NCBI GenBank assembly: GCA_000004695.1
Contig: CM000155.2
Coordinates: forward strand, 2,880,001 to 2,944,000
Length of the DNA: 64,000 nt
Source of the DNA: Dictyostelium discoideum
Taxonomy: Eukaryota
Reading direction: 5' to 3'
Shown: in pieces, positions 1 to 64,000 of the stretch
How the letters are laid out: every line of letters starts with the position of its first letter
Position numbering within the stretch: position 1 is the first letter of the stretch
Notes under the pieces: generated by a model
Databases searched by the model: none
Told to the model about the DNA's origin: nothing
What the model saw: the letters and a program-made list of their open reading frames with translations, nothing else
Made by a program: the position numbers and the translations under genes

Positions 1-254
1 TTTTTTTTTTTAATTACGTTTTTTTCACTTAATAATTCAAAATTCTATTTTTTTAATTTTTTCTTATTATTTTTTCTTAATTTTTTTTTTCATTATTTTA
101 TTTTCAATCACAATTTGCGCATTTATTATTATTATTTTTTATTTTTTTTAAATTATTGTTTTTTTTTTTTTTTTTTTTTTTTTTTGTTTTAATTTATTTA
201 TTTATTTAATTTATTTGTTTAATTTTATTTTTAACACAAAAAAAAAAAAAAAAA

Positions 255-387
255 ATGGGAGAATTCAAATTTCAACTAGTTACTTTATTAAAAAAAAACT
301 CTTTGCTAAAGGGTAAATCAAAAATAAAATTTATTGGGGAGATATTGGCTCCAATGATTGTAATTGGCATTTTATTTGGATTACTTT
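255..387 (+). CDS. ABCA-family ABC transporter, exon 1. It encodes a short cytosolic N-terminus and TM1.
   Basis: ATG at 255. The ORF reads [14 protein letters not shown]...IGILFGLL, ending at donor t|GTATGT (388). Downstream is the poly-Leu/poly-Lys read-through typical of a Dictyostelium intron. The acceptor sits after the poly(A) at 498-499. Confidence 0.5.
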
Positions 388-390
388 GTA

Positions 391-432
<42 letters not shown>

Positions 433-460
433 AAATATATTCATTTTCTAATTTATTTCC

Positions 461-499
<39 letters not shown>

Positions 500-500
<1 letters not shown>

Positions 501-688
501 TTTATCTGCTATAATTCAACCAGATTTTTCACCAAGATATGCTAGTGGTTTTACAGAGGTTGTTGGTAGGTTAAAGAAATTGTTGGTTGCAACTAATGGT
601 CCTTTGGTTCCATATCAACAAACTATTGTAAATAATTTAAGGAAACAAATTAAGCTGGCTCATCCCGATTATACAAACGAATATATTG
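500..688 (+). CDS. ABCA-family ABC transporter, exon 2
   Basis: The frame continues [27 protein letters not shown]...[10 protein letters not shown], ending at donor g|GTAATT (689). Confidence 0.5.
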
Positions 689-806
689 GTAATTTATTAT
701 TATTTATTTATTAATAATATTATAATATATATTTTTAAAATATTAATTTATTTTAATTATTATTATTTATTATTATTGTTTTTTTTTTTTTTTTTTTTTT
801 TTATAG

Positions 807-866
807 ACCAATGCTTTGAAATATTTCAAGATTTTGAATCAATGCAAGGTTATTTTCTTGATCCAG
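807..866 (+). CDS. ABCA-family ABC transporter, exon 3
   Basis: Acceptor is ttttttatag (806). The exon reads [21 protein letters not shown], ending at donor GTTAGT (867). Confidence 0.5.
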
Positions 867-951
867 GTTAGTATTTTTATTTTTTTGTTTTTAATTTTTT
901 AAAATTCTCAACTTATTAATTTTTTATTATTTTTTATTTTTTTTTTTTTAG

Positions 952-2209
952 AAAATTATAGAGGAGTAATGGGAGGATTATGGTTTGATGAAAATGATTA
1001 TCGTTATAATGCACCAAAAGTTTTAAAGTATAGTATTAGTGTTGATGCAGATTATACAAATGATAATAATATACAAATTTCTCCAAGATCAGATTCACAA
1101 ATTTATCTTAGACATTATTTTACACAAATTCAAACAGCAGTTGATCAAGCAATTTTTATGGCACAAAATGTTGAAATACCAATGGTTGTAACTGGACAAA
1201 GATTTCCAAACCCTTATATACATTTATGGCAAACTTGGACCGATGGTAGAAATATGATTTTAAAAGAAACTGGTGGTATTTTTATAACTGCAGCTATATT
1301 CGTTGGTTTATTTACAACAATTACAAATATGGTAATGGAAAAAGAGTCAAAGATTCTCGAAGCAATGAAAATCATGGGATTACATTCACTTCCATATTAT
1401 GTTTCAATTGCAATTTCATCATGTTATACAATTATTCCATCAACGATAATTGTAATTGTAGTATTAAAAGGTTCACAATTAATTTGGACAACACAATGGT
1501 ATATTTTAACGATAATTTTAATACTATTTTCAATTTCATTGATTTTATTGGCATTTATTTTATCAAAATTTTTCAATCGTTCAAAATTTGCAGGTCTTGT
1601 TTGTTTTTTAATTGTTTTAATTATGGCAGGAATTGGTATTGCTGTAAATCATATCAATGTTTCAACTACCGTTAAATTAATTTTTTGTTTACTTTCACCG
1701 GTTGCAATCTCTTTAGCAAATTATTCAATGTCAATGAAAGATTTAGAATTAGTAAAAATTGTTAATCCAGATTGGTCAATTATCGTCTCAGAAAATCAAG
1801 TAATTGGTATGTTAATTTTAGATGTAGTTTTATATGCTGCATTAGTTTGGTATATTGATAATATTATCTCTGGTGAATTTGGTCAATCAAAACCATTTTA
1901 TTTCTTTTTAACTAAAAGTTATTGGTGTAAGAAAAATGCCAATGAAAATGATTTGGTCGATTTATCAAAAGCAATTGAATCACCTTTATATTTAAGAAAA
2001 AAGGATTTAGATTATAATAATAGTCAAGATTTTGAATTAAATGAAATTCATTCAAGTAAAGCAACAATCCAAATTAGAAAATTAAGAAAAGAATTTAAAA
2101 CTGGTGATGGTAAAAGAGTTGCTGTTGATGATCTTTCAATTGATATGTATCAAGATAGAATTCATTGTTTTTTAGGCCCAAATGGTTCTGGTAAATCAAC
2201 TACAATTGG
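952..2209 (+). CDS. ABCA-family ABC transporter, exon 4. It covers the large extracellular loop, TMD1 and the start of NBD1.
   Basis: Acceptor is tttttttttag (951). A 414-aa ORF contains multiple TM helices and ends in Walker [13 protein letters not shown]. Donor is gg|GTAATT (2210). Confidence 0.8.
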
Positions 2210-2305
2210 GTAATTTATTTTTATTATTATTATTAAAAAATTATATATAATTATTTATTTTATTAATTTTTTATTTATTTATTTATTTATTATTTTTTTA
2301 AATAG

Positions 2306-5300
2306 AATGTTAACTGGATTAATAACATGTACTAGAGGTAGTGCATTAATTAATGGATTGGATATTAATCAAAACATTGATTTAATTAGAAAGAATATTG
2401 GTGTTGTTTTACAACAAGATATTATTTGGGATAATTTAACAGTATTAGAACATTTAATATTTTATGCACAATTAAAAGGTTATTCAAATTTAAAAGAAGC
2501 GAAAACCGAAGCAAAGAAAATGGGTATTGAAGTTGGTTTAGAATTAAAATTACATAATAAAGCTGGAACTTTATCAGGTGGTCAAAAAAGAAAATTATGT
2601 CTTGGTATTGCATTTATTGGTCCAAATTCAAATATTCTTTTCCTTGATGAAGTTTCAAGTGGTTTAGATCCATTATCAAGATCAGAGGTTCAAGATTTTA
2701 TAATTAGTAAAAAAAAAGGTAAAACAATTATACTTTCAACTCATTATATGGATGAAGCAGATTTACTTGGTGATACAATATCAATTATTGCACATGGTAA
2801 ATTAAAATGTAATGGTTCACCATTATTTTTAAAGAATAGATTTGGTGTTGGTTATTTATTAACAATAACAAAGAAATCCACTGAATTTAATAAGGATTCT
2901 GTTATGGAAATTACAAATAAATATATAAAACAAGCACATATTTTATCAGATGCAGGTACAGAGCTTAGTATTAGATTACCAATGGAATCATTACCAATGT
3001 TTTCACAATATTTTAAACATTTAGAAGATTGTAAAAATCAACTTTTAATTGATAGTTATGGTATTTCAATTTCGACATTGGAAGAGGTATTCTTAAAGAT
3101 TGGTCAAGAAACATTAAAATCAACACCAAATTTCAATGATCCAGCAGTAAAAGAAGCATTATCAACCAAAAGTAGTGGAGTTAAAGTTGGTCAACAATTA
3201 AAAGGTTTATTAATAAAACGTATTTGTACAACTAAAAAAGATTTTAAATCATTTATGTTTTCAATAGTTGTACCATTGATCATATTGGCTTTGGGATTGG
3301 TTATGTATAAAAATATGAGAACTATTGAAACATTTAATGATGTTACAACACCATTAACATTTTCAATTGATGATTATGGTGATAATATTTATGTTCCATG
3401 GTCAATTTCTGGTCAAAATCAAGCTATTGATTTAAGAATTAAAAATTCAATTGGTAAATCAAATCATTCAAAATTATTACCAGCTGATGAGCTAGAAGAT
3501 TATTTAACATTAAATTATGAAGGTAATCCAGGTGCATTTGCATTTGGTAAAACCATTATAGAAGATATTGAAATGTTAAGTTTTAAAGTTTATTATAATA
3601 GAGATTATTTACATGCACTTCCAATTTATATAAATTTCGTTGATAATTTAATGCTTAGTAATTTAGGTGGAGTTGGTATTCAAACTACATCAAGACCATT
3701 TCAACATATTAAAAGTAAATTTGAATTAGCAACTGAAAAAATTAATTTTAGTGCAATTATTTTCTTTATAATTTTAACATTGGCCGCTTTTGCTTTGGTT
3801 GTTGCATCACATGCTGGTAATATCGCTCAAGAAAGAGCTGCACGTATTAAACGTTTACTTTATATATCAGGTTTAAAAAAATATGTTTATTGGTTATCAA
3901 ATTTAATTTGGGATTATGTTTTAACCTTTATAATGGTGATTTTCCTTGCAGTTGTAGTTGTAATTATTGATTCAAAATTTAGAAACCAATTCCCATTATT
4001 CATTTGTGCTTTGGTTTTATTCGTTACTGCAATTATACCTCTAAGTTATTTATTTTCTTATTGTTGGAGTTCACATGGTAAAGCAACTGGTTTTATATTT
4101 GGTATTCATTTTGGTATTGGTTTATTAATGACAGTTACATGTTTTATTCTTAGAATTTGGGTAATTAAAGATGATAATGATATTTTACAAACAATAACAG
4201 ATATTATCGATTTAGTATTCTTTTTCTTTTCACCATTTTATTGTTTCTCAAAAGTGATGGTAATTATTTCAAATTTCCCAGGTACAACTAGATTGGGTGA
4301 ATCTTATATTGCAAATTATTGGGGTATTAAATTTGGTTTACCACCAGTTTGCTTCCTCGCACTTCATACATTGGTTTGGACAATTTGGATTATGGTATTA
4401 GATTATTATCCAGAATTACGTGGTAAATATAGAAAAGGTAGAAATGAAAAATCATCACCACCACCTCCATCAGATGAAGATTCAGATGTGTCTCATGAAA
4501 GATCAAAAGTTTTATCATTTGAAACTTCAAATGATCCAATTATAATGCGTGATTTCTTTAAACTTTATAAAGGAAAAGGTAAAGCAAAAGATAATCTTGC
4601 AGTTTATAATACATCATTATCAATTCCAAAAGGTCAAACATTTGGCCTTTTAGGTTTAAATGGTGCTGGTAAATCAACCACACTTGGTTGTCTTAGTGGT
4701 GAAGTTATACCTTCTGGTGGTGAAATTTTTGTAAATGGTTTCAATATTCAAACTCAAAGATTAGATGCTCTTCGTAGTGTTGGTTTTTGTCATCAATATA
4801 ATAGTTTAATTGGTTTATTAAGTGCTCGTGAACAAATTAGACTTTATTGTAGAATTAAAGGTATTGAAGAGAGTAAAATCCAAGAAACAGTGGAAGCTTT
4901 TATAAAAATGATGGATCTAGGATCAATTGGTAATTCAAATGTCGCTGGTTATTCAGGTGGTAATAAAAGAAAAGTTGCTCTAAGTGTTGCAATCGTTGGT
5001 AATCCATCAGTTTGCTTTTTGGATGAAGTTAGTGCTGGTGTTGATCCAGTTGTTGCAAGATTCATGTGGAATGTTATCACTGAGTTGAAAAAAGATAAAG
5101 TTATCATTTTAACTACACACTCAATGTTGGAATGTTCAGCAGTATGTGATAGATTAACTATAATGAAATCAGGTAAAATGATGTGTCTTGGTTCAATTCA
5201 ACATATTAAAGATAAATTTGGTTCAGGTTATTCAATCGATGTTAAATTTAAAAAAGAATATCTTTTATCTGGTATAAATTTATTCCAAAAAGAATTACCA

Positions 5301-5540
5301 AATGCAAAATTAGTTGATCATCATGATTTATCCGCAAGTTTTGAATTACCAAATTCTTTAGATTCACCAATTCAATTATCAAAAATATTTTCAATTATTG
5401 AAAGAAATTTAAAACCAATTTTAAATGATTATTCTGTTGGTCAAACTTCAATTGATCATATATTTTTAAAATTAACAAATTTAAATCAACAAAAAATTAA
5501 AAATCAACAAAAAGAATCAATTGAAAATCATATAATTGAT

Positions 5541-5574
<34 letters not shown>

Positions 5575-5774
5575 GTTATTTAAAGAATCATAAAAAAACT
5601 ACAAGTAACAATAGTATATTAACCAATAATAGTACAACTAAAAATTTTGGTTCTTCAAACTTTTTAGATCTTGAATCAGATAATACATATTTAAATAATT
5701 TAAAATATTTAGAAGATGATGATTTTAACATTGAAATGCCACCATACCAAAATTCACTTAAAAAATCATTTTAA
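2306..5774 (+). CDS. ABCA-family ABC transporter, exon 5. It covers the rest of NBD1, TMD2, NBD2 and a Asn-rich C-tail.
   Basis: Acceptor is aaatag (2305). The join gives TTIG-MLTGL, the typical ABCA motif after Walker A. The ABC signature LSGGQKRKL, Walker [13 protein letters not shown], a second Walker [11 protein letters not shown], a second signature YSGGNKRKV and [10 protein letters not shown] are all present. TAA stop at 5772-5774. Confidence 0.85.
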
Positions 5775-5889
5775 AAAAAAAAAAAAAAAAAAAGGGTTAT
5801 AAAAAATAAAAAGTTTATATTTTAAATAAAAAGCTTTATTTTATATTTTTTTTAGTTTTCAAAATTATTTATAGATATAGACCCACATC

Positions 5890-5920
<31 letters not shown>

Positions 5921-6334
5921 AAATTTAAATAACTAGATAATAAATAAATAATAAAATTAATTACTTAATTCAAAAAAAAAAAAAAAAAACCAACCAAAAA
6001 AATAAAAAAAGTGGACTAATTATTTTTTTTAATTTTTTTTAAAAGATATTTCAGGAGATATGGATAATTTTGGAAACCAATTTTTTTTTTTTTTTTTTTT
6101 ATAAAGGTGGGAATTATTTTTATTTAAATTTTTAAATTTTTTTTTATTAAGTTGGGAATTATTTTATTTTTTAAAAAAAAAAAAAAATATCTTCTTTAAA
6201 ATATCTTGATCAACTAAAAAAAAAAAAAATGCAAAACACAAAAAAAAAAAAATTCGAAAAACAAAAAAAAATCAAAAAAATCTTTTAAATATTTTTTTTT
6301 ACAAATAACCAAACAAGTCATAAAATTAGTAATT

Positions 6335-6795
6335 ATGAAAAAAGATTTTTTTCTTTTATTTATAATACATTTATTAATTTTTTTATGTAATTGTCAAACT
6401 AATATTCCTGGAGATTTTCCAAATTATTATTTAACAATTTTGGAAACAAGTTCAGAAGGAAATGGGACTTTCTCAGCATACCCTTCTGTTTCTAATCAGC
6501 AAATATGTACATTCAATTACAATGCATTGGTTCAACATCGAGTAATAGATGGTAACGTAAATACATTGGTATCATCATCGAATGAGATTAAAATAGTTCC
6601 AATGTCTAGCAGTGGTGATTGTAAACTATTTTCTTTAGTTGGTACTTTTAATACTGGTACATCTATTAGTATTAATTTGACTGCAAACTCTGAAGCAAAC
6701 TTTACAATTAATTATACTTGTAATGGTAATTTTTAATAATTTAAAATTTTAAAAGTAAATTAAATAATTTATTTTATTAATTTTATTTATTTTTA

Positions 6796-6848
<53 letters not shown>

Positions 6849-7573
6849 TTAAAATTTCGGAAATTGAAGTTGTAATTTTAAGACCATTTGTTGTTTATGA
6901 ACATCAAATGTTCCTTTCCTCATTTATGTTAAAAGGAATGGGTGGTCATATTTTTAATCAAATAGAAGTCCAAACAAAAGATTCTGGTGTAATGGGTTCT
7001 TATACAGATGTTGGAGGTTTTTTATTTATTTGGAACATATTCTATATAATTGATAATATTAATAATCCCTATTGGAATATAACAATTGCTTTAGGAAATG
7101 ATAATAAAACTATTTCATTTAAATCTCTTTATTCAGAATGTATGTATTAATTTTTAATTTTTAATTTTTTTTTTTTTTTTGAATTTATAATCTATTCTCT
7201 AATTTTAATTATTTTTTTTCAAAAAGATTCGTTTGAACAATTACCACAACAATTAAATGAGTTAATATTTTATCCAGAAAATTATAATAATCAAACTTAT
7301 TCACAATTTGGTTTTGGATCTAATCCATTTTTAACAACAAGTTTCAAAAGTGAAGTTTTTCCTCCATTTCAATTTCATTTTCAAACCTATGCTTACCCAA
7401 AACCTATTAAAGGATCAAAGAGTGAAATGGTTTTTGGTTTAGAATTTCTTGGTTCGAATGATCCATCTCATCCTTTTACCAATACCCTTATAATTCAAAA
7501 TAAAACATCGATAATTAATTCAACAATTGATTCAGTATGTAAAAGTAGGTTTATTTAATTTAATTTTCAAAAA

Positions 7574-7669
<96 letters not shown>

Positions 7670-8392
7670 TATAATTTTCTAGCTAACACTATAATATACC
7701 CAATAAGTCTTCCCACCTCCTTCTTTTCCAGAGGTTGGAAATAGAATTTTATTACAAGGAGAAGAAATTTTTAATTTTATTGTAACTAAATTAGAATATT
7801 ATTTTTCAGAATTTGAATTTAATTATAATGGAAAATCATTTATTAGAGGATTTCCTTATGGTTTTTATAGAGGTTCAAATGATAACCAAACACTTAGTTG
7901 TTCATTTAATAATCCATTATTCTTAAGTGACCCATCATTTAATTTGAAAATTATCAATGGAGACCAAATTGTTTTTAATTTTGATCCAATAGCAACAATT
8001 TGTAAGTTTTTACATTTTAAAACTACAAATCCAATTATTCCAATTATTTATTAACCATCTTATTTATTTAGGTAAAAGTATTAATACTCCACCAAGTATA
8101 ATAAGTTATAATTTTATACCAATTAATTCATTAACATGTTTATTAACTATAGAATTTAAATCTGATAATGGAGTTTATTCTATTAATGTTGGTCAAGAAA
8201 CATTTGGTTTGGAATCACTCACCAGTGGTAATTCAAGTATGGGTACTTTTGAATTTATTTTTAATATTATTTATTCACCAATTAATTTAAGAGTTACAGA
8301 TTCCTGTGGATTATTTTCATCTTTTAATCATGGTGATATTATTTCAATGTATCCTTTACTTCAATATAAAGTTCCAGACTATTTATTAAATA

Positions 8393-8429
<37 letters not shown>

Positions 8430-8885
8430 ATACAATAACTAATTTTTAAATCTTTTTTTTTTTTTTTTTAAAGAATTTTCATATGATACTTTTAATATAA
8501 CATTTGAAAAAAATGAAGTTAATTTATTAAATAAAACGGGGTATAATATTCTTTATATAGATGGAAATAATTTATCACGATATAATACATTAGGTATTTT
8601 ATTATATGATCAAGTTTCAGTCACCCTTTATGATCTAAATTTTATTGATAATGTAGTTCCTTGTGAATATAATGGTATAGAAAATAGATTTGAATGTAGA
8701 TTAATTATTCCAAAAAACAATATTTATGATTATATTAGATATGTACTTGTATTTGGATCAGGTAATAGATTAATGTATTCTGGTAATTTTCCGATATTCT
8801 CAACATTAAAAGTTAGTGATTCATGTAAGTAAATTCTGAATTACTTAAAAAAAAAATATATTGTTGTAAAAAAAATAAATATTAA

Positions 8886-8919
<34 letters not shown>

Positions 8920-11044
8920 ATTTGGATAATGATGGTCCAATTTTTAGTTTAATAGAAAAGATAGATGGTATTGATTTTGTATCAGGTATTAAACAAATTG
9001 GTTGGAATTTTACAATAACTGATGATTTAAATGGATTTGAAAAAGGATACATAAAAGTAATGGGTTCATTAGATAGTTCAACCTATGAATTTAATTTTAC
9101 ATCATTAGATTTTATTGAAGGAGATAAATGGAATGGAGTTTATTCATTATTAATAAATGTATCTTCAGCATGTTGTTCTCAAACTTTAACAATTACAAAT
9201 GTTATATTATATGATACAAATAATATCGTATCAAAATTTTCAATTTTTCCTAGAAAATCCTGGGCAGATACTCTTACAAATCCATTTAGAAATTATTATA
9301 AAAGTGGAATGAATATAACAAAGATCAATATATCTTGTGATATTGAATTATTTCCACAAGATGATTCAAATCCCGTAATATTATCAACATTTAACATTTC
9401 CACAAATATTTTAAATGTAATTGGTACAAATAGGGATGTAACAATTGATTTTTCAGTTATACCCTCAACATCAGGTTTAAAATTAGATCAATTACCAGTG
9501 GTTTATATTCATGCTAACCCAAATTCTTTAATTGATTGTAAATCAAAATTAAAAAGTCATAATCAAACATTAGTTGTTTATTCATGTACTATTGAAATTC
9601 CACTTGGATTTGGGTATCCTGGTAATTTATTATTTTCAATTTATGGATTCATTAATAATGCAGGTTTTTATAATGGAATTTTATCAGAAGATATTGAACT
9701 AATTGGAGCACTCAATTATATTTATACAACACTATCATTGGATGAACCAACAATCACTTCAACATCATACATTTATTCTGATACAACCCAATTTCAAATT
9801 TTTGGTAGAGGTTTATCTAAAAGTTTTAATGTTAATATTTATTATTCTACATATAATTTAACAGTACCTCCAAAACAAACTAATAGTTCATTTTTAACAA
9901 TAAATATTAAGCCATCAAAAGATCCATTTAAAATTCAAGTTGAAACATTAAATCATAAATCAAATATTTTTACAATTTATCCAATTTATTTTGATTTAGA
10001 TCGTAATGAAACAAATCCAACTCAATCACCAACTCCAACTCAATCACCAACTCCAACTCAATCTCAAAGTAATTTATGCAAAGGTAATCCTCAATGTGGT
10101 GGTCCAAACCAAGGAGTATGTAGTTTAAATGGTTGTATTTGTTTTTCACCTTGGATGGGTTCATCTTGTAATTCTCAAATTATAATTGTACCACAACCAA
10201 CAATTAATACAACAAGCCCATCAACTGTGATTCCAATACCTAATAATTCAACAGATTCATCAAGTTTATTATATAGTACATTAATTTCAATTGTATCATT
10301 AAGAGAATTAAATTTTAATGGTGGTCAAGAAAAAATATTTTATTTTGAAAAATGGATTTATTCAAATATTAATGATTATAAAAGTATTTATTTTACAACA
10401 ATCCCATCAGTAAATTCAAATATAACAGTAACATTAGAATGGTATAATTCAAGTTCAATTATTAAATTTGCAAATGAAACTTTTACAATGAACCCGTCAA
10501 GTATTAAATATACAATTGAAATTGATGGGTATCAATTTTCAAATAAATTAAATAGTCTTCAATTGGTTTTATCAGCATCATTAGAAACTAATAAAGAAGA
10601 TGTTTGTTCATCTAAAGAATTTTGGTCAACTGATACTACTAGTGATTATTTAAAAATTCAAATTGAAGATCATTCTCTTTACGGTAGATTTATTAAGAGG
10701 AATTGTCAATGGTAAACCAACAACTATATCAAATCAATTTTTAGATAAATTTCTTAATACAATTGATGAACCTTCATCAGTTCAATCATTCATTGGTATT
10801 ACAATTCCAAATTTTTCAAAAAATATTACCATTGACCCAGACTTTTCTGTTCTTTTTGATTATTCTAAAGATTCAAACTCAAATTGTTATTCAAATTCAA
10901 AACTATCAGGTTCTCAAATTGCCGGTATTATAATTGGTTCTGTATTGTTTGTAACAATAATAATAATATCAATTATCTATTACATTATTAAAAAAAGAAA
11001 ACAAAAAATATTTTTAAAAAATATTGGAGGTAAACTTCAAAAAA
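6335..11044 (+). CDS. Multi-exon gene for a secreted type-I transmembrane glycoprotein with an EGF-like Cys-rich module and a Ser/Pro/Thr linker. It may belong to the dictyostelid IPT/EGF adhesion-protein families.
   Basis: Exon 1 (6335-~6724) encodes the signal peptide MKKDFFLLFIIHLLIFLCNC. Further approximate exons lie at ~6870-7138, ~7226-7546, ~7732-8000, ~8071-8392, ~8474-8822 and ~8920-11044, each bounded by GTAAGT/GTATGT donors and t-rich..AG acceptors. The last exon carries QSPTPTQSPTPTQSQS, then CKGNPQCGGPNQGVCSLNGCICFSPWMGSSC (EGF-like), many N-glycosylation sequons, a C-terminal TM helix IAGIIIGSVLFVTIIIISIIYYII and a KKRKQK stop-transfer. The reading frame shifts by +1 between ~10657 and 10713 (see findings). 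The exon 1-2 connection is uncertain. Confidence 0.55.
7565..7672. repeat. (ATT)n microsatellite of about 36 units inside an intron of the glycoprotein gene
   Basis: A perfect run of attattatt... is present. Confidence 0.9.
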
Positions 11045-11270
11045 TAAATAAATAAAAATAATAAAAAAATAAAAATAAAAATAAAAATTAAATTAGCTTT
11101 GAAACTAATTGGGTTTATAGGTTTATTGATTTGTAATAATATTTTTAAATTTTTTATTCTATTTTTGTTTTGTTGAATGTTTTTTTTTTTTTTTTTTTTG
11201 TTCAGTTTGTTTTTATATATATTTTTTTTTTTTTTTTTTTTTAAAAAATAAACCATAATTTAATATAATT

Positions 11271-14200
11271 TTACATTTGTCTTGAAACTAATTCAGCATA
11301 GAAACCATTTTCAGCTAATAAAGTTTCATGAGTACCTAATTCAACTACTTTACCTTCTTTTACGACTACAATTAAATCAGCATCAATAACAGTTGATAAA
11401 CGATGAGCAATTACAATTGAAGTACGACCTTTAGAGACATTATCGAGTGCAACTTGTACTACTTTTTCAGAGACAGTATCTAAAGCAGATGTAGCCTCAT
11501 CTAATAATAAAACCTTTGGATTACGAATAATAGCACGAGCAATTGCAACACGTTGTTTTTGACCACCAGATAATTGAGTGAATTTATCACCTAATTGAGT
11601 ATGATAAGCATCTGGAAGTGATTCAATAAAAGTATGAGCATTTGCAGCTTTTGCAGCTTCAACAACTTCATCCATTGTTGCATCAGGTTTACCATAGATA
11701 ATATTTTCAAAGATTGTACCACTAAATAAGAAAGGTTCTTGACCAACTAAGCCCATATTACCTCTTAACCAATTCAAATTTAAATCTTTAATATTTACAC
11801 CATCAATAGTGATTGAACCTTGAGATGGATTATAAAAACGTTCAAGTAAAGAGATAACCGATGATTTACCACCACCACTATTGCCAACCAAAGCTACTTT
11901 TTTACCATGTGGAATGACTAAATTAAAACCTTGGAATACTGCTTTATTTGGACGTGATGGATAAGAGAATTTAATATCTTTAAATTCAATATCACCTTTG
12001 AACTCTGGTAAAGTTTGACCTTTATTTTCAAATGGATCAATTTCTGAAACTCTATCGATAAGACTAAAGATTGCTACGGCAGCTAATTTAGCTTTACCTA
12101 AATCTGGCATAAATGCCATTGATTGACCAACACCCATAGCAGACATAATAATTGCAAAGAATACTCTCATCATCATTGAAAAACCTTCAGTTGTAGTGAA
12201 AGATTTAATACAAGTAGCTTCATCGGTATAGCCAATATTAGCATATTCACCATTGTAACAATAAGTTTCTAAAGTTGATTCTTTTGCTGGCCATTCACCT
12301 GAATCTACTAATTTACCACCATACCAATAGGTGAGTGTATAAATAAAGAAGAGAGTACATTGTGAGAAACCAAAAGATAAACCACTAACATTTGATTTTC
12401 TAAAACTCATTTGAATTGGTTTTTGAAGACATTGACGGAACTTTTCCAAGATTTTATTTTCACAAGTGAATGAAGAAACTGTACGAATACCACCAATTGC
12501 TTCAGATGCAACTTGACCACATTCAGCATAAGCCTCTTTACCTTTTTGAGAGAAACCTTGGAAGAAATCCATTTCAACTTTACCTGCAAAACCAATTACA
12601 GGTACACATGCTAAAACCACCAAAGTTAATTTCCAACCACTAACAAATGCAATTACTAAACCAGCAACAATTGTAACAATATTTTGAATTAATAAACCAA
12701 GACGTTGTGAAGTCATACCTTGAACTAAAGTTGCTTCAGTTGCAAGATTTGCTGTTAATCTACCAGTTGAATTCTCTGTTAAATCAAACCAACCAATATC
12801 TTGTCTCATAATTGATTCAAATGATAATCTACGAAGATTAAATGTTAATTTCTCTCCAATGAATGTGAAACAATAAATTTGAATAAAGTTTGCCAAAGCT
12901 GCAACAACTGCCAATAAAATAAACCATAATGCCATATTTCTTGAACGACGAGTCAATTCATCAGTATCTTGTTCTTGGAAAATACCCAAAATCTCTGAAA
13001 AGATAATTGAAAATACTGGCATAATTGCACCATTTAATGTTGCACCAACCAAACCAATTAAGAAATGTGGCCAATCACCTCTACTCAATTTTAAGATACG
13101 ACCAATTGGTACAGATTTTTCTTGAGGTTTTTTTTCTTTCTTCTTTTTCTTTTTATTATCATTATCATTTACTAAACCAATGGTTGAAGTTTCTAAACTA
13201 TCGGCACCAATACTTTGAATTGATTTATCAATTGAAATACTACTTGGACCAATATTATTATTACTTTCATCTTTTGATGATTCTTTTGATTTCTTTTTCT
13301 TTTTTTTATCACCATCATCACCACCTTTTTGTTGTCTATTAACCAATTGAGTGTAAACACCATTTAAAGCATATAATTCTGGATGAGTACCAATTTCAAC
13401 GATTGCACCACCTTTAACTACAGCAATTTGATCAGCATCTTGAATTGTTGATAAACGATGAGCAATTACAATTGTGGTACGACCAATCATTAATTTTTCA
13501 ATTGATTGTTGTACTAATAATTCATTTTGAGAATCTAAAGCCGATGTGGCCTCATCTAATAATAGAATCTTTGGATCTTTAATCATTGCACGAGCAATTG
13601 CAATACGTTGTTTTTGACCACCAGACATTTGAACACCTTTTTCACCAACTTGAGTATCATAACCCTCTGGTAAAGCACTAATGAAATCATGAGCATTTGC
13701 GGTTTTACAAGCTTCAATAATTTGATCCATAGTTGCATTTTCATTACCATAACGTATATTTTCAGCGATTGAATTTGCAAATAACACTGGTTCTTGTGAT
13801 ACTAAACCAATATTTCTTCTTAGTGAATGAATATTAATCTCTTTAATATTTGTACCATCTAAATAAACTTCACCTTCATCTGGATCATAGAAACGTTCTA
13901 ATAAACCAATCACTGAAGATTTACCACCACCACTATCACCAACCAATGCAACGGTTGTACCTTTTTTAATGGTTAAATTGAAATTATTGAAAATTTTAAC
14001 ATCTGGACGTGATGGATAAGAGAATCCAATATTTCTATACTCTATATTACCTTGAACAGTTTCTTCAATTGATCTACCTTCAGTAGAGAATGGGTCGATT
14101 TTAGAGTTACGATCAACAACCTCATAGATTTTAAAAGCTGCACCTCTACCATTTGCAAATGATGCAACATTTGGACTTGCTTGACCTAATGCCATAGCAC

Positions 14201-14614
14201 CCATAATCACTGAAAAGAATACAGTTAATACATCACCACCTTGCCATGGTCTATCTGGTACTGGATTCCATTTTCTATCGACAATTAATTTACCACCATA
14301 CCAAAATGATAACGAATAAGTACCAAATAATACTAAAAATACTAAACCAATACCAATACCATTCATTATACCTTTCTTTGTACCAATATCTAATGCTTCC
14401 TTTAAACGTTCAGTATAACGTTTAACTTCAAATGGTTCACCTGAAAATGTTGAAACAGTTCTAATTGATCCAATCTTTTCTTCTGCAACACCACCAGCTT
14501 TTGCATATGCATCTTGACCTTTCTTTGTTAAATCTGCCATCATTTTTGTCATAAATGCTCCTGCTGCTGCAATTAATGGTGTTAATGCAAAAATTACTAA
14601 AGTTAATTGCCAAC
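11271..14614 (-). CDS. ABCB (MDR/P-glycoprotein-type) full transporter, last exon. It covers most of TMD1, NBD1, the linker, TMD2 and NBD2.
   Basis: A 1093-aa ORF. NBD1 carries GDSGGGKSS, LSGGQKQRIAIARA and ILLLDEATSALD. NBD2 carries GNSGGGKSS, LSGGQKQRVAIARA and VLLLDEATSALD. A lysine-rich linker lies between the halves. The acceptor on the minus strand is ttatag at ~14616-14615. The stop codon TAA is at 11271-11273 on the minus strand. Confidence 0.85.
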
Positions 14615-14741
14615 CTATAATATATTATAATAATAATAATAAAAAAAAAAAAAAAAAAAAAAATTATTGTTAATTTAATTGAAAAAAAAAATAAGAAAAG
14701 AAAAGAAATACAAAAAAATAAATAATAATTATAATTTTTAC

Positions 14742-15108
14742 CATTTACAAAACCAACAATAAAACCACAAATAAAAGTTGAAGTATGATGTAAGAAATTA
14801 CCAATTTTCTCACCAATTGCTTCTTGGAATAATAAAGTATCACTACTAATTCTAGTTGAAAGTTCACTAGATTTTGTAACATCATACCAACCAATCTCTT
14901 GTTTAAGAATTGCTTTTAAATAAGCTTTTCTACATCTAACTGCTTGACGTTCACCTGCTAACATCCAAAATGCTACTTCAACATATGAACATACAAAAAC
15001 ACCACAACCAATATAAATAAAATACATTGCATTTGATGTAACTGTTTCAACTAAATCAAAATTTGGATCCGCTAAATTTTCTGGTGAAAATGAATTCATT
15101 AAACGACC
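14742..15108 (-). CDS. ABCB transporter, exon 3
   Basis: This exon reads GRLMNSFSPENLADPNFDLVETVTSNAMYFIYIGCGVFVCSYVEVAFWMLAGERQAVRCRKAYLKAILKQEIGWYD...FVNG. The donor is GTAAAAAT on the minus strand at ~14741. The acceptor is ttttttttatag at ~15110-15109. Confidence 0.75.
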
Positions 15109-15138
15109 CTATAAAAAAAAATATATAAAAATGAAAAT

Positions 15139-15173
<35 letters not shown>

Positions 15174-15242
15174 TTAGAAATATATTTTAAAATATATATT
15201 GAAATATTTAATTGTAATTCCTATAGGAATTTGATAACTTAC

Positions 15243-15273
15243 AAATACAATGGAAATGGCTGGCATTGAAACA
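15243..15273 (-). CDS. ABCB transporter, 31-nt micro-exon encoding (G)VSMPAISIVF
   Basis: On the minus strand the acceptor is ttaaacag and the donor is GTAAGT (+ strand acttac, 15237-15242). The micro-exon restores the frame between exon 1 (ending in phase 2) and exon 3 (starting in phase 0). It supplies the conserved P-glycoprotein N-terminal segment; compare human ABCB1 LPLMMLVFGEM. Confidence 0.6.
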
Positions 15274-15398
15274 CTGTTTAATTTTATTTTTTTATTTTTT
15301 TTTTTTTTGGAAAATTTTGGAAAATTTTTGTAAGTAAATTTAGGAGAAAAAAAAAAATGAAAAAAATGAAAAAAATGAAAAAAAATGAAAAAATTTAC

Positions 15399-15850
15399 CC
15401 ATTTGCCAAAGCACCAATAGTACCAATGATCATTAATAATATATCAAAAGGTTTTGCAAATCTAAATAATGAAAAAAATGGAACTTGTGGTCCAACCTCA
15501 CCTTCTTTTTTTTCACCTTCATCTAATTTTTTTGATTGAGTTGTACTAAGAGTTTTAACTGAATCACCACCATCTGATGTAATATCAATTGGTGATAAAA
15601 TACCATTATTAGTTGGTCTATCATCAATTGTATCCATTTTAATATTTCCAAAATCTTCTTTTTTATTTTTATAATCTTTTAAATTTTCTTCATTATCATC
15701 GCTATTTTTATTATTATTATTATTATTATTATTTTCGTTGTCGTCTTGATTATTTATATCATTATTATTTTCATCATCAATTGAATTTATATTAATATTA
15801 TCCATAGGAAGTGAATCGTTTTCACCGCCATCGTTTGATTTATCACTCAT
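15399..15850 (-). CDS. ABCB transporter, exon 1. It encodes an Asn/Asp-rich N-terminus and the start of TM1.
   Basis: ATG at 15850. The exon reads MSDKSNDGG...FFSLFRFAKPFDILLMIIGTIGALANG. The donor is gg|GTAAAT on the minus strand at 15398-15397. Confidence 0.7.
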
Positions 15851-16155
15851 ATTGTTTTTTTTTTTTTTTTTTCAAAAAATTAAAAAAAAAATAAATTAAA
15901 AACAACTATGATATACTGTTATTGTTATTATTATTTTTATATTATTATTTTTATTGGAAATAAAAAAAAAAAAAAAAAAGGTAAAAAAATTTATATTAAT
16001 ATCTATATATTATTGGATTATTATAAACAAAAATAAAAAAAATAAAAAAATAAAAATAAATAAAAAAAAAAAAAAAAAAAGCGGATCGCCTCACCAGTGT
16101 TTTGTTTTTGAAAGTTTCGTTAAAGGCAAGTGAAAAATAAAATTAAAAATAAAAA

Positions 16156-16203
<48 letters not shown>

Positions 16204-16455
16204 AAAATAAACTTTTTTTTGAAACACAAAAAAATAAAAAAAACTAAACAATTAATTAATTACATTTGAATATCTTTGAAACTTTTTTTTTTTTATATAA
16301 TATTTTTTTTTTTTTTTTTTTTTTGAACAACTTTGTTTGTTTAAGCAAAATGAAAAAATAAAAATAAAAAAAAATAAAAAACAACAAAAAAAAAAATAAA
16401 ATTAAAAAAAATAATAAAAAATGGGTTTATTTTTATAGTTAAATTCTGCGAATCT

Positions 16456-16494
<39 letters not shown>

Positions 16495-17243
16495 GGAAAA
16501 GCCCTAAATGAAAAAAATAATGGTGGCAAACTTTATCTATATATACTTTTAATTTTAAAGGAATTTTTGAATAAAAATAGAAATTTTTTTATAAATAACT
16601 TTAAATATGTAAATAAAAAAAAAAATTTTTAAAAAAAAACCAAAAAAAATTTTCAAAAAAAAAAAAAAAACCTAATACTGGGGTCAGCATTAAAAATAAT
16701 TTATGTGGGGGGGATAATATAAAACGTAATATTTAATTAAAATTATAAATAAACTCCGCCCTTGTTTGCGTTATCAAACATATGAGTGTTGACATCAGTT
16801 GTAATCCCCTTTTAAAAAAAAAAAAAAAAAAATCAAAAAAAATCAAAAAAAAAACCAAAAAAAAAAAAAAAAATCAACTTAATTTTATATTTTTTATTTT
16901 TATTTTTATTTTTTTTTAAAAATAGACCAATTTTTTTTTTTTTTTTTTTTTTTTTCAATTAATGAATCCAATAATTGTAATATCACATAACTTATGTCAT
17001 TGTGATGTGTTTAATTTATTAATTTTTTTTTTTTTTTCAAACCACAAATTAGGTGAAACACCTCTTGTGTCATTGTTAGGTGTTAATTTTATATCTTGGT
17101 TCATAGATTTTTTTTTTTCTTTTTTTAATCTTCTTGTAACATGCTAAAAAAAAAAAAAAACAAAACAAAAAAAAAAAAAATTATCAATAACTTTCTATTT
17201 TTAGATTAAAAATTAAACCCTTTTTTTATTGTTTTTTTTTTTT

Positions 17244-18392
17244 TTAATCTTTTTCTAAAATTATTGAATAATAACTAAATAGATTTTCAATATTTTTAAT
17301 TGGTGAAATTTTAATTTGATTAATAAATTTTGAAATAAATAATTGATATAATGAATCTTTAGTAGTTTGATCACCATTTATAAAATTTTTAAGTGATGTT
17401 TCACAAGCGGCATTCATATATGAGAATAAAATTTCGGATTTTTCTTGATCTGATAAAATCATACTATCATGACTATCAGAGAACTTTTGAAGATGTAATT
17501 TTATTGAAATTAACTTTAAACCATAATCATTTTCAACCATTTTAATTGAATCTAAAATCTCATCTTTTCTATAAAAATTAATTGGAATAATCATTTTGTC
17601 AACTTCATTCATTGAAATTAAATTTTCATTTGCCATTTGTTTCCAAACTGTTTTTGAAAGTTTAAATAATTCATAAAGTACATTATTTTCATTGGAGGTG
17701 GTGGTGGTAGTGGTAGTGGTGGTGGATGAGGTGGGTGTCTCATTTTCATTTTCATTTTCATTTTCATTTTCATTTTCATTCATTACAGTTAACATGAAAA
17801 TACCACCTTTTTTTAATTCTTTAGCACGAAGTGAAAAGTTTTTATATAAAATGTCAATGCAATATTGTTTGTATTCTTTTGATCTGTGTTTACAGTAAAC
17901 ACCAATCGAGTCAGGGTCGTAGTGGAATGATACGTGATAGTTACTCCAATGGGATGCGGAGAAGGAGAAGACGTAATCTATGGTGTTTGAGGGCACTAGT
18001 TGATTGTAGAATGAGTTTCCAATACCATAGAAATAGATTTGATTTGATAATTTAATATAACTATTTTTATTATCAGAGATTTCTTTAAAAAGTAATGAGA
18101 AATTATTTTCAGGTAAATCTTCATGGTATACTTCAAAACACTGATTAGGAAATTGTTTTAATACAGTTGAAATTATTAAATTAATTGGTATAATTGAGTT
18201 TCTACCATGACTAGATCCGATATCTAATATTCTAATTATATTTGGATTTAATTGATTTTGATTTTTTTCATCATGATCTCCAATTTTAAATTTAATATTT
18301 TCAATCATTATATCACATGATTTAATTACCATATCCATTGTATTATTAATTGTTTGGCTTTGAACTTTTGAAAAATCATTATAACTTGATTG

Positions 18393-18395
<3 letters not shown>
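17244..18395 (-). CDS. SAM-dependent carboxyl methyltransferase of the SABATH (Methyltransf_7) type
   Basis: A single 383-aa ORF. ILDIGSSHGRNS resembles the SABATH SAM-binding motif I (C/V-x-A-D-L-G-C-S-x-G-x-N). HEDLPENNFSLLF resembles FLNDLPGNDFNTLF. FYGIGNSFYNQLVPSNTIDYVFSFSASHWS resembles GVPGSFYGRLFP..S.HFVHSS.SLHWLS. The ORF carries an internal (NE)n repeat and a poly-Thr tract. Confidence 0.55.
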
Positions 18396-18428
<33 letters not shown>

Positions 18429-18469
18429 CTAAAAGGGAATTTAAAATAAAAAAAATGAAAATAGTAACC

Positions 18470-18500
<31 letters not shown>

Positions 18501-18546
18501 AAAATTTTTTTCCAGGAATTTTAAAATTCCAATTTTAAATTTTCCC

Positions 18547-18577
<31 letters not shown>

Positions 18578-18852
18578 GTTTTTTTTTTTTTATTTTTTAA
18601 ATAAAAAAAAAAAAAAAATTAAAAAAAAAAATTTTAAAAAAAAAAAAAAAAAAATTTTGGGGCGACCAAATTGGGGGGTAAAAGGGGGGGGGAGGTTTTT
18701 TTTTTTAAATTTTTTAAAATCCCTAGGGGAAAAGGGGGTTTTTAATTTTAAAATTTTTTTTAAATTTTTTTTTTTTTTTTAAGGATAAGGGGGGGGAAAA
18801 CTTTGGGAATTGGGTTGGATTTTTTTTTTTTTTTTTTTTAAACCCATTTGGG

Positions 18853-18883
<31 letters not shown>

Positions 18884-19454
18884 CAAATAAAAAAATATTG
18901 TCATATTTAAAAGATTATCAAATTTGACTTGTAATGAAATGGTTTTGGTTAAAAAAAAATGGGTTTTTTTTTTTTTTTTCTTTTTTTTTCACCTGATTTT
19001 TTACTTTTTTTTTTTAGTAATTATTTTATTTGATTTATAAGAAATCAAAATGGATATAGTATAGTAGATTCAAATAGATTAAACAAAATTAATATCCGTT
19101 AACTAGTAATTATATAAACAATAACCTACTTTAAATATAAATAAATTAATTACAAATTATTAAAATTATACAAGCTTTATTAATTTTTTTTTTATTATAA
19201 TAATTAAATTTTTTTTTATATTTTTTTATTTTTTATTTTTAATATTAAAACGAATTATTGATATTAGTTAATAAATTCGTTATAATATAAATTAATGATT
19301 ATTTTTATTTTTTTTAAATATCAATTTTCTTTTGACTATTTTATTGATATTTTTTTTTTTTAATAATAATAAAGATGATAAAAATAAATAAAAAAATTAT
19401 TAAATTAAAAAAATATTAATAAAATTTTATTAAATATTTTTATTAAATAATAAT

Positions 19455-20590
19455 TTATTGATTTCTAATTGTTGTTTGTTCTTGAATAAATTCAACATTA
19501 TCACCAGCCAAGTTTGAATCATTTGTCCAAGATTTACCACCATCAGTTGATTGTTTTGTAATGATTTCTTTACGATATTGTTGTTTTTTACCTTTTTTAC
19601 CTTTTCTACCTGAAGAACCACTATTGTTGCCACCACCACCACCAAATTCACTACTTGTCATTTGAACTGGAACTTGAGTAATTTCAGAATAACTTAATTG
19701 TTGATTACCAGAATCAAAAGTATCCTCTTCAATGTGTGGAACCAAAACAACTTCTTCTCTATAAATTGGAGCTTCATCCTTTTCTAATTGTGGAACAAAA
19801 GTTTCTTGTGGAGGGGCAACATTTGAGCTACCTTCAGATGATGATGATGTTGTAGTAGTGGTGGTTGTTGTAGTTGTTTGTTTCTCTAAAGTTGGTTGTT
19901 CAAATGTTTTATTTTCAGTAATGATTGTTTCTTGTGGAATTAAAATTTGTGAAGTTGAAGTAGTTGGAACTGTTTCGTAAACAATTGTATTTGTAAGCAC
20001 TGGTTCTTCAATAACCATAGTATCATTCTTGAAAATTGGTCTTTCAGGTGCAATTTGAGTTTTATTAAGTTTATCATTTCTTTCAACAGCTCTAATGAGA
20101 CCTTCTTTTTGAAGTACTGCTTTATTGGCAACGTATTCATTCTTCTTTTCAGCTTTAGCCAATTTGAAGGCTTCTTTAGCCATTTTATCTTGATATAATG
20201 GTTCTTGTTGATAATGGTATCTACCATAGTCATCCAATCTTGCGGCAAGGACATGAGAATTGTTTGGATTTCTTCTTGATAAATCTGAACGAGTGATTGT
20301 ATCATTCAATGTACATTGTTCAATGTAATATGGACGTTCAAAGTACATTGGTACAAAATATTCTCTACCTTTTAATAAGAAATGTCTTTCATGATAACCA
20401 TTCTTATGTAAAAGTGGATTAGCATATAATGAATTCTTATAACGTCTTGGATCAGTATTACCAGTATAAGAAACAAGATATCTTTCATGTTTGATTGGTA
20501 CTTTTTAATTTAGTTTTTTACCCATTAAAAAAATTAAAATAAATAATAATAAATAAAAAAATTTATATTAATATTTTACTAATTTATTAT

Positions 20591-20622
<32 letters not shown>

Positions 20623-20754
20623 AATAATAAACTTACATAAACGACCTTTTGAATCATGTTTACAAACAGCACCAGTATGATAACCACCTAAAAATTCTCT
20701 TGGATGTGGATTATGAACTCTATTAACATATTTGAAATCGACAATTTTTTCCAT
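19455..20754 (-). CDS. Hypothetical protein with a Thr-rich central tract, encoded by at least 2 exons
   Basis: The main exon spans 19455-~20500 and extends the 297-aa ORF upstream as VPIKHERYLVSYTGNTDPRRYKNSLYANPLLHKNGYHERHFLLKGREYFVPMYFERPYY. The 5' exon (~20637-20754) reads MEKIVDFKYVNRVHNPHPREFLGGYHTGAVCKHDSKGRL, and a GTAAGT sits at its 3' end. The frame join across the ~130-nt intron could not be resolved by eye. No family was recognised. Confidence 0.45.
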
Positions 20755-21428
20755 TTTTGTTTTGTTTTTAAAAATAATTAAAAATAATAAATAATTAAAT
20801 AAATAATTTGTATAGATAAAATAAAAAGTTTATATTATATTTGTTGAAAAATTAATTTTTTTTTGATTTGAATAGCTTTTTTAATATTTTTTTTTTTTTT
20901 TGTTTTTATCTTTAATTTTTTCTTATTCTTCAAAAAGAAAAAAAAAATAAAAAATAAAAAAAATTAATTAATTTATTAATATTATTATTAAATCTTACAT
21001 ATGGAGTTGTTTTGTATAGATTTTTTTTTTTATTTTTTTTTAATTTTACTAATTTGGTTATTTTTTTAAATTACTCATAGTATTTTTTTTTTTAAAAAAC
21101 TATTATTTTTTTTTTTTTTTTTTTTAGAAAATAGTAAAAAAATAAAAATAAAAAATAAAAATAAAAAAATAAAAATGAAAATAAAACACACCAAAAAAAG
21201 AAAATTTTAAAATATCCAAACCACACTAATTTTTTTTTTTTTTTTTTTATTTTTTTTTTTTTTATTTTTATTATTATTATTTTTATTATTTTTTTTAATT
21301 ATTATTAAATTTAAATTTAAATTTAAATTTCATCATCTTGGTAGCTAAAAAAAAAAAAAAAAAAATCTTAGTAATTTTGGATTTTCTTTTAAAAAAAATA
21401 AAAAATAAAATAAAATAAAATAATAACT

Positions 21429-21559
21429 TACACTAAACTTTGCTCTTCTCCACTTCCCATAACACCTTTATGGAATGGATTTGCGTTTGGCCAATAAGAA
21501 TATGCTACAATAGCTACAAATACATTATTTAAGACATTGAAATACATTACACTTAATGC
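21429..21559 (-). CDS. Multi-pass membrane protein, exon 4 (last)
   Basis: This exon reads (S)LSVMYFNVLNNVFVAIVAYSYWPNANPFHKGVMGSGEEQSLV followed by TAA. The acceptor is aaattttag on the minus strand. Confidence 0.55.
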
Positions 21560-21624
21560 TAAAATTTGAAAAAAAAAATAAAAAAAAATAAAATAAAATG
21601 AAAAATATTAGTGTATGAATGATG

Positions 21625-21660
<36 letters not shown>

Positions 21661-21677
21661 ATAATAATAATACTTAC

Positions 21678-22202
21678 AATTTGGATTAAGTGGACCAAAA
21701 GTACCAGCGATAATACCAATTAAAATTGAAATTACAAAAACAACAATTGGAACAGCGGTGAATAAATATTTAGCGAAAAGATATTGACGAGCATAAGCGA
21801 TAGGGAAAGCTGTAATAACCAATAATAAAATCCATAATAAAATACAAATGAAAACTGTTGCAACCAAATAAAACAAAGCTTGAATACCACTTTCAGAAGT
21901 TGCAGAACCAATGATTGGATCTTTACGATCTCTAACATTGATCCAACTGAATAGAATTAACCCTAAAATCATGAAAATCACAACAACCACTATCTTACTA
22001 ATTGTCGAATAATCCCATTCAACTTTCTTACTCTCCAATCTAATACGATCTAAAACCATTAATGAATATAATGAAAATATTGATAAGAATATCACATCAA
22101 AAAATGCATTTAAAAATGGGAAAAATGCACCTTGTGTCGCATATTGTATACCATAAAATGGATTATTTGCTAATAAAATTCCAAAAAATAATGCAAATAA
22201 GA

Positions 22203-22204
<2 letters not shown>
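21678..22204 (-). CDS. Multi-pass membrane protein, exon 3, encoding five hydrophobic helices
   Basis: This exon reads KFLFALFFGILLANNPFYGIQYATQGAFFPFLNAFFDVIFLSIFSLYSLMVL...IAGTFGPLNPN. The donor is t|GTAAGT on the minus strand (+ strand acttac, 21672-21677). The acceptor is ataataatag at ~22206-22205, after an (ATT)n-rich intron. Confidence 0.6.
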
Positions 22205-22350
<146 letters not shown>

Positions 22351-22351
22351 T

Positions 22352-22404
<53 letters not shown>

Positions 22405-22422
22405 TAATACACATGAACTTAC

Positions 22423-22880
22423 TTTTGTTCAAATGCCCAATTAATTAATGAGAATGATCTCATTGCAATTAAAAAACCAATGATTGCAATGGAAGAGATG
22501 ATTAAGAGTGTTAAATGAGTTACAATTTCAAAACTTGAGAAAGAACTACTATTTCTCCAAACATCGAAATCAATGTCACCAACGATTGTTGTATTTTCAC
22601 TAACGATTGAAATATCGACTGCATATGACATTGATTCTAAATCCTCTTCATCAATTAATGTGAATGTATTACATTGTCCAAATCCTGTATTACATACTAC
22701 GGTTTGTGTTGAATTTTGTGATTTTACAACATTACCTTGACCATCATAGATTATAACTGAAAATGTAACTTGTTCAGTTGTAAATGTTGTTAAATTATTT
22801 GAATATGGTGTTGCTTGTAATGCCCAAAATTTATTTAATGATGTAATTGGGTCAAAATATTGTGACCATGGTCCACTACC
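22423..22880 (-). CDS. Multi-pass membrane protein, exon 2. It encodes an N-glycosylated ectodomain and the first helix of the helix bundle.
   Basis: This exon reads GSGPWSQYFDPITSLNKFWALQATPYSNNLTTFTTEQVTFSVIIYDGQGNVVKSQNSTQTVVCNTGFGQCNTF...IVTHLTLLIISSIAIIGFLIAMRSFSLINWAFEQK. The donor is aa|GTAAGT (+ strand acttac, 22417-22422). The acceptor is ttttttgtag at ~22882-22881. Confidence 0.6.
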
Positions 22881-23008
22881 CTACAAAAAATAAAAAAATA
22901 AAAAAAATTAAAAAAAAAAAAAAATTTTAAAAAATAAAAAAAAAAAAAAAATATTAATATTTATTTTTATAAAAAAAAAATAAATTATTAATATATTAAT
23001 AAACTTAC

Positions 23009-23242
23009 TGGATATAATTGACTACCTGTACAATTTGTTGAATAGATATGAATATTATCAGGACATTGATAAAGATTATATGATACTGATTCATAAACCT
23101 CTGGTCCTGTTGCTCCAACTATAATTGCAACTATTAAAGCAATAAAACATAATACACCTGCAATTATTAACCTACGTACTGATATGGTATCAATATTGGT
23201 TATAATTTTTGGTGATCCAATATCAGCTGAAGTAGATACCAT
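23009..23242 (-). CDS. Multi-pass membrane protein, exon 1. The overall architecture is an N-terminal signal anchor, an ectodomain of about 150 aa and about 7 TM helices. It may be a GPR107/108-like or lung-7TM-receptor-like protein; this is unverified.
   Basis: ATG at 23242. The exon reads MVSTSADIGSPKIITNIDTISVRRLIIAGVLCFIALIVAIIVGATGPEVYESVSYNLYQCPDNIHIYSTNCTGSQLYP. The donor is GTAAGT (+ strand acttac, 23003-23008). Confidence 0.55.
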
Positions 23243-23944
23243 TTTTTTTTTTTTTTTTTTTTTTTTCCTTTCTTTTTTTTTTTTTTTAAATTATTATTAT
23301 TATTACTATTATTACTATTATTATTTTATTTAAATCAAAAAAAAAAAAAATAAAACAGAAATTTTTATTTGGTGATAAAAAAAAAAAAAAAAAAAAGGGG
23401 GCCCCGCTGGGGTGATTTCTTTTATAAAAAAAAAATAAAAAAAAAAATTAAAAATAAAATTCAAAAGAAAAAAAAAAAAAAATTTAAAAATAAAAAAAAA
23501 AAAAAAAATTAAAAATATCTTCTTTGACATATTATTATAAAAAACTTGACAACAGAGCCTATTTTTAAAAAAAAAAAAAAAAAGTAAAAAAAAAATAAAA
23601 ATAGAAATTTTTTATTATCTCATTGCTTTTAAGAATAATAAAATCTAAAAAAAAAATATAAAAATATAATTATAGAAGAAAAAAAAAAAAAAATAAAAAA
23701 ATAAAAAATAAAAGACAGAATAAAAATTTAAGATGTAAAATTTAAAAAATAAAAATATTGAAAAAAGTTTTGATTTTAATTTATTCACTATTATTTTATA
23801 CAAAAAATAAATACAAAGAAAAAGAAAATAAAAATTAATAATAAAAATAATAAAAAAAAACAAAAAAAAAAAATAAAAAATAAAAAAAAAAAAAAGATTT
23901 TTTTTTTATTTTTTTTTTTAAAATTTTAGCGAGTGGGTTGTTTG

Positions 23945-23985
<41 letters not shown>

Positions 23986-24027
23986 ATTTAATATTAATTT
24001 ATATACACTTTATAAAGAAAATAAAAA

Positions 24028-24129
24028 ATGTTAATCCCAAAAGATGATAAACTCGTTGCCGAGAAAATGATAAATATAGCAAAAAAACTATGGTTTATTG
24101 GTTTCTTTTTCTTACCATGGGTTTGGTTA
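24028..24129 (+). CDS. N-terminal fragment of a PEN-2 (presenilin enhancer 2, gamma-secretase subunit) homologue, truncated by an assembly gap
   Basis: The fragment reads MLIPKDDKLVAEKMINIAKKLWFIGFFFLPWVWL. It matches the first TM hairpin of metazoan PEN-2; compare [28 protein letters not shown]. The ORF runs straight into the 100-N gap. Confidence 0.4.
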
Positions 24130-24229
24130 NNNNNNNNNNNNNNNNNNNNNNNNNNNNNNNNNNNNNNNNNNNNNNNNNNNNNNNNNNNNNNNNNNNNNNN
24201 NNNNNNNNNNNNNNNNNNNNNNNNNNNNN
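24130..24229. other. Assembly gap of 100 N. An isolated n also sits at ~24317.
   Basis: A run of exactly 100 n characters. Confidence 0.99.
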
Positions 24230-25145
24230 TTTGTTTTTATATATTATGTATTCTAATTACGGACTCATCAACATACTCTTTTGTCACTAACAGATAAAGT
24301 TTCGTTTGATTATCTTNTGGTGAAAACATCAGCATCAGATTGTAATTGATCAGCTCTTTTATAACCCGTTTTGTTTTTGAGTGATTGAGATGTGATTCCA
24401 CCATTATTGGAAGTTGTGACAGCTTCATGTGTTGATCAAGCATGGGTGGTAGAGAGCTCGATAGCTTTTTCAACTAGGTCATCTGATGATTTTCATTTGG
24501 TTATTTCAATATCCCTGTGCAATTAATTTTTACTTGTCTCCGCCTCTCTAAATTCAACATTTACTTTGTACTTCAAATCATTTTTATCAATAGTAACTTC
24601 GTTAAATAATACACCAAATTCATCACTTTGATTGAATTCAACATCTTTAAATTCCAAAAAAGCGATATCTTCGGGTGGATACTTTTTATTAGATTTATTG
24701 TTTTTACTGTAGATCATTTTTTGGAACGAAAACTTTAAAAAAATAAAAAAATAAAAAAAAAATACTTTTTAATTTTTTTAATTTTTTTTTTTATATTTTT
24801 TTTTTTTATATTTTTTTTTTTTAAATTTTTTTTTTTAATTTTTTTTTATTTTATTTTTTAAAGTTTCGAACAATTATATATAAAAAAAAAAAAAGATATC
24901 CCTTCGGTTAATTATAGTAACAATACAGACAACAAGAATAATTATAAAATAAAAAAAAAAAAAAAAAAATCTTTTTTTATCTTTTTATTTTTATTTCTTA
25001 TTTATTTTTATTTTTTTATTTTTTATTTTTTTTTTAATTATTTTAATCCCGTGAGTTTTTTTTTATTATTATTTTTAATTCTTTTATATTTGAGATGATT
25101 ATTATTAATTAAATGACTTTGAGTTTTTTTTTTTATTTTTCTATG

Positions 25146-25320
25146 CCCAAAATTACCATATTAATTTCGGCAGCCATATTAATTTCAGCCTAAAATAGTT
25201 GGTCTGTGCATGCCAAAATTAATATGGCTGCTGAAATTAATATGGTAATTCTAGCAGACATAAGTCCCATGCCAAAATTATCATATTAATTTCAGCAGCC
25301 ATATTAATTTTGGCATGGGA
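25146..25320. repeat. Foldback repeat cluster: three copies (direct, inverted, direct) of a unit of about 45 bp
   Basis: Copy A (25146-25190) and copy C (25269-25320) are direct copies. Copy B (25211-25255) is their reverse complement. A and B form a hairpin with a loop of about 20 nt (taaaatagttggtctgtgca). The unit itself contains an internal duplication, CCATATTAATTTC x2. Confidence 0.8.
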
Positions 25321-25540
25321 CAAATATGAATTAAAAAGAAAACAAACTTTAGAACTAAAAGAATTAAAAAGTGAATGTGGGGAAGGCCCGGTATTATCTA
25401 AAGAAGAATCAAAAGAATTGGATGATTTAGAAAGAAAATATAAACGTGTTGGAAATTAAAAAATAAAAAAAGGTAAAAAAAAAGTAGATAAAAATAAAGA
25501 TATTAAATTATAATGTGTTTATCCACGCTCGAGGAAGGAT

Positions 25541-27243
25541 TTATAATCCAACTCTTTCTAATCTATCATATTCATTTTGTAATAAACCAATTTCTTTTTT
25601 TATTTCATATTGTCTTTCTTTTGTTGTCACTGGTTTGAAATTAATTATTTCATCAGTATCTGACAACCAATTTTTAGATTTGAATAATTCATATAAATCA
25701 GAATGTGTCATCATTAAACGCAATACACCACCCGAACCATATGGTTCAATTTTAATTCCAAAAGTTTTCAATGTGGTTTTTAATTCAGCTTCTTTAATTG
25801 TATGTTTATTATCTCTGTTCATTTCCTGATGATATTTAAATTCATTTACAAAATCAGTGAATTTAATTTTGTTCAAATCTTTACCTTGTAAAATGTAATT
25901 TTTTTTAATATATTTCATATTTGCCGGTAATTGATCACTTTTCATCCCAATAAATGTTTCAGATTGTGGTATAACATCTTCATTAAATTTAGATTTATCA
26001 CTATTTTTCAATTTCCAATAAAATGATTCAGCTACATTTGGATCGTCCATATATTTACCTAACTTTTCAAAATAATCTTTATTTCCTTTGAATTCAGATG
26101 ATAAATCAAATATAGCAAAACGTCTTTATACTGATGCGCCTATCTTTATATTATCAGAATTACAAGTGAAAATCATATTCATATAATTAGGTACATTTAC
26201 TTTATCATTTTGATTTCTTTTACGAATGGTAATTAATAGTTCAGTAATAATATATTTAATACCCTCACCAACATTATTCCAATCCTTTACAATTGGTTCA
26301 TCAACCACCATTAATAGCTTTTTCTCAATAATATCATTCCATCCACCAAAAAGTCACAATTATTTACTGATGCGGATATATTATAACCTAAAATCTTTGT
26401 AATAAAGAAATTTGTAAAAATACCTTTTCCAATACCACCCATAAATAATCTCCACATTAATGCAGTCCTAAGTTTACGTCCTTGACTACATGCTAACCAA
26501 TTAATTAGATATGAATATTGTTCTTCATTAAGAGAACAAATTGCAACCTTCAAATGGTTCATAATCACATCAACACCCTCCAGTGTCGTGGTGCTGACCC
26601 CGTTTGGTTCGCTATCATAGAACCAACCTGCAAATTCATTAACACATAAACTACAATCATCTCGTTTAAAAATTCTATCTTTATCTGGAACCCAAGTTGG
26701 TGTACAATGATTTGGTTCATACTCCATAAACCATTGGTAAACATCAAAATTTGGATAACCATCAATTTTGATTATTCTTCTTCTAAAATATGTTTTCTCT
26801 GCATCTGAATACGATAAATCTTTTATTTGTTTATCACCTGGCACCCAAAATCTAAATATTGGTGAACCACCTATTTTAATAAAGTATGTTGATATATACT
26901 TTTTTATATTCTCAACTTCGTCAAATGTTTTTGCAGTTACACACATAATATTTAATGTGTTTACATCAAATGCTTGTTTTGACGAACAAAATAAATGTGG
27001 GTATGATTGATTAAATAATGACTTGTTCACTTCTACTGGTTCTTGATTTAGCGGGCAAGTTAACTTGGCTACTAAATCTTCTTGCACTAAATCTTCTTCT
27101 TCTAAATCTTTTTGCTCCACTAAATCGTTTTCCAATTTATCAACAAGCTCTCTCCAACTCTCATCTGAATCTCTTCTATTTTTATCTGTATGTCCAAGTT
27201 CTTTTGCTCTTTCAATAAGTTGTTGTTTATTAGGTTTTACCAT
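25541..27243 (-). pseudogene. Degenerate SF3 (D5/P4-type) helicase-like ORF, split into three pieces by a frameshift and a stop. It is probably derived from a virus, plasmid or mobile element.
   Basis: Three consecutive minus-strand ORFs lie at 26311-27243, 26126-26311 and 25541-26050. They carry a degenerate P-loop (LFMGGIGKGIFTNF), a Walker-B-like LMVVDEP and a motif-C-like MIFTCNSDN, in SF3 helicase order. A Cys/His-containing N-terminal domain precedes them. No intron signals are present. Frame breaks occur at ~26311 and ~26050-26125. Confidence 0.45.
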
Positions 27244-27259
27244 TTTATATAACTATATA

Positions 27260-27703
27260 TTATGTAAAGTTTAAAATAAAAAATAGAGAAAAAAATAGAA
27301 AAAAATATCTTTGTTGGTTTTTTATAACATTAATTTCAAGTCTTTCATAGTGTTTTCTATCAATAAAAACATTTTCAACTTTATATTCTGGTATCTCATC
27401 ATTGAACGCCAATAAAATATAATCATAATTATATAAATTTATTTCACTACCATCTGTCATATTATAAATTGATAGAGATTGATGTTTTTTGATTTTATCT
27501 AAATATATTTTTAATGATACTATAATTCTTACATCTCCGCTAATTATTGTATAATATTGATATGGTCTATTTTGATAATTCATTTTTATATATCGGTATA
27601 TTATGTAAAGTTTAATGTAAATGTGATGTAAAAAGTTGTGTAAAAAATTTTGATTTTTTTTTTCAAAATCTTTTGATTTTTTATTATTTTTATATTTTTT
27701 CAA
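27260..27703 (-). CDS. Small hypothetical ORF inside the mobile-element-like island. The true start is possibly the internal Met MNYQNRPYQYY, which would give a protein of about 105 aa.
   Basis: A 147-aa ORF with no recognised similarity. It lies between the helicase-like pseudogene and a frameshifted + strand ORF. Confidence 0.2.
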   Translation of the reverse strand: MKKYKNNKKSKDFEKKNQNFLHNFLHHIYIKLYIIYRYIKMNYQNRPYQYYTIISGDVRIIVSLKIYLDKIKKHQSLSIYNMTDGSEINLYNYDYILLAFNDEIPEYKVENVFIDRKHYERLEINVIKNQQRYFFLFFSLFFILNFT

Positions 27704-27747
27704 AATTTAAACTACATATACGGTAGTTTTTTTTGATTGTATATAAA

Positions 27748-28213
27748 ATGTCAGAAAAAAGTATAACAGATTTAGTTACAATTGCAAAAGAAACAAAAGT
27801 ATTATCTGTTTGTTCCAGTATCTCTAGCTGCTTTTGTAAACCAAAATATCAAAAAAGAAAGAAAATTAAAAAAATTCGAAAGTAGAGACTTTTTTGCCGA
27901 TATCAAGGATCAATTAGATGGACTGGAGTGCTCCTTATTTAACACCATCAACCTTTTTTTTAGTCCAATTGAAGGTTTTGACCAACTTTCCGACTTATTA
28001 GTAAAAGCCATGTTCAAAGATGAAATTGCTCCATTTGGAAATGCAACCAATGTTATTAAAGCTTTTTGTAAAAGAGTCTCTAACTATGGAGAATTAATTC
28101 ATAATTTTATAAGATGTTATGACAAAGATGATTCATATAATATTTTAGAAAATTATGAAGCTTTAAAAATATCCCTAAACAAACTTTTGTTGTTTGTTGA
28201 AACACAAATTTAA
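27748..28213 (+). pseudogene. Hypothetical ORF with an apparent +1 frameshift near its 5' end
   Basis: ATG at ~27748 gives MSEKSITDLVTIAKETKVLSVCSS, which terminates at ~27885. The 143-aa ORF at 27782-28213 in another frame overlaps it and continues as VPVSLAAFVNQNIKKERKLKKFESRDFFADIKDQLDGLE...; this looks like a single gene broken by an indel. Confidence 0.3.
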
Positions 28214-28299
28214 TAACAATATAAAAATAAAAACAATCACCTCCGCAAATTCGCAGTTTTTTGCGGGTTTTAATTTTATCACAACAACAATAATTATTT

Positions 28300-28590
28300 A
28301 TTTATTTTTTCGCGTGTAGAAAAGTAGAGAGTGTAGAGTGATTTCTGACGAACTAGTACGGATTTCACAAATACACAAAAATAGTGCACGTCATATAAAA
28401 TCAATAGAGAACCCCTATAACTCCTCTTACGTTATGCACGATATTGTGTTTGTGTAATTCTGTGCGCGTGTATTAAAATCAAGAGGGATTGTTAGTACGT
28501 TATCATTATACATGACGTACACAGTTTGCACTTTTTTTTATGTTTTCGTACTTTTTTTTACTACTCACTCTACAACTCTATTTTTCTACA
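28300..28590. repeat. Imperfect palindromic (foldback) element of about 280 bp with atypically GC-rich composition
   Basis: The left end reads GTAGAAAAGTAGAGAGTGTAGAGTGA. The reverse complement of the right end reads GTAGAAAAATAGAGTTGTAGAGTGAGTAG. Internal arms also pair (agtacgGATTTCAC...GTGCACGTCAT versus ATGACGTACAC...cgtact). CG dinucleotides (cgcgtg, gtgcgcgtg) are otherwise very rare in this window. Confidence 0.6.
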
Positions 28591-29837
28591 TATATATAAA
28601 AAATTAAAAATAATATTAATATTACATGAATATATGTATAGAGTAATATATAGATAATAAAAATATGGAATATAGTTTAGAGTGATTTTAGGTTATAGGA
28701 GCATAGCCGAAGGCTAATGCGATAGGGAAGCAGCAAAGCGTTCCCTCACACCTTCCCTCACACCTTACCATTTTATGACCTTCCAGAATATAGTAATTTT
28801 CAAGGTACTATTGATAAAAAAAAAAAAGCTAAATTATTTTAAATTTGTTTTCTTTTCACCAATGATAAATCTAATGATGGATTCACAATCATTTCGATAT
28901 AAAACAAATAAATTATTTATTGTTTTTTTTTGTAAGGTTGTTAAATTATAATTTTTCTTTTTCTTCTTATTATTATGTTTATTATTTAATAAATTATTAA
29001 TACTAATATCTAAAAATGTTATTTATTTATTAATTAATTAATTAAGTACATACTATTGGATGTTTTATACATGCCATAAACCAACCTATCAAGAATATGT
29101 TGAAAGTTTACAATCAATAATTTAAAATTGTTATAATATATATTAATAATTAGGGAAATTGAAGAGAATAAAATTTACATCCTAATCCTCCATTTCCCCA
29201 AAAATTTTCAAAAATAAATAAATAATTTAAAATATTAATACAAATTGTATGTGTATATTAAATAATAATAGATTAAAAAAAAAAAAAAAAAAAAAAAAAT
29301 TAAATTAAATTAAATTAGAATCAAAATTTCCTTCAAACATAATTCATGCTCTTCTATTCCTGTAAAAAAAAAAATTAAAATTAAAAATGTTGGGGTGTGA
29401 AATTTTAAAAATATGTTTGTTTGAAACAAAAAATAAAAAAAAAAATGGTGTAGATCGCCAAATTAAAAGCCAAGATTGTTCAAATATTTCCAATGTATTG
29501 ATGGATGCAACAAAGAATTGGAAAGAAATGCCAGAAAGTTGGAAAAATAAATTAAATTTTTATTAGTAATTTTTTAGTTTTGTTGCAAATTTTAATAATC
29601 AACAAAATAATAATAACTAGTAATAATAAAAAAACATAAAAAAAAAAAATATTTTTTTGAATCCAAACTTTACAACTTTAAAAAAAAAAAACTAAAACTA
29701 AAAAAGGTAGAGTGCACTTGTTAGGTTTGATGCTAATTATTTATTGATTTTTAATATTATTTTTTTTTTTTTTTATTTCTGGCAAACTTAATATGGAATA
29801 TCAGTTACAACCTGTGCAATATGAAAGCACTTGGTCT

Positions 29838-30002
29838 ATACATAGAATAGGAATGTTGTTTTTGTAAAACTCTTCACCTGTATTACCATGCAGGCAAAAA
29901 GTTCCCCTTCACTTAGAAAAGCGTTGAAAAGAATGGCAGCAAAGATTGCACCACCTCTAGTGAAAAGACCTGATAGATTGGTTTGCATATTATAAATTAT
30001 TT
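29838..30002 (-). pseudogene. Fragment copy of the ABCG gene, corresponding to 33020-33120
   Basis: The reverse complement is nearly identical to tataatatgcaaaccaatctatcaggtcttttcactagaggtggtgcaatctttgctgccattcttttcaacgcttttctaagtga. The translation [34 protein letters not shown] then diverges. Confidence 0.8.
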
Positions 30003-30604
30003 TTTTTTTTTTTAAATGCAACAAAATAAACAATCAATCATTTGAACAATTATATTTTTAGAGAAAATGAGTTGGGTCATTTATAGATTAAAAAAAAAAA
30101 AAAATCAAAAAAATTGATTTAATTAAATTGTTTTATTTTTTATTTTTTCATTTTTAAATTTTATAAATTTCTAATATTTGTTTATGTGTTTTATTGTTTT
30201 TTTTTTAAAAAAATTGAAAATAGATAGGTAAAATAAAAAATTAAAATTAAATGGTTATTGCTTTTATTTATTTTATTATTTTAAATCAAATAAAATAAGT
30301 AATTAAATTTTGGTTTTTATTTTTTTTTTTATTTAAAAATTCAAATTTGACAATCAAATCAAATTTTTGGTTTTTTTTTTTAATATCTATTTTTTTATTT
30401 AAAATATATTAACTTTTCTTTTGTTTCTCAAAAAAATTTATTAAAAAAAAATAAAGTAAAATAAAATAAAAATCTGAATTTAAAATAAAGACTTTTTCGA
30501 ATGGGACTATTAAAAAAAAAAAATAAAAAAATAAAACTGTTATTATTTGAAAAAAAAATGGATTTCGTAAAAAATAAAAAGACGATAAAATAGATATTTT
30601 GGAG

Positions 30605-30644
<40 letters not shown>

Positions 30645-31080
30645 AAAAGAATTTAAAAAAAATAAAATTAAAAAAAAAAAATACTATTGAGACTCTTTTA
30701 AAAAGATTATTCAAAAAAATTTTCCAAAATGTGACCGCTAACAATGCATTGATTGCGTTTGGTGGGTAGCAAAACCGTCATGACAGTTACATGAAAATAT
30801 TTAAAAATAAAAAAAAGTGAAAAAAAAATAAAAAAAAGTGAAAAAAAAATAAAAAAAAAAAATAAAAAATAAAAAAAAATAATTTGTTGTTGCAATATTG
30901 AATCTAGATGATGACAACAGTTTACTAATGACAAAACATTCAACATCAACCATCTATTTTTGTTAGGTTATTTTTAAACTAACCACAGTATTATTAATAT
31001 TTTATTTTTTATAATATTTTTTTTTTTTTTTTCCATTTTAAAAGACAATTTTTTTTTTTTTTTATTATTGTTATTATTTT

Positions 31081-31119
<39 letters not shown>

Positions 31120-31254
31120 TATAGCTATAAATAAATAATTTTTTATACAATTTATTTTCTTAATTTATTTATTTATTTTCTAATTTTTTTTTTTTATTTT
31201 TTATTTCTAAAAATATTTTTTTGTTCATAAATAAATATTTTTATTCATTTAGTA

Positions 31255-31566
31255 ATGGATAATAATGTTGAATATGAATTAAAAGAAGTCTCTATTCAAG
31301 AGGGTGGTAGTAATTTAAATATTAATACACCAAGTGGAATGAGTGATGGAGATTTCAATAGCGGCGCAAATTCACCAGATATTGTAAAAAGTGAAAATGA
31401 TTTTGATAAATTGGCAGAAAGTTTAGAAAAAGAATCAAAACAATATTTTGCGGCTCAAGATAATGAAAATAATGCTGGAGAAAGTGAGGAAGATTTTAAA
31501 TTACGTAGATATTTCGAAAATTCTCAACGTATGGCATTAAGTAATGGTTCAAAACCAAAGAAAATG
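31255..31566 (+). CDS. ABCG (PDR-type, full-size) transporter, exon 1
   Basis: ATG at 31255. The exon reads [18 protein letters not shown]...SNGSKPKKM. The donor GTAAAT is at 31567. Confidence 0.75.
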
Positions 31567-31648
31567 GTAAATATTAAAAATTTTTTTTTATTTTTTATTT
31601 TTTTACATCCCAATTAATTTTTTAATTTTATTTTTTAAAATTTCATAG

Positions 31649-31867
31649 AGTATTTGTATTAGAAATTTAACAGTTGTTGGTCGTGGCGCAGATTTATCAG
31701 TTATTGCAGATTTATTAACACCATTCAATTGGTTTATAAGTTTATTTAAACCATCAACTTGGAAAATTGAAAAAACTTCAACATTTAATATTTTAAATAA
31801 TGTCACATGTTTTAATAGAGACGGTCAAATGTTATTAGTTCTTGGTCGTCCAGGTGCTGGTTGTTCT
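31649..31867 (+). CDS. ABCG (PDR-type) transporter, exon 2
   Basis: The acceptor is tttcatag (31647-31648). The exon reads [16 protein letters not shown]...[11 protein letters not shown], ending at donor GTAAGT (31868). It contains the degenerate PDR-type N-terminal Walker A motif GRPGAGCS|TLL. Confidence 0.8.
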
Positions 31868-31934
31868 GTAAGTTTTTCAATTTTTTAATTTTTTTTTTTC
31901 CTAATTCCTTTAATTAATATAATTTTTATTGTAG

Positions 31935-32225
31935 ACATTACTCCGTTTAATTTCAAATCAAAGAGGTTCATACATTAGTGTTGATGGTGATATTAAATAT
32001 GGTGGTATTCCAGCAAAAGAATGGGAGAGATATAAAGGTGAAGCAATTTATACTCCTGAAGAAGATTCTCATCATCCAACATTAACAGTACGTGAAACAT
32101 TAGATTTTGCACTTAAATGTAAAACCATTCATAATCGTTTACCAGATGAAAAAAAAGTTACATTTAGAGAGAAAATTTCAAGTTTATTATTATCAATGTT
32201 TGGTATTGTACATCAAGCTGATACT
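31935..32225 (+). CDS. ABCG (PDR-type) transporter, exon 3
   Basis: The acceptor is ttattgtag (31934). The exon reads [24 protein letters not shown]...IVHQADT, ending at donor GTAAGT (32226). Confidence 0.8.
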
Positions 32226-32269
32226 GTAAGTTAATTTTATTTTATTTTATTTTATTTTATTTTATTAAA

Positions 32270-32298
<29 letters not shown>

Positions 32299-32301
<3 letters not shown>

Positions 32302-35300
32302 GTTGGTAATGAATATATTAGAGGTTTATCAGGTGGTGAAAGAAAACGTTTAACAATTACAGAAGCAATGGTATCATCAGCATCAATTACATGTTGGGAT
32401 TGTTCAACTCGTGGTCTTGATGCAGCATCAGCACTTGACTATGCAAAATCAATTCGTATTATGTCTGATACATTACATAAAACATCTATTGCATCATTTT
32501 ATCAAGCATCCGACTCTATTTATAATTTATTCGATAATGTATTAGTATTGGAAAAAGGTAGATGTATTTATTTTGGTCCAGTTGGTCAAGCCAAACAATA
32601 CTTTTTAGACTTGGGTTTCGATTGTGAGCCACGTAAATCAGTACCAGACTTTTTAACTGGTGTTACCAATCCACAAGAACGTATTATTAGAAAAGGTTTT
32701 GAAGGTCGTGTTCCAGAGACATCTGCAGATTTCGAACAAGCATGGAAAGCATCCGAGTTGTGTAGAGAAATGGAAAGACAACAAACTGAACATGAGAAAA
32801 AGATTGAAGTTGAACAACCACATCTCGATTTCATTGAAGAGGTAAGAGCAAACAAAAGTAAGACAAATACAAAGACATCAGTTTATACTACTAGTTTCCC
32901 AACTCAAGTTAGAGCTTTAATCGTTAGACATAGTCAAATTATTTGGGGTGATAAGTTTTCATTGGTATCTCGTTATCTTTCAGTTATCATTCAATCATTT
33001 GTTTATGGTTCTGTATTTTATAATATGCAAACCAATCTATCAGGTCTTTTCACTAGAGGTGGTGCAATCTTTGCTGCCATTCTTTTCAACGCTTTTCTAA
33101 GTGAGGGAGAGCTTTTTGCTACATTTTATGGTAGAAGGATTTTACAAAAACAACAGTCCTATGCTATGTATAGACCAAGTGCTTTTCATATTGCACAGGT
33201 TGTAACTGATATTCCATTGACTACAGTTCAAGTTTTTTTATTTTCCATTGTTGTTTATTTCATGTTTGGACTTCAATACGAAGCTGGTAAATTCTTTATT
33301 TTCTGTTTCACTTTAATTGGTGCTACCTTGGCTACAACCAATATGTTCCGTGCCTTTGGTAATTTATCACCATCACTTTATGTAAGTCAAAATGTGATGA
33401 CAGGTATATTAATTTTCATGATCAGTTATTGTGGTTATTCAATTCCAAAGAATAAAATGCATCCATGGTTCGGTTGGTTCTTTTGGGCAAATCCTTTCAC
33501 TTATGCTTTTAAAGCATTAATGGCAAACGAATTTATGGATTTAAATTTCTCTTGCGAAACTGAAGCAATTCCATATGGTACTGATCCAACAACTGGTGCT
33601 CCTTATGATAATTCGGTTAGAGTTTGTGCATCTGCTGGTTCACGTCCAAATACATTGGAGGTTAAAGGTTCAGATTATTTAATGGATGCCTTAACATTTA
33701 AAAGTGATGATCGTACATTAAACATTTTCATTACTTATCTTTGGTGGGTACTTTTCATCATTATAAATATGGTCGCAGTTGAATATTTAGAATGGACAAG
33801 CGGTGGTTTTACAACAAAAACTTATAAAAAAGGTAAAGCTCCAAAATTAAATGATGCTGAGGAAGAGAGAAAACAAAATGAAATTGTAGCAAAAGCAACT
33901 AGTGAAATGAAAGATACTCTTAAAATGAGAGGTGGTGTTTTTACATGGGAAAACATTAAATATACTGTTCCAGTTGGTAAAACTCAAAAATTATTATTAG
34001 ATGATGTTGAAGGTTGGATTAAACCAGGTCAAATGACTGCATTAATGGGTTCATCAGGTGCTGGTAAAACAACACTACTCGATGTTTTAGCAAAGAGAAA
34101 AACATTGGGCACTGTTCAAGGTAAAACTTTCCTTAATGGTAAAGCTTTGGAAATTGATTTCGAACGTATCACTGGTTATGTAGAACAAATGGATGTTCAT
34201 AATCCAGGTTTAACGGTTAGAGAAGCATTACGTTTTTCTGCTAAACTTCGTCAAGAACCATCAGTTTCATTAGAAGAGAAATATGATTATGTCGAACATG
34301 TTTTAGAAATGATGGAAATGAAACATTTAGGTGATGCTTTAGTTGGTACTTTAGAAACTGGTGTTGGTATTTCAGTTGAAGAAAGAAAAAGATTAACAAT
34401 TGGTGTTGAATTGGTTGCTAAACCTCATATTCTTTTCCTTGATGAACCAACGTCTGGTTTAGATGCTCAATCTTCTTATAATATTGTTAAATTCATTCGT
34501 AAATTAGCAGATGCTGGTATGCCATTAGTTTGTACAATTCATCAACCTTCCTCTGTATTATTTGAACATTTCGATCGTATTCTTTTATTAGCTAAAGGTG
34601 GTAAAACAGTTTATTTCGGTGATATTGGGGAAAGATCAAAAACTCTTACTTCTTATTTTGAACGTCAAGGTGTACGTCCATGTACTGAATTTGAAAATCC
34701 AGCTGAATATATTTTAGAAGCAACTGGTGCTGGTGTTCATGGTAAAACTGAAATTAATTGGCCAGAAGTTTGGAAACAATCACCAGAACTTCAAGAAGTT
34801 CGTAGAGAATTATCATCTCTTGAAGCTTCTGGTTCATCTTCATCCTCTAATGAAAATGGTGTTCCAAGAGAATTTGCAACAAGTATTTGGTATCAAACAT
34901 GGGAAGTTTACAAGAGAATGAATGTAATCTACTTTAGAGATCCTTTCTATGCCTATGGTAGTATTCTTCAAGCTGTTATGACTGGTATAATTGTAGGTTT
35001 CACTTTTTGGGATTTAAAAGATAGTTCATCCGATATGAATCAACGTATTTTCTTCATTTTCCAAGCTCTCTTACTTGGTATCCTTTTAATTTTTGTAGTT
35101 ATGGTTCAATTTTTAGTACAAAAAGAATACTTTAAAAGAGATTACGCTAGTAAATTCTATTCTTGGTTCCCATTTGCAATCTCAATTGTTTTGGTTGAAA
35201 TTCCATATACCATTGTTTGCGGCTCGGTTTTCTTCTTTTGTTCATTCTGGACTGCTGGTCTTTTCATGGAAGGTCAAAATGGAGCAAACTTTTACTTTTG

Positions 35301-35823
35301 GATTATCTTTATCATTTACTTGTTCTTCTGTGTCTCATTTGGTGGTGCAATTGCTGCAGTTTGTAATCATATGTTTTTGGCAATGACTCTTGTACCATTA
35401 CTAATTGTTTTCCTATTTCTTTTTTGTGGAGTTATGGTTCCCCCAAGCCAAATTCCTACGTTCTGGAAGGGTTGGGTCTATCATTTAAATCCCTGTCGTT
35501 ATTTCATGGAAGGTATCATTACAAATGTTCTCGAACATCAAAAAGTTAATTGCTCATATGAAGATTTAACTAAATTTAATAATCCTACAACTTTAACATG
35601 TGAAGAATATTTTGTACCAGCAACTGGTTATGTTACAAATACTACCTCTGATAACTCTGAATGTGGTTATTGCATTTTCAATAGTGGTGAACAATATTAT
35701 AAAACTCTTGAATGGGATGCTTCAAATAAAGGTCGAAGTATTGCAATTCTAATTGCTTTTTGGATGTTCAATATTTTCTTAGTCGTTTCATTTGTTTATT
35801 TAACAAGAAAACCAAGTAGATAA
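32299..35823 (+). CDS. ABCG (PDR-type) transporter, exon 4. It covers the rest of NBD1, TMD1, NBD2 and TMD2.
   Basis: The acceptor is tttttaag (32298). The exon carries [11 protein letters not shown], a second Walker [43 protein letters not shown] and two 6-TM domains, in NBD-TMD-NBD-TMD order typical of PDR-type transporters. TAA stop at 35821-35823. Confidence 0.9.
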
Positions 35824-35875
35824 ATTATCTCAATAGTCCTTATAGTAATATAAAAAAAAAAATAAAAAAAAATAA

Positions 35876-35930
<55 letters not shown>

Positions 35931-35944
35931 TAATAATAAAAAAA

Positions 35945-36270
35945 AAAAAAAATATATTCAAATAAAATAAACTTTATCTTTTTTTTTTTATTTCTTTTAA
36001 AAAAAAAGTATTTTTTAAAATTTAATTGACTAAGAGTTTATAATCCAATTTTTATTAAATATTAAAATATATAAATTTAGGGTTTATCATTTTTTTTTTT
36101 CAAACCACATTAGTCACAAAATATTCAAATAAAAAAAACTTTGTCTTTTTTTTTATTTCTTTTAAAAAAAAGTATTTTTTAAAATTTAAATTGACTAAGA
36201 GTTATAATCTAATTTTTATTAAATATTAAAATATTTAAATTTAGGGTTTATCATTTTTTTTTTTTAAAAA
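35945..36270 (+). repeat. Tandem duplication (2 copies of about 165 bp) of the ABCG 3'-flank sequence
   Basis: The unit ttcaaataaaataaactttatctttttttttatttcttttaaaaaaaagtattttttaaaatttaattgactaagagtt(t)ataatc(c/t)aatttttattaaatattaaaatat(a)taaatttagggtttatcatttttttttt occurs at ~35945-36105 and ~36110-36270. Confidence 0.8.
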
Positions 36271-36377
36271 ATATTAATTTTAAACAAAAGAGAGGAAGAA
36301 AAGAAAAAACAATAATTATTAATGTTGTTTGTGATATTATTAAAAATTTAATCATTATTACTATTATTGTCAAAAAT

Positions 36378-36840
36378 TTGCTGATAAATCATCAAAGTAA
36401 GAATCTTTCAGTTATCATTCAATCATTAGTTTATGTTTCTATATTTTATAATATGCAAACCAATCCATCAGGTCTTTTCACTAGAGGTGGTGCAATCTTT
36501 GCTGCCATTCTTTTCAACGCTTTTCTAAGTGAAGGGAACTTTTTGCTTGTCTGCGTAGAATTTCACAAAAACAATATTCCTATTCTATGTATAGACCAAG
36601 TGCTTTTCATATTTCACAGTTTCCAACTGATATTCCATTGACTACAGTTCAAGTTTTTTATTTTCCATTGTTGTTTATTTCATGTTTGGACTTCAATAAG
36701 AAGCTGGTAAATTCTTTACTTTCTGTTTCACTTTAATTGGTGCTACCTTGGCTACAACCAATATGTTCCGTGCCTTTGGTAATTTATCACCTATCATTGT
36801 TGTTTATTTCATGTTTGGCTTTCAATACCAAACCGGTTAA
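36378..36840 (+). pseudogene. Degenerate fragment copy of the ABCG gene, corresponding to ~32960-33400
   Basis: The fragment reads ...tcagttatcattcaatcatt(a/t)gtttatg(g)ttct(g/a)tattttataatatgcaaaccaatc(c/t)atcaggtcttttcactagaggtggtgcaatctttgctgcc... It then has indels and stops, and later re-matches ttctgtttcactttaattggtgctaccttggctacaaccaatatgttccgtgcctttggtaatttatcacc. Confidence 0.8.
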
Positions 36841-37974
36841 TTCTTTATTTTCTGTTTTACCAAATCCACCATTTTATTAAAAGTTTACTAGAAATAAAAA
36901 ATAATAATAATAATAATAATATTAAAAATAAATAAATAATAAACAATCAAACATAACAAGAGAACTCTACCTTTAATTTTTTTTTTTTTTTTTTAAATTT
37001 GGTTTGAATAATAATATTTTTTTTTATATTTTTTATTATTATTATTTTGTTAATTATTAAAATTTTCAAAAAATTACTAATAAATCATCAAAATAAGATT
37101 CTAAAAAATCTGGTAAAATTTGCTTATTCACAAAGCAAATTCTTTTTTTTGCTTTATTTTTCATTTTTCATTTCTTTTTTCAAACTATTTTAGTAACAAT
37201 AAAGAATAAGCAAATAATTAATTTATTAAATTTAAAAAAAAGCAATGGCCATAACGAAAACAATACCACAATTATCAAAGAGTGATTTTAGCATCTGGTT
37301 TGTTTAAATTAAATTTTCAATATCATCACCATCATCACAACCAACAATACAGCTGTTCTTAGGTGTTTTAGATACTACATAAACAATATTACTCCCAAAT
37401 CACTATCAATTATAAACAAAATAAAACAATCTGAATAATCAAAATAATTCTTTGGGTGAAGAAGATATAGGTCAACCAAAATTATTTTCATCAACACTTC
37501 AATCTTCAAAACCCGTATCACCAAAAATAAATGTAAACGCCACATTATCATCACCAACTACGAGCTCATCAATACCAAGACCACTAACAAAATCAACAAC
37601 CACTACATCACCTTTAACAACAACAACAGCCACTACAGGTAATCTTTTCAGTTCAATTCAACCAATGGCACAATCAATCATCCACACCTATACGTGATAA
37701 ACCTTATGTACTTGGGCTAATGTTTAGGCTAAACTAACAATCACTTCAACAATCAAACATTCAATTTAACAATCTTCTTCTTTGCCAAATTTCACCTGTA
37801 CCACCAAATTTCTCAGCACAACCATTTTACATGTTCATAAGATCTCTTTATCAATGCATCATGATGACTATATATTATTGTAACTGTAAGTTTTAAAAAT
37901 CATACTAACACAAATATTTCAACAAAAATAATTTGAAATCTAATAAAGATATAGATTTTTATTCTTTCTTTTAT

Positions 37975-38125
37975 TTTTAAATCTTCATATGAGCATATAA
38001 CTTCTTGATGTTCGAGAACATTTGTAATGATACCTTCCATGAAATAACGACAAGGATTTAAATGATATACTCATCCTTTCCAGAAGGTAGGAATTTGGCT
38101 TGGCCGGGTCATAACGATGGCGCTA
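37975..38125 (-). pseudogene. Inverted fragment copy of the ABCG 3' coding region, corresponding to ~35430-35570
   Basis: The reverse complement reads ...gccaagccaaattcctaccttctggaaaggatgagtatatcatttaaatccttgtcgttatttcatggaaggtatcattacaaatgttctcgaacatcaagaagtt... This matches the [36 protein letters not shown] coding segment. Confidence 0.75.
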
Positions 38126-38384
38126 ATAAATTATCAAAAAAAAAAAAAACCAATCAATTCTATTGAATCCATAACCCATCTCTAATTTTGCAACTGATTC
38201 AGGTTTGTGAAGTTGGGTAATTTGTTGCTGTGGTTGTTGCTGTAGTAATTGTTGTTGTTGTCGATATAATTCATAGTAAAGGTGCAGTAGGTAAATTATC
38301 TTAATAATTAGAGTAGTCTTTATAATAATTAGTTTATAAAAAAAAAAAAAATTAAAAAAAAAATAATAATAATAATAAAAATAA

Positions 38385-38490
38385 AAATATATTCAAATAA
38401 AATAAACTATATCTTTTTTTTTTTTTATTTCTTTTAAAGTATTTTTTTAAATTTAATTGACTAAGAATTATAATTCAATTTTTATTTATA
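38385..38490 (+). repeat. Third, partial copy of the ~165-bp ABCG 3'-flank repeat
   Basis: The copy reads atattcaaataaaataaactatatcttttttttttttatttcttttaaagtatttttttaaatttaattgactaagaattataattcaatttttatt. Confidence 0.7.
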
Positions 38491-39080
38491 TTATTATTAT
38501 TATTATTATTTTTTCAAAATTTAAAAATAAATTTGGTTTGAATAAAATAGTAAATATTTTGCGAAGGTTGCTTTTTTTTTTTTTTTTTTTTATTTATTTT
38601 TTGCTATTAAAAATATATTGCCGTGGTTAGAAAAAAAAAAAAAAAAAAAATCGTTTCGGTATTTAAAGTATTTAAAGGCGAGGGGTTGCCTGATCTTAAT
38701 TTTATCCTTTTGGTCAAAAAAAAAAAAAAAAAAAAAAAAAAATAAAATTCGTTGGGAAAAATAAAAAAAAAAAAGTAGATTCCCACCCCGACACATCAAA
38801 TCTTTGCATCATTTAAAAAAAAATTTTTTTTTAAAACGCTTCCAAACCCAACACAAAAAAAAAATATCTAAATTTAATTTATTTTTATTTTATTTATTTT
38901 TTTTTTTTTTTTTCGTTTTTACCTCAAAATAAGTTTTTTTTTTTTTTTGTTTTAAATTTACCAGCCTTCATTTCACTTTTAAATAAATTTATTCTTTTTT
39001 TTTTAATAAATTTTTTTTTTAAAATATAATTTTTTTTTTTAATACTATATATATATATATACAAATAGAAAAAAAAAAAA

Positions 39081-39945
39081 ATGAAATTAATTTTAATATT
39101 TATTTTATCAATAATTATAAATTGTTGTTTTTCAATAATTCCAACATCAATTAGATTAGCATTTACAAAGAATCAAGATGAAGTTAGAGTTACATGGTGG
39201 ACAGATGAAGCAATGGAATCACCAATCGTATTATTTAATAATGAAATGTTTGTACCAAATCAAGATTCAGTCAATGGAATTGAAGCAACCGTTATGAGTT
39301 ATGATACATTAGGATTTCATGGTCATCCAACTACTGCAATTTTAACAGGATTACAAGAAATGACTCAATACTTTTATTCAATTGGTAATAAACATAGTGA
39401 TGAATATTCAGAAGTTTTTAATTTTACAACAGGAAAAATCAATCAAATCGGTGGTCAAGTTACACCATTCTCTCTTTCAATTTTTGGTGATATGGGATAT
39501 GGTGGAAAAGGATTAGATTCAGATTTCTATACAGTTGCAAATTTATATGAACGTTCAAATGATTTAGCATTCAATATTCATGTTGGTGATATTGCATACG
39601 CTGATGAAACTTGGGAGACTGCAATCAATGGTAATCAAACTATTTGGAATCAATTTTTAGATTCAATTAATCCAGTATCCTCTCATTTAATCTATATGAC
39701 ATGTCCAGGTAATCACGATATTTTCTATGACCTTTCAGTTTATCGTCGTACTTGGTTAATGCCAACTGATGATAATGATCAAGTATCTTGGTATTCATTT
39801 GATTATAATGGTGTTCATTTCGTTGGTATCTCTTCTGAACATGACTTTTTACCACTCTCTCCACAACATACTTGGATTGAAAATGATTTAAAAAATTTTA
39901 GATCAAATAATCCTGATAATTTTATTATTATGTTTGCTCATAGAC
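39081..39945 (+). CDS. Purple acid phosphatase-like metallophosphoesterase, exon 1
   Basis: The signal peptide is MKLILIFILSIIINCCFS. Metallophosphatase motifs GDMGYG, GDIAYAD and GNHD are present. The donor is c|GTAAGT (39946). Confidence 0.8.
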
Positions 39946-40002
39946 GTAAGTAAAATTTATTAATTATTTTTATTATTTATTTTAATATTATTTTTAATTT
40001 AC

Positions 40003-40033
<31 letters not shown>

Positions 40034-40042
40034 TTTTTTTAG

Positions 40043-40453
40043 CATTTTATTGTTCAACAGTTTGGAATTGGTGTAATACTACTGAAGATTATTTAAAGAA
40101 AGCATTTGTTTATTCACTTGAAAATTTACTTTATAAATATAATGTTGATATGTTTATTTCTGGTCATACACATTCAAGTGAAAGAACTTTACCAACTTAT
40201 AATGGTCAACCAATTGGTACCTATTCAAATCCAAAAGCTACGATTCATATCACTGTTGGTACTGGTGGTAACTCTGAAGGTAATCAACATCATTGGTATC
40301 CACAACCAATTTGGTCAAGTGGTTATAGAATTTCTGATAATGGTTTTGGTTTAATGAATTTTATAAATTCTACAACTTTATCTTGGCAATTTGTTGCAAA
40401 TATTAATAATACAATTATTGATGAAATTTTCATTACCAAAGGTCAATTTTAAA
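40043..40453 (+). CDS. Purple acid phosphatase-like metallophosphoesterase, exon 2
   Basis: The acceptor is tttttttag (40041-40042). The exon reads PFYCSTVWNWC...MFISGHTHSSER (the GHxH motif) ...ITKGQF, followed by TAA. Confidence 0.8.
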
Positions 40454-40776
40454 AAAATAAATAAATAAATATAAAAATAAATAAATTTTCATAATTAAAA
40501 AAAAAAATAATAATAATAAATAAATAAATAAATAAACAAACAAACAAATAAAATAATAGAATAAATAAATAAATTATTATATATATATATATATTTTTTT
40601 GTAATTATTTAAATATAAAAAAAAAAAAAAAAAAAAAAATCTATTTTTAAAAATGATAAATCATTTTCACTCAAAATATTTTTTATTTTTATTTTTTTTT
40701 TTTCGTTTTTTGGAAAAATCATTTTTTTTTATTTTTATTTTATTTTTATTTTTTTTTTTTTTTTATTTTTTTTTTA

Positions 40777-40807
<31 letters not shown>

Positions 40808-40899
40808 AAAAATTCAAAAAAAAAAAACGAACGACACTATTTTTGAGAGTATTGTTTTCTGGTATTAATATATAAATATTAATTAAAATTAGAGTAATA

Positions 40900-41274
40900 A
40901 TGCCAGTTTCAAAAAAACAAAAGGTAGATACAACAGTTACTGTAACAACTAAAAAACAAGTTGAAAGTACTGAAAAACCACATAAACAATCAAAAGAATC
41001 TAAAGAATTAAAAGCTACAACAACCCCAACTACAACCACACCAACAACAACAACTACTAAAAAACAAACAACAACCAAAGAATCAGTATCAAAACAACCA
41101 ATTATTAAATCACCAAATAGTTCAAAGGTTCATCATTGTTCATTCTCAAGTTGGTTACCAAAACCAATTACATCTATTAGTTATAATCAAGAAAATAATT
41201 TAATTGCAGTATCACGTCAAGAATCACCACTTGAAATTTGGATTAAAAATGATCAAGAATTAATTTTACTTAAA
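40900..41274 (+). CDS. UTP4/cirhin-like WD40-repeat protein, exon 1
   Basis: The exon reads MPVSKKQKVDTT..., then a Thr/Pro linker, then HHCSFSSWLPKPITSISYNQENNLIAVSRQESPLEIWIKNDQELILLK. This resembles the UTP4 N-terminus (RVRFF.YVP.GI.C.A.N....LAVSR.DG.IEIWN). The donor GTAATT is at 41275. Confidence 0.55.
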
Positions 41275-41370
41275 GTAATTATTATATTTAAAAAATAAAA
41301 AAAAAAAAAAAAAAAAAAAAAACAATAATAATAATAAACAAGTATTAATTTAAATTATTATTAAATTTAG

Positions 41371-41798
41371 ACATTAGGAGGATCAAAATTTGATTTACCA
41401 ATTATTTCAGTAATATGGTTAAATAAAACAATATTATTATCAACATTTGAAAATAAATTTGTAATTTGGGATATTTCAAGTTATTCAATTATACAAGAAT
41501 TAAATTCAATTGGTACTGTAAGAGGTGTATCATTTAATAGATTATTAAATTTATTAGCAGTTTGTACACATGATTCAAATGTACGTTTATATAATTTCAA
41601 AAAAGATGATAATGAAATTGAATATCAATCTTCATTCCCATCAGTTTCAGATTCAAAAATTAATACTATTCAATGGGCATTAGATCAAAAAACTATCTTG
41701 GTTGGTTGTCAAAATCAATTGGTTGTTTTTAAAGTTGATTCTTTACGTTCATCTTTAACTATTACAACTGATAATATAGTTTCATTAAATTCATTAAA
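41371..41798 (+). CDS. UTP4/cirhin-like WD40-repeat protein, exon 2
   Basis: The acceptor is aaatttag (41369-41370). The exon contains WD-like blades, reading ...LAVCTHDSNVRLYNF...QWALDQKTILVGCQNQLVVFKV... The donor is aa|GTAAAT (41799). Confidence 0.55.
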
Positions 41799-41805
41799 GT
41801 AAATA

Positions 41806-41865
<60 letters not shown>

Positions 41866-41920
41866 CAAAAAAATTAATTAAAATTTATTAATATATTTTT
41901 TTATTTTTATTTTTCTAAAG

Positions 41921-42500
41921 TGATAATACAGTTGCTTGTGGTTTTACAAATGGTTTTATTTCAATTATTGATATTAAATTTGGTAGTATTATTCAAGATT
42001 TTAGAAATCTTCATGCTCCAGTTAGATCAATTCAAGTTAATAAAAAAGGTGATCAATTCTTTGCATCTGGTGATGAAGCAACCATTGTATCATATAATAA
42101 ATCAAGTGGAAATAATAAATGGGCATTCAGTGGTCAACATAAAAGAGATAGTCATGATATTAAATGTTTAGAAATTACAAATACTCATTTAATCTCTGGT
42201 GGTAATAGTACTCAAATGATCTTTTATGATTTATCTAATTTCTCAAGTTTATCAAATTCAAATGGTTCAATTCCAAATTATTTTAGATGTAAATCATTAC
42301 CATTACCAAATACAATTGCAATTACACAACCATCATCATCATCACAAAATCAAATTCTTTTAATTGAATTTTCAAGATATCAAATTAATATTTGGCAATT
42401 AGGTTCAACTAATGATAATAATGATAATTTAGATTTACCAAATGGTACCCATTTAAATTTATCAAAAAAAACTAAAAAATTATTACAATTTGAATCAAAG
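41921..42500 (+). CDS. UTP4/cirhin-like WD40-repeat protein, exon 3
   Basis: The acceptor is ttttctaaag (41919-41920). The exon reads (N)DNTVACGFTNGFISIIDIKFGSIIQDF...FASGDEATIVSYN...LISGGNSTQMIFYDL...QFESK. The donor GTAAAT is at 42501. Confidence 0.55.
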
Positions 42501-42523
42501 GTAAATAATTTAAATTCTATATA

Positions 42524-42582
<59 letters not shown>

Positions 42583-42717
42583 GATTTAAAATATAATTAT
42601 CTAAAAAAAAAGAAGGAAAAAATCATTTCGATATTTTATTTGTTTTTTTACCTTTTTATAAAAAAAAAAAAATTGGAAAAAAAAAGAAAAAAAAAAAAAG
42701 AAAAAAAAAAGAAAAAA

Positions 42718-43559
42718 TTAATTGACACAATCATTTAAATCTTGATTATTTCGGTTTGCGCTATTGTATGCTTGATAAAAACGTTCTTGGTCTTCATCAG
42801 AGTCTTCGTCGTTGTCATGGTTATAAACATGATTTTTGTTTTTACTATTTTTGATAACATTATCAACATTATAATTTACATTTGTATTTGTATTTGATAT
42901 TGTTGTTGTTGTTGTTGTATTGGTGGCGGAGGCAGTGGTGGTGGTTGTTGTGTGGTTACTACCATTAATAAAATAATTCGTTTGAGCTGGTGAAACTCTT
43001 GCGTTTGGAGGTCTTTTTCTTGGAGGTTGAGTTGGTTGTTGTTGTTGCTGGTGCTGTTGTTGCTGTTGTAGTTGTTGTTGTTGTTGTTGTAGTTGTTGTT
43101 GCATGATTTGATACTTATAGCTATATAATGATTTATATTTTTTGGTTTGTTTATACCAAAAGAAATATTCAATAACATCTTGACATGATTTACCTTTAAT
43201 TAAAGTTGAAATCTTTTTGAAATCTTTTTTATAAATTTTAAAACCTTCATCAAATAAATCTTTTTGAAGTTGTGACCAAGTTTGATTGATATGATCTTCT
43301 AAACATGGTTGGATGGTATCGAGTGAAGAGAAATCAATAGATTCCAAAGCATCTGCAACAGAGTAATCGTATTCATCTAAAATCGCCAAAATTGAAGAGT
43401 CTGGTATTTTGGAAACATTTTTATTTGTTTGGACACCCATCGATCTCAATGAATCATCAATACTTTTCAATTTCTTTCTTGCCGCACTAATAAAATGATC
43501 AACTTCTTCACTTTTTAATTTATATGGTGTATAAATTAATGTAGGTGGTAAATGATCCT
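42718..43559 (-). CDS. ELM2-SANT domain protein (MIER/CoREST-like), last exon, encoding the SANT domain and a poly-Gln-rich C-terminus
   Basis: The acceptor on the minus strand is ctaaaattttag (43561-43560). The exon reads (E)DHLPPTLIYTPYKLKSEEVDHFISAARKK...WSQLQKDLFDEGFKIYKKDFKKISTLIKGKSCQDVIEYFFWYKQTKKYK (the SANT/Myb-like domain), then Q-rich tracts and ...NQDLNDCVN, followed by TAA. Confidence 0.55.
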
Positions 43560-43652
43560 CTAAAATTTTAGAAAAAAAAAAAAAAAAAAAAAAAATAATT
43601 AAATTAATAATATATTTATAAAATATAAAATAAAATAAAATAAAATACTTAC

Positions 43653-46361
<2,709 letters not shown>

Positions 46362-46596
46362 CTATTAATTTCAAAATAATAAAAAACAATAAATAAAAAA
46401 AATTAAAAATTAAAAAATAATAATAATAATAAAAAATAAAAAAAAAATAAAAAAAAGAATTAGTCAATTGTTTAGAATTATTTTTTTATTTTAAATATTT
46501 TTTATTTTTTTATTTTATTTTTTTTTTATTTTTTATTTTTAATTAAACATTATTTTTTTTTTTTTTTAAAAAAATAATAAAAAAAAAAAAAAAAAA

Positions 46597-46650
<54 letters not shown>

Positions 46651-46668
46651 TAATTATAATAATAATAA

Positions 46669-46768
46669 NNNNNNNNNNNNNNNNNNNNNNNNNNNNNNNN
46701 NNNNNNNNNNNNNNNNNNNNNNNNNNNNNNNNNNNNNNNNNNNNNNNNNNNNNNNNNNNNNNNNNNNN
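46669..46768. other. Assembly gap of 100 N. It is flanked by (AAT)n on the left and by a (AT)n microsatellite of about 160 bp on the right (~46790-46950).
   Basis: A run of 100 n characters. Perfect (AT)n follows at 46790-46950. Confidence 0.99.
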
Positions 46769-46777
46769 AAATATACA

Positions 46778-46956
<179 letters not shown>

Positions 46957-46995
46957 TTATTTTTACTAATTTTATTTATTATTTTATTTTTTTAG

Positions 46996-47823
46996 AATTC
47001 AGAAAATATTGATAATGTTGATATTTCAAATAATGGTGAATATTTTTGTTTTTCAACTAGATTAGAAACAAAATTATATTCAATTCAAAAGAAACAAGAA
47101 AATAGTGATAATATTATAATTAAAAAGGTTGAATTACCAGAAGAAGTACAATCATCAAATATTGCTAAATTCAGTAAAGATTCAAAATCATTACTTTTAG
47201 CTAAAAATAGTGATGAAATTTATCAACTCAATTTAGAATCAAATCAAGTTACTATAGTTTATAAAAAAGATCAAAATGAAGATCAAGATAAAAATAAAAT
47301 TAAAAATATTGTATTAATGAAAGTTGATAATAATAATTTAGCAGTTATCGATTCAATGAATCAAGTTTTAATATATAAAATTAATAACAAAAACAATGAA
47401 TTACCAATTAAATTACCAAATTTAAATTCAATTCCAATTGAATTATTCTTTTCAACTTCATCATCATCATCATTATATATTGGTACAATTGATTCAATTT
47501 TATTATTTGATACAAAATCTTTAAAAATCAAATCATCAAAAAAATTACAAGGTAATAATAAATCTGTTAAATTCATTACTGAAAATCCAAATAACTCTAA
47601 TGAATTACTCATTTGGACTCAAAATGAACAATTTAAAGTAAATAAAGATTTATCAAATGAACAACAATTAACAAAAGCTGGTTCTTCATTCACTGAAGTT
47701 ATTTTTGCCTCTCAATCTGGTAATCAAGGTGATCTCGTTTTATTAGATTTATCTTTTATTGATAAAGTATTACCAAAACTTCCAGAAGCTATTAAATTAA
47801 AGAAATTTGGTGGTAGTAATTAA
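46996..47823 (+). CDS. UTP4/cirhin-like WD40-repeat protein, exon 4 (C-terminal)
   Basis: The acceptor is ttatttttttag (46994-46995), in phase with the exon-3 donor at 42501. The exon reads [33 protein letters not shown]...[29 protein letters not shown], followed by TAA. The total length of about 736 aa is consistent with UTP4. Confidence 0.5.
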
Positions 47824-48132
47824 TTAATTTAAAAAAAAAAAAATGATAAAAAAAAAAAATAAAAATAAAAAAAAAAATGATTAAAAATAAAAAATTAAAA
47901 TAAATAATAACCTAAAATTCTTTTTTTTTCTTGGTTTTAAAAAAAACAATATTTTTTTTATTTAATTCTTTTTCTCCTATAAGAATAAAAAAAGAAAAAA
48001 AAAGAATAAAATATAAAAATTTATCGTGGTTTGTTTGAATCGTAAAAGGGTTTTTTAAATTTTGTTAATCGTTATTATATTATTATCTCTTGGGGAGGGG
48101 GAAAAAAAAAAAGATTATAGGATCATATATAA

Positions 48133-52557
<4,425 letters not shown>

Positions 52558-53373
52558 CGTAGTATATTATTTTTATTTTTATTATTATTATTATTATTAT
52601 TATTTAAAAACTGCGTTTATAAAAGGTGTTGTGTTGTATTGTTGTTGGTTGTGGGTTTTTTTTTTTTTTTTTTTTTTTTTTTGTGATTTTTTTCTTCCTT
52701 GATTTTTGGGATTTTTTTTTTTTTTTTTTTTTTTATTATTATTAAAAAAAATTTATTTTACAAATTGATCGTTTTATTGTTGAGTCGTGATTATTATTGG
52801 GGGTTTATTTTATTATTATTACTATTTACAATATTATTAAATATATCTATCTATCAAAAACCGAATCAAAAAAAAAAAAAAAAATTGGAAAATAAGGAAT
52901 TAGTAATTTTTCTTCTTTTAAAAAAAAAATTAAAAATAAAAAAAAATAAAAAAAAAAATATCCCTCTTTTAGGGAATAATAAATTGAGTTAAAATAAAAA
53001 TTAACGAAATAAAAATAAATAATAGTAAATTTTTAAAAATGTAATTGTTTTTTTTAAAAAAAAAAAAAAAAAATTATAATAAATTATAAAAAGTTTGAAA
53101 ATAAATATTAAAATAAATTACTTTTTATAAAAAAAAAATAAAATAATGACTAAGAATAAAAATAAAATAAAATAAAATAAAAAAATTGTAATAAAAAAAA
53201 CAATGATAAATACAAGTAAAGTATACCTATAAATGTTACTACAACACAAAAATACTGTTTTAAAAAAAAAAAAAAAAAACTACATTAATGCTATTATTTT
53301 TAATATTATTATTTTTTTTATTCATTTATTTTTTTTTATTATTTATTTTTTTATTTAATAAAAAAGTAAAAAA

Positions 53374-53473
53374 NNNNNNNNNNNNNNNNNNNNNNNNNNN
53401 NNNNNNNNNNNNNNNNNNNNNNNNNNNNNNNNNNNNNNNNNNNNNNNNNNNNNNNNNNNNNNNNNNNNNNNNN
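53374..53473. other. Assembly gap of 100 N, truncating the retroelement's ORF2
   Basis: A run of 100 n characters. Confidence 0.99.
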
Positions 53474-53474
53474 T

Positions 53475-54812
53475 CTAAACTGAAGATTTGTGGATACTTG
53501 AAGTTTTGATTGCTTTGGTCACTTCATGTATTCTTATCGGTCTGTCTATCTCGAGTTTCTTGATTAAATCAACGTCTACTTCCCATTTTTCTAATAACTT
53601 CTGGTGGGTTTCTTCGTTATCTTCTTTCTCTTCATATTGATCTTGATAGAATTCAACAAATCTTTTTGCTATGTTCTCTTTATCTGATATGGTCTTATTA
53701 TCTTTATCTTTTATTTGGAATATTGATTTATCTTTGGCTCTGGATTTAAGGATACTTGTGAGGTATTTGCTTGGTGTTTCTTGATGCAGGTGGAGTTTTA
53801 ATTTGATATCCCATGCTTTTACCTTTCTTTCTTCTTCTAATATTCTACTTATTTCTTCATTGAATTCTTTTCTCATCTTTGGAATGATATCACTATTTTC
53901 AAGTAATTTGTGGATTACGTATTTTCTTTTGTTCTTTTCTTTCTTTATTTTGTTTTGTTCTTTTTTTAAATAATCTCTGATGACATTATTTTTAAATTTC
54001 GTCCATTCCTCCACTGATTTGATCTTATCTTTGTTCTTACTGATTAATTCTGATAACCCATCATGTATATGTTTGTTGTTGAGAATTTCTTTACATAATG
54101 TCCAAGGGAGTCTTTCTAGTTTGGTTGTTGTTGTTGTTGTTGTTTCTCTGTTGGTTTGTATTGTGATTGTGATGGGAAAGTGATCTGATTTGTTAAATAC
54201 TGTGTTGTGGACTACCAGTTTTGAATTTTGGTTTAGTAGTGTTGGATGACAGTAGATTCTATCTAGTCTCTTCATTGATCTTGGAAATGTTGGAGTGTTT
54301 TCTTCAATACCAGTATCTAGTAGCATGTCTTGGTCTATTATTTTACGTAATTCAGTACCGAAGAATCTGTTGCAATCGTGGTTGTTATTGAAGTCGCCTG
54401 CTATTATTTGATGGTTGATTGAATTATATTTTTTAAACAGTGATTTTGAGTTGATTATGAAGGTGTTTCTTTCAGATATAGTCGCTGGAGCATAGATCAA
54501 TAATATGTTGATAGAATTAAAGGAATTGTATTTAATTGATAGTATTCTACCATCATCGTCTTTGAAGTTTATTGATATTTGGCCTTTTCTTGTATCTCTA
54601 TTTTCTATTGCTATGCCAGTTCCTTTACCTGAACCATGATCTATTCTTTCAAAGTTGAACATTGTTTTGTGGTGGTTGAATCCATTGAAATTAGTTTCAG
54701 TTAGGAGTGCTAATTGAGTGCCAATTCTTTTTATCGTTTCTTCTGTTTTATTCTTAGCGTTGGTTGATTGATTACCTCTGCAGTTCCATAGTAATAATTT
54801 TAATTGTTCCAT
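53475..54812 (-). CDS. Retroelement ORF2, N-terminal apurinic/apyrimidinic-endonuclease-like domain (truncated)
   Basis: The ORF reads MEQLKLLLWNCRGN...LALLTETN...IAGDFNNNHD...DRIYCHPTL...SDHFPITITI. This is the EEP-family nuclease pattern of LINE ORF2. The ORF runs into the gap. Confidence 0.65.
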   Translation of the reverse strand: MEQLKLLLWNCRGNQSTNAKNKTEETIKRIGTQLALLTETNFNGFNHHKTMFNFERIDHGSGKGTGIAIENRDTRKGQISINFKDDDGRILSIKYNSFNSINILLIYAPATISERNTFIINSKSLFKKYNSINHQIIAGDFNNNHDCNRFFGTELRKIIDQDMLLDTGIEENTPTFPRSMKRLDRIYCHPTLLNQNSKLVVHNTVFNKSDHFPITITIQTNRETTTTTTTKLERLPWTLCKEILNNKHIHDGLSELISKNKDKIKSVEEWTKFKNNVIRDYLKKEQNKIKKEKNKRKYVIHKLLENSDIIPKMRKEFNEEISRILEEERKVKAWDIKLKLHLHQETPSKYLTSILKSRAKDKSIFQIKDKDNKTISDKENIAKRFVEFYQDQYEEKEDNEETHQKLLEKWEVDVDLIKKLEIDRPIRIHEVTKAIKTSSIHKSSV

Positions 54813-55684
54813 TATTTTCTAATACTACTGGCAATTGGAAACTTGGTACCATTGCTTGTAGTAATTTTATTGATAGGTTTTGTAGTAGTAGTAGTAGTAG
54901 TAGTAGTAGTTTTGTTTAGGTTGTAGATTGTTGTATTGCTTGTTGGTAATTGATGTGTGGTTGTTGTTGGTGTGGTTGTTGTTTGTGTGGTTGTTATTGG
55001 TGTGGTTGTTATTGGTGTGGTTGTTGATACATTAGTTGTTGGTGGAGTTGATGGTATTGATTTAGTTGTGTTTGTAGTTGTTGGTTGTTGGTTTTTATTA
55101 CTTGTGTTTTTTTTTTTTCTAACATCTCTTATTTCTTTATTGTTATATTCAGAGATGAAGGCTCTTATTGGATGCTTACTACCTTTTATAGCATCAATGT
55201 TTGTTTTAATGATTGAGATATCATCTTCTTTATTAAATAATAGTATGCATGAATATCTAATCACATCTGGTAGCATTACTATGTTGCATTCATCTATTAG
55301 TAATGGCTCCAATCCCCAGTTTTCTTTTACCATTTGATTGTTTATTTTTTTTATTATGTTTTTTGTAAATGTGTAAAAGTGGACATAGTGATATCCTGGG
55401 GTGTAAAGTATGAATTTTTGCAGTGGGAAATCTTCATACTTGAAAGTGCTGTAACACTCGTGTAATAATGTGAATTTTTCTTTTAGTATTCTACCGAATA
55501 CTGTTATACCCTTTTGTCTTCTGACAATGTTGAGAGTACCATTAACTATGAAATTATCTATTAATTTTGTTGAATTACTATTTAATTCCAAGGTATTTGG
55601 GTAGAATAACCTTATTTGAATAGTTTTTTTATTTAACTCTTCTTCGCCTAAGTTGAGTTCACCTTTAAGTTTATCGAAAAAATT

Positions 55685-55687
<3 letters not shown>
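54812..55687 (-). CDS. Retroelement ORF1 (Gag-like), with a poly-Thr tail
   Basis: A 291-aa ORF (MNFFDKLKGELNLGEEELNKKTIQIRLFYPNTLELN...). It sits immediately 5' of and overlaps the ORF2 start. Confidence 0.55.
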
Positions 55688-55718
<31 letters not shown>

Positions 55719-55989
55719 TTATTTTTATTATTTTTTTTTTAATTATGTGTTTATATAAAAATATTTTTTATTTTTATTTTTATTTTTTTTTTTTTTTTTC
55801 TTTCTCGTTTATTCAGATCTATTCTTATTCCTAATCCAAGGATTGAAGGAATTAGTGTGTAGAGTAGATAGATTGAATGTAGTTGATGTTAGATTGATGA
55901 TGGATATGTTTTTCTGTATCTAGTATCCGTTTGATCAACTGTAGGCTTTTAGTTGTTACTCACTTAATTGTGGTAGATTTTATAATAAT

Positions 55990-56002
55990 GGGAATCGAAC
56001 AC
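55990..56002 (-). promoter_or_regulatory. Extra B box (ex-B box) about 32 bp downstream of the tRNA-Ile gene
   Basis: The minus-strand sequence GTGTTCGATTCCC matches the RNA Pol III B-box consensus GGTTCGAATCC. Its position about 30-40 bp 3' of a tRNA gene is characteristic of Dictyostelium. Confidence 0.5.
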
Positions 56003-56033
56003 TTGATCTTCATCAATGGAAAGAAAAATATCT

Positions 56034-56106
56034 TGCTCGATGCAGGGATCGAACCTGCGACCGTGGCGTTATTAGCACCACGCTCTGCCGACTGAGCTAA
56101 TCGAGC
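56034..56106 (-). tRNA. tRNA-Ile (anticodon AAU)
   Basis: The minus strand reads GCTCGATTAGCTCAGTCGGCAGAGCGTGGTGCTAATAACGCCACGGTCGCAGGTTCGATCCCTGCATCGAGCA. The acceptor stem is GCTCGAT/ATCGAGC. The D-arm is GCTCAGTCGGCAGAGC. The anticodon stem is TGGTG/CGCCA with loop CTAATAA, giving anticodon AAT. The T-arm is GCAGGTTCGATCCCTGC. The discriminator is A. There is no intron. Confidence 0.85.
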
Positions 56107-56456
56107 TTGCATGAAATCATATTAAAATTACGAAAAATTAACCCGATATTTTTACGAAATTCTAAGGAAATATTTTTTTATTAAAACCATCATTTTTTAA
56201 ATTAATTTTCCAATCAATTATAAAGATAAAAAAATAAAAAATCACCTTGTAAATATACATGGATTGCAAAACTATTTTTAAAAATTCCATACTTCTCTTT
56301 TTTCTAAGAATTTGTTTTTTTTGTTGAAAATGAAATACATTTTTTTTATTTTTTTTTATTTATTTTTAATTTTTTTTTTACAATTTTTAATTTTTAATTT
56401 TTTTTTTTTTTTTTATTGTATTCAAAATATATTGTGTATAAACACACATAACAATA

Positions 56457-61811
<5,355 letters not shown>

Positions 61812-61960
61812 ATTTTATAAATATTTTTTTTTTAATTGTTTTAAAATTTTATTATTTTTTATTTTAAAATTTATTTGTGGGTTCTTTTGAAATCAAATCA
61901 AATTAAAAGGTGGAAACTGAACTGATTGGATTTTATTAATGCTTTTTTACTAGAATTTTT

Positions 61961-61994
<34 letters not shown>

Positions 61995-62974
61995 TTTTTT
62001 ATTACAATCGGAAAAACTTCAAAAAAGGCAATTTGTTTGTTTAAAAAAAATTGAAATCCCATAATTTGTAAAATCAAATATGACCTTTAAAAAACCCAAA
62101 TTTTAAAAAAATAAAAAAATAAAAAATAAAAACACTATACAAACAAATTTTAATGAATAAATATTTTATTTATTTAAATTTATTTTCAAATGATTCCCTC
62201 TCAGATTTAAAAAAAAAAGATTTAATTTAACTACTTACAAACAAAAATATTGATGGGAATTATATTTTTTTTAAAAAAAAAAAAAAAAAAAACAACATTA
62301 AAAAGGATAAATAAAAATTAAAATACATAACCAACATCTGTAAAATCTTTAAAATCATATTCAATGCGAATATCTTTTTTTTGGAAAAAAAAAGAAAAGA
62401 TTTTAGGAATAAAAAAAAAAAAAAAAAAGTTTTAATAAGTAAGAACATAAATTTTTAATTATATAATAAAGTATTAAAAAAAAAAAGAAACCCACATTTT
62501 AAAATTTTTATATTTCAGATATACAAAGCTTGTAGATACTATTCCTAAGCGTACATGTATATTTTATATAGAGATAAAAAAAAAAAAAAAAAAGTTAAAA
62601 AGAATATGTTTATAATAAATAATAATACTCCACCATTGGTGTACTTAAGTGTTTGTTAGGTATTAATAAAAAGTGGTTTTTGTTTTTTTTAATTTTTTTT
62701 TAAAAATATTGAATTCTATAAAATTGAAGAAAATTTTTGATTAGTTTTTTTTTTTTTTTTTTTTTTGGTAACCATTAGTTGTATGGTTATTATTTACCTT
62801 TGATTCATTTGTAGTTTATTAAATTTATTTTGAATTATTTTGAACGGAGCTCTATTCCTCATATCCACTCAGCGACCTTTATTTCCTTTTACAATTTAAT
62901 TTTCAATCTTTTTTTTTTTTGGTTAAATATATATACAGAGAGTTGTTACCTTTTTTTGTCTTTTTTTTTTTTTT

Positions 62975-64000
62975 TTAAATAAGAACTTGATCCTCGTTTT
63001 GATTTATGTTTAAACCATTTTGAGAACCTAAAAGATTGAAATCTAAATCAATAAAAGTAGAAGAAGGGTGTGAATATATATTTACATCAAAATTTTGTTG
63101 TTGTTGTTGTTTATATTCTAAAACATTTGAAAAAGATGATTTAAGTTTTAATTGAGAATCAATTAATCTTACCTCATGACTAAATGCAGATGTAGATGAT
63201 GAATTAGCAGCAGCAACTACGATATCATTGTTGTGAATACCGTCATTTGATGATGAAGAGTCAATATTGTTGTTATTATCAAAGTCATTTGCAACTTGAT
63301 AATCTGTAAAACTTTGGCAGCTACTGGATCCATCAGATGGATAACTATAACAGGTTTCATTGGTAGAAATTGATTTGAGAACATCAGAATCAATCATTGG
63401 AAATTGAAAATCTTGAATTTGGCAACCAGAATTATTATTGTTATTGTTATTATTATTATTATTGTTGTTATTATTATTACTATTGTTGTTATTATTGTTA
63501 CCCAAGGCATCACACGATGTTGAAGTAATACTTAAATTACTTGATTCAGATGTAAATGGGAATGGAGTTGGTGTGTTTGGATTTGTTGGTGGTGAAGGTG
63601 GTAATGAAAATGTATTTGGTGTTTGAGGTGCCTCATGTGATGGAGGTGATGATTGGTACATATTTTGAAAATTATTTATATTATTATTATTATTATTGTT
63701 GTTAGTATTATGGTATGTAACCAATGAATTAACAATTGATGTCACTGAATTTAATTGTGTTGTAATTAATTTATTTTGTTGATAAAGTAATGATATTAAG
63801 TTTTTATCATTTTGACGTAATTTTTTAAGTTTTTTAATAGTTTTAGCCATATCAGATGTATGTCTATGATTTGATGATTTAGTTTTTTTTACAACTGGAC
63901 TATTTGTTGATGAGATTGATTCATTATCAGTTATTATTTCTTTATTATTACAATTACTATTATTATTATTATTATTACTATTACTATTTAAATTATGATT
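62975..64000 (-). CDS. Partial gene (3' part) for a hypothetical Asn/Ser/Pro-rich protein with a basic, heptad-like segment. It continues beyond the window end.
   Basis: The 291-aa ORF at 62975..63850 stays open upstream to the window edge, reading ...NSNCNNKEIITDNESISSTNSPVVKKTKSSNHRHTSDMAKTIKKLKKLRQNDKNLISLLYQQNKLITTQLNSV... Confidence 0.4.
   Translation of the reverse strand, partial: NHNLNSNSNNNNNNSNCNNKEIITDNESISSTNSPVVKKTKSSNHRHTSDMAKTIKKLKKLRQNDKNLISLLYQQNKLITTQLNSVTSIVNSLVTYHNTNNNNNNNNINNFQNMYQSSPPSHEAPQTPNTFSLPPSPPTNPNTPTPFPFTSESSNLSITSTSCDALGNNNNNNSNNNNNNNNNNNNNNNNSGCQIQDFQFPMIDSDVLKSISTNETCYSYPSDGSSSCQSFTDYQVANDFDNNNNIDSSSSNDGIHNNDIVVAAANSSSTSAFSHEVRLIDSQLKLKSSFSNVLEYKQQQQQNFDVNIYSHPSSTFIDLDFNLLGSQNGLNINQNEDQVLI

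Follow-up and report, generated by a model that had tools for sequence, protein, structure and literature searches.

DUF5906-type replicative helicase genes are carried by virophages and by Polinton/Maverick-like elements. The closest solved structure belongs to the phage enzyme NrS-1, a member of superfamily III which hydrolyses (d)NTPs and unwinds DNA (PMC7102993). Here a 64-kb stretch of Dictyostelium discoideum AX4 chromosome 6 (the window) was analysed, in which a 4.7-kb island containing a helicase frame is flanked by ordinary host genes. The island is probably a decayed endogenous virophage/Polinton-like fragment, with its helicase frame as a dead replicative gene of the SF3 DUF5906 family.

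The helicase frame and its lesions

A first-pass annotation had recorded an assembly gap, a lone n (at 24317, read directly in the sequence), a foldback and three minus-strand ORFs, all of which were found where it had placed them, and had interpreted the ORFs as a broken 1.7-kb SF3 helicase. The three ORFs, 26311-27243 (ORF1), 26126-26311 (ORF2) and 25541-26050 (ORF3), make up the helicase frame. Between ORF2 and ORF3 the frame is unchanged and only one TAA interrupts it (IGASV*RRFAIFDLS), and ORF1 joins ORF2 when one base is put back into the run GACTTTTTGG. The restored base yields ...NNCDFFGGWNDIIEKKLLMVVDE, which fits the family motif G-x-F-N...LLxLEE and supplies its invariant Asn, N303. 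The repaired 567-aa protein matched Pfam DUF5906 with 50.7 bits (E=3.3e-13; gathering score 27.6) and PHROG 1156 'DNA primase' at 1e-9. When it was aligned with 26 homologues (alignment A1), all three ORF pieces, including the C-terminal domain in ORF3, were collinear with the family from end to end and the invariant residues were present. MGGIGKGIFT, LMVVDEP and IFTCNSDN fell in the Walker A, Walker B and motif C columns, as the annotation had proposed. The family profile, searched against the PDB, found the NrS-1 superfamily-III helicase domain (E=5.6e-23) and, weakly, papillomavirus E1. The Pfam match, the motif columns and the NrS-1 match together bear out the SF3 assignment.

The frameshift falls between Walker A and Walker B and the TAA immediately precedes the arginine finger, so no product could hold a complete ATPase site. 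As far as the sequence can tell, frame 25541-27243 is one gene that has decayed through a frameshift and a nonsense codon at conserved positions, in agreement with the decay proposed earlier. The P-loop had also been called degenerate, but the GKG form is found in Synstelium, in three metagenomic homologues and in the NrS-1 helicase (GKQGTGKG), which is biochemically active (PMC7102993); judged by these relatives, it is a normal family variant. The helicase has a GC content of 28%, and its composition is no different from that of host coding DNA.

Table 1. Features of the island and its left border (window coordinates)
Feature	Position	Strand	Basis or remark
Assembly gap, 100 N	24130..24229	.	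Hides left edge of island; cuts host ORF 24028-24129
Reading frame with several stops	24237..24717	-	GC-richer (31%); no family match
Triple foldback, copy of thug-S hairpin	25146..25320	.	Direct repeat D12, inverted repeat I10; Rfam; exact miRNA
SF3 (DUF5906-family) helicase, putative pseudogene	25541..27243	-	567 aa once conceptually repaired; Pfam, alignment, PDB profile match
Arg-Arg (arginine-finger) codons	26120..26125	-	Past the stop; R374, R375 nearly invariant; match NrS-1 R555/R556
In-frame TAA	26126..26128	-	Conserved Asp/Glu position just ahead of arginine-finger pair; IGASV*RRF vs ...D-R-R... columns
Motif C IFTCNSDN (sensor Asn)	26150..26173	-	Family I-I-x-S/T-N-N columns; N353, N362 nearly invariant
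Walker B LLMVVDE	26297..26317	-	Aligns with family LLxLEE columns; E316 invariant
50-nt "intron" of DDB_G0293464	26318..26367	-	Model protein reads ...ISAS/LLMVVDEP across it
-1 frameshift, ORF1/ORF2	26348..26352	-	T5 run (A5 on + strand), one base short
Walker A / P-loop GGIGKG	26422..26439	-	Lys is residue 273 of repaired protein; G270, G272, K273 invariant columns
17-mer, promoter-like	27256..27272	-	Exact; 13 nt upstream of helicase ATG
ORF B, 107 aa, orphan	27260..27583	-	Fused to helicase in annotated model
17-mer, second exact copy	27597..27613	-	14 nt upstream of ORF B ATG
ORF C, ~155 aa with +1 shift allowed, orphan	27748..28213	+	Shift between 27776 and 27885
Imperfect 312-bp palindrome	28297..28608	.	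Inverted repeats I1, I2, I6; GC-richer right end

The locus is not unannotated; it is recorded as the hypothetical protein DDB_G0293464, although the intron in that model hides the frameshift. The model fuses ORF B to the helicase via a 76-nt intron (27253-27328), crosses the frameshift by a 50-nt "intron", and ends at the TAA. Given this official model, DDB_G0293464 could be a live host gene, with the breaks as true short introns or as sequencing errors next to a gap, where coverage is poor. The 1.7 kb contain no more than two lesions, one of them in a homopolymer prone to length errors; an ambiguous base and the gap lie less than 2 kb away, and the 50-nt segment begins with GTAAAT and finishes with AG. 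However, this segment (GC 28%) would excise 17 family-alignable residues encoded in the shifted frame, among them the invariant GxFN Asn, and the model lacks the arginine finger and the entire conserved C-terminal domain, both still legible in frame past the TAA. Moreover, a 17-mer inside the first "intron" recurs upstream of the ORF B ATG, a placement more consistent with a promoter than with an intron, and of the 30 homologues for which a source name was retrieved, none came from other sequenced group-4 dictyostelids. A live host gene is thus unlikely, and the 50-nt "intron" is, on the alignment, an artefact by which the annotation gets past the frameshift. One or both lesions could be sequencing errors, as there are only two of them and the region is gap-flanked and possibly of low quality.

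Relatives of the helicase and their genomic setting

The full HMMER search returned 213 homologues at E<=1e-3, mostly metagenomic, and identity of the Dictyostelium protein to any homologue was only 24-36%. This result and the Pfam match lie well outside chance expectation. The named eukaryotic homologues came from the genomes of Synstelium polycarpum and Rhizophagus irregularis. The metagenomic DUF5906 helicases of virophage and Polinton/Maverick-like type (~500-570 aa) are of similar length and collinear over the full length, sharing the W..N.F.G N-domain, Walker A, GxFN, Walker B, motif C, D-R-R and the C-terminal VGEAFY / WIHETD, as well as an AT-rich genomic context. Genomic context was informative for two homologues only; five other IMG/VR contigs hold mostly unassignable genes. 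The helicase P0007 is located on a 17.7-kb contig and adjoins an rve+chromodomain integrase and pPolB, a Polinton-type set, together with a weak match, under its cut-off, to an adenovirus-type protease. The other, on the 13.8-kb contig L015, is accompanied by a Sputnik-type major capsid protein, an rve+chromodomain integrase, VLTF3 and an ATPase, and this contig bears near-terminal inverted repeats. The repaired protein matched the P0007 helicase with 166 bits over 461 aa and the L015 helicase with 114 bits over 385 aa. By contrast, the Dictyostelium copy has no integrase, pPolB or capsid gene beside it, is broken by the frameshift and the stop, and carries an extra acidic N-terminal extension of ~85 aa.

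These comparisons support the view that the full-length relatives belong to virophage- and Polinton-type contigs and to scattered eukaryotic genomes, and do not form a conserved dictyostelid gene family. The viral or Polinton-like kinship suggested by the first-pass annotation is upheld in this respect. It had named as contrary outcomes the lack of a significant helicase or viral-hallmark hit after frame repair, or an intact cellular orthologue in other dictyostelids; the HMM search of the repaired frame instead gave a significant helicase match, with relatives on viral contigs.

The match to the C-terminal helicase of the NrS-1 primase-polymerase (PDB 6K9C / 6LRB / 6K9E) covers ~210 residues and takes in the GTGKG P-loop, Walker B, motif C and the RR finger, with R555/R556 as the counterpart of the arginine-finger pair (PMC7102993), and stops short of the C-terminal domain of the Dictyostelium family. 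NrS-1 has an N-terminal Prim/Pol domain and a bacterial host, whereas no Prim/Pol domain was detected by Pfam in the Dictyostelium protein. A D5-type primase-helicase had been considered. The P-loop SF3 core is indeed common to NCLDV D5, ASFV C962R-type and P4-type primase-helicases, but the Pfam search of the repaired protein found no primase, D5_N, PriCT or AEP domain, leaving a helicase-only protein, not one of the D5 type. Among 66 family homologues, a C962R-type AEP domain was present in 3, PriCT_2 in 2 and Prim-Pol in 1.

Phages often carry DUF5906 helicases (178 records), which also occur on small bacterial plasmids. Together with the phage origin of the nearest solved structure and a 312-bp palindrome ~1 kb off the gene, which might be a plasmid-type origin, this could point to a bacterial phage or plasmid (e.g. 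of prey bacteria) or an integrated Dictyostelium nuclear plasmid as the source. On the other hand, phage and plasmid matches reached 49-86 bits and spanned just 37-76% of the core, the best of them (82-86 bits) in the ATPase core only. The N- and C-terminal domains are common only to the ~500-570-aa metagenomic family, and its members of known context adjoin chromodomain integrases, pPolB or a virophage capsid gene, all of them associated with eukaryotes. On these phage and bacterial-plasmid comparisons, such a source appears distinctly improbable.

The remainder of the island

ORF B showed no homologues in Pfam or PHROGs, and residues 1-85 of the annotated model protein gave zero matches in the full HMMER search. 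An exact match to the 17-mer AAACTTTACATAATATA occurs twice in the 64 kb, each time directly upstream of an island ORF, and ORF C is preceded by a looser version only. ORF C had been described as frameshifted. A +1 shift is needed to read it from its own ATG, which agrees with that description, but Pfam and PHROG searches gave nothing, and no homologue can confirm a true frameshift. The frame at 24237-24717 is possibly another decayed gene, although this is speculative. The GC-richer palindromic right end was verified, with a GC content of 31% compared with 17% in the adjoining intergenic DNA; the palindrome had a DNA fold z=-5.2, with 0/100 shuffles as good, and no match in Rfam or tRNA searches.

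That the whole 4.7 kb forms one insertion, as had been assumed, is not supported. Neither the island nor the rest of the window contained a capsid, packaging ATPase, pPolB, integrase or protease gene, and no terminal inverted repeats or target-site duplication were found at the island. Only adjacency and one common 17-mer tie the helicase to the orphan ORFs and the palindrome.

The triple foldback is real but had been taken as part of an undescribed element. It contains a mir-7131 precursor at 25219-25307 (Rfam RF03716, 96 bits vs gathering score 74) and an exact match to the 21-nt miRNA_can_D3-3p at 25160-25180. Multicopy miRNAs of the ddi-mir-7131 type sit in the DNA transposon thug-S, in an intron (PMC4894637, PMC6161686). 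By these matches, the foldback is the already known thug-S hairpin / mir-7131, separate from the helicase remnant, and differs from that hairpin in being three-armed, with two overlapping hairpins. It is processed into mir-7131-family small RNAs.

A distance of 220 bp separates the hairpin from the helicase stop codon, and the island abuts an assembly gap. AX4 assembly gaps often mark repeats. The helicase might then be the protein-coding portion of such a repeat, a multicopy Dictyostelium DNA transposon (thug-S or other), with the island as one copy. A word-index search of 5.8 billion proteins, limited in sensitivity, returned DDB_G0293464 itself as the sole close relative, and its 90% cluster holds 3 member sequences, all from one contig, although protein sets may undersample transposon ORFs, which makes this a weak test. 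Moreover, the 64-kb window contains no second copy of the island. Within the scope of that search and of the window, a multicopy transposon appears very unlikely.

Proposed origin of the island

In the reading that we favour, a decayed virophage/Polinton-like fragment, a small virus-like element would have integrated, and most of it would then have been lost or would lie inside the adjacent assembly gap. Of this element, the helicase gene would survive along with the palindrome and two orphan ORFs. Judged from its homology to the helicases of NrS-1 and papillomavirus E1, the intact protein of ~480-570 aa would form a ring. Its ATP-consuming sites would combine Walker A (GGIGKG), Walker B (VVDE) and the motif C Asn with the Arg-Arg finger of the neighbouring subunit, and ATP use would unwind the DNA of the element for replication. 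The locus would thus be the fossil of an integrated virus in Dictyostelium, and its helicase a further member of a kind already known from virophages and Polintons.

The broken helicase frame and its gene model

Three-frame translation showed that ORF2 and ORF3, two minus-strand pieces of the island's longest reading frame, lie in a common frame with a single TAA between them (IGASV*RRFAIFDLS). The addition of one base in the run GACTTTTTGG joined ORF1 to the same frame, and the conceptual repair gave a protein of 567 aa. The three minus-strand ORFs that the first-pass annotation had assigned to one broken frame were thus rejoined through one added base and one stop codon. The shift, which separates Walker A from Walker B, is a true -1 frameshift if the reference sequence is correct. 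In an alignment with 26 homologues, the TAA sits at a conserved acidic position immediately ahead of the RR pair. Because GCATCAGTA recurs at both breaks, both were first considered as real introns. This reading was rejected, since ORF2 and ORF3 are in frame across one stop and the 50-nt segment encodes conserved residues.

A search with the repaired protein returned one close match, the 443-aa 'hypothetical protein DDB_G0293464 [Dictyostelium discoideum AX4]'. Its sequence is identical to a spliced translation of the window, which places the window on AX4 chromosome 6. The segment around N303 (FGGWNDIIEKK) is encoded in the shifted frame, ahead of the splice acceptor of the model. Therefore, the 50-nt 'intron' deletes conserved coding sequence, and it looks like an artefact bridging the frameshift. 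The model also fuses ORF B (107 aa) upstream of the helicase by a 76-nt intron, and no homologue of the ORF B part was found in the full HMMER scan. An exact 17-mer, AAACTTTACATAATATA, followed by TATATAAAATG, lies inside this intron, with a second copy just upstream of the ORF B ATG; two separate genes with a promoter-like motif in common would fit these data better than an intron. The 76-nt intron also looks artefactual; it links the helicase to an unrelated ORF and has the promoter-like 17-mer inside it. The annotated product ends at the TAA, without the RR finger and the C-terminal domain. The reference model is probably wrong in fusing an ORF, splicing out a conserved motif and stopping at a nonsense codon, and DDB_G0293464 should carry a pseudogene flag. 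It was not named in the literature searched, and exact look-ups of ORF1 and of the AX4 protein among public assemblies returned no record.

That the gene is live, the breaks being true introns or sequencing errors, is unlikely, given that conserved residues fall inside the 'intron' and the stop occupies a conserved position. The intact reading frame of an active enzyme is missing; with the -1 frameshift and the TAA, the locus is a pseudogene, although homologous to the family. In the present sequence, ORF1 terminates past Walker A, and neither the finger nor the C-terminal domain is part of the annotated product; an active helicase is not expected, and the relic has no predicted present-day function.

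Features of the island, its surroundings and the repaired helicase (window positions, or residues for protein motifs)
Feature	Position or residues	Strand	Remark
ABC transporter gene	903-5771		ABCA-type
ABC transporter gene	11274-15108		ABCB-type
Short host-like ORF	24028-24129	+	MLIPKDDKLVAEKMINIAKKLWFIGFFFLPWVWL..., enters gap directly
First assembly gap	24130-24229		100 N
Isolated n	24317
Degraded frame	24237-24717		riddled with stops
AT-rich segment	24738-24955		within island
miRNA_can_D3-3p match	25160-25180		AUUAAUUUCGGCAGCCAUAUU, exact 21-mer
mir-7131 family match	25219-25307	both	RF03716
miRNA 5p match	25223-25245		1 mismatch
Small ORF	25310-25459
ORF3	25541-26050	-
ORF2	26126-26311	-
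Annotated 'intron'	26318-26367	-	50 nt, 28% GC
Repaired run	26348-26352		T5
ORF1	26311-27243	-
Annotated intron joining ORF B to helicase	27253-27328	-	76 nt
ORF B	27260-27583	-
ORF C	27748-28213	+	readable only with a +1 shift
Palindrome	28297-28608
12-bp tandem duplication	28741-28764		within 28690-28790
ABC transporter gene	31255-35823		ABCG/PDR-type
Segment resembling 24738-24955	46431-46668		~70% identical
Second assembly gap	46669-46768
Third assembly gap	53374-53473
Exo_endo_phos ORF	53478-54818	-	447 aa
tRNA-Ile	56034-56106	-
N-terminal domain	W171, N202, G206		invariant or nearly so in 26-homologue alignment
Walker A, GGIGKG	G270, G272, K273		invariant in 26-homologue alignment
GxFN	N303		invariant or nearly so in 26-homologue alignment
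Walker B, VVDE	E316		invariant or nearly so in 26-homologue alignment
Motif C, CNSDN	N353, N362		invariant or nearly so in 26-homologue alignment
Arginine finger, RR	R374, R375		invariant or nearly so in 26-homologue alignment

Family membership and motifs of the repaired protein

The repaired protein matched DUF5906 (PF19263) in Pfam with 50.7 bits against a cut-off of 27.6 (E=3.3e-13), and a PHROG annotated 'DNA primase' at 1e-9. Word-index protein searches returned almost nothing besides the AX4 protein. The homologue family surfaced only in a full HMMER scan of the annotated protein against 1.84 billion representative proteins, which yielded 213 homologues at E<=1e-3 (43 at E<=1e-10), mostly 450-630 aa in length. 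The alignment with 26 of them runs from about residue 85 to the C-terminus and includes the whole of ORF3. Walker B, the motif C Asn and the arginine finger follow in the correct order, each aligned to conserved family columns. Together with the DUF5906 match, this bears out the superfamily 3 (SF3) order of P-loop, Walker B and motif C proposed from the sequence at first pass.

The P-loop had also been called degenerate, a description that does not hold. The catalytic Lys is kept and a Gly replaces the Ser/Thr after it, which is also the case in active NrS-1, and the GKG P-loop also occurs in Synstelium and in three metagenomic homologues. The family profile matched the C-terminal helicase domain of the phage NrS-1 primase-polymerase at E=5.6e-23 (PDB 6K9C, 6K9E, 6LRB) and papillomavirus E1 weakly. 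The NrS-1 domain belongs to superfamily III, with ATPase, dNTPase and unwinding activity demonstrated; its Walker A is GKQGTGKG and its finger residues are R555/R556 (PMC7102993). Because active NrS-1 has a GTGKG Walker A, GKG is a working variant. By analogy with NrS-1 and E1, the intact helicase would have assembled into a ring and consumed ATP to unwind the DNA of the element, with the RR finger of one subunit completing the active site of the next. An AlphaFold2 model of one homologue (P0023), built from a shallow 7-sequence alignment, was too poor for use (pLDDT 44.8).

Among 66 homologues, DUF5906 was found in 62, a VapE-like domain in 20 and the papillomavirus E1 helicase domain in five, while primase-type domains were of the ASFV C962R-type AEP (3/66), PriCT_2 (2/66) and Prim-Pol (1/66) kinds. 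In the Dictyostelium protein, the HMM check proposed in the first-pass annotation found no primase, D5_N or PriCT; DUF5906 was the sole Pfam match at E<=1, and the 265 residues ahead of Walker A aligned solely with the N-terminal domain of the DUF5906 family itself. NCLDV D5-type and P4-type proteins carry an AEP or DnaG-type primase and D5_N or PriCT N-terminal of the helicase, whereas the Dictyostelium protein has none of these, and the label of D5-type primase-helicase was rejected for lack of such matches. Judged from its sequence, the locus is a pseudogene for an SF3 helicase belonging to the family that virophages and Polinton-like elements carry; to this extent the earlier viral reading of the frame stands, without its D5-type part.

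Relatives and their genomic context

The best match came from another dictyostelid, Synstelium polycarpum (36% identity), which probably has a second gene of the family. The fungus Rhizophagus irregularis was the other named source, and the remaining homologues looked up lie on metagenome contigs of 1.5-24 kb. Other dictyostelids have been reported to contain Polintons and related helicases (PMC3671162, PMC4642659). Of the genomic contexts of the homologues, two were informative. The homologue P0007 is encoded on a 17.7-kb contig (L002, Ga0209960_1002582), where it adjoins an rve integrase with chromodomain and a protein-primed family-B polymerase; an adenovirus-type protease was matched only weakly. 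These neighbours are the Polinton/Maverick gene set. At 7664-10600 (-), L002 also encodes a protein of 978 aa that lacks family matches and has long tracts rich in proline and in glutamine; so large an unassigned gene is unusual in an element of this size.

When single proteins (P0007, P0010 and P0067) were used as queries against IMG/VR, nothing was found. A degenerate DNA pattern for the motif EVGEAFY recovered seven IMG/VR contigs with family members. On the 13.8-kb contig L015 (IMGVR_UViG_3300005861_000026, 1-13840), the DUF5906 helicase is accompanied by a Sputnik-type major capsid protein, an rve-chromodomain integrase, a VLTF3-like transcription factor, an ATPase and an HMG-box protein, with a near-terminal inverted repeat of ~110 nt. 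Its capsid, integrase, VLTF3-like factor, ATPase and near-terminal inverted repeats suggest that L015 is a compact genome of virophage-like type. A high AT content is common to L002 and all seven IMG/VR contigs (8/8, 22-32% GC).

The repaired protein scored 166 bits against the L002 helicase and 114 bits against that of L015. Its best phage and bacterial-plasmid matches reached 82-86 bits and covered the ATPase core only, and plasmid matches in PLSDB were to bacterial plasmids only. An origin from a phage, a bacterial plasmid or a Ddp plasmid is quite improbable, as the full-length architecture is common only to the eukaryote-associated family. That the locus is a multicopy Dictyostelium transposon is highly improbable, a single protein cluster having been found in the word-index protein search.

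The rest of the island and its origin

The island is flanked by ordinary host genes, namely three ABC transporters, a SAM methyltransferase and FANCI. The ABC transporter genes, each of a different type, lie within 35 kb around the island. Further to the right, directly beside the third gap and ~1.2 kb from tRNA-Ile, an ORF carries an Exo_endo_phos (AP-endonuclease-type) domain; it resembles a TRE-type non-LTR retrotransposon that has inserted beside a tRNA gene.

The foldback at 25146-25320, which the first-pass annotation had listed within the island, is real; it is the known thug-S/mir-7131 hairpin. Rfam placed it in the mir-7131 family on both strands (96.1 and 94 bits, gathering score 74), and it contains the published miRNA_can_D3-3p exactly and the 5p sequence with one mismatch (miRNA sequences from PMC4894637, Table 2). 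Multicopy miRNA loci of this type belong to the DNA transposon thug-S (PMC4894637, PMC6161686). The foldback is thus a known repeat, independent of the helicase.

The 100-N gap, the isolated n and the right-hand palindrome described at first pass were all present. The gap holds the left border of the island and truncates a host ORF; because this ORF runs into it, the gap conceals the rest of a host gene and the island's left edge. The palindrome could be the remnant of an origin or terminus. To its right, in a GC-richer patch, lies an exact 12-bp tandem duplication (TTCCCTCACACC x2). An AT-rich segment of the island resembles one abutting the second assembly gap, a likeness that may be low-complexity similarity only.

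The other viral hallmarks and terminal repeats that had been proposed as checks did not appear. Neither in the island nor elsewhere in the window did Pfam and PHROGs searches detect genes for a capsid, packaging ATPase, polymerase, integrase or protease. The pair of protein-primed PolB and rve integrase by which Polintons and Mavericks are recognised was seen beside P0007 on L002 and is absent from island and window. A double-jelly-roll major capsid protein was seen only on L015 and is absent from the island, where the gap could conceal more. Between the island ends, with the left edge inside the gap, only short or AT-rich low-complexity matches were found as terminal inverted repeats, and there was likewise no target-site duplication of the Polinton/Maverick kind. 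ORF B, ORF C, the small ORF, the degraded frame and the N-terminal extension of the helicase had no match in Pfam, in PHROGs or by tblastn against the fetched loci. The absence of hallmark genes, terminal repeats and ORF homologues around the helicase makes it an isolated fossil. Adjacency, the shared 17-mer and raised GC content suggest that all of the 4.7 kb may form a single element.

Endogenous virophage, Polinton-like and Maverick elements are widespread in protists, and surveys detect them by their capsid genes; a capsid-less helicase fossil escapes such surveys because they rely on these genes. To our knowledge, no virus has been isolated from the D. discoideum lineage. Elsewhere, virophage-class elements depend on giant viruses. 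Tentatively, the island could be the visible margin of a larger endogenous virophage or Polinton-like virus, its capsid and integrase genes lying in the gap; another option is a minimal helicase-only integrated replicon, in which a palindromic origin would accompany the helicase and two small genes sharing a promoter motif. We consider both rather doubtful. Either, if true, would be the first concrete trace in D. discoideum of a past virophage-class infection and, indirectly, of a giant virus. The helicase fossil is a data point for the past invasion of the D. discoideum lineage by a virus-like element.

Follow-up and report, generated by a model that had tools for sequence, protein, structure and literature searches.

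The locus lies on chromosome 6 of Dictyostelium discoideum AX4, and the 64,000-nucleotide stretch analysed here (the window) carries ordinary chromosome-arm genes, including ABC transporters, FANCI, and a methyltransferase. The window also holds a D5-like SF3 helicase gene, followed by the orphan gene DDB_G0293456 and by a 276-bp imperfect palindrome; the palindrome lies upstream of the helicase gene, ~730 bp from its start (27585), with DDB_G0293456 alone between them. The helicase gene is split in AX4 by a stop/frameshift, whereas a second D. discoideum assembly (GCA_054883475.1) has one gene model for it, encoding 615 aa; an ORF at 26311-27243 on the minus strand is 100% identical to one of the two AX4 gene products, DDB_G0293464. 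In a protein database search DDB_G0293456 was seen in D. discoideum only, and neither it nor the helicase returned proteins from D. citrinum or D. cf. discoideum, though both assemblies are in the database, so that the block formed by the helicase and the orphan gene looks lineage-specific. The features of the block and of the palindrome, in window coordinates, are as follows.

25541-27585, minus strand: D5-like SF3 helicase (DUF5906), split in AX4 into DDB_G0293464 and DDB_G0293454
27750-28213, plus strand: orphan gene DDB_G0293456, its stop codon 100 bp left of the palindrome
28238-28310, unstranded: CpG-rich leader between the DDB_G0293456 stop codon and the palindrome
28311-28314, unstranded: CGCG abutting the left tip, forming CGCGTGTA, as at 28465
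28315-28590, unstranded: whole element, a 276-bp imperfect palindrome with tips TGTAG...CTACA and a longest ORF of 43 aa
28315-28341, plus strand: left terminal inverted repeat TGTAGAAAAGTAGAGAGTGTAGAGTGA, with three GTAGA sub-repeats at 28316, 28324, and 28333
28342-28426, plus strand: left subterminal arm, with blocks AGTACGGA (28355-28362), GTGCACGTCATATAAAAT (28384-28401), and CTCCTCTT
28427-28482, unstranded: non-symmetric centre of 56 bp, with GCGCGTGTA at 28464-28472
28483-28564, minus strand: right subterminal arm, with reverse-complement blocks TTCGTACT (28545-28552), ATTATACATGACGTACAC (28505-28522), and AAGAGGGA (~28481-28488)
28565-28590, minus strand: right terminal inverted repeat, reverse complement TGTAGAAAAATAGAGTTGTAGAGTGA, matching the left at 24/27 positions with one indel

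The mobile-element character of the neighbourhood is established: decayed mobile and viral DNA appears to form a lineage-specific island here, with the palindrome on its right-hand edge. A thug-S-like element lies 3 kb to the left, where window positions 25135-25320 hold forward, reverse, and forward units whose hairpins match the Rfam family mir-7131 on both strands (96 and 94 bits). At the corresponding locus of GCA_054883475.1 (L001, 6007-7580) these units make up the inverted ends, ~300 bp each, of a thug-S-like element ~1.6 kb long, whose left end falls within an AX4 assembly gap. This gap (100 Ns at 24130-24229) is filled in GCA_054883475.1 by at least 6.4 kb of sequence absent from the window (L001 1-6483), which includes a weak DDE_Tnp_4 fragment at L001 887-1111. 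On the other side of the palindrome, fragments of abcG (a PDR-type ABC transporter gene) at 29569-30000, 32975-33375, and 36403-36796 are duplicated at 87-93% identity, one of them inverted: the fragments at 29569-30000 are inverted copies of sequence at 33.0-33.2 kb. These duplications point to local rearrangement beside the island.

Symmetry and folding of the palindrome

Aligned globally with its own reverse complement, the whole element scores 7, where dinucleotide shuffles score -120 +/- 21 (z 5.9). Once the termini are removed, the same test on the interior gives a far weaker signal (z 2.4, 4/500 shuffles), and the termini supply most of the whole-element signal; the two ~85-bp subterminal arms, aligned directly with the termini removed, give a z of 3.5. 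A chance origin of the symmetry is excluded by these shuffle tests (0/500 for the whole element, 1/1000 for the arms), which establish it as statistically real. A single-strand DNA fold of the element forms a long hairpin (-39.8 kcal/mol, z -4.2), and RNA folds form long hairpins on both strands (z -5.3 and -6.0). These results describe no clean 280-bp palindrome: the terminal inverted repeat of 27 bp is strong, and the arms of ~110 bp are degenerate. The first-pass annotation, made from the sequence alone, had described an imperfect palindrome of about this extent, a description that alignment and folding bear out, with the strength lying mostly in the 27-bp ends; it had also held that symmetry confined to ends of ~26 bp would speak against the description, and since inverted symmetry extends farther inward than that, the palindrome is not refuted. 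A putative third arm at 28674-28688 was considered and discarded, its match being no better than that of shuffles.

The anatomy is likewise established. The sequence, coordinates, and complementary ends are as that annotation had them, the right end being the reverse complement of the left. The left end as then drawn, GTAGAAAAGTAGAGAGTGTAGAGTGA at 28316-28341, occurs once in the 64-kb window, even with 3 mismatches allowed, and one extra base per side gives the tips TGTAG...CTACA and the element bounds 28315-28590. Each end carries three GTAGA (or ATAGA) sub-repeats spaced 8-9 bp apart. Complementary internal arms had been named as well, and these prove to be real: the mirrored block pairs AGTACGGA/TTCGTACT, GTGCACGTCATATAAAAT/ATTATACATGACGTACAC, and CTCCTCTT/AAGAGGGA are collinear and nearly equally spaced in both arms, each of which is ~110 bp long. 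The blocks AGTACGRA, GTGYACGTCATRTAWAAT, and CCTCTT are common to the two arms, and ATGACGTRCAC is kept in both. Conservation from arm to arm is uneven, at 89% in the tips and near-random in the stretches that separate the blocks. Within the centre, a third copy of the GTGYRCGT...TAAAATCAA motif, this one direct, occupies 28462-28488, and the centre also forms a small competing inverted repeat with 28362-28388. The coding capacity of the 276 bp is nil, no overlapping ORF exceeding 43 aa.

Such folding raises the question of a transcribed hairpin-RNA locus, that is, an siRNA or miRNA precursor produced through Dicer processing of the stem and possibly domesticated from a transposon like the thug-S miRNAs. 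Any DNA palindrome folds equally on both strands, so the long folds of both strands, although they agree with such a locus, are generic. The T-rich tracts in front of both ends recall a T-rich motif described for Dictyostelium pri-miRNAs, upstream of their start sites (PMC6161686), but T-rich tracts are ubiquitous in this genome; the stem, moreover, is heavily broken past the outer ~27 bp. Neither the gathering score nor a threshold of E<=10 yields an Rfam covariance-model match in 28300-28600, and there is no DUSE promoter motif near the element, the nearest DUSE-like word being ~1.9 kb off in a coding region. A DUSE-driven structured ncRNA is rejected on these grounds, and the structured-RNA gene that had been among the original candidates is not supported (a bacterial-type promoter and terminator scan is uninformative on eukaryotic DNA). 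A transposon-derived hairpin, mir-7131/thug-S, exists 3 kb away (PMC4894637); thug-S-derived miRNAs are documented (PMC4894637, PMC6161686), and given that hairpin-forming transposon relics yield miRNAs in that case, the palindrome is a candidate small-RNA locus, albeit one that we consider very unlikely.

Composition, target site, and copy number

The element has a GC content of 34%, against 23.7% across the window, and a CpG observed/expected ratio of 1.3-1.5, against 0.52, in agreement with the unusual GC and CpG content claimed for it at first pass. With 12 CpG in 282 bp (observed/expected 1.47), the segment falls in the top 0.4% of 280-bp windows, and the only two CGCG words of the 64 kb, at 28311 and 28465, are both here, each inside CGCGTGTA. 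Nowhere else in the window do four ACGT cores fall within 276 bp, and the element contains 4 of the window's 15 GTACG/CGTAC words. This foreign-looking composition is established and fits a sequence that arrived from elsewhere.

Clustering of this kind could alternatively mark a symmetric cis-regulatory module, in which ACGT-core/TGACGT half-sites would bind a putative dimeric factor (for example, bZIP) and control a neighbouring gene. Four ACGT cores so closely grouped nowhere else in the 64 kb, the ATGACGTRCAC common to both arms, the strong enrichment of GTACG/CGTAC words, and the setting of a GC-rich island amid AT-rich intergenic DNA are all in keeping with a module of this sort; it is its position that suits it badly, 100 bp downstream of the DDB_G0293456 stop codon and with no convincing gene start rightward before the abcG fragment. 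As a regulatory module would also leave the terminal GTAGA repeats and the two-ended layout unexplained, we regard it as highly unlikely.

The CpG-rich zone begins ~75 bp left of the palindrome, at ~28240, just past the stop codon of DDB_G0293456, and 28214-28314 contains 5 CpG in 101 bp; whether the leader at 28238-28310 is part of the element is uncertain. Within it lies a CpG-rich 7-bp stem (CCGCAAA at 28243-28249, TTTGCGG at 28260-28266), followed by a T run. To the right of 28590, the next 100 bp have 12% GC and zero CpG, and 28791-29560 has 18% GC, up to the abcG fragment at 29569. Between these, 100 bp right of the palindrome, is a patch of 47.5% GC (28690-28790) that has two tandem copies of TTCCCTCACACC along with a small GGGAA...TTCCC stem, and in which no Rfam match was found.

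Target-site duplications were defined as repeats of at least 4 bp if exact, or at least 7 bp with one mismatch, with the boundaries shifted by up to ~8-10 bp, and none is present at any boundary within ~8-10 bp either way. At the canonical boundaries the flanks read ...TTTTCGCG on the left and TATATATA... on the right, that is, CGCG vs TATA, or TCGCG vs TATAT. The CGCG at 28311-28314 and its mirror TATA at 28591-28594 differ at four positions, all of them transitions. This CGCG may belong to the element, which would then originally have started there.

A pattern search and sensitive BLAST found no second copy or half-copy in the 64-kb window, nor was there a further copy or half-copy in four loci from D. 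discoideum, D. citrinum, and D. cf. discoideum, together ~100 kb, that were found through TRE retrotransposon proteins; the Dictyostelium DNA sampled amounts to <1% of the genome. The L001 locus of GCA_054883475.1, to which the DDB_G0293456 protein led, matches the window at 99.65% identity across 14 kb, and its copy of the palindrome (L001 10568-10843) is 100% identical and hence carries no polymorphism information. Pattern scans for the terminal and internal motifs in metagenome contigs, viral contigs, and prokaryote genomes gave no match, as expected for amoeba sequence, and a literature string search with 13-14-mers of the element gave no relevant match. A unique occurrence and a missing duplication, which the first-pass annotation had counted, if joined by symmetry confined to the ends, as evidence against its own account, are what is found within the window and the ~100 kb tested (<1% of the genome). 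The missing target-site duplication is a real weakness of any mobile-element reading; the lack of a second copy in <1% of the genome is weak evidence against mobility, and the modest interior symmetry (z 2.4) also counts against it.

A non-mobile local inverted duplication would account for these absences, snap-back or template-switch repair having copied ~110 bp in reverse and the arms having later diverged. With no target-site duplication and a single copy in the DNA searched, such an origin draws further credit from the other inverted duplications of the locus (abcG, 29569-30000 vs 33.0-33.2 kb). Against it stands the very uneven conservation, 89% in the tips and near-random between blocks, as do tips that carry internal sub-repeats and a TGTNR end; the composition, besides, is so sharply unlike that of the flanks that the source sequence would itself have to be foreign. 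We consider a local duplication improbable.

Known element families and the adjacent virus-like island

With MITE and foldback elements the palindrome shares its size of 276 bp, the lack of coding sequence, terminal inverted repeats with sub-repeats, pairing arms, and a composition unlike that of the insertion context, whereas it differs from them in having no target-site duplication, no multiple copies in the DNA searched, and arms far more diverged than the tips. The foldback or MITE identity, proposed at first pass beside a fused pair of terminal repeats from a deleted DNA transposon or DIRS-like element, therefore stands as regards the structural hallmarks (terminal repeats with sub-repeats, small size, no ORF, hairpin, and composition); the duplication is lacking, and no second copy turned up in the DNA searched (<1% of the genome).

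The enzymes of Ginger1, Ginger2, and Tdd-4/Tdd-5 transposons are rve-type integrases. TGTNR termini have been reported for Gypsy LTRs and for the Ginger1 and Ginger2/Tdd transposons, including Dictyostelium TDD-4/5, whose inverted repeats are long (260-297 bp), and Ginger2 has a target preference for RTATAY (PMC2836005). TGTAG at both ends of the palindrome agrees with the TGTNR pattern of Tdd-4/Tdd-5 (Ginger2), a likeness by tip pattern, and the right flank together with the terminal A (28590-28595, ATATAT) resembles the RTATAY preference. By analogy, and given those 260-297-bp inverted repeats, an internally deleted TDD-4/5 copy could resemble the element; the 5-bp (Tdd) or 4-bp (other Ginger2) duplication is, in contrast, absent. 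A tblastn search with the Tdd-4/5 integrase domains (PMC2836005 supplement) found no Tdd-type integrase in the window or the fetched D. discoideum loci, and gave one weak match (32% over 40 aa, E 4e-4) in the zinc-finger region of an integrase gene in a D. cf. discoideum locus (L009).

The thug-S-like element 3 kb away has inverted repeat units able to form hairpins, as the palindrome does, but here it is ~1.6 kb long with ~300-bp inverted ends, unlike the 276-bp palindrome, and the palindrome does not align with the thug-S ends or hairpin units (L001 6007-7580, window 25135-25320). A solo LTR (Skipper, DGLT-A/P) was also considered and rejected: TG...CA ends are present, but there is no 4-6 bp duplication, and arm symmetry over ~110 bp is no LTR trait. 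A tRNA-targeted element such as DGLT-A was rejected as well, the nearest tRNA gene being 27 kb from the palindrome.

The helicase provides a link to viruses. All its relatives are distant, at ~30% identity; the best comes from the dictyostelid Synstelium polycarpum and the others are metagenomic. Two of the latter reside on contigs of 17-21 kb, with the gene 0.1-1.5 kb from the contig end and beside an rve+chromodomain integrase, and on both contigs there is a neighbouring ORF of ~600 aa, which has a weak hit to DNA_pol_B_2 (protein-primed polymerase) on one and no Pfam hit on the other. This marks the contigs as bearing a polinton-like or virophage-like gene set, the polymerase hit being weak and on one contig; polintons have been reported in dictyostelids (PMC3671162). 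To judge from its sequence relatives, the D. discoideum helicase gene probably survives from a virus-like element that once integrated here. In the sequence that fills the AX4 gap, a split ORF of ~520 aa (L001 3565->1873) and an ORF of 134 aa (4073->3669) have no match in Pfam, PHROGs, or PDB. A guess that these ORFs are capsid genes is unsupported, as they match nothing in those three databases and do not resemble the genes of the metagenomic contigs that carry the helicase.

The palindrome might never have moved independently, and be instead a fossil cis-element (a terminus or replication origin) of the adjacent endogenous virus-like element. The helicase or an integrase would once have acted on it, and the GTAGA repeats and ACGT-core blocks are proposed to be protein-binding iterons. 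Proximity to the helicase gene, with the orphan gene alone between, agrees with the arrangement in the related metagenomic genomes, where the helicase is so close to the contig end and adjacent to an rve integrase; the TG...CA tips suit rve integrases (PMC2836005), the sub-repeats are iteron-like, the ACGT/GTACG word cluster is unique, and the drop in GC past 28590 (12%, later 18%, interrupted by the 47.5% patch) up to abcG at 29569 fits an island boundary. A terminus of this kind should, however, be a single arm, and the palindrome is self-contained, with both tips facing outward. No matching arm is present in the 6.4 kb at the far side of the island (L001; the left end of the island lies beyond that DNA), the metagenomic relatives have no comparable palindrome by the helicase, the link through the helicase is one of ~30% protein identity, and the capsid-like view of the other island ORFs has no database match. 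We regard this origin as possible but unlikely.

Comparison with the terminal inverted repeats of polinton-like viruses, Mavericks, and virophages leads to a similar picture: TG...CA-type ends and an adjacent helicase with relatives on rve-integrase contigs are shared, while the arms of the palindrome lie side by side where theirs flank a genome of 15-20 kb, and a partner arm and integrase and polymerase genes were not found in the D. discoideum island. One could go further and suppose that the palindrome is the minimal two-ended cis-element of an undescribed endogenous polinton-like or virophage-like element, the body of which would lie largely in the AX4 gap at 24130-24229, and that a helper integrase or helicase can still recognise it, which would make the palindrome a miniature replicon or transposon of viral origin, outside the known Tdd, DDT, and thug families. 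To this proposal we assign a low probability.

Origin of the element

The TGTAG tips match the TGTNR pattern, and rve-type integrases stand beside the metagenomic homologues of the helicase; we therefore judge a deletion derivative mobilised in trans to be the most likely origin, and we tentatively hypothesize that the palindrome belongs to the MITE/foldback type, as a miniature DNA element with two ends and no genes, once mobilised by an rve/DDE-type enzyme and now decayed. Mobility, the type of enzyme, and an origin by internal deletion are inferred. A cut-and-paste transposon or an integrating DNA virus that lost its interior and kept ~110 bp per end would leave such a remnant. The 27-bp ends, with their three GTAGA sub-repeats and TGTAG tip, would have been bound and cut by a DDE transposase or an rve-type integrase encoded elsewhere in the genome, so that the whole unit moved in trans, and either strand, when transcribed or unwound, would fold into a long hairpin. 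Because the arms have diverged and no flanking duplication remains, the present copy is probably old and immobile.

The element is real yet probably ordinary, its anatomy placing it with the MITE/foldback type but in no named Dictyostelium family, and a specialist is unlikely to be surprised by it; as the evidence stands it opens no long-standing question. If MITE-like, it would lengthen the short list of D. discoideum DNA transposons (Tdd, DDT, and thug) by a small non-autonomous element, connected through its TGTNR tips with integrase-type enzymes. A by-product of the analysis may matter more: a 100-N gap in the AX4 reference conceals at least 6.4 kb of the lineage-specific island, to which the helicase with relatives in polinton-like or virophage-like genomes belongs.

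A second gap of 100 Ns in the window, at 53374-53473, is abutted by non-LTR retrotransposon ORFs (53475-55687 and 56034-56106), among them an Exo_endo_phos endonuclease ORF, 93-98% identical to TRE-type copies elsewhere; these ORFs are found immediately 3' of a tRNA-Ile(AAU) gene on the minus strand. A TRE next to a tRNA gene is the usual arrangement of these tRNA-targeted retrotransposons.

Follow-up and report, generated by a model that had tools for sequence, protein, structure and literature searches.

Pieces of an ABC transporter gene lie on both sides of that gene in Dictyostelium discoideum AX4, which raises the question of whether they were copied recently and repeatedly from their neighbor or are remains of older events. 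The window, a 64,000-nt stretch of AX4 chromosome 6, contains abcG9, an intact gene whose spliced translation was an exact match to AX4 AbcG9 (P0121, Q8T683, 1448 aa). A degenerate gene, U, lies upstream with its stop codon ending at 29566, and a purple acid phosphatase gene starts downstream at 39081. The gap between abcG9 and the phosphatase gene is 3.26 kb in AX4, versus 0.8-1.5 kb in the outgroups. N gaps are present elsewhere in the window.

Three disabled pieces of the gene body (A, B, and C) and several flanking modules were delimited (Table 1). The first-pass annotation had placed an inverted exon-4 piece at 29838-30002. The piece was present and inverted, but longer, at 29793-30000. 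This fragment A was 90.9% identical to abcG9 over 209 nt (BLAST, E 1e-75), with a 106-nt core 96% complementary to the gene, and it carried indels. The ATG of abcG9 lies 1.25 kb downstream of A, and A occupies the position that copy up2, next to the shared promoter block, has in strain L004. The reported direct piece with indels and stops was also found, with its coordinates corrected to 36403-36860. In fragment B we counted four indels (1, 4, 3, and 1 nt) and a TAC>TAA stop, while its 3' 138 nt showed 99% identity to the gene. Trailing repeats of the G' type also stood 3' of the exon-4 copies in L004, L005, and L006. The inverted 3' coding piece was close to where it had been placed, at 37977-38115 (139 nt, 90-93%, E 6e-48, the inverted match 90% complementary); at the protein level fragment C had 89% aa identity and an internal stop (tblastn), caused by a TGG>TGA change. 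No fragment exceeded ~170 codons. The inverted arms of A and B shared 104 nt at 95% identity, 6.4 kb apart, with the whole of abcG9 between them. One feature had been missed: the spacer that follows B (36881-37085) recurs inverted, at ~75% identity, in the flank of A (29569-29789). Therefore, A and B are two copies of one composite unit.

The junction sequences showed that the spacer copy X' meets the stop codon of gene U at a TTATTAG microhomology. On the other side of the gene, TRF confirmed the tandem duplicate of the 3' flank that had been noticed (35954-36268, period 164); its two copies were 91.4% identical by blastn, and the flank is single-copy in L003-L006. A third flank copy, proposed at 38385-38490, does exist, with its extent corrected to 38322-38493 (84.4% to 35892-36064) and weaker similarity from 38286 (75%, gene side from 35815). 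Synteny between AX4 and the other strains resumes at 38467. The 16-nt motif CTRATAAATYATCAAA was found at 36381, 37077, and 38123, all on the + strand, where 0.15 matches were expected by chance; the first two had been described as preceding two units and the third had been overlooked. This motif is the ancestral X/Y junction and is single-copy in other strains, where Y comes directly after X. Comparison by eye with 37040-37100 identified the segment 36320-36404 as the leftover of a preceding tandem unit. Counterparts of spacer X were located in L004 (4426-4126), L005 (6719-6580), and L006 (2647-2406), and those of module Y in the same strains (4149-4087, 18111-18261, and 2423-2281, respectively). 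The segment 37101-37976, with a GC skew of -0.45 to -0.51, had no match in any other locus compared and no protein homologue. Rfam gave one sub-threshold match for it, snoZ107_R87 (24.2 bits against a gathering score of 50, E 0.19).

Table 1. Features in and around abcG9 in AX4 (positions in the window)
Feature	Position	Strand	Remarks
X', inverted copy of spacer X	29569-29789	-	74.8% to 37085-36881
Fragment A, disabled inverted exon-4 copy	29793-30000	-	source gene 33014-33217, first transmembrane domain
abcG9, intact PDR-type ABCG full transporter	31255-35823	+	spliced translation identical to AbcG9
abcG9 exons (n=4)	31255-31566, 31649-31867, 31935-32225, 32299-35823	+	
Z and Z', tandem duplicate of abcG9 3' flank	35954-36268	.	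TRF period 164, 1.9 copies, 93% matches
Partial extra X end and motif copy m1 (36368-36404)	36320-36404	+	motif match at 36381
Fragment B, disabled direct exon-4 copy	36403-36796	+	source gene 32975-33375, 92.8%, E 1e-165
G', second partial copy of gene 33246-33311	36795-36860	+	89%; directly after fragment B
Spacer X, closing with motif copy m2 (37063-37100)	36861-37100	+	motif match at 37077
Segment C-rich on + strand, broken ORFs	37101-37976	+	AX4/AX2 lineage only
Fragment C, disabled inverted 3' coding piece	37977-38115	-	source gene 35431-35569, aa ~1319-1364
Motif copy m3 and module Y	38113-38290	+	motif match at 38123
Z'', older third copy of abcG9 3' flank	38286-38493	+	runs into upstream region of phosphatase gene

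As the first-pass annotation had supposed, the parent of the fragments is the adjacent abcG9 and not another paralogue; a better match to a different abcG gene, named there as the result that would refute it, was not seen with the two paralogues compared. E-values for A, B, C, and the flank copies ranged from 1e-46 to 1e-165. The three fragments were ~91-93% identical to abcG9 in BLAST and 86-91% over wider MAFFT spans, versus 63-77% to abcG13 and abcG21, the two closest paralogues, which made up the DNA-level comparison. In MAFFT, the exon-4 pieces were 91% identical to abcG9 versus 66-76% to these paralogues, and the 3'-end piece 86% versus 63-68%. Other D. discoideum paralogues among the protein matches were more distant, with <=70% identity to AbcG9. 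Every fragment copy is dead, with frameshifts and stop codons. The longest relic (L006 3150-3420) retains the intron-3 poly-T/AAG 3' splice region beside the start of exon 4, indicating that the fragments originated at the DNA level. A processed (retroposed) pseudogene was rejected, as no fragment ends in a poly(A) tail and the related L006 relic retains intron sequence. Intron sequence is absent from the fragments of AX4; AX4 does have copies of the 3' flank.

The copies are not an assembly artefact. Collapse of the copies in long-read data had been named as a possible outcome, but the gap-free L007 assembly matched 29500-38600 with zero mismatches and only two poly-A length differences. Judging from its protein accession and the assembly set in PMC12745789, L007 would be the AX2-214 assembly; that study describes its assemblies as de novo builds from Nanopore plus Illumina reads. 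By similarity, lesions, and genomic-DNA origin alike, the fragments are unprocessed pseudogene relics of abcG9.

The age of these relics was read from other strains, related as ((((Dd3,Dd4),AX4),cf5),cf6),D. citrinum. Within the discoideum complex, copies were present in AX4, L004, L005, and L006. The composite unit of the latter three consists of ~500 nt of exon 4 and a partial re-repeat, followed by X, the motif, and Y. Copies begin at a common gene position, 32929 (32949-32951 in two L006 copies), and the full-length copies of these three strains carry the common trailing repeat and X. A 4-5-nt insertion, which sits in a hard-to-align patch, and a G>T change were common to most copies and absent from all eight genes. 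Because the internal junctions of the A/B unit are common to three other strains, the duplication events are old and inherited, and the AX4 fragments are neither recent nor AX4-specific. No unit was found in D. citrinum (a 76-nt remnant only), D. firmibasis, D. dimigraforme, or the closest D. purpureum homologue. All copies have been lost from L003, the sister strain of L004, and abcG9 is intact in three related species that have none. Copy number, position, and length vary freely among strains, and all known copies lie within ~8 kb of abcG9 in a search that covered its 10-kb flanks. Only the AX4/AX2 lineage has the Z/Z' tandem duplication, the segment 37101-38122 in which C lies, and the motif in two additional copies. 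Overall, the best explanation is that abcG9 was probably duplicated long ago at the DNA level and that the fragments are the decayed remains of those duplicates, with no function.

The first-pass annotation had proposed repeated partial duplication. Local duplication and rearrangement were borne out, but not repeated independent sampling of the gene in AX4, since A and B are both truncated versions of a single unit. Recent, repeated, and independent partial duplications in the AX4 lineage, each copied from the live abcG9, therefore seem unlikely, even though they would account for the 99% identical tract of B, the lineage-specific features above, and the flanking blocks, in which each AX4 fragment is nearer to AX4 abcG9 than to the genes of other strains. 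A and B have in common X/X', which is not derived from the gene, and units with identical internal junctions occur in three other strains. A was closer to the L004 copies (94-95%, MAFFT) than to the AX4 gene (91%), and divergence of the AX4 fragments from the AX4 gene was 7-9% overall, rising to 18-25% in the core patch.

Gene conversion, and not a recent origin, seems to account for most of the resemblance between the fragments and the resident gene. Outside a 65-column core, seven of nine fragments had their own genome's gene as closest match and two tied; the core itself was 13-28% diverged, and adjoining relic pieces were only ~77% identical to the gene. Strain-private gene substitutions, with few informative sites, hinted at recent gene-to-fragment conversion. 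Conversion from fragment to live gene was sought in the core patch and was not seen there. The own-genome affinity could instead reflect independent duplications in each lineage, but the shared junctions oppose this.

Transposition is an unlikely source of the copies. A non-autonomous mobile element that captured or carries the exon-4 piece would explain why the unit occurs in both orientations and at varied positions relative to abcG9 across strains. In AX4 the unit is also bracketed by direct repeats of the ~37-nt motif, as is the 1-kb segment 37093-38122. However, these brackets are better read as tandem duplication, because the motif is the X/Y junction found once in other strains. Terminal inverted repeats were sought and none were found, nor were transposase or reverse-transcriptase ORFs or a poly(A) tail, and all copies seen in the 10-kb flanks covered were close to their parent.

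We also considered whether the inverted copies do something for the gene. They might be a device that flips the promoter-plus-abcG9 cassette by recombination, or one that yields antisense or double-stranded RNA directed at the region of the first transmembrane domain, with gene conversion keeping the match; judged from the sequence, this would be a long shot. Their retention for such a function, antisense/double-stranded RNA tuning of abcG9 or a cassette-flipping switch, is if anything slightly more doubtful. Inverted exon-4 copies have been kept upstream of the promoter in four lineages, they are more gene-like than neighboring relic sequence, and the cassette is flipped in one strain. On the other hand, L003 has dispensed with all copies, related species without them keep an intact abcG9, and the number, position, and length of copies are unconstrained between strains. 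The similarity is explained by gene conversion, with no need for selection. That the fragments derive from a different abcG paralogue in an old tandem array, or from misassembly, is scarcely credible: tandem abcG pairs do exist (abcG13 and abcG21 are adjacent in L009) and the AX4 window has N gaps elsewhere, but identity to these two paralogues is low and an independent gap-free assembly reproduces the region.

The copies were associated with one larger rearrangement. In the single assembly of L005, the block of promoter and abcG9 runs opposite to its two neighbors, the GH18 and phosphatase genes; every other genome examined retains the ancestral orientation. The inverted block is bracketed by abcG9-derived repeats, abcG9 itself is intact, and a relic abcG9 3' end (82-86%) was left beside the phosphatase gene. 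The breakpoints lie near G500 copies (the ~500-nt exon-4 pieces) and the duplicated 3' end (5429-5946 vs 14224-14800, 82%), with kilobases of strain-specific DNA between. This arrangement suggests repeat-mediated recombination as the mechanism of rearrangement. The locus is a pseudogene-relic and structural-variation hotspot, ordinary in kind.

For the favored reading, decayed relics of old duplications, we infer a single origin of the copies and gene conversion between them and the live gene. A duplicate of abcG9 would have arisen, at the latest, in the ancestor from which the D. discoideum species complex descends. It would have run from the end of intron 3, or from further upstream, through exon 4, and probably took in the 3' end and flank. 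Deletions would then have shrunk it to the composite unit of G500, the re-repeat G', X, motif, and Y, which may have been re-copied and inverted inside the locus, giving copies on both sides of the live gene. The copies and the gene would have swapped sequence through gene conversion. The copies lie in inverted orientation to one another and to the gene and would therefore act as substrates for more deletion, duplication, and inversion. AX4 would represent one truncated version of this arrangement, with three lineage-specific additions: the 3'-flank tandem duplication, the triplication of the X/Y junction motif, and a 0.9-kb insertion together with the inverted 3'-end piece. This order of events is not the only one possible.

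Comparable systems are known in human. In the RCCX module, CYP21A1P is an unprocessed pseudogene beside its parent gene CYP21A2, and the two exchange sequence. The abcG9 locus likewise has local DNA-level duplicates with disabling lesions that evolve in concert with the functional copy. In contrast, it keeps only 140-500-nt pieces in both orientations and variable number, and fragment-to-gene conversion was not seen in the core patch. The int22h repeats of F8 include extragenic inverted copies of an intragenic segment and mediate inversions, since recombination between inverted intragenic and extragenic copies flips the interval between them. Gene-internal sequence is similarly copied outside abcG9 in inverted orientation (A versus exon 4, C versus the 3' end), but with much shorter arms (100-500 nt at 88-96%). 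Because A and B flank the entire gene, exchange between them would invert the cassette as a whole without breaking the gene, and the sole inversion seen, in L005, leaves abcG9 intact.

In Dictyostelium itself, tgrBC is a hypermutable hotspot of 104-250 kb (PMC12745789). Both loci are confined regions in which recombination within the locus, duplication, and inversion recur among strains, in the same species complex and assemblies. The abcG9 locus, however, is ~10 kb, remains one conserved single-copy functional gene with no gained functional paralogues, and has no known link to a polymorphic recognition function.

The fragments had been thought informative on how the abcG family expands, but they say little about it: every copy is dead, and none has turned into a new gene in any genome examined. 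The abcG9 locus alone does not show multiplication of functional abcG genes. The suspected hazard for read mapping is real: exon 4 and the abcG9 3' end have near-identical decoys less than 6 kb away, and these lie in both orientations. AX4 and AX2 reads from these two parts of the gene may thus give false variants, false antisense signal, or spurious structural calls. Together with the tgrBC hotspot, the abcG9 locus offers a compact, well-bounded case in a gene-dense Dictyostelium genome of a pattern in which dead gene pieces persist, are re-copied, are homogenized with the live gene, and seed deletions and inversions between close strains.

The window is AT-rich, with a G+C content of 23.7%, and the four-exon splice product of the intact PDR-type gene was exactly AbcG9 of D. 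discoideum AX4 (P0121, UniProt Q8T683). The closest same-species paralogues of AbcG9 were AbcG21 (77% at the amino acid level), AbcG13 (75%) and AbcG10 (70%). The downstream neighbour of abcG9 is a purple acid phosphatase gene that starts at 39081. A literature search found no paper on Dictyostelium abcG9 or on its fragments. Two more ABC transporter genes were present in the window, an ABCA-type gene at 969-5774 (+) and a full-size ABCB-type gene at 11271-15099 (minus), and the two halves of the latter were 72% identical to each other (11277-12003 vs 13332-14057).

When the window was compared against itself, every element that the first-pass annotation had listed around abcG9 was found, with E-values that rule out chance. 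These were an inverted piece of exon 4 (A), a direct piece of about 460 nt with indels and stops, which corresponds to B and its partial re-repeat G' (together 36403-36860), an inverted piece of the 3' coding end (C), and a tandem duplication of the 3' flank with a third copy (Z, Z' and Z''). A is disabled by indels, B by four indels and a TAC>TAA stop, and C by a TGG>TGA stop. The motif CTRATAAATYATCAAA was present at the two sites reported before and at a third one, with 0.15 matches expected. One repeat had been missed: X', which adjoins A, is an inverted copy of X, the spacer that follows B. Since a copy of this spacer lies beside both A and B, the two are copies of one composite unit. The composite units form inverted repeats flanking the whole gene, with a distance of 6.4 kb between the arms, the best of which measures 104 nt at 95%. 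A 138-nt tract within B was 99% identical to AX4 abcG9.

Coordinates of abcG9 and of the copies and repeats around it (window positions)
Feature	Position	Orientation	Match or basis
abcG9 exons	31255-31566, 31649-31867, 31935-32225, 32299-35823	+	spliced translation identical to Q8T683
X'	29569-29789	inverted	spacer 36881-37085, 75%
A	29793-30000	inverted	gene 33014-33217, 90.9%
Z/Z' tandem	35954-36268		period 164, 1.9 copies, 93%
B	36403-36796	direct	gene 32975-33375, 92.8%
G'	36795-36860	direct	gene 33246-33311, 89%
X	36861-37100		
C	37977-38115	inverted	gene 35431-35569, 90-93%
Y (module)	38113-38290		
Z''	38322-38493		35892-36064, 84%
Motif	36381, 37077, 38123	+	

The 0.9-kb segment at 37101-37976 is specific to AX4/AX2, and its plus strand showed broken ORFs and a strong C excess (GC skew about -0.5). 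No match to it was found among the abcG9 loci of other strains, no protein homologue was found for its 192-aa conceptual translation, and Rfam gave one snoRNA match only, which was sub-threshold.

The abcG9 loci with 10-kb flanks were compared among D. citrinum (L001), D. firmibasis (L002), D. dimigraforme (L008), wild D. discoideum (L003 and L004) and 'cf. discoideum' (L005 and L006). A further assembly, L007, is inferred to be that of AX2-214 because the protein that it encodes is identical to AX4 AbcG9; the wild-strain and AX2-214 assemblies of the series were made de novo from Nanopore and Illumina reads (PMC12745789). The tree of the phosphatase/WD40 region and that of abcG9 agreed: ((((L003,L004),AX4),L005),L006),D. 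citrinum. abcG9 is preceded in D. citrinum, D. firmibasis and D. dimigraforme by a GH18-domain gene of 275 aa and, before that, by a half-size ABCB gene. In the first two the phosphatase gene comes after abcG9, at a distance of 1.5 and 0.8 kb vs 3.26 kb in AX4, and the region downstream of abcG9 in D. dimigraforme differs from this order. No abcG9 fragments outside the gene were found at the D. firmibasis and D. dimigraforme loci, and the closest D. purpureum homologue had a non-syntenic context with no fragments around it. A single 76-nt inverted remnant of abcG9 was present in D. citrinum (L001 15176-15251, E 2e-11), a hint that the first duplication might be older than the split between discoideum and citrinum. 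This remnant lies in the spacer between abcG9 and the phosphatase gene and matches its own gene (12415-12489) at 79%.

L004, L005 and L006 each had the exon-4 segment (AX4 gene 32929-33436, aa 485-651) in two or three additional copies, which vary in position and orientation. L003 was without any fragments though it is the sister of L004, so copies also get lost. A member of a small cysteine-rich (zinc-finger-like) gene family, U, accompanied the abcG9 locus in every discoideum-complex strain (window 29149-29566; L003 5007-6318; L004 5142-5721; L005 17300-17992; L006 7569-8686). In AX4 it was apparently degenerate, with the last exon alone readable.

The full-length copies (L004 up1, L005 a and L006 a) begin at gene position 32929-32949, and all continue with the same partial re-repeat (gene 33216-33312) and then with X, which in L004 and L006 is directly followed by the motif and Y. 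As X, the motif and Y are one unbroken single-copy sequence in the other strains, the motif is the X/Y junction, triplicated in the AX4/AX2 lineage only. At 36320-36404, ahead of the first AX4 copy, visual comparison showed a resemblance to the last part of X, which points to tandem duplication of the unit, with its first copy now reduced to a stub. A 4-5-nt insertion at one point was common to most fragments of all four genomes, and most fragments also carried a G>T change that was seen in none of the eight genes examined. The longest relics (L004 up1, L005 b and L006 a) had extra collinear pieces further 5', whose identity to AX4 gene positions about 32727-32820 and 32281-32387 was no higher than about 77-81%. 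The L006 relic retains the polypyrimidine/AAG acceptor of intron 3, and the progenitor was thus copied from genomic DNA and not by retroposition.

Affinity to the live gene was assessed with block-wise mismatch counts, in place of a conversion test on strain-private gene substitutions, for which informative sites were few. Outside a diverged core patch of 65 columns in the alignment of exon-4 fragments and genes, all nine fragments were nearest to the gene of their own genome (seven strictly, two as ties). L004 up2 had 4 mismatches in 420 positions to its own gene vs 13-20 to other genes, and AX4 A had 3 in 143 vs 6-10. Divergence was 13-28% in the core patch and about 20% in the 5' relic pieces next to it. 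In the core, L005 a agrees with the gene of its genome, and the insertion typical of fragments is missing from it, a pattern that a conversion tract would give; conversion from a fragment to the functional gene left no sign in the core patch. Repeated independent duplication is the alternative, but a single origin with later gene conversion would best account for the shared junctions and the own-genome affinity together.

Origin from another paralogue was examined with the closest ones, the abcG13/abcG21 tandem pair (L009). In MAFFT alignments the exon-4 pieces were 66-76% and the 3'-end piece 63-68% identical to this pair. Identity of only 63-77% to abcG13/abcG21, vs 86-93% to abcG9, speaks against an origin from this pair, and the better match to a different paralogue that would have marked the fragments as relics of an old tandem array was not obtained. 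Collapse of the copies as an assembly artefact is ruled out by L007, an independent gap-free assembly that reproduced them with no mismatches over 29500-38600 and only two poly-A length differences, and is collinear with the window over 24230-42559. Among ORFs of at least 80 aa in the strain-specific flanks, no recognisable transposase or reverse transcriptase was seen by eye.

The promoter and abcG9 block of L005 is opposite in orientation to both the GH18 and phosphatase genes, whereas it has the ancestral orientation in every other genome examined. Exon-4 copies flank this block on both sides, and a relic of the abcG9 3' end and 3' flank (gene 35427-35889, 82-86%) adjoins the phosphatase gene in the ancestral orientation. 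Together with the live gene's 3' end, this relic makes up an inverted repeat of 0.5 kb. The relic is direct, whereas the corresponding C of AX4 is inverted. Exchange between inverted abcG9-derived repeats would yield the L005 arrangement. Resemblance of AX4/AX2 to the upstream regions of other genomes stops at A/X' (about 29570-30000), where a TTATTAG microhomology links X' to the stop codon of U. DDB_G0293428, a GH18-domain protein gene and the ancestral upstream neighbour, is outside the window on the same 3,602,379-bp AX4 contig as abcG9, presumably chromosome 6, indicating an intrachromosomal rearrangement ending exactly at A/X' and excluding the published chromosome 3/6 translocation as cause of the synteny break. 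The AX4 order X'-A-promoter is what would be expected to remain after a deletion between direct upstream copies like L004 up1 and up2.

The region at about 24230-29566 in AX4/AX2 was not syntenic with L001, L002, L004, L006 and L008, which have the GH18-domain and half-size ABCB neighbours. Within it, 25540-27582 (minus) is a 615-aa gene in the L007 annotation with a weak DUF5906 match; a Pfam scan of two ORFs there (25544-26050 and 26314-27243) gave nothing significant. Downstream, the 4.3 kb at 42560-46820 contain a 1249-aa low-complexity ORF (42718-46467, minus strand), which by eye appears to have a SANT/Myb-like region close to its C-terminus. This stretch also includes an N gap (46669-46768). 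The segment was missing from the near-identical, gap-free L007 and from the alignable downstream flanks of L001-L006; it was either inserted in the reference alone or misplaced there at the assembly gap.

The first-pass annotation had read the locus as repeated partial duplication and rearrangement around abcG9. The pieces do stem from the adjacent gene by duplication and rearrangement at the locus, but not by serial fresh sampling in AX4. It had found the locus of interest for the expansion of the abcG family, on which the fragments shed little light, having yielded no new functional transporter. A functional role for the inverted self-copies, though conceivable, had no support here. The practical upshot is the mapping hazard that it had foreseen, which affects exon 4 and the 3' end of abcG9. 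Features of this kind are already well known as unprocessed pseudogene fragments, concerted evolution and repeat-mediated structural variation, and the locus resembles in miniature the tgrBC hotspot of the same genomes (PMC12745789). We concluded that the fragments are old inherited relics, probably of one decayed duplicate that was re-copied and partly homogenised with the live gene, and that their reshuffling differs lineage by lineage.
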